Shown: in pieces, positions 1-64,000 of the stretch
How the letters are laid out: every line of letters begins with the position of its first letter
Numbering within the stretch: the stretch's first letter is position 1
Assembly: GCF_964204645.1 (NCBI RefSeq)
Contig: NC_134034.1
Location: 3,985,814-4,049,813, forward strand
DNA length: 64,000 nt
Direction of reading: 5' to 3'
From: Tubulanus polymorphus
Lineage: Eukaryota; Animalia; Nemertea
Made by a program: the position numbers and the translations under genes
Notes under the pieces: generated by a model
Seen by the model: the letters and a program-made list of their open reading frames with translations, nothing else
Database searches by the model: none
Told to the model about the DNA's origin: nothing

Positions 1-355
1 TTTCTAATATCTAATGAGTATTGCATAGGCCTATATTGTTTTTTAGTTTGTACAGGGATCTATCTATACGTTATATTTTTTCTCATTTGTTTAAAAGGTA
101 TATCACATTATCGATGTAGTTCGTAGATTTGTTTATAATTCTAAATTTAAAGGGAAATAGTTTATCGATGTAGTTTGTAGTTTTGTCTATGATTTTAAAT
201 TTAATAATAAAATAGGATGTTCAATCTGTATTTCGCATATTTAAACATGTATATCGTTTTCCATATATACTGGCATGCGGTATTTTTCATATGCTCAAGT
301 AAAAGAAACTACTTTGTTTTACCGATGCCATATATCCGTTCTTCCAACCATATAG

Positions 356-3300
356 GTAAACCAATAATAATCGACACGTTGAAGTTCTTGTACGACCTGG
401 ACATGGACGACGACAAGGAATTGGATTTGTCCGACCCGCTCGCCAGACCTCGGGTTCCGCACGAGTTCATATTCGTAGTCGGGGGATGGAGCGGGGGCAG
501 TCCTACGAACGCTATAGAAACGTACGACACAAGAGCCGACAGGTGGATCGCCTGTGAACAAGTCGACAGTAAGTATTTTGATAAGTTTAGAAAAATATTC
601 TGACGGCAAAAATTGTGAATATTATTCCAAGCGCATGCAACGTTGTTATATATACTCTATGCAATGATCGGTAAAAAAACCACACAGATCCTTTAGAGTT
701 TGGCCTGTTTATTTGAGATACGAGCTTGCGCTGATAATCACGTAAATGAGTAAATGAGCAAAGGATGGATTTAGGGGAACTGGTCCACATGAGCCCTGAT
801 AAGAGCCAGAAAAGGCCCTTTTTGTCCTGTATTTTTTGATGGCCACCAAAATTTTCAAGCTAATTGTAGCCTTCGCTCAGCCAAATCGGCCCTTTTCAAA
901 TTCATGTTCCCATTCAGGTCCAACCCCTTCTAAGAATACTAGATCGCCGGCATTGTGAGCTTCATCATTTAATCCGAAAAAGCTACTATACACTAGTAAC
1001 GAACGCTCGTATATCAATGTAATTACGTAATCACAAAATATAACAATAAAAATGAGTTGTAAATGTTTCCTCGAGCTCATATTTATTCGACGATTCCTAT
1101 AGTCATCTTCAGGAATAGGATGTAGTCAACGGGTATTATCGTTTGTAATTTACAAAGATTTTACCTGTTGTTTGTAAATATATATCTAAAGGGCTCAACA
1201 AAAATATGTTTTTTGAGGCATGTTATCAATTGTTTGTAGCGCCACGAGCGTACCACGGCACTGCCGCTGTACGGGGTATGGTGTATGTGGTTGGAGGCTT
1301 CGACGGCATGGATTATTTCAACAGCGTCAGGGCTTTCGATCCGTACAAAAAAGTCTGGACAGAAAAAGCGCCAATGCACTGTAAACGGTTAGTATAATAT
1401 TTGAAGTGTTTAAATACAAATCGGATCACTCAGTAGCTGATTGGTATTTTACTGTCTTACTAAAAGTGAAATCCTCGCTTACCACATGTGGATTCGTCAT
1501 GCTAACAGTAGTTTTCCTACTGTACACTAGTCCACCTGGTGGATCATCACTTGCCACAATTTGAATCCTCGATGTCCTACTGCGCACTAGTGACGCCTGG
1601 TGGATCATCACTTGCTATAAGTCATCCTCTATTGTTACAGTAGTTGATGTCCTACGGCGCACTAGTGACGCCTGGGAATCCTTACTTGCTATAAGATCCT
1701 CTGTTGTTACAGTAGTTTGTCCTACTGCGCACTAATGACATCTGGTGGATCCTTACTTGCTATAAGTTGCATCCTGAATTGCATCGGTTTGATGTCCTAC
1801 TGTACACTAGCGCACCTGACGGGTCCTCACTTGCCATAAGTGGATACATGCTCAAAAAGGATGGAAAAATCATGATATTATTGTTCTTACTTTGTCTATT
1901 GTAGATGTTATGTAAGCGTGGCGGTATTGAATGATCAGGTTTATGCTATGGGAGGGTTTAACGGTCACGTCAGACAGAACACGGCTGAGCGATACGCCCC
2001 TGACACCAATCAATGGTCTATGATCACTCCTATGAATATGCAACGAAGCGACGCAAGCGGAACTACTCATAACGGTAAATAATCCTCAGATTCACCGAGC
2101 GGAAACGATTGGACCGATTAAATTGAAAACTTCTGTCGATGATAAAAGATGCAGCGTCCATATTATGCCATGTTCTCTCTTCCTTCGGTTGTTTTTTTAC
2201 CAATTTCGTAAAACTTGAATACATTAGTCATATTTATTGCTTTGAAAAGATGGGGTGTTGTTCGACACAATTTGTGTCACCTAACATACTTACTTCAGTG
2301 TAGAAACAATACTAAACCGAGCCTGCGCACCGACAGGAGAACTTGAATCGGTGCCCGGGGACGCGGCATGAGAAGGGCTGCGCATTCCGGTAAACCCCAG
2401 GAAAGGGCGTGCGACAACACAATGACTCATTCGACGACCAGCGGAGAAGATTATGTCGTCTCAAAATCATCCAAATCATTACTTATCGTATTATCTATTT
2501 TCGTATCGTTCATATCAGGTCGGGTTTACATATGCGGCGGTTTCAACGGTCAGGAATGCATGAGTTCCGCCGAATACTACGATCCGGATACCGAACAGTG
2601 GACCCTGGTGGCATCGATGAGAAATCGCCGCAGCGGAGTCGGGGTGATCGCTCACGGGGAATACGTGTACGCCGTCGGTGGGTTTAACGGAATCACGCGT
2701 ATGAACACGGCGGAGAGATACAACCCGTCGACGAACACGTGGACCAGTATAACTGAAATGTATAATCCGCGGAGTAACTTCGCTATAGAGGTGAGCGTAA
2801 TCATCAGTAGGCTTTGAAAAACCCTTTCGTTGGGGATTAGAAAAAAAAAACGTCGGGGCTTGGGGATTTCGTCTTGCGATTTTTCGATTAAATTGAAATT
2901 GAAATTTATTTACACTCATCACCTCAACGTGAGGTATACAGAGGGCCATCAAGAAATATTTACAATTATAGAATATAAAATGAAATATAAAATAAGCAAT
3001 ACGATTTGAGAACACAACTTAAAAAAAAATTCCCAACACTGTCGGGACCTATCAGTTTGACTGTGAGACATCTCTAGAGCATCCGGAAAAGGTTATAGCA
3101 GCCAGTAGAGTGAATAAAGACTGTAATAAGATTTGAAATTCACTTTTCTTCGCTAGGTGTTTCGCAAAGCTTTCATGTTATTATCAATCTATTGCATGAG
3201 AAAAGCTTATAGAATATTTGATTTGAGTGTGAAAGAAATGAAAGCTTAGAAAATCGTATGAATCATAGGAAAATTCACTTTTCTTCTCTCGATGTTTGCT

Positions 3301-4389
3301 CGAGTAGGCTAACTGATAGCGACACCTGGAGCCGGTTGCATAGTCACGGCTTAGACTTAAGACCAGTCTAAGACCAACTTAGTTCTATAGCCAATCTAAC
3401 AACTTAAGACCAGTCTTAAGATTTAAGATCACTTTAGGACTTAAGTCACGACTGTGCAACTGGCCCCTGGGGCCTGTCGCATAGTCATGGCTTCGACTTA
3501 AGACCAGTCTAAGACCAACTTAGTTCTTTGTTAGCTACTGTTACAACTTAAGACCAACCTTAAGATTTAAGACCACTTTTGGACTAACATCACGACTGCA
3601 CAACTGGCCCCTGGTGAATCATCACTTGCCACGCGTAGAATCCTCGATGGTCTCGATGGTCACTGGTGAAGCCCCATCACTATTTCAAGCTTTCGGCTCT
3701 CCAGAGGTTCCAGAAGTGGACTGAGGGGCTGCCAGCCAATATAGACAATAATTGGCCTGAAATTTCCTGAGGCCTTTTGGTATTTTGGTAATCCATTTCA
3801 TAACGTTTTTCTTTTAACCGGTTTTCTATTTGTAGGTATTGGATGATATGATATTTGGTATCGGTGGTTTTAACGGAGTCACTACGATATTTAATGTTGA
3901 ATGTTATGATCCTGAGTCAGATGAATGGTAAGCATCGGGAGTCGGTTTAGATAGAATCAACGATTTATTTGAGACGAAATTCCGGTACGTGAAACCGGAC
4001 CCAGGCAGGGCTGACGGAGCCGGGCCTATAATTTTTTTGCCGATGATGTCAGGTATGAGCCGGGCCAAGGTCGACTTGCTTCCACTGGCCCTACCCAAAT
4101 CACTTCGATGTCCATTTTACGTAAACGATGTCCATAGTTCGCTGAAACTCGGGCTGGATTTATCAGAGGGATAGATTCTCATTAGCCCCCGATTTTATCC
4201 GTCTTCTGGAGCAGCACCGTATTTTGTAAGCTTTTCTAATATTGATATTTCAGGTACGACGCAACTGATATGACAATATTCCGGTCGGCGCTCAGCGCAT
4301 GCGTACTCAAAGACATCCCGAACATTCGCGAATATTTGCATAAAAATCGAACAGGCGAAATAAAACGTCGCGAACTGCGCAAACAATAA
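356..4389 (+). CDS. KLHL10: Kelch-like protein 10, 5'-partial (BTB/BACK exons lie upstream of the window); exons 356-568, 1240-1387, 1905-2074, 2519-2790, 3836-3927, 4254-4389
   Basis: Six GT-AG exons join in frame: [50 protein letters not shown] / [23 protein letters not shown] / [16 protein letters not shown] / [26 protein letters not shown] / [25 protein letters not shown] / [18 protein letters not shown]; these are KLHL10-type kelch repeats. Stop 4387-4389, AATAAA 4435-4440. Confidence 0.9.
1465..1845. repeat. Degenerate minisatellite (~55-75 bp units) in a KLHL10 intron
   Basis: About 5 recurrences of gtcctactgcgcactagtgacgcctggtggatcatcacttgc; a related unit at ~3315-3650 is interrupted by two MITEs. 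Confidence 0.75.
3329..3610. mobile_element. Two tandem PIF/Harbinger-type MITEs (3329-3466, 3470-3610)
   Basis: Terminal inverted repeats gggccagttgcatagtc..gactgtgcaactggccc; CTG trinucleotide at 3326-3328, 3467-3469 and 3611-3613 (CWG target duplication). Same family at 45174-45307. Confidence 0.75.
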
Positions 4390-4905
4390 AATGAAATCGA
4401 GCACAATTTAGAGACAATAGTTTTTATTTTCATAAATAAAAATGTAATGTTCTATAAACATCTTTATTGTACATCGCCATCGCAACTAGTCAGAAATCTA
4501 CTATGTGCCTCAATAAAACCGTGAATTTACGAAGTACCTTACCTCTGAGCCAAGACTTAAATTTAAGACCGAACCAAAGCCAATCTAAGAAGGTTACATG
4601 GCCAATAATCATTTTTGTGTTGATGATACATTTGTTTATAGCGCTTTACTATAACATAATTATGGCGCTTTACTGAAACAAGTTATAATGATAAATAAAA
4701 CTGCAAAGCAGCAAAACGGGTTTTCTGTACAGCTGCCTCATGAGTATTCGAAATGAGAAAAATCATAGAAAATTAAGTTGCACATAAAGGACAACTGCCA
4801 TATCTAAGACTATGATAATTCCGGATTGCTAAACAGTCACGTCTTATCTCCAAAGGTACATAGTTTACTGCCGTCTTCCGGTTCTAAATCAATAGGGTCA
4901 TTTCC

Positions 4906-5233
4906 ATCTTCACCCGTCAAGGGATTCGAACCTACTACGCTAAAAGCTGTCCACCGAACCCCTTGACCTCACGAGTCGTTGGAGTCGTTACTGGACGACC
5001 AGAATCCGGTCGTACCAATCACAGCGCTTGTAACAAACGACTTTAGGCTTCTATTGGTTTTCCCGTTAAATGGCCCAATCAGCGAACGTTTTACTGAACA
5101 AGGAAGTATTTCGCAAATCGATATATGACGTCATGCACAACAGCGCCAGTAATGAAATCACGCTTCGTGAGGCCAGGGGGCTGGTGGAAGCGAGTTCAGG
5201 AGTGATACCGGACCCTTGGCAAACGAGGATGGA
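4906..5233. mobile_element. 328-bp insertion present only in duplication copy 1, bounded by the 8-bp direct repeat TCATTTCC
   Basis: TCATTTCC at 4898-4905 and 5234-5241; the homologous site in copy 2 (~15576-15583) has a single TCATTTCC. Weak terminal inverted similarity. Could instead be a microhomology-mediated deletion in copy 2. Confidence 0.55.
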
Positions 5234-8200
5234 TCATTTCCTGTCTCTGATGTCATTGATGAAGATTGAAAATAATGTAGGGCCTAGTACAGAGCCTTGA
5301 GGAACCCCACTTTATACATCGGACCTGAAAATTGATCTTATATCTAATATTAACTTTTACCTTGAATACGTATACCTGCTGCGTAATATTCTTACCAAAC
5401 GTCGATGAGGCACCCTGTCAAATGTCTTTTAAAAGTCAAGGTAAATTGAGTCCAAGTTTTCTTTTATGTAGAGTATTTCAGTCCATTTCTCTTAACACGT
5501 CGATAGGTTACGATACGTAACGAAACCATGTCCGACTATAGATCCCCGGCTGGTATTCAAACTCGGTGGCATCATGTGACAGACTAACCATCTGATAATC
5601 TGATATGATTTTCTGGAAGCAGCGCGTAAAATATGTATTGAATTTGTCTTCCTCCGCCTAAACGTTAAGTTATATATGAATCGTTGATGCTATGTTAAGT
5701 TTTAATAGAATACGTAATTCTTATCTCGATTCTTTCGAAGGGTGCTAGAATTGTAAAATAAGCCTGTGGCAATCATCCAATGGTTTTACTAACATCTGAG
5801 AAACCCAAATCTAAACTTAGATTTTATGAGCGTTTAGTTTGTTTTTCTATACCAGCCTTTCCTGAGATTTGCAGTTTATTCCTCCAATTTGACTTAGACT
5901 TCATTCAAAGTGAAACTAAGAGTGTTTGAAAGTGTTGTCTTAGTGTTTGAATCGATGAGAGTATTCTTCCGGTCGGGTTCCACGTAGATCGTAGATGATT
6001 GGTGAACTATTTTTCACTATCTATAAGTGAGTGCAGTTTTTCGCCATCTGGTGAGTGCGAGCCGATTCACTCGAAACCACAAAATAATAAGACTTGAATT
6101 AGAATGAATGCATCGATGCTGTATATTTGCCGTGAAAAGCAGTACGCAAATTGTAGATGATATTATTCAATTAACAACAGGTCCACGGGTCGCAATAGCG
6201 AGCAACTCTTTCCACCGCCGCGGCGTCATCGGTAAGTCTCTCGGCATTCCGTTCTGTATCAGCCGCAGCGACGGTCCACAGCGACGCCGCTATTGTCGAC
6301 GCGCTGAGCAGCAAATTGCAAACCTGACCTGAAAATAGAACACACGAAACGTTAATCTTTTTCATGCACAGCTTCATTTCGACCAAAGCATCTTTTGTAG
6401 CAACTTGGACTGAAACTGGAGCGGCTTCAGATGTTTTCTGTTTAGTCTGGACGCGTGGTGATAATTCTTTTACCCGAAAAAATATTGTCTGTAAAAATCT
6501 GGTGTTTTTATGCAGCTACAGTCGTTTTCAACCAGTTTAAATACTTAACCTTTTGAAAGTGTTCTGATAAAATGTATTTGCTTAATTTCTGGTGTTTGTA
6601 TCATTTTCCAGCGGGGCTGCTCCGACTTTGGACAGATGAATAATTTTCCGAATCGGATGCACCCTAATTCGCTATTTCCAAATTTTCACTACTAAAGCAA
6701 TTCTCGCTCAACTCGGTCGGGATTGTGATGTTCAAAAGCCGGAAAAGTACATTTATGGGCATCTAGATGTTTTCCCGAATCCCGCACCGAGCTTCGCGCC
6801 ATCGGCGCTCGTCGGTGACACCTTCGATATTTCTAAAAACGTATCCCATACCTACCATCGGTCCTGTTTTCAACAAAAAAATCATGAGCTGCGTCAAAAT
6901 GAAGTTGCTTTAAACGACTTTATACATGCAAAGTGAGGATCAATTCCTTCATCTATAACCCTTGCCCTACTGGCCATATACCCCGCCCACTGTGCTGACC
7001 CAGAAATACTTGTTTTGGGTGTAATTTTACTAACACCCGATGGAACTGATACTCTAAGTGTTATGAAAGGGGTACTGTACCCACAGTAGGGCACCATAGT
7101 TGGCAAACATTTGGTGACAAAAAAATTAATTTCCATGTTAATTATGTGCGTCACATGACCCGATTGACATGATTTATAAGTTTTCAGAAAATTTTCAAAT
7201 AAAATTCGGATATCCTACCAATTTCTATACGAAGCCGGCTATTCTATTCTGCAGTATGTTCTGATGATTATCTGAGAATTTGATGGTAAAATTCCCATAG
7301 ATGAAGAAAGAATAGGTGTTTTAGTGCAGCGAAGCAGTCAGCGCAAATACACAAATACATTGATGATTATTGATCCATTAAATGTATTTCGAATCGACTG
7401 TTTGTACTAAGTAGATGAAATGCTTAACGTTTAACGTTTCGGAGTAAATGGCGCATTGGTTTGGAAATTTTCTGTGAAAATATTAGTCGCCGGTCACCCT
7501 GACCTAATGCGTTAAGAGAAGCATGGTAGTGTTAGTCAAATGGACGTTAATGAGAAGAAGGTTTTCCAATAGAAGACGATGTACGGGATACGGTCTACGA
7601 GTCTAGGAGGCCGTTCGTGCGGCGAAGCAAAAATTTTGAAAATTCGAAACTCTCAAAATCGACATGGACCTGTAACAAGCGTACAAAATAAATGACACTG
7701 CCTGCGATCATGACTGATCATAATCATAACTGTGGTCCCATGATAAATTTTTACAATCAAAAATATGAAATATTCACATCATACTGGTATTTTCATATCA
7801 TACTGATATGAAAATACCAATATGATATGAAAATTTAATCATTTGCGCTATGCCGCTATGCCTGAAAAGGGGAAAATGTAACTCCCGAAAATGTTTTCTA
7901 GAATAGATATCTAAACTAACTAGAAAATGAGATTTGAACTGTTTTTGCTTCTATGGATTTTCAACTATTTAACTCTCTACCTAAGATCTACAATCCAAAT
8001 ACCGTGTGACTATCAGTTTATCGCGACTTTCACTTACCTAGCATCTTATAAAACGACTGGAACGTCAAATATGAAACTTCAGCGTCTGACGAAACTGTTC
8101 GACTGTACCGGTCTATAGTATGAATTTATAGAAACCAGTATTTGAACATCGGTCGGTCCGTATTGCAATTTGATCCGGTACTCGTTTCCTAGTTTGAGTT

Positions 8201-8467
8201 TGATTCGATAGTGAATGGCTTTTTTGCGATTGTGAGCCGTTTGGCTTTCATACATGTCCAGTAACTATTGCACGAATTTCAGCGGTATTTTCATTGAAAA
8301 TCGATGAGGAATATTGACGTTTTCAAATTATTTGAACAGAAGTCCTATTTTCTGCTGAAACACGAGAAACACTTCGCTACGTTCCATCTCCCTAAGCATT
8401 GTTCATCGAGCCCATTGAGTATGAAATTAGAATCCCAATTCAGAGCGACATTGATGAAGTGGATATG

Positions 8468-9138
8468 TACGGAAGCGATAAAGGGCCTCAAGTTGTCGCG
8501 TTCAAACTCGACAAGTCGCCATATTTTATTTCGATTATCGCGATATATCGCGTCAAGTCGACATGAATATGTCGACATATCGTGACGTTTTCACGATAAA
8601 TTTCGCTTTTTGTCCATTTTCCATGGGACAAGTACGGAAGCGATAAAGTACGGAAGCGATAAGGGGCCTCGAGATGTCGCGTTCCAACTCGGCAAGTCGT
8701 CATATTTATGTCGATATATCGCGATATATCGACAAAATTTGTCGTGAAAACGTCACGATATGTCGACATATTCATGTCGACTGGACGCGATATATCGCGA
8801 TATATCGACATAAATATGGCGACTTGTCGAGTTTGAACGCGACATCTCGAGGCCCTTTATCGCTTCCGTAGGACAAGTACGGGATAAGCCGTCATTTGAA
8901 GACACGTCTTAATGTAAGATGAGGACACCAGTGATATGACGACTGAGTTTCAAGTCGTCATGAATATGTCGACTTGTCGCGAGGAAAATGGTCGTGAAAA
9001 CGAAATATGTCGTCAAAACGTCACGATATGTCGACATATTCATGTCGACTTGACGCGATATATCGCGGTATGTCGACATAAATATGGCGACTTGTCAAGT
9101 TGGAACGCGACATCTCGAGGCCCTTTATCGCTTCCGTA
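8468..9138. mobile_element. Nested foldback/MITE-type DNA element with long CpG-rich TIRs (TACGGAAGCGATAA..TTATCGCTTCCGTA)
   Basis: Outer arms start at 8468 and end at 9138; inner complete copy 8633-8870 is flanked by GGACAAG (8626-8632, 8871-8877); a further truncated left arm lies at 9357-9454. Confidence 0.8.
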
Positions 9139-9688
9139 GATAAGAGCTAGTTATAAATTCGTTCACTTCATGTACGTCTGCGGAATAGGAATGATTTGCT
9201 TATTCGGCATTGTCGGCAATCTTCTTAATTTGATCGTGTTCAGTCTTGATAAACATGATTTGCTGTCGATCAAGATCCTGAGGGTTTTGGCGTGTTGCGA
9301 TATGGCGTTTCTAATCGTGTGTTTCGTGTACTTTTTTGTCAGGCACATGCTGTTTCTACGGAAGCGATAAGGGGCCTCGAGATGTCGCGTTCAAACTCGA
9401 CAAGTCGTCATATTTATGTCGACATACCGCGATATATCGCGTCAAGTCGACATGGCAATTTTACTGATTTTTACTATTTGTGAAACGCCCGCTTGCATCG
9501 ACCGAGTTGCAGATATAGCAGGTTTTGAATTCAAATTGGACGATTTCAAACAATACACGCGAAAAACTGGACTCCTATTGGTTGTTCTCGATTCGGCCTT
9601 GAATTTCCTCGTTTATTTATCGATGAATTCTAAATTCAGACTCAATCTGAAAACGCTTTTTCAACACTTTACGAACAGGCAGAAATAG
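9139..9688 (+). pseudogene. Disrupted copy of the GPCR at 16154-17251
   Basis: 9139-9356 matches 16273-16490 (TM1-TM2) and 9454-9688 matches 17017-17251 (TM6-end). The 5' end and 526 bp of the middle are missing and replaced by transposon arms. Confidence 0.92.
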
Positions 9689-12600
9689 ATTAGATTTGCG
9701 GGGAATGAAAATGATATCGAATCTTGTACAATAACCACTCTAAAACGTGGTGAACGGATAATAAGATGAAAGATGATCTCTGGGTGAGATAGAAACGTCG
9801 TGTATTTAATGTTTTAGATTTTTTGAATAAATAAATTCTTGATTTTAAAATTCTTTTAATTTGTACATAGTGGGTGTTTATGTTAATATGGTATCTATGA
9901 CATGCAAACATTGAAGTATGGTTGTGGTCAACTCAGGCGTGACTGACCTAACTCTCCGCTAGATGGCGAACTAGTCGACGGTGACTGCTCTCACCGCACT
10001 ATGGCATGCTTTAGAGCTGTCTTACAGTCGTTGAAATGCCCAAACGCTGATAGGTGGCGGGACTTTTTGGAAAAATTTCATTTCTACGAAAAAATCGCAA
10101 AAACAATTGCCAAAATGTGAAGAAATTCATTTGTTAATCCGCCACCGAATGGGAAGCGCGATATTCGACAAAAAGAAGGTCGTACCAGAGCGCTGCAGGC
10201 GAAGTGTTCACGGAATGACATCATCAATTTCCGCGCGCAACCTAACATCATGTGTAGCTAAGATGCTGGCCCATGAGCCATAAGCAGGATTTCCCCTGGA
10301 TTTACACGCTTATATCTCGATAAAACGCTTGAATTTCTTAAATAAATGAAAGTTGCTGGCAAATCGTTGTAGGCGCGTTCACAGGGGCTCGTAAAATCGG
10401 AAAATGCGCGTTTGCAAAGCTGGAAGATCGTATGGATTAACGAAACAACCGCAATATCCAAATGAATATATCCAATAGAATGTTTTGCGCATTTGAAGCC
10501 CTCGACAATCAAAATCGGTGAAGGATTTCGTGTCGAACTCAACGTTTTAAATTTCGAAATCGGCAAAAACCGGCGTCATAGCATTTTCGGTCCAGGCGAT
10601 TTCGGCCCTTATTTCGCGTTCAAAGACATATAATTCACGAACTATTCATTAGAAGATAACGGGATTAGTTTCGTTAGAGCAGGGATTAGTTTCGTTAGTT
10701 TCGTTAGAAGCTATCAGCTTTCATATGATGCCTGGATTATCAAAATCGGATGAGAAATAACGATTGAAATAGTAAGCGACTGAAGTTGAGTAGTTTGTGA
10801 GCGTCGTTAGCCCCCTTGTTATTTTATATATACTATATACATTGGATTAACAGATTATCGTTTTTATATTACCTACAACTCTGATACGAGCCCCCGTGGG
10901 CGCGTTGCTTAAGTAAATGGACGGTTTGATCCGTGTTGATTCGAGTTGCTTAAATAAAAACGCCTCTGGCTACTGGGGAATCCCCGCACGAGTCAATTCA
11001 AATTCGAATGTATCAATTAATTCCAACAAAACCGTGGCTCAGTTTGTTAATTATTCATTGTTTTGACTTGGCTTCCTATGAACAAGCTTTCTAATGGAAC
11101 AAGCTTTCTAACGTTGTAACCTGTAGTGGAAGAAAAACAAAATGCTGAAATATTAAACGAAATTGATATATTCTAAAAACTCCTTGGATTTACTCTACTC
11201 GTTTGATCGTTGATTCTGGAAGTACATCGAAATGAGCGGTGTTACATCATCCAATCGGCTGTGACTGTGTATTTTGTTGCCGTGAAGTCACCAGGTACAC
11301 GAGTTAACTTTGATGTCGTCCAGTCAGCTAGTCGCACTTACGTCTCATGTCTGCCGTCATTCGACCAGTCACCCAGGAAGAAAGACACTCTAAATATTTG
11401 GATGGATATATGAAAGCTGTGGGTACTGGAGTGTGTAATGGGTAGCGTAGTGTGATCTGTGTGCATTTGTGGCCAGCACACAGATCACATTGTTCATTGG
11501 GGTTTGGTCCAGGACTCGCGAGATTTTCAACAACACGGAACTAATGTGTAATAAATGATGACTTGAATTGCATGACTACCTACCACCCCTCATTATTGTT
11601 GGAAAACTAAACGTTCGGCACTGACTAAAAATTATTAATAACATTTTAGAAATGGCCAGAATTTTAACTTAGGTTCTATCTCATTTTTATTTTACAATTG
11701 CGATTGGTATAATTTTTTTTTAAACGGCCGTTAAGGCTTCATGTTTCGTCTGCAATTCACTGCAAATAGTTACGCAACTACGCACATTTCAGTGTTTTTG
11801 GCAGCAGTACACTCAATCGGCACCGTTCGTGACTAGCTTCACTGCGGAATTATCATTAATTAACATCGCCATATCACATCATCAACTTATATTGTGCCTT
11901 AAAACCCTAACAGCTGAAATAATTGAAATACACACACTATTTCTATCATTGAAAATTGAGAGAGTGGCCATGTTTGTGTTTGCTGCTTCGCGTAAATCCC
12001 GCGCGGTGGCGCAACCGCGCGGAGTGGGGCCGATACGTCCAGTTATTGCCTAGTATACGGCGTCACCCTGGCGTGAAATAAATGGGTGGGTCTTCGGATC
12101 ACGTCAAAATGAGGACCGAATCACTACCAACATATACACGTATGAAACGCGTGCAGTATTCCAACGGATTTGTAGAGAGGAGCAATGCGGCCAACAACAT
12201 TTTATTTTCAGTTTAAAAGGTTTGAGAAGTCGACTTTTCGAGACTTTCTAAGTCGACTTTTCGAGTGTATCACTTCTATTCATGCACATCCATTACTTAT
12301 AAAAATACGTCTTCTCATGATATTCAAGGCAATATATTTCGACGTTCAAAAAATTATAGGGCTCATTATATAATCATGATAATAAATAGAATATATTTTT
12401 GAGAATGTATTTTGAGCGTCCGAGGGAATATTAACTGGCTGAAAATGAATTGCTTGGAAGTCATACATTTTGCCAATTTTTGTCATGCAAGTTAATTTTG
12501 ATGTCGTCTAGTCATGCATCCAATCACCAAGTGAACCCGGCGCACAGTCACCCAGTATACCATGCATACAGTCTGTATGGATTTCAAAGTTGGCCCAACA

Positions 12601-12834
12601 GAGTTGTTAAGACTTGTACTACGATATGGTATTACATTAGTATTCCATCCCCGTTCGATTTTTGGCGAAGGTAACGAGTGATTCCTATTTCTATTTGGTC
12701 ATTAAACTGCTTTCCTCAATCCAAAAACAACCAATCAAAAGGCAAGCTAGATATTTTTTGTTTCTTACGACATAGTAGTAGTATTTTATTATTTGTTTTC
12801 TGTATACAATTAACGTTACATTTACTTACTCTAC

Positions 12835-14138
12835 CAAACCAAGAAGTTCATCAAAAAATCGTTTTAAGGGACTTTTCTTGGCTGCCTTTTTGGTGGCCGG
12901 TTTCCTTGCGGGCTTTTTCGCCATGGATGCAGGCTTCTTGGCAGTGGCTTCCCGGGCCTTTTCCCCATGGATGCATGCTTCTTGGCAGCTCGCTTCCTGG
13001 CCTTTTTGGATGCAGGCTTCTTGGCAGCTGGCTTCCTGGCGTTTTGGAATGCAGGGTTCCTGGCGGCCGCAGCAGGCTTTTTGGCGGGACGCTCATAGGT
13101 TACAGGCTTCTGGGAAATCTTAAAGGCTCCTGATGCTCCGACGCCTTTTGTATGTACCAACAAACCACTAGTGGCCATTCTCTTTAATGCGAGCTTGATT
13201 TCTGTGGACGGATTTTCTCCAACTTTGTAATTTGTAGCTTGTCGGGACGAACCTACGAAAGGAAATATCAATAATTACGATTGATGACATTTCAGAATAG
13301 ACTGGTGTGCGCAACAACTCCGGATTTCCACTAGAAGATTCGATTTATAAACAACTACAGTTTTTAAAGATTTTATGAAAGATGTTATACAAGTCACGTA
13401 ACCCCGATTCACAGGTTAAGAGCCACGATTCGCCAAATTTTTCATCGGTAACAAATTGAGTTAAGTGAAAATTGATTGAAAATCCCAACTATATCTTTGA
13501 TTGGGTTGGCTTTTCGTATTGTCGAGCACCCTATATGCCGGGATGATGTAAGACGGGCACTCACCAGAACGAATGAACCAAAATTTGAATTTGATTAAGT
13601 CAGAGATTGTATTTGGTAATTTGGTCAAAAGGGCCTCAGCAGGGGCTAGTTGTCAAAAAGACGGTTAAAGATGAATACCGCAATGCCAATGAACTATTAA
13701 CTGTCAAATATGCACTGGATAAACCACTTTTAAGCAACTGGCTCCTGGACCAGCTTCCACAGTAGTGAGTTAAGAGTTAACTCTCGAGTTAAAGTTAGTT
13801 CGTTTCGAATGAGTTAACTCAAGAGTTAAATCTTAACTCGGAACTGTGGAACTGGACCCTGCAGATTAAGACGCGTTTCATTACATTCATTTACAGTTAG
13901 CGCGCAGAGGGAAACCAAATTTAATCGGTCACTATCCTATTCTAATATTCATCAACGAAATCGTAGGAACAGATTATTTACCGTTTCTTTCTTTCAACGC
14001 GGTAATGGCGGCGGTGATCATTTCTGAGTATTTCGGGTGATCCGCGGGTTTCTTCGGGGCCGCTTCCATGGCGGCACTGTGAACGCCAACGACGAGTACC
14101 ATCACGGCCAATGCCACGACGACTTGAAACTTAACCAT
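12835..14138 (-). pseudogene. Pseudogene copy of the signal-peptide histone H1 (exons 14138-13982 and 13252-~12835)
   Basis: Exon 1 [53 protein letters not shown] is intact with its donor. Exon 2 has a net 18-nt deletion (ISKYIEAH to TN) and a frameshifted tail. The putative 5' UTR exon and promoter were not included in the duplication. Confidence 0.85.
13643..13858. mobile_element. Two adjacent Harbinger-type MITEs (13643-13744, 13748-13858) in the H1 pseudogene intron
   Basis: Short TIRs with CAG/CTG flanks; absent from the homologous intron in copy 2. The second family recurs at 21037-21139 and 21315-21422. Confidence 0.65.
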
Positions 14139-14403
14139 TTTTGCGACAAGCCTACGTGAAAATAAATAATAGATAATAAACGATATCTTCTTGGAGAAAA
14201 GCAGTGAAATTCGAAAGTGAAATTGAGTTCTTTTTTTGTAGTCGAGACATATGTTAAATAATAGAAATTAAGTTTAGCCTATATCGGGTTAACATCCCGA
14301 TTCGAGCCATCAACTTTGGAATTAATGCGAAAACTCCTAGAACCCAACATTAGCGTGGACACCTTACGAAAAGCTCCTATTTCATGACACAGCTGGCTAC
14401 GGG

Positions 14404-15173
14404 CTACGATATTTAATGTTGAATGTTACGATCCTGATTCAGATGAATGGTAAGCATCGGGAGTCGGTTTAGATAGAATCAACGATTTATTTGAGACGAA
14501 ATTTCGGTACGTGAAACCGGACCCAGGCAGGGCTGACGGAGCCGGGCTAATAATTTTTTTGCCGATGATGATTTTTTTCTGACGGTTATTCAAAAACCTT
14601 AGCTAGGCCCGGTGCTCCCATCCCTGAAAACGTATTTATGATCGACTATGAAAAACAGTTGCTTCTGAAATATTATGATCCTTAACATTCGACTCAATCA
14701 ACCTGAATCATTACACCGGAAAACTATGATCTCAAATAGCCCCAGAGCCTTTGAAATGAAACCATTAACCATTAAGTTCTCCGGCGAAGACCCCGAACCC
14801 CTTGAAAAACGGACGCAGTCAGATATGAGCCGGGCCAAGGTCGAGTTGCTTCCACCGGCCCAGCCCAAATCACTTCGATGTCCATTTTACGTAAACGATG
14901 CCAGATTTAAGTAGTCCATAGGTCGATGAAACTCGGGCTGGATTTATCAGAGGGATAGCTTCTCATTAGCCCCCGATTTTATCCATCTTCTGGAGCAGCA
15001 CTGTATTTTGTAAGCGTTTCTTATATTGATATTTCAGGTACGACGCAACTGATATGACAATATTCCGGTCGGCGCTCAGCGCATGCGTACTCAAAGACAT
15101 CCCGAACATTCGCGAATATTTGCATAAAAATCGAACAGGAGAAATAAAACGTCGCGAACTGCGCAAACAATAA
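14404..15173 (+). pseudogene. Orphan duplicate of the KLHL10 3' end (truncated penultimate exon, intron, complete last exon 15038-15173)
   Basis: Matches 3882-4389. The last exon differs by one synonymous base (GGC/GGA); the penultimate exon lacks its acceptor and 5' half. Confidence 0.88.
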
Positions 15174-16153
15174 AATAAAATCTAGCACAATTTAGAGATA
15201 ATAGTTTTTATTTTCATAAATAAAAATGTAATTTTCTATAAACATCCAAAACAGCCAATCTAAGCTGGTTACATGGCCAATAATCATGTTTGTGTTGATG
15301 ATACATTTGTTTATAGCGCTTTACTATAACATAATCATGGCGCTTAACTGTAACAAGTTATAATGATAAATAAAACTGCAAAACAGCATAACGGGTTTTC
15401 TGTGCAGCTGCCTCATGAGTATTCGCAATGAGAAAAATCATAGAAAATTATTTAGTTGCGCCTGATGGACAACTGCCATATCTTCGACTATGATAAGTCC
15501 GGATTGCTAAACAGTCGCGTCTTATCTCCAAAGGTACATAGTTTACTACCATCCACCGGTTCTAAATCAATAGGGTCATTTCCTGTCTCTGATGTCATTT
15601 ATGAAGATTGAAAATAATGTAGGGCCTAGTACAGAGCCTTGAGGAACCCCACTTTATACATCGGACCTGAAAATTGATCTTATATCTAATCTTAACTTTT
15701 AGCTCGAATACGTATACCCGCTGCGTAATATTCTTATCAAACGTCGATGTCAAGTGTCTTTTAAAAGTCAAGGTAAATTGAGTCCTAGTTTTCTTTTCTG
15801 TAGAGTATTTCAGTCCATTTCTCTTAACACGTCGATAGTTTACGATACGTAACGAAACCATGTCCGACTATAGATCCTCGGCTGGTATTTAAACTCGGTG
15901 GCAACATGTAACAGACTAACCATCTGATAATCTGATATGATTTTTTGGAAGCTAGACGTTGGCGTTGTCAGGGCTAGGCATTGAAGTGTGAATATGACAA
16001 ATACCACGGTAGACAAATTTGCGAAGATTTCAGATGTTACATTAGGTACTAGGCCTATTTACGATTCATTTCAGTAGCAAAGCATCATAAAGATTTCACT
16101 ATTTCACTATTTGTTGTCAGTTACATAGTTTGTAGTTCAACTTGTCCAGCGAA

Positions 16154-17251
16154 ATGTCATATCAGTTTCGCGATGAGCTTCTGACTATTGGGTTGAATGC
16201 GTGGCACCGTCGCTACACAACGAGCGTGATGGGTGAACTGGTTAACTCATCGACAGAAGTGTACTGTCCACCGATAAGAGCTAGTTATAAATTCGTTCAC
16301 TTCATGTACGTCTGCGGAATAGGAATGATTTGCTTATTCGGCATCGTCGGCAATCTTCTTAATTTGATCGTGTTCAGTCTTGATAAACATGATTTGCTGT
16401 CGATCAAGATCCTGAGAGTTCTGGCGTGTTGCGATATGGCGTTTCTAATCGTGTGTTTCGTGTACTTTTTTGTCAGGCATATGCTGTTTCGGCTCCAATT
16501 CGGGGATTTGATATTTAGGTATGATGACTTAAAGATCGGCGCACAAATAGCATATCACTCTGTCGTATTTTATTACATCATGCAACAAACCAGAAACTGG
16601 ATAACCGCTTTCATTTCCGTGATACGTTTTCTGAATATTAAATTCCCGTTCTGGTCCAGACGAGTTTTGACGTGGCGATTTAGCAAATACAATATCGTTT
16701 TCATGTTTATGATTTCTGTCGGATGTAACGTCCCACGTTATGTGCTCAGGAATATCGAATACGAGGTTCTCCGCGATTGCGCATTCAATGAAGTAACACC
16801 GGTGTTAGTAAAGGTCGCTCCAGTTGTATTCACGCATTACGATGTGACGATCTATTTCGGATTCTTAGTCGGGTTTCCGATGCTTATTCTCTACGCTACT
16901 AATCTCGGTTTGCTCGGCTCAGTTTATTCCGCTCGTTCGCGGCGTTCGGAGTTTCTAGCAAGCTCTCCGCCGCATAAAGTCAGCCGCAGCGAACGACAAG
17001 CCGATAAAATGGTGACGGCAATTTTACTGATTTTTACTATTTGTGAAACGCCCGCTTGCGTCGACCGAGTTGCAGATATAGCAGGTTTTAAATTCAAATC
17101 GGACGATTTCAAACAATACACGCGAAAAACTGGACTCCTTTTGGTTGTTCTCGATTCGGCCTTGAATTTCCTCGTTTATTTATCGATGAATTCTAAATTC
17201 AGACTCAATCTGAAAACGCTTTTTCAACACTTTACAAACAGGCAGAAATAG
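16154..17251 (+). CDS. Intronless class A GPCR, FMRFamide/peptide-receptor-like orphan
   Basis: Seven hydrophobic segments: GIVGNLLNLIVF (TM1), LACCD (TM2), SVIRF at the DRY position followed by IKFP, CNVPRY (TM4), FTICETP (TM6), DSALNFLVY (TM7). First ATG 16154, alternative ATG 16229. Confidence 0.9.
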   Translation: MSYQFRDELLTIGLNAWHRRYTTSVMGELVNSSTEVYCPPIRASYKFVHFMYVCGIGMICLFGIVGNLLNLIVFSLDKHDLLSIKILRVLACCDMAFLIVCFVYFFVRHMLFRLQFGDLIFRYDDLKIGAQIAYHSVVFYYIMQQTRNWITAFISVIRFLNIKFPFWSRRVLTWRFSKYNIVFMFMISVGCNVPRYVLRNIEYEVLRDCAFNEVTPVLVKVAPVVFTHYDVTIYFGFLVGFPMLILYATNLGLLGSVYSARSRRSEFLASSPPHKVSRSERQADKMVTAILLIFTICETPACVDRVADIAGFKFKSDDFKQYTRKTGLLLVVLDSALNFLVYLSMNSKFRLNLKTLFQHFTNRQK

Positions 17252-17934
17252 ATTAGATTTGCGGGGAATGAAAATAATATCGAATCTTGTAAAATAAACA
17301 CTCTAAAACGTGGTGAACGGATAATAAGATAAAAGATGTGCTCAGGGTGAGATCGAAACGTCGTGTATTTTATGTTTTAGATTTTTTTGAATACATAAAT
17401 TCTTGATTTTAAAATTCTTTTAATTTTTACATAGTGGGTTTTTTAATAGGTGGGTTTTTTAATAGGGCTCATTATATAATCATGATAATAAATAGAATAT
17501 ATTTTTGAGAATGTATTTTGAGCGTCGGAGGGAATATTAACTGGTTGAAAACGAATTGCTTGGAAGTCGTAGATTTTGCCAGAATTTTTCACGCAGTTGC
17601 TAGTTAACTTGCTTGTTAAGTTAGATGTTGTCCAGTCATGCATCCAATCACCAAGTGAACCAGGCGCCCAGTCACCCAGTATACCATGCATACAGTCTGT
17701 CTGGATTTCAAAGTTGGCCCATCAGAGTTGTTAAGACTTGTACTACGATATGGTATTACACCATCCCCGTTCGATTTTTGGCGAAGGTAACGAGTGATTC
17801 CTATTTCTATTTGGTCATTGAACTGCTTTCCTCAATAACCAATCAAAAGGCAAGCTAGATATTTTTTGTTTCTCACGACATAGTAGTAGTATTTTATTAT
17901 TTGTTTTCTGTATACAAATAAACGTTACATTTAC

Positions 17935-18950
17935 TTACTCTACCAAACCAAGAAGTTCATCAAAAAATCGTTTAAAGGGACTTTTCTTCTTGGGTGCCTT
18001 TTTGTAGGCCGGTTTCCTGGCGGGCTTTTTCGCCATGGATGCAGGCTTCTTGGCCATTTTAGAGGTAGGCTTCTTGGCAGCTGGCTTCTTGGCCTTTTTG
18101 GAGGCAGGCTTCTTGGCAGCTGGCTTCTTGGCCTTTTTGGAGGCAGGTTTCTTGGCGGCCGCAGCAGGCTTTTTGGCGAGACGCTCATAGGTTACAGGCT
18201 TCTGGGAAATCTTAAAGGCTCCTGATGCTCCGACACCTTTTGTATGTACCAACAAACCTCTAGTGACCATTTTCGTTAAAGCTTGCTTGATTTGTGTGGA
18301 CGCATTTTCTCCAACTTTGTAATGTGCCTCGATGTATTTTGAAATCGCTTGTCGGGACGAACCTACGAAAGGAAATATCAATAATTACGATTGATGACAT
18401 TTCAGAATAGACTGGTGTGCGCAACAACTCCAGATTTCGACTAGAAGATTCGATTTATAAACAACTACAGTTTTTAAAGATTTTATGAAAGATGCAATAC
18501 AAGTCACGTAACCTCGATTCACAGGTTAAGAGCCACGATTCGCCAAATTATTCATCGGTAATGAGTTAAATGAAAATTGATTGAAAATCTCAACTATATC
18601 TTTGATTGGATTGGCTTATCGTATTGTCGTGCACCCCATTTGCCGGGATGAAGTAAGACGGGCAGTCGCCAAAACGTCAAATATGCACTTCAAATATGCA
18701 CTAGAAGCAACTGGTAAACCAAATTTCATCGGTCACTATAATTTACGGCTATTCTATTTTTCATCAACGAAATCGTAGGAACAGATTATTTACCGTTTCT
18801 TTCTTTCAACGCGGTAATGGCGGCGGTGATCATTTCTGAGTATTTCGGGTGATCCGCGGGTTTCTTCGGGGCCGCTTTCTTGGCGGCACTGTGAACGCCA
18901 ACGACGAGTACCATCACGGCCAATGCCACGACGACTTGAAACTTAACCAT
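17935..18950 (-). CDS. Linker histone H1/H5-family protein with N-terminal signal peptide, 194 aa; coding exons 18950-18794 and 18362-17935
   Basis: Phase-1 GT-AG intron (AAC G|gtaaat..ttcgtag|GT TCG) reconstitutes the H15 globular domain [20 protein letters not shown]|[37 protein letters not shown], followed by a K/A/P-rich tail. N-terminus is [27 protein letters not shown] on the minus strand at 17898-17893. Confidence 0.9.
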
Positions 18951-19290
18951 TTTTCCGACAAGCCTATGTGAAAATAAATAATTAACAGATAATAAACGAT
19001 TTCTTCTTGGAGAAAAGCAGTGAAATTCGAAAGTGAAATTAAGTTCTTTTCTTGTAGTCGAGACATATGTTAAATAATAGAAATTAAGTTTAGCCTATAT
19101 CGGGTTAACATCCCGATTCGAGCCATCAACTTTGGAATTAATGCGAAAACTCCTAGAACCCAACATTAGCGTCGACACCGGACGAAAAGCTCCACTTTCA
19201 AGACGCGGCTGGCTACGGGCTGCACAGCCGTCCAATTAGTATTACGTGTTTTACAGAATTAAGTTTAAATCGAAGATTTTTCATACCTAC

Positions 19291-19440
19291 CTTGAATATA
19301 TTGACGTATAGAGAAATTGCCCCTTGTTTGCGGAGTTCAGTACGGCACTTGTGGCAGACGCGAATCCCGAACTCGACTGTCGATAAATCAGGAATTCTCA
19401 GCTATTATGAGCCCCGAACGCGACCGGACTCGTTTAAATA
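19291..19440 (-). promoter_or_regulatory. Putative core promoter and non-coding first exon of the H1 gene
   Basis: Minus strand: TATTTAAA (19440-19433), Inr-like TCATAA 30 nt downstream (19410-19405), donor CAAG|gtaggt at 19291/19290, acceptor ttttcacatag| 13 nt before the ATG (exon starts 18963). Confidence 0.5.
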
Positions 19441-21036
19441 TCAATTCGAAGTCCGATCCGTCACGGTTTGAATATATCTGAATTCGTATGAAATCTGAAA
19501 TTTCTATTGTGATTTCCGTTGAATGTCCGAATTGCGTAGAAACACGTTTATTATCTTGAATGCGCGCGTGAGTCATATCGAAGTCCAGTTCGTCGCGGTT
19601 CGAATGAACCGGAAAATATCTCCAATTGTGCGCGTCGTTATGTTGGTAGCGTTGCACGAATTTCAAAGAAAATCGTGTAGTATCTCGACGTTGCTGCTAC
19701 GGTTAACGGGTTTGTAAAAGGTCAATACGTGCGTACGATCACTACAGGTCACATGTACCTAGAGTGCATAAGAGGCTACACTGAAGAATAGACCAAAATA
19801 AGCAAACCCAGAAAACCTATATTGTACAGATCATCAAGGGGATATTAGCCCCGTAAAAGAATAAACGAATTTCATGGAGTTATTATCTTGACGTAAATTC
19901 AGTTTTGTCTAAATAGACATTTCAGATTTTTACGTCCATAGTTTTCATCTCAACATAGAAAAAAAGAAGTAATTTTGTATATCAAAATGATGTTCATATT
20001 TCATGTAGGACTTTTAAATACATAATCGTTTACTCTTAAATTCACTGGTTCTCCGAGGACAGTAGGTCTAATTCAAAATCGATTTATATCGATTTACTAT
20101 CTTGACATTCGTAGAATAACTTTTAAAAGTTTTTCTTAGTTATTAGCTAGATCTTGGATATTAGCCTACGTACTGACGTTTCCGTAGCTACGATCCACCT
20201 GATAACTAAGAGAAGCGAACATTCTAGTATCAAGCAACGAAAAGCACATTATAAAGGACCCGATCCGAGGGATCAGAGAATCTGTTCGATTATCTTTTCA
20301 CGTGGTATTATGATTGTTGGTTTATGACAATCATAAGCAATCTATTCGTTAGTCGATAAAATGCTCGTTTTTGTTTTTTGTTTGTTATAAATCAGTGGTA
20401 TGGCCTCCTTGACAGATTCGAAGACAGTACAAAAGGAATTCATGAAGTTATTTTATAACAGATTTCAACGGGTTTTAGGAATAAAACACAAAAAATCAAT
20501 ATTAGATCAGTTTTGGATATCATTCAGTGGCATTACAAGCTTACTTATGTTTTAGAACTTTTTTTTGAAAAAATATGGATGGATATCTTCGAAACGTAAG
20601 ATAGTTGATTGTCAATGGATTGTTCTAAACCCTTTCGCGCAGTCATTGCTTAAGTTCAGAACTGGTCTAAGACCATGGTTCTAGTCGATCCAATCTGGCA
20701 GTCTAAGCCGATCTAGTCGATCTGATAATTTGAGACTGGTTTGCCGGCTGATGTGCAAGGGTCACATTATTTCTATAACAAACCGCATTAAGCCAGTCGC
20801 AGAGTCATGGCTTGAGTTAAGACCATTTTAAGCTGGTAGTTCTAGTCGATCCGACAATTCAAGGCTGTCTTACCGGCTGATGTGCAACAAAGGCCATGGA
20901 CCTAACCGAAGTTTAGTACCTTGACGCACACGATATCATTGGTTCGATATAACAAACCGAATTTGGGCACAGGACGATGCAACCGAGTCTAGTGTACATG
21001 CGCATTATGAGAATAAGGCAGACTATATAAATACAA

Positions 21037-21422
21037 GACCCAGTTCCACAGTTGTTAGTTAGAGTTAACTCTGGGTTAAAGTTAGTTCATTTTCAATGAG
21101 TTAAATCTAAGTCAAATCTCAGAACTGTGGAACTGGACCCAGGTTTGGACAAAATGGAATCGGTTAAAATGGTCCGAGGTAAAAAGCGAATTCCAAGTTA
21201 AGGATCAGAAAAATATGTTAGGAAATCGAAAAGTGTTTTCTTTTTTGTTCGGTATTAGTAAAAATGTCCGAGTCTGCGATAAAGGCGAGTAAGGCTAACT
21301 GTTTAGCTCTACTGAATCCGGTTCTACAGTTGTGAGTTAGAGTTAACTCCGAGTTATAATAAGTTCATTTTCAATGAGTTAACTCTGAGTCAAATCTGAA
21401 CTCACAACTGTGGAACCTGCTC
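21037..21422. mobile_element. Two ~105-bp Harbinger-type MITEs (21037-21139, 21315-21422)
   Basis: TIRs ccagttccacagt..actgtggaactgg with internal gagttaactc palindromes; same family as 13748-13858. Confidence 0.65.
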
Positions 21423-21822
21423 CTGTTGTACAGAATAGTATCGGAAATTAGATATTTTTTCTCAAATAAACCAAGATAGATAATGTTCTCTGTGAATGTT
21501 AGTTTTGCGATAATAGTTATCTCTCACTCGAGTTAGACGTATTTACAATGATACATATAAAGCCTAAACGGAAGGTGTTTTATTTCGCCGGACGGATATT
21601 TTCGCGCGAGAAGGCCTTTCTAAACAATTTTTCGTGTAGTTAGCGTTCGGTACGCGAGCTAAAGCAACGAAAATATCCCCGTACGTCGAGTTTTCTATCT
21701 CTTTTTTGTAATATAGAAATTCAAATGTAGCTTGAGGTAATTAGCAGCCATATTGTTCGTTGGTGTTAAAACGTTTCGATGAAACCTCAATCTATCACTA
21801 GTATTCTATACCAGCCGTCGTG

Positions 21823-24800
21823 ATGGTTGCACTTCAATTGCGGACCGCTCTGCTCGTTATATTTTTCGTATCTTTCACCGAGGTAAACATCTTCGAACCT
21901 GTTCATATTTTCATTATACGTATTTCCGAGACTGTATTTCATAACTTTTATCCGTAAAAAGATTTACTTCGTGTCATAGAATACTAGGTTTTACCAGTTA
22001 ACCATTGACGACTCGGGATTAGTTATTCTCGGAAAAGACGACTCGCTCCTTTTTGAGGCGCAGTGGCCGAGTGGTTTAAGCCGCCGGTCACTGGTCTCGT
22101 CAATCCAGGGTTCATGGGTTCAAACCCTGGTGGCGACAGAGTTTCTTGGTCGAAGGTTCTTCTCTGGTCTCTCCCATATTGGGAAAAGCGTGGCGCTTAC
22201 CGGGTTGAGGGTGTGAAAAAACAACTCATTTTTGACGACTAATATTATGATTGATAGCTCTTGACGACCCTCCAGTTCATTGTAAGGCAATATAATAAGT
22301 AATATCAAATAAACTGTGCTACTTTGATACGTAGGAACATTCGTTAAGAACAGTCAATAGCGTTGTTCAACTTCACGAACTAAAGCTTTCTTACAAAGTT
22401 TACATTAGTATATCACAATATTCAAACTTGAATATTCTCAAGAAATATAATCCCCTTTATTCTATATTTCCAGGCAAATCCGATCAATATCGCTGGTAAG
22501 TATTCTAGAAAGCAACACAAATATTTTTTTCAAATCAATCAAATAAAAAAGGATCAAGTTTTGCATACGTCATTCCTTCGTCTGATTCAAGGTTCATGCT
22601 TCCTTCAATCGATGTTCTGCGATATACGCGCGCGCCATATAGTTTAAACCTCGAAATGAACTTAAAATAGGGCATAATTTTTCGACAAGAAAACTAATAT
22701 AGAAAAAGTCCATGGGGAATGGCAGACTTATCTATTGTAGGCCTTTAAACTTATTTATCTATTTAAATTAATTTTGGATATATTTATCACTGTGATCGTA
22801 ATGGTTCACACGTACGGATATAAAGGCCTCGAGCTTAACCATTTTCAATATAGGCCTTTTACGGTACTAGAATAAGTGCATTGTTGCAATGATGTCTGAA
22901 ACTAAACCTCATCTTCAGAGGAACAAAAACGTTTTTTTGTGCCTCTGAAGATGAGGTTTAGTTTCAACCTCGAAACTATAAAGAAATGAACTGTTTTTAC
23001 TGTGTTTATTCGTTAACTCTACACTGAGATTTACACCAGTTCACTGCAACCATCGGATATGCATGTAGAAAGTGAAATTGCCCAAATATACGTATAATAT
23101 AGATAGATCGAGAATTCCGCTATCATAATGAAAAATACCGAAATTGAAATTTCCCAAACATGTAAATCCGGCCCTATGCGCGAAAAAATGTTATATAAAT
23201 GCGTAATTCATATCGTAGCCTATTCATTTTATACAAACAGAAAACAGTAAATAATGTCTGGTCTAGTTATCTGATTATAGTGTCACGCAAATCAATTCAG
23301 GAATGATGATTGCATTTTATATATGTGTTACGTATGTAAGTAATATATGTATTCTGTAATAATACTCATATATAATCGCAAATGGTTTTAGATACGATAT
23401 TATTGAAATAGGATAAGAATGCCCTCCATTGGGTCCCAGAATCAGCGGATTCCCATGGGAATCCCGGGAATCGAAGATCATGACGCTTTATTTCAGTTCC
23501 ACTAAAAGCGGCCCAGTTGCTTCCGATAATTCATTCCCTGGCTGGTTCAACTCGGAATAGGTCAATATAGTTCCATCGTGATGGTGGGTTTTCTTAAATG
23601 GAGTGCATGGTTCGGCGATTTAAAATCGTCGGAATTGTCGACACTGTGTACAATCCTGATTGTCGACCGAATTAACTCGTCGACAATGTCTACAATCCTG
23701 ATTGTCGACCGAAATAGCCAAGAGTCTGCAACTGTTGACCAATCGTTTAAACTTAGTACACACGTCGAATGTTTTTCTCATAGAGAAGAGACAATCGCGG
23801 CCACTATTTTCCAAAGCATTCACCACAAATCCTGTAACTTCACATGTGGCGGTGAATCTCAGGCCGAGGGGGGGGGGGGTATTAGAGGCGTTTGTCTCGT
23901 TCTAGTTCAAATAGAAACAGGTGCCTTTTTGTCAACTAGAAGCTTGATGCCATTTTCTTGAGTCTGCCGACACGCGACTACCCAGGGCTTCTATAGCAAA
24001 TATATACTTACTGAGGAATACCCAGCTCGACTATCCACTTAATGTATAAGGCAAAATAGCTGGTGAACTTTTGACTGGCCCAGGTAACTTCGGTGCAAAT
24101 TAATATCACTGACCAAAATTATTCGACTATATACCGTACTAGGAGCTTTTATTTTTTTCCTGGTTCCAGAGATAAATCAATAACTCTTTTATTACACACA
24201 ATTTACACACAATTTAGAGGTCACTTTAACATTATCTAGATACGTCAGACTAACTGGCTTGATGATCACAAAACGACACTTACCTTTGGCTACCGAGACT
24301 TGTTACTGCGAATGCATCTCCGGTTAGACCACCGAGAGAATGTTAACCCCGAATAACAACATCTGTTTCCCATAGATTGGAATCGCTAGAGCCTTATATT
24401 TCGAATAGTTATCCCATGACTAACCCAGTTCAATTTCATCCAGTATTGTTTTAATCGTTAGTTATGGTTTTGATATCAACAATTTTGAGTCTGATAAATG
24501 GGAAACTAACGTATTCTCAAAACCGTTCATATACGATATCATTATCCGTCGGGAAATTATTGCCGATGAATTTAATAAACCAACTATGTTACTACTGCTT
24601 TTGAACAATCTTTACTTAAATGATTAAACTTTAAAAAAGATGAAACAATTTTTTCCAAATAATTCGGTCGCATGACACAGCTCTTCGTCGAGAAAATTTC
24701 GTACGGACGAATCTATCACAGAGTTCGAATGGACTTAAATATCGTATATATTTTAATTGGAACATATTGTTTACTCTTAGAAGGGAAGGTCGACGATGAA

Positions 24801-27800
24801 CACGGCGAATCTTGGTGGGATCCAGAACAACAGGGCGGTGGTGTAGAAGGTGACATCATTCCGCCACCGATATCTAAAGTAAGCGTACATACGTATAGCA
24901 TTTGAGCGAACGTCGGGTATCGGAGTTAAGGCAAATTTATCGAAACGTTCCGAGTATCGCAGCCGCGTATTTATCGATGGAAGTACTCGTTTCCAAGTGT
25001 GGTACTCGGCACATTTATCCAACGGTATACTCAACTGTTGGTACTGCCTTACCATGCTCAAGAGCATGATTATGCCGAGTATGCTCGATGAAAGAAAATG
25101 GCGGCCACTCATTTGCAGTTCGGCGATATTTGTTGCAACGAAAATCATCAAAACAAATTTATCCACCAAGGATACTTAGAATTGAGTACCTTATCGCATC
25201 AAACCCGGAATTAGGTATGTTTTGATTAATTCGCCTTTAGTCGACTACAGTCGACCTTAAGTGAAACCGCATGTCATTTAGTACGCAAATGGTCGACCAC
25301 GGAATTGAGCACGTCACTGTAGTTCGGACCTAGTTTCAAGATGGCCGACACTTTGAAATACATTACGACCGTACTAAAGAGCGTTCGGTTATCAGTTCCG
25401 ACTATCTACAAAAACCGAAGTTCGCGTAGGATAAAGGCTCTCTTAGGATGATGTCTGAATGGTCCGAAATTCAACAGTGATTAAGTTAGCCTTTTTGCAG
25501 TTTCCGGGCGCCATGTTTTTGGGAACCCAGGGTCCACATTTTTTAATTCCTTCTCATTTTTTTCAATCTAATATTTTTGATTTCGTTCATATCTCTGAAA
25601 CTGTGAAACGGCTAATGATTTGATATGGTGTAATTGTTTACTAAATATCTTTGAAACTGCGTGGTGTGGGTTTTCAATGCCGAGACTAACTCCAATTACA
25701 ATTGTTGTCCTGATTAACACTCCAAACTCAATAATCTATGATTTTGGATGGCAAACTGCAGATGAATTCGGTTGATTCATATCTAGAATTAAGTATAACT
25801 TGCATCTTTTGATAATTAATTGTTTATGATTTTAGTTCCGTAGTGCCGTTAGCCGCGAGAATGCTCTTTGGCCCAAAGGAGTCGTACCGTACGAGTTCAG
25901 CCCTAAATCAAAATTCAGTAAGTAAACATCAGACCAATAACACGTAAAAACCACACATTACCACGCGCTTGAAAAATTCGTTAAAAATCGTTTTATTAGT
26001 ACCAGTGATCGGTTAAAACTTTTAAGAAATTGATATCGATTTTTAAATTTTCAAAGATATTGCTATACCTTCATCCGGATTATGAACTTAGGTTATATCA
26101 TTCTGTAAGTATCAGCCAAGTCGGCCAAAAACAGAAAACACTTGCAGCTTAATATCAGGAAGCAGTGGCGGATCCAGGGATTAATTTTTACGAACTTGCT
26201 ACTTCCAAGAAGGGCATTTCGATGGCCAAAAATACAATACTAGGCGCGCTCCTGCACTGAGGTGCTAAATTTGAACTCGCCACTTCACATGGCTAGATAT
26301 ATATAATATAGACTGGGGGACGCTTTGGGAATCCGTCCGCCCAAGAAATCATGGGCAATGTAATAGAACAATGAAGGTTTGTGGCCAGGGTTTGTATTAG
26401 TGCGAGCTTCAGCAGGCGTCAATCAAACACTGGCAAGCGAGGATGTAGATCGGTAGTGCCGAGTATCGTAACGTTATTATTAATCTTCAGCGCATCGGCC
26501 TTTCGAGCTTTTTGACGCGTCGTATCAGTATAGTTTGTGGAAACTTCTTATCAATTGTAAATGAACTCTTTTCATCCGAAAAGAGAAACTTGCCAGCATT
26601 TCGATTTTAGTCACAGAAGTTCGTACTATAGTTATGTTAACGTAATATAATTTGACTCCTCTCTCCCGTACAGACGCATCAGACATAATCCCAACCCCTT
26701 CCCCCAAACGCGTGTACGTAATAAATGAATGGTCCCAGTTCAGAATATCGAACTACGCGTGTATTTGTACCAAGTATGCATCTCTACTTACCTTTTCAGC
26801 ACCGGAGATTATGGCCAATATCACCGCTGCTATGGAACAATTTCACAAGCACACTTGCATCACATTCGTCCCAAGAACGGACCAGAAATCATATTTGTTC
26901 ATCAGATCGGGGAACGGGTAGGCCTCGGTGTTATAACAATTTTTCCTGCAGAGACTAACTTTGTTGGCTACCCCCAAGAATCGGTAGTTCTAATTTCTAG
27001 CTTACTAATGAATATGACGTACTCAAACGGGAGCCCAAATCAAAGGAAACTTAGCCCACTCATAAGTGCATTAGTCAACGCTGACTCATTTATTGGAATG
27101 TGTTACTTTAATCACAAAATCTTAAAAAAATTCCTAGAGTAATGAGTCGCACTAATTAGCTAAAATTAGTTAGCTTTGTCTAATTTATTAGAAGTTAGTA
27201 TCTATTTTACTTTTAGAATAAAAAGATTATAATGAAATAAGTGAATAATGATATAGATGAAGGCAGATAACAATAGTATTAATGTACGAATTTAGAATTT
27301 GGATCAAAGAAAGCATCGTATTAAACTACATGAACGAAGAAACGAATTTGTTCTCTATGTTGCGTTTGCGTTCTTGAGCTCGTTTTTATTTTCCAGATGT
27401 TCCTCGAATGTGGGAATGGTGCGACCGTTTAGGGGAAAGGGTCAGAACCTAATCCTCGGCATCGGTTGTTACGTAGTCGGTAAGATTATGCACGAAATGA
27501 TGCACGCACTGGGATTCTACCACGAGCAGATGAGATGGGACCGAGATCAATATATCAATATCAAACAGGAATACATTCAACAAGGTGAGATCGACGAAAA
27601 CTGACCAATTAGACGACAAGTAAAAACTCATAGTTTTCCAGTTTTTATATTTCTGTTGCAGTGTCTTCTTTTCTTACACGAAATGCTTGTTTATTCTATC
27701 ATATATGGCATATGATATAAATCATCTTCCATGCATTCTAGGTCGAATGAATAACTTCCGGTTGTACACCGCTGACCAATCCAGGACCGATCTGAACGCC

Positions 27801-30182
27801 CCCTACGATTACAACTCGTTAATGCACTATCCTCGCGTCTCGTTTCCGGCTGATATCGGTCTGGAAACTCTGATTCCGAAAGTGGCGGGGGCTGAAATTG
27901 GCCAACGGGTCGGGTTGTCGCGCATCGACAAGTATAAGATCAACAAACTGTACCAGTGTTCGGACAAACTCGGTAAGAACTGTTTATATCGAATAGGCAA
28001 AATATGAGTAAATTCCATAATCAATCTAGACGTTCACGTACTTAACAAGAATTTGCTTTACAAAATATCAAATATAGATCGATGTAACCATCTATGTATA
28101 ACTTTGATGTCGTTTGGAGATCGCTACTTTTCAAGTGCTGCTCCACGCATGCGGAATAAGCATCCTGTAGGGCGTCAGACAGTAGCGGTTAAGCGATCTT
28201 CAGACGACTTCTAAAACCACATCCATTCGTTTCGAAACTTGTATACACATATTGTCTTTGATCACATCAAGTGGATACAGGAACTATAAATACACTAATA
28301 ATGAAAACGATGATAGAAATATATTCAGTTTTTTATGCATTGTTTCTGGGTCTTGATTTAAACGGGCTAAAACAACAAGATCTGTATTTCTTTTAGTTGA
28401 ACTAGATGCTGAATATTACACAACCCCAGCACCCGGTACCGTTTCTGGTAAGTACGATCGAGTTTCTATGTTAACATTAATTCGTTGTTCAAGTAATATG
28501 TGTTGAACTGGTTGAATAGGTTTTTTAAAGTTTTTTTGTCATTAACAATTTTCGTTAGACTATTTCATGAAATTGGACGCTGAGCTACAGTTAAATGAAG
28601 ATTCGGGTTTAAAATCTATCTAATGTATAGCTAAGTTTATTGCTTTATTGGTGTCGATTCCCATCAATAAGAACTTAATCTCTAGTAAAAAAGAATCCAC
28701 GTGTGCTTTTGTCTTCAATAATGATAAATATGGTTCAAAAACGTGCACCTGCAAGGAACGGGCATCTGCTGAAACTTACTGATTGAAATATTTCTTTCTC
28801 AGTAATGAACGAACCAAAATTCAAATCATTAGCAAATTCATTATTTGTGGACTTATTCCGTGTAAATATGTGTTTTTCGCAAAACTAAATTTCTTAGAGA
28901 GCATAAATACCTTTAAGAATAAATCAAAATGTTTCTTCTCTTGGTTATCCGTATTTTCTAAGTTCCACCTACGAAGATAGTCGAAGGTTTTTACCACTGT
29001 TCTTTCGATATGAAATTCGCCTGCGGATTCAGAGACGATCTCTCGTCGGACTTCGACTGGAAAATCAATAACGGTCCAACCTTGAGTAAGGACACCGGCC
29101 CGGACGCCGATGCAAAAGGCGGAGAAGGTACGTTGAAACGTAGGAACTAAAACGGATGCGTCGGGATTCCGGACTGAATTAGGCGGACTCGATTGACGCT
29201 CTACTGGAAACGTTAATCAAGACATCTAGTTAACTATCATTACATATTTCCGTTTCCTAATTTACCTGTAAACATAGTGAAGCTGACTGACACTCATGCT
29301 TGAATATTATGAAATATCGCCGTATCAACAACATTTGCCCTTTCCGACACAGCGCGCAACATCGATAATTGTGATACGATTTGCATATTTTCAATATAGG
29401 TGGATATATCTATACGGAGACGACGGGCAGGAATTCTGGCGACGTCTCACGCCTCGTTTCGCCGTTATTAGAAGCGCCGGTAGGCGGCGCCTGCTTACGG
29501 TTCTTTTATCACATGTACGGCGAAGACGTAGGCACATTGCGAGTCTATATGCGGACGACTGACGGTCGAAAAAGCGAATTGCTGTTGGAAAAAGGCTCAA
29601 AAGCAAATCAATGGTTTAAATTCCACGAGGATATTCAAAGCGATAAACCCTTCGAGGTAAGGTAGCGAGTATACGGCCTAAATCAAGTTGTGCAGATGCC
29701 GGCATGCAGACCACACGGGGACCAGGGGAAAGGGGTTCCATGGGATTCGCACAAAGCTCTAAAATATTCCCAAGTGTCTTTGTTTCAAAGATTTCTCCGG
29801 CAAAAATTGGGGTAGAAAGGGGTAGATTTTCCCCGGAAAAGGCCTTATAGCTTCTTGTTGAAAGGGGCACAAAATGTTTTGATAAAAAGCCATTCGAAAA
29901 CATATTCTGGCAGTTCCTTACTTATCACGTCAAGTAGAATCCTCGGTTGGTGCAAGGTTCTTGATTTTACGCAGACTCGCCAACATTTACTTACTCATCT
30001 AAGACTTCTAGCACTCTGGTACTATATTTCTCAAACTATCGATGCTAATCTAATTTATGTTCCAGGTTGTTTTCGAGACGGTTCTACCGAACGATAAGAA
30101 GTATCTGGCGGGTCTTGCAGACGTCGCCATCGACGACTTTACCTTGGTTCCGCGGTCGAAGTATCCCGACATTGTCTGCTGA
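21823..30182 (+). CDS. Secreted astacin-family (M12A) zinc metalloprotease with C-terminal MAM domain, ~462 aa; exons 21823-21882, 22474-22495, 24781-24878, 25836-25917, 26800-26917, 27397-27584, 27742-27972, 28397-28447, 28963-29127, 29400-29656, 30066-30182
   Basis: All phases compatible (1389 nt). Signal peptide MVALQLRTALLVIFFVSFTEA, pro-region VEGDI, LWPKGVVPY, HEMMHALGFYHEQMRWDRD zinc motif, SLMHY Met-turn, MAM motifs CSFD..CGF..FDW..DTGP, GYIYTE, CLRFFYHMYG, DVAIDD. The first two small exons are less certain. Confidence 0.88.
22055..22230 (+). mobile_element. tRNA-derived SINE
   Basis: A-box TGGCCGAGTGG and B-box GGTTCAAACC followed by a non-tRNA body shared with the copy at 39975-40180. 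Confidence 0.8.
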
Positions 30183-30528
30183 TAAAGTCCATACGGACTG
30201 CACCTCGACATTCATTCGAGAAATTAATGTTTAATTCTGGAGACTAAAAATTGAAAAAAAACATAGATTAAAATGTCATTAATCGTTCACAATTTCAAAA
30301 TCAAGGTTTCTAAATAGAAGGCTTATTAACCTCGTTTTTAGTTCTGGACAGTCTTAGGTTCAAGACATAGATACGTACCCGCTGCCGAGTGGTTCAAGCA
30401 TTGACCCTGAAACGACTCTAAATCGTTTGAGAGTAGCCATTTCGGTTCAAGTCCAGTATAGCGTGGAATAGTTCCCCGCTCAAAGATACATTTTTAGAAA
30501 AGGAAAAATTCGGCTTCGTACTTTTCAA

Positions 30529-30983
30529 GACAAACCGACATACCGACAAACCGACGAACCGACAAACCGACGAACCGACATACTCGTAGTCCTTCGATCC
30601 AGCCACGGGTAATCCATTGAAAAACCCTGTCCCTCGGTCCTAGCCACATTGTATAAGGGTAATCCACGCAACCACGCAGCCCCTCGATCCTAGCCACTTT
30701 ATATGAGGGCAATCGGCGGGTAATCCACGCATAAACCCAGCCCCTCGATCCCAGCCACTTTATATAAGTGTAATCCACGCACGGATTTGTCGGTTCGTCG
30801 GTATGCCAGTTTGCCAGTAAATCGGTTCGTCGGTTCGTCGGTATGTCGGTTCGTCGGTTTGTCGGTATGTCGGCTTGTCGGTACGTCGGTTTGTCGGTTC
30901 GTCGGTTTGTCGGTTTGTCGTTATGTCGGTATGTGGATTTGTCGGTATGTCGGTATGTGGATTTGTCGGTATGTCGGTATGTC
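30529..30983. repeat. Foldback-like repeat: (ACCGACAA/ACCGACGA)n and inverted (TTGTCGGT)n octamer arms flanking ~50-bp tandem repeats
   Basis: Left arm ~30529-30582, right arm ~30787-30983, about 4 internal units ccctcgatcctagccac..gtaatccacgca. Confidence 0.7.
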
Positions 30984-33900
30984 CGCACGTCCCTATAGCG
31001 TAATGTCGTAAGATTCAATCAGTCCAATATTGGTGGATTAATTCCAAATACCAGTCCAATGTGATAAGTCTCTGCTGGAACTATTTAATGCTATAATGGA
31101 CTTGAGCCCATATTTCCATGGTTCAAGTGAAAACAACCTGTTGGTTTCGAAAAACTCGCTAAACGCTCAAATGCGTGTCTTGTTTGGCAAAACGTGCACG
31201 CAGCTTTCTTATCCACTGTGCTTATGATTCCCACCGACTCATGACCCATGAGCTTCGGCAACAACAACTCGATAGAAAAGGCATTTCCCCCACTTTTAAC
31301 TCTACGAACTATATATAACCGAAAGAACTAAGTTGTTTACTACATGGAAGCCAAGTTTTATTTTAATACCGAGTTTGGAGCGCATTTGAACGGACTCTAG
31401 TTTGGATACCTGCGCTATATAAATGTCCGACCTCAATTTTGATTTAAATATAGTGAACTAGCTGTCACCGTATAGAAAAATCTGTCACAGTAATGGCAGC
31501 CATCTTGGATTTTCTGGAAGCCCAAGGGTGACGGCCCTACACCCACGTGGACTTCATTACAGACATCCTATAGATGAATAATCAACATAGAAAAAAAACT
31601 ATAACAGAGAAATCCATCCAAACTGCCACGGCTGCTGGACTACAGCGAATCATTCTAACGTTTACAGCTGCAATTAGCAATTACCTAGATACTTCCATTT
31701 CTTCTTCTTTTCTTACATTTGCATTTGGTCTGCCATCTATGTACAGTAATTAGTTTTCATCTACACGTTGTCTCGCGTATAATGCATTTTAAATGCGGTT
31801 GTAAGTCTCATGTACTACGTAATGTATAATGTGCCAAATAGATTTCTTGTTTAAAAAACCGCACACAAGCACTAAATTTCAAAGCCATTCAAAAACTATT
31901 CCTCGACGACTGAATCATCGATATACTTAATTAAAGTGCTTTACACTTGTAATACAGTATGAGTATGTACTTTAAACGTGTTCTCTCTCTGAAATGATTT
32001 CTAGGTCTTGAATAATTCATGATTGAACTTGTTGAGATGTAAGTCCTTTTCACACGTAGGCCTCTACGAGGGGCTCATTAGATTCCGCATCTTATTAACG
32101 TCGGTATTTCGATATTTTGGCGGCGTCTCGGGTGTTTTGGCGTGAACGCTCCTTTGTTCATTCACCAGCCGCGTCACGAGACCCATGCCGCCGTGCATGT
32201 GTTATTACGCGTTGGCCCCATTGCGAAGGTCAATAAACGTAAGATCCCGGAAGCTTTAAAACCTATCACTCTTACATAAGGGTCTAATCAGGAAGGTTCT
32301 CTAACCTCCTGCCTTAACTGGCAACGGGTGAACAAACTATAATGACGTCGCGATGTGGCATTTTCCATGGGCGATATAGACGACAGACTGGTCACGCGGC
32401 CGAAATAGCTGAAATAACGATTGGAAACTGACTAGTAATCGCTGAATACGCGTTCTTAACCAAATCTATGTATCATTTATCATATAATGTATTCTTCGAT
32501 ACGGAATTACCTTCCGGATCTAATAAGCGTGGCATTTCGGAGCCGTACGTTAAGTCTTAAGTAGGACTCGAATGTTTATATCGACGTATGATTCCTGTGA
32601 TCCATTCGGAGGTGAATTCATTCAGATCCGAGGAAAATTCTTTTCTGACATATCAATGAGCAAATATAATATGAAAGTATTAGCAGCAGCAAAAACCTTT
32701 CATGGGAAACATACCCTTGTACAAAAGATTGTGCCTTTTTACGGAAATTGTGCCTTTTCAATGTTTTCGACAACATTGTGGCCTTCTCGACGTAAAGCGG
32801 GCTTCAATATGGTAAATGGAACGCTGAAATGTTACGGTCCTCAAGAAGCCTCGTCGTGTTGGTGTAGTGTGTTTTTCAGCGCGACGGCGTCATAGACAAA
32901 CACACAATAAGTGACTTTTTACGGATCCTATATATTTTCCCAGCAAAGTCGTTGAACTTTGAACGCATTATAACTGTCAGAAATATGAAGATAAACGTTT
33001 AGCTCCCATCGGTGTTTTCTTACTTTTTCAAATACCATTAAACGTCATTACTATATTTCAACATAATTTCGATTTCATATTTTTAAATATACGTACCTGC
33101 TACTAAACAAATGTAGTTTTATCCTTATATTTCATTGTTGTTCCATCTTAGTTATTCTATTAGTGACGGGTATACTAGCAATGCTTCTGTAGCAATCGAG
33201 GATCCAATACTTGTCACTAGTGTGAAGTCAGCCATATTGAGCCGGCAATATAACAAGCAATATACAATAATCTGACGTCATTATTTTTCCTCGCTCCGAA
33301 TGCGCACGCGTTTTGCTGCACCGTCGGATGGTTTCCACCGACTACTGATCCATTTCCATCGTGTTCAGACCTCACGGAGAACGTAGTCCATTTTATATAT
33401 GATCATGGTCATGATCGTCGAAATATCAACAGGATAATGCATTGTTTCATATGGCCATTGTCCACCTCTTCAGCAGCCCACCAATTCAGTGTCGTTTTTT
33501 TTTCTGCTGAGATACCGGGTGCTACTTGGCTGCAGTTCTTGTCTTCCGAGTTAACGAAGAAAGCATTGTAAGTATAAGGAACATTACGGAACCCCGGAAG
33601 GGCCATACGTCGAGAACTGGCCTTACTGGCGCTTCGTAACTCGATAAATAGAAAAATCATTTGCATGAATGTCATTCACAGGTTAGCGTACCAAAATGAT
33701 GTCGTTCCGATGACCTCTATATATAACAAAATCCTCGATATTATGCCGCGGCAAAGTCTTGGCGAGGCATTAAAAAATATTCAAATTCTAAAATTCTAAC
33801 CTGACGATTGACAAGAAAGAGTGTAGATAGAAATTGTCAATTATCGTAATTTCGCCATTGGTAGAAAGTATTCTAAAAATGTACAGCAATAACCATTTAT

Positions 33901-33985
33901 GTATGTGGGAAAGTGGAGCTCTTGAACAGGTCAATAGTTTCGAAATTTGGAACATTTCAAGTATATTTTCCGTGAGTTAACGTAT

Positions 33986-34096
33986 TATTAAATTACACAG
34001 ATGACAGTTTCACTAGAGTACATCACACTTTTCATCGACGAGCACACGGGCCTTAGAGCGTCGCTGGAAAAAAAAAACGGAATTCGTCTGCATTAG
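33986..34096 (+). promoter_or_regulatory. Putative TATA box and non-coding exon 1 of paralog A (equivalent 45688-45802 for paralog B)
   Basis: TATTAAA (33986) and TATAAA (45688) at homologous positions, then a conserved ATG-less block ending in donors AG|gtaagt (34096/34097) and AG|gtgagt (45802/45803). Confidence 0.5.
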
Positions 34097-34364
34097 GTAA
34101 GTATCATACAGACATGTAAGGCGCGATACCGAAAGAGTATGCTACATTTTAGAGGTAAATGAAAAAGAAAGGATGATCGAAAAGTTATTTTTCGAAATGG
34201 TACACCGATACGATTCCCGTGTAGAATTTCATACTCAGTTGGTTGAGTTAGATTTAAGTGACGAAAGAAAACACCATTGTTAAATTAGGCCTACTAGATG
34301 TCATTGATGGGCTGTATATACTTATACATGGTGTAACTGTTGTTTCTGTTGTAACTCAGTTTTG

Positions 34365-34530
34365 CTGAAGATGACTATTAGAATATAGTCGAAACGTTGA
34401 ATAAATAACTAGCTCAAGGAATACATTATTCCTGATAATTTCTATTAGAAAATAGTCGGAATGTCGAATAAACTACTAGCTCAAGGAATACAGTATTCCT
34501 GGAGATGTCTCTTGGAATATAGTCGCAGCT
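34365..34530 (+). ncRNA. Short array (~3 units) of minimal hammerhead-ribozyme-like repeats
   Basis: First unit CTGAAGA-T-GACTAT-tagaat-ATAGTC-GAAAC-GTT-GAATA; later units degenerate. Same family as 46340-47105 but opposite orientation. Confidence 0.55.
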
Positions 34531-34650
34531 CTAGGAAACATTTATGTATATTTATCTTTTCGTGAATTTTTTTACTGACCGCGGATGACGTCAATTTCGA
34601 TGATAGGAACATTTTGATGTCGTCACGTTTGTTACATTGCAGTTGTCAAG

Positions 34651-37600
34651 ATGAAGAAAATCATCGTCGGTATATTCACATATTGTATCGTAGTAATATC
34701 AGTGATCGGGCCCCTGGCTCCAGGAGGTAAGAAAGCCATATATTCTAAAGGGAACCTTCTAATGACTTATGTGGAAATTCAACGGAAATTTGCAAAATGA
34801 GCGCTATTCATTTCAATTACCGTCGGTATCAAAAGCAAGTTCACGTCATTGGCCCGGCTCATAAACGAAACATTCGCGCCTATCGTTTTCAAGGGGTTCG
34901 GGGGTCTTCCCGGTGGGTTTTTTCACAAATGATTGCATTCCGATGACTCAGTCAACTGTGAATGAAATCTCAAACGATTTTTTTCGATGTCAGCTGTCGG
35001 CTGACATGACCTCATAACTGAATTTCCAATAGATGGCGGACTAGTCAAACCTGGCTGCTAGACTTTATCAGCACACTTTATCAGCTTTTGATAGAGATGT
35101 CTTACAGTCGTTTGAATGTACTAGGGCTCACGGCGAGCCTTAGCAGTGTATGATTTCAATAAGAATCAACTATATGTAAAGCCTGAGCGGAATTATGTCC
35201 ATGTCTTGTTTATTCTAAGTGACAAATATATGAAATATTCTAACATTCAATATGTCCGTCAATTAGCTAACCGAAATAGTAAAACATGAATAGAATATAA
35301 AATGCTTATTCTGAGAGCTTAGCTGACGAGTCCGCATATCCGTTTGTAAAAGCCTACGAGAAAGTATAAATCTTATAGATATCTGAGATATCATAACAAA
35401 TGATACACATTCTGTATTGCAAGGCAATATTGGCAATTCGGGACAAGGAGAAGAACTCGTTTTCCTGGCCGACAGAGGAACTGGTGATAATGTTTTCAAG
35501 AAATGGACTCAAACAGCGAAGAATATTGTAACTGAAGATACGTCTTGCGCGTGCGCCTGGAGACAAGAAATTAGCGTCCCCTGCCTCAACTGTACTTGGA
35601 AAAGTAATAAGATTGATGCGTGGCCATCCGGCATCAATGAGGTAGGACTATACGTGTACGTGTAAAAAGAGGCGAAGTTCCAATTGAATTGGAATTTTAA
35701 GACCTCGAATATCGGGTTTTAAAAGGCTTAAAGGATCAGCTGGTAGAATACCCAAGTCACACGGGAGGCTACCTATCGGTCTTCAGTTAACGTTGAACTC
35801 ATTGAACGTGCATGGTACGGCTGCGTACAACGCCCGTTGTCGCTGCTTTGCAGCTATATTGATTTGTTTTCCGTTCTACTTTGAAGTCAAATTACGAATC
35901 CAACAATAAATGAGTTATGAATTCTCAGATCACCAGCACGTTTCGTGCCATTCACCACATCAGGGTCGAATCCCAGCAATGCTGCACACTTTAATCTTTT
36001 GTAATTGCTTTATTCCAATGCATGCCACGGCGATGCAAATAACCCGAAATCGCTGCCTGGCTGATGTATTTTAAACTTTTTTTCAAAGGACGTTGATAGA
36101 AAATACTATTTGCACCCCTCCCCCATCGTTTCTTCAGAGAAAAACCTGGATGAGAAACCAGGGGCGGATCAAGGCGGTGCATTTGACTGCATTCCTCAAA
36201 ATCATTGCTCAATGATATGGCGGCGGCGAAGCTCATTAAAGGGTGGCTTGGGGTTCCTCTCCGAGAAAAATTTCATTGTATTAAAAAAGGCATTCTGGAC
36301 CTGTTAGATTTGGTACTTCTAGTAAAAAGTAAATACATTTTTCTGACTATATTCTGAAATACAGTGGAATATAGCTTGGATCCGCCCCTGGAAAATGGGG
36401 TATTTCTTTGCGTGACCTCATAAAGATTGAATTATTGAATAATAATATAATTCCAACCTCTCCGCCTCCCAACAAGGTCGATGTTCGAACCTAATCGCAT
36501 TGGAATCTAGTGGTCAAATACCCTTAGTCTTATCGACCAGGTGAATGCAGTATCAATGCGTATGACGTTTCGGATCCGTGGAGTTACATTCCGAAGCGGC
36601 CTTTTAAAGCTAGAAATAGGGACCTTCGAGCTGCCTGGCTGATGTATTTTAAACTTTTTTTCAAAGGACGTTGATAGAAAATACTATTTGCACCCCTCCC
36701 CCATCGTTTCTTCAGAGAAAAACCTGGATGAGAAACCAGGGGCGGATCAAGGCGGTGCATTTGACTGCATTCCTCAAAATCATTGCTCAATGATATGGCG
36801 GCGGCGAAGCTCATTAAAGGGTGGCTTGGGGTTCCTCTCCGAGAAAAATTTCATTGTATTAAAAAAGGCATTCTGGACCTGTTAGATTTGGTACTTCTAG
36901 TAAAAAGTAAATACATTTTTCTGACTATATTCTGAAATACAGTGGAATATAGCTTGGATCCGCCCCTGGAAACTGGGGTATTTCTTTGCGTGACCTCATA
37001 AAGATTGAATTATTGAATAATAATATAATTCCAACCTCTCCGCCTCCCAACAAGGTCGATGTTCGAACCTAATCGCATTGGAATCTAGTGGTCAAATACC
37101 CTTAGTCTTATCGACCAGGTGAATGCAGTATCAATGCGTATGACGTTTCGGATCCGTGGAGTTACATTCCGAAGCGGCCTTTTAAAGCTAGAAATAGGGA
37201 CCTTCGAGCTTCATATCAATTGTACCTATACGTGCATGATGGCCCGGCCATATACATGATAGGTCAGCTTCAGTTAAACCGGCTCCGCATTCATCCGCAT
37301 TTTCACCCTAAATCTGGGCCAACAGATGCGGGTTAAGTTGAATGAATTCATAGTAAACTTCGTGTAAGTCGGATCGGTGAAAGTTGGATAATCGCTTTTA
37401 TCGGACGAATATTGATGGTCCCTTCTCTTCTTCAAAGAAATTCATATTCCAAAGTCGGATTTCATAAGTCTGAAACTCGCCTATCTCGCGGTACTTTTCT
37501 TGGTACCAAAAATAAAAGATCAGTTGAATTTTCTCACCGAAAATCGCAGGGCTATTTTCATCGCAGTGCAGTTTGATTTCTTCCCTATTCCGACCCATGT

Positions 37601-39704
37601 TCACGGCTTATAATCGGCGTGGTTGCCAATCAGCCGTTATGTCAGGTGGTTAGTGTATATTATATTAGAATAGTTGAATAAACGAAAAATCACTTCATGT
37701 AGATGTTGATTTATTTTTTCCGTCTTTAGAAATTAATTGACAAATCGTAGCTTTCGGAAAAGAAAGGCTAGAAATCCGACTTAATAATAATAATAATAAT
37801 ATTATTTCTTACATACCGCGCTCCGCATACATCTCAGCGCGGTTTACAAATATAAGAGGCTATAAAACAATTAAGAACAGTCAATTAAAATATTGCCTAA
37901 AATGAAAAGTTTTCAGCTGCAGGATCTTATTCTAAAAGGTAAAGCATTCCATAAGATTGGATCTGCTGAGGCAAAGCCGCGGTGACGGTAAAATTGGGTG
38001 TTAAAATAAATGAGACAGAATATAGCAAAATTGTGTTTGTGGAATGTAGGGATCTGGTAGGAGTATATAATGACGTGATTAGATCACAAATGTAACTTGG
38101 TGCCAAATCATTCAATACTTTAAAAACCATGAGCAGAACTTTGAAATCAATGTGTTTAGCGACTGGAAGCCAGTGTAGCTCAGCATGTATTGGAGTAATC
38201 GAATCAACCCTTTTTGATCTTGTGACAAGTCGGGCAGCGGAGTTTTGGATAAGCTGCAACTTTTTTATATTGTACTGACTTGTACCAGGGAAGTGTGATC
38301 ACACTTCCCTGCTTGTACCAAGTAACAGACTATTGCAGTAATCAAGTCTAGAAGTTATAAAACAAGGAACTAATCTTTCCGTGATTCGATTATTTAAAAA
38401 ATGTCTAATTTTGCCCATTTTGTAAAGCCCAAATGAAGCTGTCTTGCATACTTGTTTTACATGGTGATCCATGGTCATATTGATGTCAAAATAAGCACCC
38501 AGATTCCGTACCACGTACAACTTATTCAAAGTTTTTCTAAGTTTGAGGATTTTGCTTGGTTGTTGTTCAGACCTGACTTCCGCAAGGTTTTCTGTAGGCC
38601 AAGTATGTACTAACATGCACGGTGGTTAGGTGGTCAATTTTGTTGTATTGAATCGGTATCGTCCGTTTGATAAAATGAACATAAACTACTTTTCTGAAGG
38701 TAAAAGTGGTATTGTATGCCGCGTGTAAAGAAGTGGTTTACATCCGATTCAATGGAACAGGAACTACTAGTATGGACTGGTTCAACGTTACTAAAATTCT
38801 CAGCAGTTCATGGACTGACCTAACATCGCAGACTTCTATAAGCGCTGCACAAAAGCCAATTTTCAGCGTAACGGGACAGTAAGTAGAGCCTCGATTTGTA
38901 AAAATTGCCACATTGCATGAAAAGGCACACATTTTAGGCAAAAAATGATACACTGCATGTCCTAATCGGCTGGGCCTTTTTGTAAACTGCAATAACATTT
39001 GTAATAATAATCAGTTCATTTTTCAACTATCGGGCCTAATGGATAACTTATTCATGATTCATAAGGTTCGTAGAGTAAAAACGGGTTAGGAATAAATAAC
39101 GAGACGAGTAGTCATGTGTATAGGTTAACTATTTATTTGACGCTCGAGCTTTCGCTACTAATGTATAGTAGCTTCATTAGGCGAATGAGTAAATGATGTG
39201 AATGAGCTAATCAAATAGATAGTTAACCTTTACAGTACTACTCGTCTTGTTATTTTATTCTTGATGTAATAAGTAATGTACACGACAGATAGGCGGCCGG
39301 TCAACTATCTACCTCAACAGAAACGAAAAACAAGGTATCGATTTTCTATTCTTCTCAGCGCAAATGCAGGTATGGCTAGACGTTTCTTCGCAATAAAGAG
39401 TTACGGTAGCTGTGGTACTGACTGGATATGGCTGTTAGCAATAGACATATCAAGCGGAGCGGGAGGTTGCCACTATGATAAGAGGAAAGGCAAACCGTAC
39501 TTCCTGTATTCTGCCGACAAGACGGTTATGCGTAGGTTACTTTCTTATCATTCGCGCCGACTTCAATAACGACGTATCTATTCATCATACGTTTAATACA
39601 ACGATAATTTCATATTTCGTCTTTCAGTTGATGGAGGCCTTTCTACTGCCGATACATTGGCTATTTACGTCAAATATGCAGCAGTCAGTGGTAATAATCC
39701 TTGA
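34651..39704 (+). CDS. Uncharacterised secreted Cys/Trp-rich protein, paralog A, 240 aa; exons 34651-34726, 35424-35641, 38700-38878, 39359-39531, 39628-39704
   Basis: Five GT-AG exons in frame (723 nt), with the same splice sites and phases as paralog B: MKKIIVGIFTYCIVVISVIG..EELVFLADRGTGDNVFKKW..WKSNKIDAWPSGINE|VKVVLY..YIRFNGTGTTSMDWF..SSWTDL..FSVTGH..RRFFAIKSYGSC..PYFLYS..ADTLAIYVK. Confidence 0.85.
36052..37210. repeat. Near-perfect 578-bp tandem duplication within an intron of paralog A
   Basis: 36052-36629 equals 36630-37207 with only one difference noticed (gaaaatgggg/gaaactgggg); 3-bp GCT microhomology at the junction. Confidence 0.92.
36159..36390. mobile_element. hAT-like MITE (duplicated at 36737-36968)
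   Basis: TIRs CAGGGGCGGATC..GATCCGCCCCTG; absent from the paralogous intron (~49375); related ends at ~26163 and ~52115-52129. No clean 8-bp TSD. Confidence 0.6.
37783..38515 (-). mobile_element. 5'-truncated L2-clade LINE fragment (ORF2 C-terminus, frameshifted)
   Basis: VRNLGAYFD..MDHHVKQVCK..ITSRLDYCNSLL and LQLIQNSAARLVT..LHWLPV..IDFKVLLMVFK..LAPSYI; (ATT)n tail at 37783-37800. Confidence 0.85.
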
Positions 39705-39974
39705 TTCGTTTTCATCGTCTGCAATATGGAAAAACCATACGTCGGTATATATTAGTTGCAACCAGTTTTCGGCTGTCGAATCATATCTATTATACATGTA
39801 TATGCCGTGTGCTTACGGATCAAAACCTAACGTAAACCTAACTCGCTTTTAGATACACCGACCTTTGACTGTCGACAAGATCAACACATATACCCGTCAA
39901 AACTTAATTTCAAACTTCAAAAAATATATTTATCCCTCAAAACTACGTACATAATATTATCCCCGTCAAAACAT

Positions 39975-40180
39975 CCATTTTCTTTTTTAAACATCCTCAA
40001 CTCGCTAAGCGATACGCAGGACATTATAAGCAGGTGCCATGTTTCTTTTTTCCCAATGGGGGAGAGACCAGAAAAGAACCTTCGACCTAGAAACTTTGTC
40101 GCCACCAGGGTTTGAACCCATAAACCCTGTATTGACGAGACCAGTGACCGGTGGTTTAAAACACTCGGCCACTGCGCCTC
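39975..40180 (-). mobile_element. tRNA-derived SINE, second copy
   Basis: Reverse complement matches 22055-22230; absent from the paralogous region near 52320. Confidence 0.8.
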
Positions 40181-42066
40181 TCCTAAAAACATCCAAAATA
40201 TTCGACGTGGCAAATCCGATAGTTGCTGATATACTGTCTGAACTAACATCAGGTGTTGTCAAAAATTAAACTTTTTGATGTTTCATTTTTCATTTTAACA
40301 TTTTGCCATATCGAGTTTCGATTAAAATTATACCTTTGCTGTATTAAACCGCTTATTGTAAGTTATTAAAGATTGTTACTATACTGGTATTGCCCTCCTG
40401 TTCGGTTGATATCCACGGCGTCAGGTGATTTTCCATGGTTATCGCTGGACCGGAAGTCGTTATACGGTCCCGTATACCAAACTATTCCACACGTGTTTGT
40501 GATAGATTTTCACGCTGAGATGTCCCCCTGTTACATTAACGGAGATTGATTCAGCGGGATGAATTAATGGGGGGGGGGGGGGGGGTCAGGGATCAGGACC
40601 CCTGCCTTCCCACTGAAGTTGCCTTTTTAGTCAAAGCTTGGCCTAACCATGGTAAGTTGACACTAATCCTCTCGGAAAATTGGTTATTTTCGGATGGATT
40701 CGCATAACATCTAACACCGAGGGAGGGACATCTTGCAAAACCCTTAGACATGGCTGCTTTATCCAACAAATGCCTTTCCGATTCTCCTGGACCCTTTCAG
40801 TTTTTTTTTCTGGACCCGCCTCTTTTATATATCAATTTCAGAAGTATACGTCGTAACTTTCGGAAGTATTCGTGTTTGGCGTCTCGGAGGATGTCACCGA
40901 AATCTGCCGGTATAGGGCTTTATCGCAGATTATCAGGTATTTAAAGCCACGCGCTAAAAAAGCACGAATAACCAACGAATATAGTGCTAGCACGTCTACA
41001 ATATACGCGCAAGCACAATTCGGTACACTTCCGGCACGTGTGGCGGGTAATCTCTGCAGAATTAAACTTTTTTTGTGGGCGTTAACATCGGGGATGAAAA
41101 ATAAGTTTTGAAATTCGGCAATTTTCATTGAAAGGGAGAAGATTCGATGTAGTAATCAAGTCTTTCATGCTATCTAGTAAATAGGTATCGAAACGTTACT
41201 AAACTAACAATAATTAATTGATTTTGATTACATTGCTCTAGTAACAACATTCTCAAATCTTAAGCGATGCTTTTAGCCTAGTCGATGGAATTTCCTTAAC
41301 CTAATCAAAATTACAATGAAAATCGCGCAAAAGAAATCTATTCCTTTTTGCGCCGCGGCGTTGTAGGCTGTCGTATGAAACGTCATTGGGAAAACAGGTA
41401 AAACCCGGAACGTATCCGTATATGTGCACATACAACCAAAACCGTCAACCCTGTTAATACTACTCACCGAAACAACGATTTATTTCCATGGCTGGTTTGA
41501 AAACATAAAATCGAATGGAAAATAATTCAATTTCGTGAAAAAAACGGTCGGTCGAAAAAACATGAAATTGAAAGAAAATGATTCAAATCCGTGAGAAAAG
41601 TCGGAAATAAATCGACGCCGGTGGGAAATCTTTTTTTGTAAGATTCGAATTTTTGATTTTTGACACCACGCGCGCTGAAATATTTGGCACCTTCGTATCG
41701 GCAATATCACTTCATAGAAGTTCGATCAATTGCGCTTGCGCCGTAAATCGCTTGCCTCGGGGAGGATTCATTATTACGCGAATGATAAATCGAAATAGAC
41801 TTTACGTACGTTTATACTCAGCAAATAATCCATCTCATAATCACACAGACCTTATACACCAGCGAATTTTGATTCGTCACGACAAAAAGGTCTAGTGAAG
41901 ACGTAGTGATCGGCAAATCGTTAGTGATGGGCTTTGATAAACGGATAGGCCTAATAGCATTTGTAGAAAGTATTGCTCGTAGGAAAGGCCTATGGCTTGC
42001 GTCAAGCCAAGGTCGAATATTATGTTTTTTGTTAATTCAAAAAAAAAAATCAAATAAGTCTTTATA

Positions 42067-42288
42067 AGGCTAAACAAAAATGATACCTTGTTTCTCCGCA
42101 GCGGCCGGGTAATTTTTGTAAAATATTATAAAATTTGTAACCAGTTCATTTCTATGGCGGCCGGGTCTGTTATGGTAAAATTGATCATGATTTATAAAAA
42201 CGTAATGTATAGGGTACATAGGCGGCCGGCCGGGTCAACTTTTAACCTTAGCAGAGCGGAGAAGCAAGGTATCAATTTTTTTCAGCCT
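42067..42288. mobile_element. MITE with ~33-bp TIRs
   Basis: aggctaaacaaaaatgataccttgtttctccgc / gcggagaagcaaggtatcaatttttttcagcct, with TA on both flanks; one-ended relatives near 39290-39345 and 51320-51388. Confidence 0.7.
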
Positions 42289-43579
42289 TAGATAAGAAAG
42301 ATCACAAAAGTATAATGCATGACATACCAAGAACTACACGGCACATCCTAGGAATTTCGTTTTAACAGATATGACGACAAAACATATGCACACCTTAGAG
42401 AGTTTATGAAAATAAAGCATATGGTACCATTTGGAAGAATTAGATATCATCGCTGATATTAAGCTGTTTGTGACACAATGAGGATGTTAGTATCGTGATC
42501 TGGGTGACCATGTACGTAAAAGTAATTGACATTGTTGTTTGAAGCCCAAGTCAAAAGGTAAGCAGAGTCGGATCGCGTACTAATATTCCTTTCCCGTCTG
42601 TCAATGCAATGGACCCGTTGATGAAAGAAACAACCGGTGGTAATAGAGTGAGAAACGATATTCTTATTAGTACTAATCATTTCGTACCATTTCGTAGTAA
42701 ACCCCTGACTGAACTGAAAAATCCCGTTTTCGTCGGAGCAACCGAGCAATTTCCTGGAAAAAAAAAGAAATCAAGAATTAATTCAATTTCAATTTGCTCG
42801 GATGTTGATCTCAAAGAGGTTGATAACTTGACGGATTATTGCTATTTTCCCCTCCTATTTTGTCAAATGGAATAGGTCAGACAGATGTCTTTTTTTGCTC
42901 TTACTCTGGAAACCTGGAGCTATTCTCTCCCTGATCGAAGTTGTTTGAAAAAGGCCTGAGTAAAATTGCATCCCGACTAGTACGTATCGAAAATCGTAGT
43001 ACATGTACTGGCTTTGCAGAAAACCCGTTATTGCGGCTTTGCAGCTATATTTTAAGATGTAATTTAATTCACCCAAGTGCGAAGAAATGCCGTTTTTATA
43101 GAATGGAATACCAAAACTTCTGTAGATACATCTCGAACACGTTTCAAATCTTTTAAATACCCTTTAACACAATCTGTTTAAGGACATTTTTTCTGAAACG
43201 GTTAAGGTTATTAAATCACAACCGTGAATTTTACCTTGTACCGTCGTTTCGTGTCCTATCAGGACACTTTATCAAAGCTTAATGACGTTGTCATTATTGG
43301 CCACCAGCTGGCGTGGTGGTCAACAGCTCGGCTCAGTGATAATTGCACCTACGTTTTCTCTACTCGAAAAGTTGGAGAAATTATACGCGCGCCGAGTTTC
43401 AAGTATTTGGTCGATAGCTCTTTAGTTTTTATTGAAGGAAATCTTGATTTGTCTGGCGTCAGTTTCTAGAAAAAGCGACACACGCGTATAGAAGCATAAA
43501 CCTTCACATTAGAGATATATTTATGTCCTAATAAATTGAATAGCATTCATTGACAGTGTTATTTACCAACGATGGATAA

Positions 43580-44110
43580 TCGTATCGTATCGTAATTTGC
43601 AACCAATAACGAAGGCCGATCTGGCCTATATGACAGGTTGCCTTGTTGTTTCACAAGTCGTTGTTGCTAGGTAGCCAACGTTGATATTCTAGAGGGGATT
43701 TCCCAGCTATCAAATCTGTGTTCCATTATTTTAAGTTCTGGTGATTAGACTTCATATTGTTTGATGTTCCAGAATTTGTCTAGGCGGGACTTGAAACTAG
43801 TTTACGGATGGAGCGTCTACAATCTCTTGTGTGAGCTGGTTCCAGGTATTCACCACTTTGTTACCGAAGAAGTTTGATCTGACATTTTTTGTGACCTTGG
43901 TTTTATTAGTCTCATGGAGTGTCCTCTTAGGGCGACGTTTCTTCCTACTCTTTGTAGGATATTTTCACTGTTGACTCGATAATGGGAGTGTAGGTAGTTG
44001 TATGATGTTATCATATCACCTCTAGATCTGCGATACTGTAGGGTGGGGAGATCTAGTCTTTGGAGTCTGTCAGGATATGATAGTTCTCTCAGTTGAGGCA
44101 TCATCTTAGT
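43580..44110 (-). mobile_element. 5'-truncated CR1-clade LINE fragment
   Basis: LRELSYPDRLQRLDLPTLQYRRSRGDMI..LRGHSMRL then, frameshifted, VVNTWN.L..IVDAPSVN.FKSRLDKFW; short (ACGAT)n tail near 43580-43594. Confidence 0.85.
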
Positions 44111-45173
44111 CGCCCTCTTTTGAATCTTTTCAATTTTTACAATTCTTACAATAAACCGAATTTATTAAACATTATCCCAAAATGTCATTCGGGTATCATC
44201 GACAGGTTCGTAAATATCTCCGGCAGATCGGTCACAAATTCATCGAGTATTCTTGAATTCGATAAAAGACAGCTCGTCGAAAATGCCTTGATGCTTTTTT
44301 CGGTTCGGAATTTCCTTTCGGATGTAATAAGCGTGGCATTTCGGAGCCGCGTGTTAGGTCTCAAGTGGGACTCGAACGTATATTTTGTTGTATGATTCCT
44401 GATGTATGATTGGGGGTGAAATCATTCTACGTGAGGACAGATCCGAGGAGGCGAATTATTTTCGGACAAAGTAATGCGAAAATATCGCACTGGAAAACCT
44501 TTTATTGGAATCATAACCTTGTACAAAAAATGGTGCCATTTTTTTTTCTATAGATATTGTGCTTTTCAGATTTTTTTCGACGGCATTTTGACCTTCTCGA
44601 CGTTAAGCGGGCTTTAAATACGGTAAACGGAGCGCTGATAATGTCGATGGTCCTCGAGAAGCGTCGTTGTGTCGGTGAAGTGTGTGTGGTTTTTACTCGA
44701 CGGCCTCATAAACAGACAAACACAATTAAGTGATTTTTTACGGATCCTAATCGTCGACAATTTCCCAGCGATATTGTATCCGTCAGAAATAAATATCAAT
44801 ATTTCACTCCCATTGATGTTTTCTTACTTTTTCAAATACCATTAAACGTCATTACTATAGTATAATTTCGATAGTTTTTATATATACCTGTTACTAGTCA
44901 AAAGTAGTTTCATCGTCATATGTAATATGGTAGTTGCATCTTAGTTATTCTACAAGTAATGGGTCCATACTATAGCCATGCTGCTGTGGCAATTGAGGAT
45001 CCGATACGTGTCGCTAGTGTGAAGTCAGCCATATTGAGCAGGCAATGTAATACGCGATATTCTATAATCTGGCGTCATTATTTTTCCTCGCTGCGGGTAC
45101 GTTCGTAGCCAGAACTTTGAAGGAGAAGTATAAACTTTCAGGCTCCTCGGCACATCAGTCTCCATAAAAACTG

Positions 45174-45307
45174 GGGCCAGTTGCATAGTCGCGGCTTAGA
45201 CTTAAGACCTAAGACCAACTTGGTCCTATAGCCAATCTAACAACTTAAAACCAGTCTTAAGATTTGAGACCACTTTTGGACTTAAGTCACGACTGTGCAA
45301 CTGGGCC
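45174..45307. mobile_element. Harbinger-type MITE
   Basis: Same family as 3329-3610; CTG/CAG flanks. Confidence 0.75.
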
Positions 45308-46339
45308 CAGAGCTAAAAACGATCCTCCCTCGGCAGGGAGTCGAACCTGATGGCATCGCTACACTCAGCCACGGCACGAACCCCTGCCACAGTAGACCGG
45401 GTGCGCAGGTACATGCGCAGGTTACACGCACGAAAACTTGCGGCACCAATCAGATTGCTCGTTGTATAATCGCCGAGGTAAATTTCACGGAAGAACTATA
45501 AATGGGAAAACCCGGGCTAAAATAAAAGAAATTGCCAATTATCGTAATTTCTACACTGGTAGAAAGTATTGTAAATATTTACGGAAAACACATTTTCGAT
45601 CTGTGGGAAAGTGGAGCTCTTGAACAGGTCAAGAGTTATATTGAACATTTCGAAATATTGAACATTTCAAGTATATTCTTCGCGAACTATAAATGTACAC
45701 AGGAGACGAAAGTTTCACTAGATTACATCACACGTTTCCATCGACGAGCACACGGGCCTTAGCGCGTCTACAGTAAACAAAAACGGAATTTGGCCGCGGA
45801 AGGTGAGTACCATGCAGACATATAAGGTGCGATACCAAAAGAGTATGCATTATTAAGGAAGTAAATACACAAGAAAAGATAATCGAAAAGTTCTTTTTCG
45901 AAATGAAGATTCGAAGAGTTGCCGAGTTAACCGGGTTTAGAATAAATAACGAAACGAGTAAGGGGTTAGCTTCTTATTTGACGCACAAGCTTTCGCTACT
46001 AATGCCGTATATAGAAGCTTCATCGGATAAATGCTGGACCCGATGAAGCTTCTATGCATTAGGAGCGAAAGCTCGTGCGTCGAATGAATAGTGAAACTAT
46101 ATAGTACTACTCGTCTCGTTATTTTTTCGAAATGGTCAACCGATCCCCGTGTAAAATGTCATACTCAGTTGGTTGAGTTAGATTTAAGAGATGGTTTAGG
46201 ACAACGCAGTGTAATTCCTAACGCATAAACTAGCATTAGTACTAAAAAAGACCGTAGCAGGGAACGGAAATAGTCAGGGAGCCAAACCCGAGAATCTCAC
46301 TATGACGTCGAAAATCAAAGTCCGAAAATGTTTGCTCGA

Positions 46340-47105
46340 GCTATGGTAGTCTATTCGACTATATTCTAAAAGTCATCTTCAGCTTGAGCTAGTATCTTAT
46401 TCAACGTTTCGACTAATATCCTAATAGTCATCTTCAGGAATACTGTATTCATTGAGCTAGAAGTTTATTCAACGTTTCGACTTTATTCTAGTAGACATCT
46501 TCAGGAATACTGTATTCCTTGAACTATTAGTTCATTCAACGTTTCGACTATATTCTAGTAGACATCTTCAGAAATACTGTAGTCCTTGAGCTAGTAGTTT
46601 ATTCGACGTCTCGACTTCATTCTAATAGTCTCTTCAGGAATACTGTATTCCTTGAGCTAGTAGTTTATTCGACGTTTCGACTATATTCTAGTAGACATCT
46701 TCAGGAATACTGTATTCCTTGAGCTAGTAGTTTATTCAACGTTTCGACTATATTCTAGTAGACATCTTCAGGAATACTGTATTCCTTGAGCTAGTAGTTT
46801 ATTCGACGTCTCGACTTCATTCTAATAGTCTCTTCAGGAATACTGTATTCCTTGAGCTAGTAGTTTATTCGACGTCTCGACTTCATTCTAATAGTCTCTT
46901 CAGGAATACTGTATTCCTTGAGCTAGTAGTTTATTCGACGTCTCGACTTCATTCTAATAGTCATCTTCAGGAATACTGTATTCCTTGAGCTGGTAGTTTA
47001 TTCGACGTCTCGACTTCGTTCTAATAGTCATCTTCAGGAATACTGTATTCCTTGAGCTAGTAGTCTATTCGACGTTTCGACTTCATTCTAATAGTCTCTT
47101 CAGGC
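46340..47105 (-). ncRNA. Tandem array of ~12 x 66-67 bp units, each resembling a minimal type I hammerhead ribozyme
   Basis: Minus-strand consensus UAUUC-CUGAAGA-(U)-GACUAU-loop-AUAGUC-GAAAC-GUC/GUU-GAAUA. Twelve TCTTCAG cores on the plus strand at ~46376, 46431, 46498, 46565, 46631, 46698, 46765, 46831, 46897, 46964, 47031 and 47097. The repeat is certain; ribozyme activity is inferred. Confidence 0.7.
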
Positions 47106-47375
47106 ATACCGAGTTACACTCGTCTCTTTCTGTCTAATACTACTGATTCAAAATCATATTTTTATTCTCAATTGTATCATTCAATCACCCCCTTGCTTCC
47201 CTTTAACATGTTTTTTATTCAATTCAATTCAATTCAAAGGTTTGTTGCTCAACAAAAGACATTTTTGCGCAGAGCAGATTAATACAAAAAAAATTTTTTA
47301 CTGACCTCAGTTGACGTAAATGTCGGTAAAAGGAATCCCTCGATGACGTCGTTTGTTACATTTTCAGTTGTCAAG

Positions 47376-50300
47376 ATGAAGAAAATCATCGTCGGCTTAT
47401 TCACATATTGTATCGTAGTAATAATACCAGTGACCCGGCCCCAGGATCCAGAAGGTAAAAGAGCCATATATTCTTAACCAAACCTTCTAATGACTTAAGT
47501 GGAAATAAGCAAAACGAGTGCTATATGTTTCAATTACTGTCGATGTCACAAGCGAGATCACACTGGCCCGGCTCATAAACGAAAAAATTCGCACCTATTA
47601 TTTCAAGAGGTTCGGGGTCTTCCCCGGGATTCATAACTTTATTTCCAATGGATGGCAGACTAGCCCTTTAACTGGCAATCGGTCGCTAGCGACCGATTTG
47701 AATAGACCATAGTATAGCATTGATATAGTGAATAGAATAGTCAAGTATTGATTTCAGTGAAGCATTCTAACTCATTTTCCTATCAGCAGATGGCGACACC
47801 AGACGGCCTACAATGTCTAACAAGGCAGGAAAGTGATATTTCATACATTTGGCATGTAGAAGGGGGTATGGAAACCACGTGACACGTGGGTCAGATTTCC
47901 AAAATTGAGAATATCGTTAGTAGTAATGGCCAATGCACTAAAGACGTTCTCTAGTGAGTTTGGCTGATCTTTTGGACATAGTAATGAAAGATTCTGATGA
48001 TAATTCATATTAGGATGAATCTCATGACAGTTTTTTATTATGGGTGGCCCAAAAAATCTGGATGACCTTGGGATCTGTGACCTTGGAGTCAGACCCTGAA
48101 GGTAACACCCAAAGTTCGCAAACATGGTATCATTTGAAAGCTTGTGAAAAGAGCTTTCATAAAATACATAAAGTATGGGGTTATCCCACATATCTTTTGA
48201 GTTATTAAATTTTCCCCTTGCAAGGTCCAAAATCTCTTTACGCTTAAGAGATATCTTGCAGTCGTCTGAATATACTCCTATTGAAAGCGAGCCCGAGCAG
48301 TGAAAGATTTCGATTAAAACAGCAGAAGCTTGAGCGGAATACGGTTTAACCGGTCCCACTCCGACGAAGTCTAATTATTGCTTTTTTGTTTATATCTATG
48401 TTTTGTTTATCTTAATTAAATAACACATTTATAAGAGATTCTAGCATTATGTCCGTCAATTAACTAACCGAAACTAGGAAGAATCGACGTATAGATTGCT
48501 GTCTCACGTGCTTGATATTCGATTGTGTTGCCGTGTAGAAAAGTGTTAGGTAGAATTCGTTTTGCAAAGAAAATAACGAACACTTATTCAAATATGTGAT
48601 ATGAAATGATTTAATCAGAGTAAAACAGAAATAGAATATAAAAATGCTATTTCTGAGAGCTTAACGTAGCTGACGAGTACGCGTATCCGTTTGTAAAAGC
48701 CTACTAACGAGAAAGGGTTGATATTAGTTCCATTCTATGAGAAGTCATGAGAAAAATGTAGACTCATTCTGATTTAAGGCAATATTGGCGATTCGGGACA
48801 AGGAGAAGAACTCGTTTTCTTGGCCGACAGGGGAACTGGTGATAATGTTTTCATGAAATGGACTCAAACAGCGAATAATATTGTATCTGAAGATACGTCT
48901 TGCGCGTGCGCCTGGAGACAAGAAATTGGAGTTCCCTGCGTCAACTGTACTTGGAAAAGTAATAAGATTGATACATGGCCACCCGGCATCAATGAGGTAG
49001 GACCACATCGAATGTGTATGGTGCGGCTGAGCAGAACGCCCGTTACTTTGCAGCTATATTGATTTTTCATTCTATATATTTGATTTTCTATTCTACATTT
49101 ATCAAACTCAAATTACGAATCCCACAATAAATGAGTTATGAATTTTCTAGATCACCAATACGTTTCGCGCCATTCACCACATCAGTGTCCAATCCCAGCA
49201 ATGCTGCACGATGATTTTCTCTAATTGCCCAATTCCAATGCATACCACGGCGGCGCAGATAGCGAAATCGTTGCTTGGCTGATGCATTTTGAACTTTCTT
49301 CCAAGGACGTTGATAGAAAAAAGAATTTACACCCCTCTCCTACGTCGTTTCTTCGGAGAAAACCCTGGATGAGAAAAGGTTGACTTATTGAATGATTAAA
49401 ATTCCAACCTCTCCGTCTTTCAACACGGCCGAAGTTCAAACCTAATCGCATTGGAATCTATTAGTGGCCAATACCCGTTTTATCGACCTGGTGTATGCAG
49501 TATCAATGCGTAAGACAAATGTTGCCAGTCTCTGTCGGATCCGTGGTGTTTCATTCCGAAGTGGCCTTTATAGCTTGAGTAGCTAGAAAGAGGATTGGAA
49601 GCTGCATACCAATGCTACCTTCGCGTGTGATGGTTAAATCCGGGCTTAATAAACGACTCCTATTCATCCGCGTTTTCGCTAATCTGTACCGGGCCGACAG
49701 TTGCGATTAACCGAAGTTGAATGAATATAAAACCATGTTAATCGCTTATATCGGATGAACATCGATGATCCCGATTTTTCCTTCTCTTCTTCAAAGAATA
49801 TCGATATTCCAAAATCGGATTCTATCTAAGTCGGACACTCGCCTGTTCCGTAGTACATTTCTCAGTACCGAAATAAAAATCAATTAGAATACTTCAACGA
49901 AAGTCGGAGGGCTTTTCTTCCAAGTGCAGTTTGATTTCTTCCCTGTTCCTGGCTTGATATCGACTACATGGCAACAGAAGTTTTTCTCGTTGAGGTTTAG
50001 TGTATAAGAATAGAAAGATAAACAGGTCGTTTTCGAATCATTTCGTTTAGATGTTGATTTAGTTTATCCATCTACAGAATCTAATTCTCAAGTCGTAATG
50101 TCAAGAAAAAGACTGGAAATCTGGCTTGTTCAATTTCGGCCTTTTTGTAAGTCAGAGCATTATTTCTTGGTCCCAAAATATCTGACTTACGGAAGGTTTA
50201 TTGTGGGCATGCATGGCGGTTAGGTGGTCGATATCTTCGTAGTATATTGACTCGGTATCGTCGCTTTGATAAATGAATACAAAATGCTTTTCTGAAGGTA

Positions 50301-51732
50301 AAAGTGGTATTGTATGCCGGGTGTAAAGAAGTGGCTTACATTCGATTCGATGGGACAGGAACTACTAGTATGGACTGGTTCGACGTTACTAGAATTACTA
50401 GCAGTTCATGGACTGACCTGACATCGCAGACTTCTATAAATGGTGGGGAAAAGCGGTATTTCAGCGTAACGGGACAGTAAGTAGAGCCATGAAATGTGAT
50501 TCGTCGTATAAAATTTGCCATATTGAAAAACACATATGTTATGCCAAAAAAAATGATAGGTCGTTTCTCAAAATCGGCTGGGTCATTTTGTAAATTGTCA
50601 TAAGATTTGTAGTCAGTTCATATCTACGGCTGGCGGGTCAGTCGAAGTTAACCTGATCACGAATTTAAAGCAAATGATTGGTCACAAATTTGATATCAGA
50701 CAGAAAAAAATGGATAAATCTATTGACGAACATTTTAATCTTCCGAACCACACTTAATCAGTAACTTAAGTGACGGCGTACATAAAATTAACACTTCTGA
50801 TAACCATTCGCACGAAATAATTAATTTAACGCGGTGATTATGTTAATCATTGACTTAATCGAGATCTAGGATTCATGTCCCACTACAGAACGTAATTCAG
50901 TTTGTTATATCCGGATGTATCCCGCGGACTTCCAGTTTTTTGTAATTCGTTGCTCTTTGTTTATTTTACTTCGATATAGTTTCACTTTGATGATTCATTT
51001 CTCTTTGATTTATCTTAGTTTAATTTATTTATAATCCTTCTCACTCAGGGCCCAGTTTCACAAAAAGGATTAAGGCTTCAATCGATTTAAGATAAACTGA
51101 ATCAACGAAGGAATTGAATCGATTTAAGAGTTAAACTTTTTTGTGAAACTGGGCCCAGTTCTGCATAATTTGTGTCAGTTTGTGCCTCATGAATACTGTT
51201 GTTTTTCCACTGACTATACTCATTCACCTGATCAAGCTTCTATACGTTTTCAGCGAAAGCTCGTGCATCAAATAAAATAGTTAACCTACTACTCGTCTCG
51301 GAAAGTAATGAACACAGTAGATAGGCGGCCGGCCGGGTGACTTTTAAGCTCAGCACAAATTTGAAACAAGGTATCAGTTTTTTTAGCCATAAAGCCTTAC
51401 TCTTTTCAGTAAAACTGAAACGGTCGATCGACGTTTCTTCGCAATAAAGAGTTACAGAAGATGTAAGGACATGATGTGGATAGCAGTTATGAACTCATAT
51501 TCCCCACCGAGAGGCTGCGACTTTGATGAAAGGAAAGGCGCACCGTACTTCCTGTATTCCGCCGATAAAACGGTTATGCGTAGGTTATTTGCTCATTCGC
51601 TCCGACTTTAGTAACGTATCTGTTCATACGTGTCAATACAAAAATAATTTCACATTTCATCTTTCAGTTGGTGAAAGCCTTTCAACTGCCGATACATTTG
51701 CTATTTACATCAAGTACGCAGCAGGGAGATGA
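47376..51732 (+). CDS. Uncharacterised secreted Cys/Trp-rich protein, paralog B, 236 aa; exons 47376-47454, 48779-48996, 50298-50476, 51410-51579, 51668-51732
   Basis: Five GT-AG exons in frame (711 nt); indels against paralog A are multiples of 3. MKKIIVGLFTYCIVVIIPVTRP..VKVVLYAGCKEVAYIRFDGTG..RRFFAIKSYRRC..ADTFAIYIKYAAGR*. Confidence 0.85.
51049..51155. mobile_element. Harbinger-type MITE
   Basis: Perfect TIR GGCCCAGTTTCACAAAA..TTTTGTGAAACTGGGCC; CAG duplicated at 51046-51048 and 51156-51158. Confidence 0.8.
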
Positions 51733-54700
51733 GTAGCATGCATCTACGAGTTTTTATATCTCTCTGAAATAGGGAAAAATCATATAATATAATATAATAA
51801 TGGCATAACGGCATAGCCCTTTAAGGCCGACGGCCGCGAGTGAGTACTCAACGACAATAGAAATGTTTTGAAATTTTTAGAAGAATTTGGTGAGATTTCC
51901 ACGAACTAGAATTCATTCATGAAATCCATGAAATTAATCATAAATACACAATACAACAATCACAATACGTACTATTGTATATTCATCATTTTGCATTAGA
52001 AGAACATTACTTCTGTTTGTTTTGTATTAACCTCAATTGAGAAAATGTCACTTAGGATTTCTTTTCGAGGACCTTAGAATTTAGGAGGGGGGTCCGGACC
52101 CCCTTGGACCCCCTCTAAATCCGCCCCTGATAATCAGTATCTAATCAATATCTATATATGCATCGGCTGTAGAGTTAAATCTGTTAAGAGTGGTTACGGG
52201 CCATCGAAGTAAATCTAACTGACCATTTTAAAATTCAACCTATAATAGTCGACAAGATGAAAAAAAAAAATTATCTGTCTAATCTAAAACTTCAAAAAAA
52301 GTATTTTCCCACCAAACCATACATAATATCCTCGCCAAAACATCAAACTCACGACAAATTCAATAGTTGCTGATGTACTGTCGGAACAAAATATATTCAT
52401 CAGATGCTGTCAAAAATGAAAGTTTTTGCTGGTTCATTTTAATATTTTGCAATATCGGGTATCGTCTAAAATCACACCTTCGCTGTTTGTTGTAGGTTAT
52501 CAAAGATTGTATCTGTACTGGTATTACCCTCGGTATTTAACAATGTTCTGTTCGGTTAATATCCACGTCATTGGTTACTGTTGGACCGGAAGTCGTTATA
52601 CGGTCCAGTATACCAAACTATTCCTGCACGTGTTTGTGATTTTATTTTTCATGTTGAGATGTTCCCTTCGCATTTCTACATAAGCTTAGATTGATTCAGC
52701 AGGAGCGGATTTAGCAATTGGTCGCGGGGATCAGAACCTCTGCCATTGAGGTTGCACTCCTTGTCAAGACTTTGTAAAACCCTGCGAAGTCGACACTCAT
52801 TCTCGCAAAAAAGATTGCTTTACTTCGGATTCTTCATAAATATCTAACACCGAGAAGGTACATCTTAAGTGCATTTGACATGGCTGCATTATTACAAGAA
52901 GCACCCTATTTTCTTAACCATCGAAGAACCAGTATGTCCGTGTTGTGACGATAAATAAAGAATCCCACAATACGCCCCAAAATGGATACTACTATATCAC
53001 ATTATGATCATTTACTGATTGGAAGTTTCGACTATAACATTTAAAGTCATCATCAACAATACTGAGATAAACAAAATATGGTGTCCCAGAAAATGGTTCC
53101 TCCAAAATGATTTGATATTTACCAGTTTATCTATTTTAGTAAATAAATATGTGTGATGTTTTAGTAACCAGTAGGATTTATTCTTTACATATTAAGGATA
53201 ATGGGTCATGTAGACTATGCCCGGCTGTTTTTCAAATACTAATTATGATTTTACTTCAGAAATAAACTTGATAAATGAAGTTACTAATGATGGCATTAAG
53301 GGCAGGTATTCGTTTGCAAAAGAAATTTCCATTTTCGGGATATTGAATTAAGTGATACATGATTATGTTGTTAATCGTTTAACAAAGGTTTTTTTGATAA
53401 TTATAATAATAACTTCATTTACATAATGCATGTCTCCAAACTAGAGTCTATTCAAGTGCGCGCCAAACTTAGTATTATTACCCCAATAACACCTTCAAAT
53501 TTTTGAGTCTCGAATCGACTGAGTAAGGTTACATTTAATATTCCTGCATTATTAAGCCGTCTTTCATACTATCATCACATATCGATTTTACGAATACAAG
53601 AACATCTTTGACGGATAAAGATTTGTTTGTTTGTTTGGATTAACGTCGCTTAAATCTCGGTTTCCAAAGACTAACCCCATTGGATTATTCATTGTATATC
53701 AAATTTATATTGTATATCAAATAACAAATGAAAGCCAAATATGGTAGGATTGTCCCTGTTATTTATTTGGTTGGTAAATTTCGTTTGATTTTTTGATTGA
53801 GTGTCCCTTACAGGCCACCACACCTGCCGGGAGCGAAACAGGGGGTTTGATTTTGGAAATCGAAGTACAGATATAGTTGTGTGATCGGCGCACGAGTTTA
53901 CAGAATTTTGTTTAAATCGAAGTACATAATTGGGATATTCGGTTCCGGTTCACTCGACAATTAATCTTCCAACCAGTCTGAACCGGCAAGCGACGAGTGG
54001 GGGTCAATTTTTCGGCTGCCTGATTTAATACATCGAAATTTTGGAAATTGCTATATTACAAGGTTGAAGATCATTTTGTCCATTTTTATATCTTTTGGTC
54101 GTTTTCTACGTGTAACAGTCCGATAGTCTACTGCAGTTTTTTCGGGTAGATGTTGATGTAGAAATCCTGTAAGTTGATTGCCCCGAGTGTTGATTGAAAG
54201 GATGGACATTTTGAAACGCGAATCATCCAGATGAGAGTATGGCCCTGGTATCCGCAGTTGTATGACATCGACGGTGCAGCTTCGATAAGGATGGGTTTCT
54301 CCGTCAAGGGGTGTGCAGTTTGTACTTCACAATATCCCGTGCTGAGTTTGTCTAAAAGAACAAGTTTTACACGGGGAGCAGTTAATAATGTTATAAAGTA
54401 TGTAATGTATAATAAAGAAAAGAAACCATATAAGACCAAGAAAACCATATAACGTAGGCAAAATACATATTTTGCCTTTGCACTGTTTATTGATTTCTAA
54501 TTCGTCTAGTCACTCAAAATGTTTATTTGGATCGCCCCGCTTACTCTGTTGTATTTTCAAATAAATGCCGTTCTCGCTTTGTGGTCACTCTAATGACTCA
54601 TTTCGCTCAGCCGATCACATACATGTACTCTAGTAGCGAAAGCTTATGGGTGACAATTCCCTTAAAAAATCACTGAGCCATTTTGACGGTATACTATGAC

Positions 54701-55234
54701 ATTTTATCGAAGTACAGACAAACACGTAGACGAAACGCTGAATTTTGAATGGAATTGTCACCCATAAATGCTCGTCATATGTAAACAGATCATTCTTAGC
54801 GTACACGGTACTATCTTTTCTCACGAATATTCAGGTTAAAATCAGGTTAACATATTTATAAAATTTTATTTACACTTTGCGATCATCGTATCATCGTATC
54901 ACGATGAAAATCGCATCATCCCCGCATACCTTTGCGATTTTTATGAGGGCCTCTCGAGTTGGATTCAATCACGTGACTGAGCCACCATTTCGAGCATCGT
55001 GTGAATGCTTCATGCTTAATTCTGATTGGCCACTAAAAATTTTAGATGCGATAAAATCGGCTCCGGACCCGACCGCATACCTTCACGATGATGCGATAGT
55101 CCCACAATCGGATTTTTATCAAATAGAATTTATTGAAATGAAACCAAGGTTTTTGTATGTGAATATGTGTATGTGGTTTCATTTCGATGAATTCCATCTA
55201 GGCCATGGATGATCGTTTTTAAAAAGTGTTTTAT

Positions 55235-55685
55235 TTCTGGTGTTTGTATTTCATTTTCAATCAAAATATCTCGAGTGAAGTACGGAACACGTCTGAAGTG
55301 TTGATGGTCTGTCTTCGAAGGTGTACTGATAAAATATCCATGTCTGGTGTTTGTAGTTCATTTTCAATTAAAATGTCCCGGTTGAAGTACTGAACACATT
55401 GTGAAGTATGGAGGATCGGTTTTTGAAAGTGTGCCTTATGTCTGGTTTGTAGTTCATTTTCAATCAAAAATTGTTCTGATAAACTCCTGACCAAATGTAA
55501 AATGAGAACGACTGTTTTCTGAAAATGTACTGATAAGACATCTAATATCTGGTATTTGTAGTTCATTGACGATTAAAACTTTTTCGGGTAAATTAGGTCA
55601 AAAGGAGACGATCAGTTTCTAAAAGTATGCCGATGTCTAATGTCTGGTGTTTGTAGTTCATTTTTGATTCTCTCAGATGAAGTAA
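55235..55685. repeat. Degenerate ~100-bp tandem repeat (about 5 units)
   Basis: tctggtgtttgtagttcattttcaatcaaaa recurs near 55236, 55343, 55441, 55547 and 55643. Confidence 0.65.
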
Positions 55686-56661
55686 GTATCACAAGTGAAT
55701 AGGAAAATCCTGATGAAGTATTAAACGTCTGAGTGCCATGAGTTTATCGAATAAATTTTCTAATTCTTTTTCACCGACATTGTGCTGCGTTTAGACGAAG
55801 GAAGTTTTCCGTTCTCTAAACAGAAAAACGAATGACCGTGAATAAAAGTCTTTTCGCCGCAAAAACACCGACAAGAATTTCATCACAGACACCAAAAAGT
55901 GATATCATCAAAACGGGGGAAAACAGTTTACGCTTTCGACAAAATTTATACAACAATCATAATTTAAATGGTTTGCGGTTTTCGGAATGTTGTTTTCTTT
56001 GGATAAAATCATTCGGATTTATGGCCATGGCTGTGTAGCCTAACCATTTTATTTCATTCCATTTCATACTCGTATATACAAGACTAACAGACGAACAACG
56101 GTCTGAAACTACCGAACAAAGGATGCGAAAATCCATAACGCATTTCACTGCCTGTAAATTAAACGAAATATATATCAAAGCTAAAAGTTTCTACAGCGTC
56201 AGTTTCACAAAAAGCCAATTTGCGCCGCGCGTTCTGCTGAATGAAACTAGATTAAATTAGCGAACAAAAGCCGTGCACGAATGCCTCGGTATCAAAGGCT
56301 GCAGTTCCATTTTAGATAATTTCTTCATAGAGAAAAGTTCACAAGTTTAGAAACTTTGTCAGCGAATTCGTTACCAGGTTCGACAACAGACTATAGTACT
56401 CAGTACCGAAGATTTAAGTTTTGCCTGCTGTTTCTCGAGTAAGATTTTCGCTATAGCCGTTTATTTTATACCTAAAAATAAATATTCTTTACAGAACATC
56501 TGCGATATTTTCAAACATACGATTTTGAATTATCTGATTAACAAATCGCGTCTGTGATTGGCGCTAAAAGTTACGCGGAATGGGATGATTATTATTTTTT
56601 TTAGATGTAGTCTCGCATTTAATGTTTGTGTTCTTTTTTCGATATGATCGTCTTCGACGAC

Positions 56662-59600
56662 ATGACACGAATTCAGAATATTATGTTTGTTGTTCTGGTT
56701 GCAATCATACTCCATGTACACATAACGCGCGCTGATCGCGCAGACTCTATCGAGCAATCGTCTGTGACGGTGAGTTCGTCCTGTAACAACACGTGGAACC
56801 CCGTCGATTCTACGTCCGGTTACATCGTTTCACCGAATTATCCTTCGACAACGCGCGGTGTTGAATGTCGTTGGTCCATCAACAGTTCTCTACCGGGGAC
56901 TTTTCACGTACAGGTTTACCACGATATCGAGGCGTCGATATTCTGTGAGGACAGTTACCTTCTCGTCGGCGAGTCGGATGACAAATTGTGCGGCGATGGA
57001 AAACATGAAATCCTTCGCAACGATTCGTTATCGTTGATGTTTAGGAGTAACGTCGATGGTGCGCGAGGAAGTCGGGTTTATATAATTTATCGTTACGAAC
57101 GGAGCCGATTGATCTTCAGTCATAACTGTAGTTCGAATCGTCTTAAGTTGGGACGGTTGCAAACATCGAATGGATTTAGATTTGCTTTAGATTTCTTCAA
57201 TCAACGGTGTCAACTATACTTAGAATCGCTCGGACTTGAGGATGGTTTCGCTTTGAACCTGACATTCATAGACGTTAGCTTCGAATTATTCTACATTGTT
57301 GAAAACGTTTCGGTTGAAATTCACGACGGCTGGAACACCAGCAGTGAACCTATCGCTCATATACCTGAACAAAACGGACAGCAGCCGTCTACGTTTTATA
57401 CGAAAACCAACAAGGCCTCTGTTGGTATGCCACATCGTGGATTCCGATTTCATTCAATATTACTTGTGCAGATTTACAAAATATCAGATTGGAACGTCTC
57501 TAATCCGTTGATTCGGATTTCTAATAAAGAGTCCGGAGTGCTCGTTCCCGATGACAAGAGTTTACACGTAATAACTCGATCAAAACGCTTACACTGCTGG
57601 TCCATCACAGTGCAGGTGTTACAGTACGTCGTCTTCAACTGGACACGTGATCTCGTCTCATCCGATGACGTCATTGGTGTATATAAACTAGAAGGGTTAC
57701 GTGTTGTAGGAACTGATATTTTACTCGGTTACAACTACCTGGAATCGCTGAGTGTCAAATCTGACGGCTTTCTTATTGTATTGTGCGTTTTAAAAGAAAA
57801 AGAACGAACGGGATCTCGTATAGACATTAACTATAAAATGGAATCACTTTCGATGACTGATTTTACTGTTTTTACACTAGGAGTAAGTAATCAATATCTT
57901 TTGATATAAAATCGAATGGTTTTTTCCAAATGCTTTAAAACACAAAAAAAAGATTAATTCTAAAACTTGACATTTTTTTTCCTACAGTCCCCGGATCGGT
58001 TTTTTTCGCCTTTTCGAACGTTCCCAACGAAAAACAAGCCGATAGTCACGTATCGCGTGCACATATTGAAGCTCACAACAAAAGTAAATATTCATGAATA
58101 TGGTTTACGCATGTTGGTTTTATCAGAGAACTGCGAGCGAGCCGGATTTTACATATACGACGGTGGTAATTTCACGGCCAGGCGCTACGGTCCGTATTGT
58201 CCTCGTACAACTAGGTACGACCGAAACGTCGTCAGTCTGATTACATCAGGGGTATCGGTTACTGTAGTAGCATACGCTTACAAATGGGACGGACAGTTGA
58301 CCAAAGATAGCGAGACAAATCACCCCCTTCTCAAATTACAACCAACAGACTGTGACGGGTACGTCCTACAGGATGGAGAACGGCAAGCCAATACGACGTC
58401 ACATTGTCTCGTGATTACACCTGCAAATCGACGCCTTCCTTTGAGAAATATCAACATATTATCGGAACACGAATATCAAATCGACCGATGCTCCCTTGGA
58501 AATTGGGGGATCTCTTCGTGCAAAAGATCGACAACTGTAACAAGCCTATTTCTCAGTAACGGCCTCGTATTAAACACCGTTAGTCTTTACGCGGACGACG
58601 CGTTCTTGCGATCTCCATTTATAGTTAAGGTACGTCGTAGATGCCAGAGTTTGAAGAGGGCCGATGCAAGTAATATCGGAATGTATTTACCGGATAAAGA
58701 CGAATGCGGAATCTTGCAGTCACCGAATTATCCGGGATCTGCAGGCGGTTTTACTCAGTCGCGTATCTATCAATTTCATAGTCAATTTATGGGAAAAATC
58801 ACGTACACATATTACAGATTCGTAATCAAATACATCGAGCTGACGCTGTGTTCAAAAACCGCTTCGAATGAAAAAGATCCTATCATCTTCGTTCAATTAA
58901 TGTACGATTATATCAACGATAGGCAAACGCAAGTCGTGCGGAAAATCTGTAGAATGAACCATCCTTTGCTCGGCAGCATATTTCACAGTTTAACGAATGG
59001 TGGCTTCCATTTCGACGCTCAAGGTGAAATTCCGACATTTCAAATACAATATACATTACAAGAATCATCACCGATCGATGGGAACCGCTGTGAACCGGGA
59101 TTCTTTGATTCGGGATTTTCGTGCATAAAACACATAATCAGAGGTGGACGTCTGAATTGGGAGAATGCTGAATTGCACTGTAGACAGAAGTACGCAGGAC
59201 ATCTACTGAGCATCAACTCAGAACAGGAGATGATCGCGATTAAAAGATTATTCGCTACGAAACTTCTTAGAACTGCATATTCACTGAGGGTGCTTATAAT
59301 GATGATTGGATTAAAACTGCAGGTAAAGAACTTGATTTCCAGTGCATTCTTTTGAATCGGATGCAGTTTACGGTACGAGTGTGTATCAGTATTTCACGAT
59401 GGGGCCTTGATTGAGCATCTATGCAAATATCATCGAAATACGTAGTTAATCGTTAGTCTAGTGGCACTATATAGAAAACCCGCAATTATATTGAAGCTAA
59501 GCAACAAAAACTAGTTTAACTGATATTTCGGAGTGAATAACTATTTTCAGAGATTTTTTCAAAGAATGCATTAATCTATTTGTTAATCTCTGATGATGGG

Positions 59601-62600
59601 TAGAATCGTTTTTCGTCAACATCGCGGAATTTTGCAAACGGCGATCGATAGCCATAGTCAGATTTGACTGGAAGACTGATATTAATCTCAGCATTTAGAG
59701 TTAACAAGTAAAAACCCACAGTTTTTATTTAGTCAAGTTTTTTAATGTATATGAATACAACCATTGGTAAAATATGAATATAATTGGGAGAAAATGTATA
59801 TTATGCTTCTGTTTTTCAGCCGAATACTGGTCATTACATGTGGACTGACGGCAAACCGTTGAGCTACGCAGAGTGGTATAAACCTAAAAATAACGAAACT
59901 ATACCAGATGTTATTCAAGGATTGATATCTCCTCTCAGAAAACAACCGACAAATGACGTTAATATGCCGTGTACGGCGATGATACTGAATAATCCACGAG
60001 GATCGGCGAACTGGGTTCGATTCCCGTGCCTTATCGAGGAGGTTCATACGACGTTCGCTTGCGAATCGGATAGAAATGAAACGAAACAAGATGGCAATCC
60101 GACTAGAGATGAAAATGAAACAAAAGTAACGGTTAAAAAAGATTTATTTCAAATGCTAGACACCGTCAATTCAACCTGTACACGGGGTTGGGCAGGTATA
60201 GCTGGACGGTGCTATCGAATACTGACAGACTGGAACAAAAACCGAAGTTTGGATATTGGAAGCGCAAGAGAAATGTGTCGTGGAATCGGCAGTGAAATGG
60301 GTCAGATCTCTTTAACTGTAAATTTCGTACACGATTTAGTCAATACGTTTAACTATCAACATCAATATGGCGCCATATTTGCAATGGATAGTTATAACAG
60401 ACTCGGAGTGATAGAGCCATTGCTAACCAGGGACGATATCACCTACGTTCATTCATTGGTTTGGACTTTCGAAACCACCGAAAATACAGAAGTGGGTGTA
60501 CATTCTGTTTTGTGTTCCTACAATGTTACTGGTAAACAGTTAGCTTCTATAAGCGGTTGTAAATCGTGGCAGTTTAAATGTAACGATCAAAGATGTATCA
60601 GCGACCATCGCGTATGTGATACCAGCCACGACTGTCAACACGGTGAGGATGAACTCAATTGTACGGATATGAATTTACACAGTCAGTTTCAATGCGATGA
60701 TGGTCAGATTGTATCAATAAGCGGAATGTGTGATTTCATACGAGATTGTGTTGATGGTTCTGATGAGAACTCGTGTTTTCATCCCCCGTGTTTGTCCGGG
60801 CAATTTCGCTGTAACAGTGGTCAATGTCTCAGTAGGTCAAACAGATGTGATGGAGAAATTAATTGTAAAGACGACTCCGATGAAATAGGTTGCACTGCTG
60901 AACTGTGTCAAGGATTCTTGTGTAACAGCGGAGACTGTATTAGCTCTGATTTGTATCAGGACGGTGTCGTGGATTGTAGTGGAAGCCTTGAAGAAGACGA
61001 ATTAGTTACAACTACTAATATTACAGTGAATCCTACGGTTCAGTGCAACAATGAAAACGAATGTGTGACTAACTTCACAAATCTCTGCACAGAATCTGAT
61101 GAACAAAGATGTTCTTTTAATTCTCCGCGTTGTTATTCAAGACGCCACAGATGTATCCAGGAAAGATTAACAAACAGTTTCTCAGTTTGTAGAAACCTAG
61201 AGCACATATTGAGATGTGATCGATTTGAATGTCCAGCTGGAACTGTAAAATGCCCATCGTCGTACTGTATACCTATCAGACAGGTGTGCGATGGTCAATC
61301 AGATTGTCCTAATTCAGAAGATGAACAAAACTGCGAGACATTTTCATGTCCGGGAATGTTTAAATGTGGACAAGAAAATCGATGTATTCCACAAACTGAA
61401 GTGTGTGATGGTGTTGTGCATTGTAAACATACAACTGATGACGAGGCTTTTTGTAACGTCACTTGTCCTAGTCGTTGTAAATGTCAAGGTCAGTCTGTGG
61501 ACTGCAGGAATGTTGCTTTCACGGATATTACAAGTTTAATCGCGATATCAACTCGAATTCTTATGTTGTCCAATAACAGAGTTATTTTAAACGTGTCGAC
61601 GTTTTCCTCCTTCGTCTATCTTCGCATGCTTAACCTCTCCTTTAACGAAGTGTCTCAAATTTTGCCAAACTCATTCACAAACCTGCACAATCTACGAACG
61701 TTGGACCTTACCTATAATTCGATCACATCTTTATTAGCTAATACATTCAACGGTTTGTATAGTCTTAAAGAACTTTTCATAACTGGAAATCCAATTCGAT
61801 ATTTAGAAGATGGTAGCTTTCACGGTTTAATCTCGCTTTCCGTTTTTGACCTTCACGGACTGCCAATTTCGGTACTCGCCGCAAATGTATTCAAAGGTTT
61901 ATCATCAATGACTTCATTGAATATCACCAGCAATAGAATCAATTTCATATCGAAATATGCTTTTTCTGGTTTAAGCCAACTTTTACATCTTGATTTAGCC
62001 AATAATTCCAATTACATCGCTACGGGAAGAGGCGTTTTCGACAATCTGACATCCTTAGTCTCCCTAACGTCTGACGCTTACAAATTTTGTTGTATGGCTC
62101 CGAATGTTGACCAGTGTCTTCCCGAAGCTGATCAATTTTCCTCCTGTTCTGACCTGATGGGTAACACAGTCCTTAGAGCTATCATCTGGGTCATCGCTGC
62201 GTTCAGTTTCTTCGCCAACACTTATGTTATTTTACTTCGCATTCAAGTACGATCATCCGACACGCGCAACAGGTCTTCTGACATCCTCATCGCGAATCTT
62301 GCAGTCTGCGATTTTATGATGTCGATTTACTTGTTCTTGATCGCCGGTGCCGATTACGTTTACAAAGGAGTTTATTTCCTAAATTCTGAAATTTGGACGG
62401 ACAGTTCGTTGTGTCGATTTGCTGGGATTTTAGTTACTGTATCTTGTGAAGGATCTTTGACTTTCTTGCTTCTCCTTACACGTCATCGATACTCAAATAT
62501 TGTCGATCCATTTTCCGACAGTGTGATGATAACTCCTAAACACGTCACCAGTATTTGCTGCATTTGTTGGATCATTTTGAGCATCATTTCGTTGCTACCA

Positions 62601-63062
62601 CTGTCACAATCGCCGTACTTCGGTACGAAGTTCTACGGCACAACCGGAGTTTGTTTGCCTATGAATTTGCTTACCATTGACGTAAATGCCTGGCATTATT
62701 CATTGGCCATTTTCGCTGCAGCCAACTCTGTCATACTTGCAACAATAATGGGAACCTATGCCCAAATGTACAAACTTGTATCTGGAAGCAGGTCTAGCTC
62801 AGGTAGAGCTGATCCTACCGAACTGGTTTTGGCACGCAGGAGTTTGGTGATAAATCTCTGTAATCTATTTTGCTGGCTGCCGTTAATTACCGTTCAGTTT
62901 TGCGCAGTACTCCGTGTGGACATACCGAATCAGGTGGCGGCTTGGCTGGCGGTCCTTTTCTTACCGATCAACTCGTCCCTCAATCCCATTCTTTACACTA
63001 TACTGACTATCGATATGAAATCAATACGAGCAAAGAACAAACGCCTCCGAAGACAGAGATAG
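56662..63062 (+). CDS. GRL101-like (type C2) leucine-rich-repeat GPCR with CUB, C-type lectin and LDLa ectodomain, ~1932 aa; exons 56662-57882, 57988-59322, 59820-63062
   Basis: Two phase-0 GT-AG introns. Signal peptide; CUB motifs (GYIVSPNYP..CRWSI, EIHDG, GILQSPNYP); CLECT (LNWENAELHC..GHLLSINS..IGL|..YMWTDGKPLSYAEW); ~7 LDLa repeats; LRRNT plus ~8 LRRs; hinge FCC..C.P.ADQFSSCSDLM; 7TM with NLAVCD, FCWLP and LPINSSLNPILYT. Alternative ATG at 56644. Confidence 0.92.
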
Positions 63063-64000
63063 ATGAATTAACTAAACTCAATCTTCACTGATAAACATCC
63101 GTTCCACATTACATGTCTGACGTATTGATAAATCTACTTAGTTCACCTTTCACAGTGTTTTATGAGATTAAGATCAATAGCCCTGATAAAGTATCATTAG
63201 CCACGATTAATGACAATTTTTAAACTTCCTTGATCTCTGACAACTATTCATCAGCACGGCCTTACCACTCCGTACAGGGAAGTAATGTTTTTGTTAGGCT
63301 TACATATCGAGCATTCTGGAGGGAAGATACAATACCCGAGCCACTGTTGGGTCCTGGATTCATCCATCAGGCCAAGTCCCGAGTTGCTCATGCTTGAGGT
63401 AGTCATACCCAAGGACAGGTTCGATAGTTTGCTCTTCAAACTAGCACAGCATAGATACCAGCTTAGATATAGAAGATCGAGTAATTTTATGAGAAATTTG
63501 GTCAGGCTACACTGAACGGTTTCAACGGGTTCACTGATACGGGTTCAACCAGCTGACGATGGAAAATCTGGACGAACAACCTCGGCATAGCGTCAACAAC
63601 ATTCGTGCTGGTATGTATTAACTAGACATTGCGCACTAAATAATCGATTATACAGATATCATAAAATGCACGTAAACATGTTCGGTCTCACAATTGAACG
63701 AAGTTTTTGAAACATTAAATGTTCCTGATGGATTGAAAATGTTTGCCTTATATATCATTATAATTCACACGTAGCACATGGGCGACTGCCTGAACCATGA
63801 CTAGCCGTAGGTCCGTGTAAAACATGCATGATACGCAGTCAACGGTGTAATTGTCATATCTCTTATAAACTGATCGACGTTGTTTCATCAAAGAATAAAT
63901 AAAATCACCGACAGTCTTAGTATTGCGTTTGTTAAATGACGTGGGTTGCAGTAGTTCAAGGAAGGTCTTTTCACAAAAGTTGATATTGAAATTGCTGCCG

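Follow-up and report, generated by a model that had tools for sequence, protein, structure and literature searches.

Minimal type I hammerhead ribozymes of Penelope-like elements can be recognised by four marks: helix I is short, a base intervenes between positions 9 and 10.1, G10.1 pairs with C11.1 and the segment 15.2-16.2 is palindromic (Cervera and De la Pena, PMC4209133); and their role in these elements has been called a mystery (PMC7761336). Penelope itself is recognised by an end that is fixed but may carry a tail and by neighbouring copies in inverted orientation, according to the available text of PMC8557442. For the Poseidon element PAc of Anolis, the accessible part of Frangieh et al. 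2024 (PMC11167929) describes an ORF that starts at stem II, reverse transcription that begins internally downstream of the hammerhead, a demonstrated tail downstream of the hammerhead, and a ribozyme that cuts only with protein and whose cleavage is dispensable for insertion in vitro. Tandem repeats with a type I hammerhead per unit are known as non-LTR retrozymes; Li, Clavereau and Pollet (2026, bioRxiv 10.64898/2026.07.22.740005) report units of 51-972 bp from a mostly vertebrate sample and a model in which pLTR-derived units are amplified locally. The circRNA retrozymes of coral, mussel and axolotl (Cervera and de la Pena 2020, PMC7229834) are described as low-GC tandem copies with 170-400-nt units, mostly canonical type I ribozymes and demonstrated, highly self-paired circles.

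The window, by which we mean the whole 64-kb stretch of DNA analysed here, contains a period-67 array at 46383-47109 (10.9 copies, 92% matches by TRF). On its minus strand CUGAAGA occurs 12 times, each occurrence being taken as the start of a unit; units 1-10 are 66-67 nt long, unit 11 is 55 nt long, and unit 12 is a partial terminal unit without GAAACGUC. Tandem minimal hammerheads with a 66-67-nt monomer had been proposed in an initial annotation of this DNA, and the array is present in the span given there (46340..47105), although the whole element, which we call copy a, reaches further, to about 46320-47118. Its parts are as follows.

46320..47118, minus strand: whole element, copy a, with leader, 11 hammerhead units, coreless terminal unit and tail (TRF, sequence)
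47104..47118, minus strand: 5' leader (TGTAACTC...), outside the repeat unit and common to copies a and b (sequence, loose contig ends)
47038..47103, minus strand: unit 1, GAAAC, no extra U, stem II of 4 bp, one mismatch in stem I (sequence; weak RF00163 match)
47036..47052, minus strand: predicted junction hairpin AGGAAUA/UAUUCCU, first of 10 junctions (sequence; 7 bp, -5.8 kcal/mol)
46772..47037, minus strand: units 2-5, GAGAC (A14G), dead in the enzyme half but intact in the cleavage-site half (sequence; PMC4889925)
46638..46771, minus strand: units 6-7, GAAAC, U.U at the second stem II pair (sequence)
46572..46637, minus strand: unit 8, GAGAC (A14G), two differences from units 4 and 5 (sequence)
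46438..46571, minus strand: units 9-10, GAAAC, stem II mismatched (sequence)
46383..46437, minus strand: unit 11, sole complete minimal hammerhead, with a substitution that weakens the upstream junction hairpin (descriptor, folding)
46332..46382, minus strand: unit 12, terminal, without GAAACGUC (sequence)
46320..46331, minus strand: 3' tail ACATTTTCGGAC, outside the repeat unit and common to the family (loose contig ends)

The core CUGANGA ... GAAA ... UH, in type I order, is found in six of the 11 full units. These six (1, 6, 7, 9, 10 and 11) have GAAAC, and the other five (2, 3, 4, 5 and 8) carry GAGAC, equivalent to A14G, a change reported to abolish hammerhead cleavage (PMC4889925). All 11 units retain the cleavage-site half, with GUC as cleavage triplet in seven and GUU in four. 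Stem I has 5 bp in 10 units and one mismatch in unit 1, and every unit has both the palindrome ACGU (positions 15.2-16.2; no helix III loop) and the G10.1-C11.1 pair. The initial annotation had given the same 6:5 split of GAAAC and GAGAC, the GUC/GUU triplet, the 5-bp stem I and ACGU as helix III. It had also called the stem II hairpin GACUA/UAGUC imperfect in some units, which is correct but too generous, as the stem is perfect in unit 11 alone (1/11). Units 1-5 and 8 have a 4-bp stem II, units 6, 7, 9 and 10 have a U.U mismatch at the second pair, and at least four contiguous pairs are found in 7/11 units. An extra unpaired U between A9 and G10.1, absent from the earlier description, is present in 7/11 units. 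All four marks set out in the available text of PMC4209133 are thus present in copy a, which supports the earlier reading of the units as Penelope-type minimal type I hammerheads.

A strict hammerhead descriptor has one match in the 64-kb window, unit 11 of copy a, and none in 12 Mb of random sequence matched to the window in dinucleotide composition. No two adjacent units of copy a pass this descriptor, which is our own and not one of the rnabob models of Li et al.; judged by it, copy a fails the test of two consecutive complete motifs that the available text of that study uses for 'active' arrays. Hammerhead type I models run with Infernal or RNAmotif had been put forward as a check in the initial annotation, and RF00163 of Rfam does align to unit 1, with 16.2 bits (E 7.3), which is below the gathering score of 34. 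Copy a is confirmed as a genuine, largely decayed tandem row of Penelope-type minimal type I hammerheads.

Copy a resembles the hammerheads of Penelope-like elements in its core, short helix I, extra base between 9 and 10.1, G10.1-C11.1 pair, palindrome in place of helix III and high copy number. It differs from them in a helix II of 4-6 bp rather than 7-8, in motifs set back to back at 67 nt, in a junction hairpin directed against stem I and in that no flanking Penelope ORF was found; a hammerhead family of the D. willistoni Penelope-like element also forms a large tandem repeat, up to 85 x 450 bp. With non-LTR retrozymes it shares tandem units that carry a type I hammerhead and lack an ORF. 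Its unit length is short but within the published 51-972 bp range and no record, and the description 'unusually small' in the initial annotation does not hold against that range. Copy a lies antisense in a predicted intron of an invertebrate-type host, whereas the sample of Li et al., as described, is mostly vertebrate. Low GC, tandem copies and a type I hammerhead are common to copy a and the retrozymes of PMC7229834, as far as that source describes them, but copy a has 67-nt, minimal and mostly mutated units and is known here from DNA alone. Like PAc, the family has an AUG at the start of stem II (here CUGAAG-AUG-AC), and its insertions end, with an optional tail, shortly downstream of the hammerhead. 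PAc is described as autonomous with an open ORF (PMC11167929), whereas the frame of the core AUG in the array's family closes within 5-21 codons: after five codons in unit 6 of copy a and unit 1 of copy b, with 21 open codons in unit 11 of copy a and 12 in copy d.

The window holds three further copies of the family, b, c and d, all of which have the extra U between A9 and G10.1. Copies a and b occupy the same place of a ~12-kb tandem gene duplication in opposite orientation. These copies and the predicted introns around a and b are listed here.

34350..34543, plus strand: copy b, with leader, two full units and a partial one, and a short tail; core broken in units 2 and 3 (sequence)
1061..1117, minus strand: copy c, single terminal-type unit without GAAACGUC, short tail (nhmmer E 5e-6; sequence)
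53016..53064, minus strand: copy d, one diverged unit in which stem I closes with G-C instead of C-G and C3 is changed (nhmmer E 0.006; sequence)
45803..47367, plus strand: predicted 5'-UTR intron around copy a, which lies antisense in it; start codon ATG at 47376 (exons, GT donors and AG acceptors conserved in both paralogues)
34097-34642, plus strand: paralogous predicted intron that holds copy b in sense, ATG at 34651 (same conserved signals)

As a control for copy d (E 0.006), the best nhmmer match in the reversed window has an E value of 0.18. GAAACGUC is absent from each of the window's three 3'-terminal units. Copies a and b have a common leader (TGTAACTC) and a common start of the tail, both outside the 67-nt unit, and the tail is long in copy a and short in copies b and c.

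We compared the family with contigs from three runs of unrecorded kind (X1, X2 and X3), which come from one study and are not independent; X1 may be the source sample. Copy b is matched by 1354 X1 contigs, with a summed contig depth of ~586,000 over the core and 32.5 over the flank, values that give no copy number, as overlapping short contigs inflate them. With unit 1 as reference, the head-to-tail junction has a depth of ~345,000 in X1 and ~24,000 in X3; its summed contig depth, ~10,000-fold, is likewise not a copy number. That the family consists mostly of monomers and that the tandem junction is a local accident was a candidate reading, which the family-wide depth of this junction overturns. 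The unit exits at one and the same place, through the tail (ACATTT...), into other DNA in 106+37 contigs of X1, 24 of X2 and 31 of X3; with unit 1 as reference, loose ends of the tail are seen in 54 and 15 contigs. More than 100 distinct 3' ends provide a firmer floor for the abundance of the family. Loose ends of the leader fall at 47096 in 25 (X1) and 12 (X3) contigs with an agreement of 0.61-0.66, and 4 of the 15 joints listed, out of 32, switch strand. The flank at 47110-47205 has zero contig cover in X1 and X3, a gap to which we attach no meaning because a filter drops records. The repeat family, of which the array is one copy, is non-coding and abundant.

No variant of 5% or more is listed in the core of the first unit of copy b (CUGAAGA, GAAAC), in a table that misses changes near contig ends. 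Where the second unit of copy b deviates, most other copies have an intact core (56-100% by depth at six positions). The majority core of the family thus looks intact, and the decay seen in copy a need not hold for the family as a whole. Stem changes within the family comprise one double change (copy d) and one-sided changes to G-U (unit 9; a 2% variant).

The ends of the family resemble those of Penelope derivatives, as contig joints show a fixed 3' end, an optional tail and inverted adjacent copies. No RT or GIY-YIG domain of Pfam was detected in 144 ORFs of the window (142 of the 165 with at least 72 aa, plus two exons), and family-specific scans of genome and viral contigs as well as nhmmer comparisons found no Penelope element that carries the family's terminal sequence; a Penelope parent is therefore an indirect conclusion. 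We consider it likely that the family derives from the terminal repeat of a Penelope-like retrotransposon.

To place the motif class more broadly, we scanned metagenome contigs for the same core and obtained at least 119 loci, with 121 matches among those listed. The 115 listed matches with sufficient flank fall into 38 greedy clusters, which are not all independent. At the first four positions of stem I, 100 of 152 pairs form in these clusters, compared with 72.0 +/- 5.1 when 5' and 3' strands are swapped among them (0 of 10,000 shuffles reached the observed value). A pairing stem I in other families with the same core supports the motif class, though not the activity of the array's family. 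Beyond the core, none of the listed metagenome matches belongs to the array's family (best nhmmer E 6e-4, core only), and none of the at least 119 listed loci is a hammerhead-bearing tandem repeat. The core pattern has no match in viral contigs, and family-specific patterns have none in genome or viral contigs. Among 17 of the 26 long ORFs of the listed loci, Pfam identifies one RVT_1 domain (locus L038), unclassed, on the opposite strand and ~2.4 kb away. A second group of minimal hammerheads, in which ACGUGU replaces ACGU before the cleavage base and stem I is G+C-rich, accounts for 18 of the 38 clusters among the matches listed (L003, L014, L071, L080, L099, L102 and other loci).

Within copy a, two unit types alternate in blocks. 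The differences between units, at 0-12 positions, follow a pattern: units 4 and 5 have the same sequence, units 5-7 resemble units 8-10 (distances of 2, 3 and 4), and the lowest mean distance between units (3.7) occurs at a lag of three, from few comparisons. The A14G change is common to five units, so dead units have been copied, which points to expansion at the DNA level; judging from these patterns, the array has probably grown as ordinary DNA.

The initial annotation had cautioned that a hairpin competes with stem I, and this concern is real. The predicted junction hairpin (7 bp, -5.8 kcal/mol) takes up the 5' strand of stem I together with C3 and U4 and is intact at 8 of the 10 junctions of copy a. 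A double hammerhead of adjacent units is predicted to lie 24-36 kcal/mol above the ensemble, and a single core formed across one junction is 9-14 kcal/mol uphill at nine junctions and 2.6 kcal/mol at junction 10/11. For two-strand homodimers with 20-nt flanks the gap is 22-34 kcal/mol in units 1-10 and 12.3 in unit 11, compared with a median of 6.4 (range 3.3-34.1) in a reference set from the largest metagenome family among the matches listed, for which we took those members with a perfect stem I (43 of 67). With short flanks the gap falls to 6-10 kcal/mol in units 2-5, 8 and 11 and remains at 16-24 in units 1, 6, 7, 9 and 10. The active fold is predicted to be blocked by the junction hairpin. 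It should be noted that these energies are nearest-neighbour predictions that ignore Mg2+, tertiary contacts and proteins; the block may be lifted in vivo, since the PAc hammerhead is reported to cut only with protein (PMC11167929). The most plausible cleavage site in these models is the GUU of unit 10 (cut after 46471), served by the core of unit 11.

The host gene of copy a is predicted on the plus strand, with a first coding exon that resembles a signal peptide. The sense copy b is short, and damage affects stem I in its unit 1 and the core in its units 2 and 3, whereas the long copy a is antisense. This contrast fits selection against cutting the host transcript, although two cases prove nothing. 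The 88-nt flank upstream of copy b has no homology to either flank of copy a in either orientation. Synonymous changes between the paralogous exons are few (3/73 and 3/59 codons), and with such low divergence the dating leaves room for a single ancestral insertion of a and b, followed by inversion, as an alternative to two independent insertions.

Taking these results together, we favour, with a probability of about 0.68, the reading that the array comes from a family of minimal hammerheads likely derived from a Penelope terminal repeat, that borrowed Penelope proteins probably inserted it as a leader-(unit)n-tail piece, that it then probably expanded as DNA, and that it is predicted to be mostly unable to cut. 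The motif, its decay, the common ends and the abundance of the family are direct observations. Derivation from the Penelope class is indicated by the four marks of PMC4209133 and by the same core with a pairing stem I in other families. Insertion of the Penelope type is suggested by the strand-switching joints, which resemble the inverted Penelope insertions described in PMC8557442, and by the precedent of PAc, with a tail past the hammerhead and insertion without ribozyme cleavage (PMC11167929). The large homodimer gaps, in unit 11 as well as in units 1-10, agree with the prediction that most units cannot cut. A tailed multimeric RNA would be reverse-transcribed from its tail by a Penelope RT/endonuclease acting in trans, and slippage or unequal crossing-over would then add units regardless of function. 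Should the minus strand be transcribed, the junction hairpin would form first and block most cores, and any cutting would be most plausible at the GUU of unit 10 with the core of unit 11. As a 67-nt circle cannot template leader and tail, we infer a mobile form of the type leader-(unit)n-tail, which is the likely spreading template instead of such a circle.

Alternatively, the family could be an active mini-retrozyme, whose multimers self-cleave into 66-67-nt monomers that circularise and are returned to arrays by rolling-circle reverse transcription. The family-wide tandem junction, the seemingly intact majority core and the cleavage-site half kept in all 11 units are compatible with this cycle, the junction hairpin could even keep a finished circle uncut, and the working definition of a tandem non-LTR retrozyme in the available text of Li et al. 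would cover the family. Yet leader and tail cannot stem from a monomer circle, the three terminal units in the window all lack GAAACGUC, and no adjacent pair of units passes the descriptor. The predicted circles (4 of the 10 possible ones were folded) are weakly folded, with -3.7 to -10.1 kcal/mol, 60-69% of bases paired and z-scores of -0.2 to -2.9, and of nine dimers predicted for Xenopus only one was cleaved in vitro (bioRxiv 10.64898/2026.07.22.740005). We therefore regard this cycle as unlikely. The earlier proposal that copy a is a source of ~67-nt linear or circular RNAs is likewise weak: the unit includes neither leader nor tail, the descriptor rejects 10 of the 11 full units, the active fold would cost a predicted 9-14 kcal/mol relative to the best fold at 9 of 10 junctions, and the predicted host gene runs antisense to the array. 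Copy a is probably a mostly silent element.

A related and speculative idea, to which we give little credence, is that the 67-nt unit is a self-locking ribozyme: the head-to-tail hairpin would switch the hammerheads off, the family would have spread as uncut multimers to hundreds of loci or more, and a Penelope protein or chaperone could unlock 67-nt RNAs. If true, the released RNAs would be near the lower size limit of retrozymes, and the unit would be a direct test of whether mobilisation is favoured or impeded by Penelope-type hammerheads. In any case the array, which is otherwise a repeat of known kind, offers a small natural series of test cases, with A14G-dead units, units damaged in stem II, one complete unit, and junctions with and without the blocking hairpin.

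Internal tandem arrays with fixed ends are typical of some invertebrate non-autonomous DNA elements. Spread as DNA, by a Helitron-like or MITE-like element or by satellite dispersal with a captured dead Penelope hammerhead as passenger, would agree with the two ends common to copies a and b and with the 144 window ORFs, where no RT was found. Inspection by eye of the ends of copies a and b, however, revealed neither a terminal inverted repeat nor a target duplication, the tail differs in length between copies, and the strand-switching joints match Penelope insertions as described in PMC8557442, which makes such a passenger improbable. An ordinary minisatellite that resembles a hammerhead by chance, or an assembly artefact, would account for the sub-threshold Rfam match and for the array being unspanned by any contig, but is very improbable given the absence of descriptor matches in 12 Mb of random sequence, the identical core with different pairing stems in other families among the listed metagenome matches, the patterned differences between units (0-12 positions) and the abundance of unit and junction in sequencing contigs; a chance resemblance of the motif is already largely refuted.

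The gene content of the window is that of an animal, with Kelch, histone H1, astacin-MAM, rhodopsin-type and LDLa-LRR GPCR genes (Pfam). The tandem duplication around copies a and b (32492-42290 / 44296-52892) comprises a multi-exon plus-strand gene with a probably secreted product and no Pfam match. Exon identity is 88-94%, and non-synonymous codon changes outnumber synonymous ones (8 vs 3 and 12 vs 3); identity in the aligned non-coding blocks is 68-86%. The first paralogue contains a 581-bp direct duplication of 99.8% identity (36052-37210), which arose very recently or else is an assembly artefact. Together with copy a, its intron contains a MITE-like palindromic insertion of ~230 bp with duplicated TTTTTCGAAATG flanks (about 45907-46140), which has relatives at 39079-39191 and 51217-51300.

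Other repeats in the window include nested inverted repeats of 70-220 bp (8464-9454), partly duplicated at 16273-17443, and inverted 8-bp microsatellites (GACAAACC / TTTGTCGG) at 30529-30583 and 30786-30983 around a 50-bp repeat. The minus strand carries two paralogues of a linker histone H1 gene (12356-14405 and 17462-19221), both apparently interrupted by an intron, with Pfam profile positions 1-20 in a separate ORF. At 56623-63062, long and nearly intronless ORFs with CUB, LDLa, LRR and 7TM domains encode what we take to be a GRL101-like receptor.
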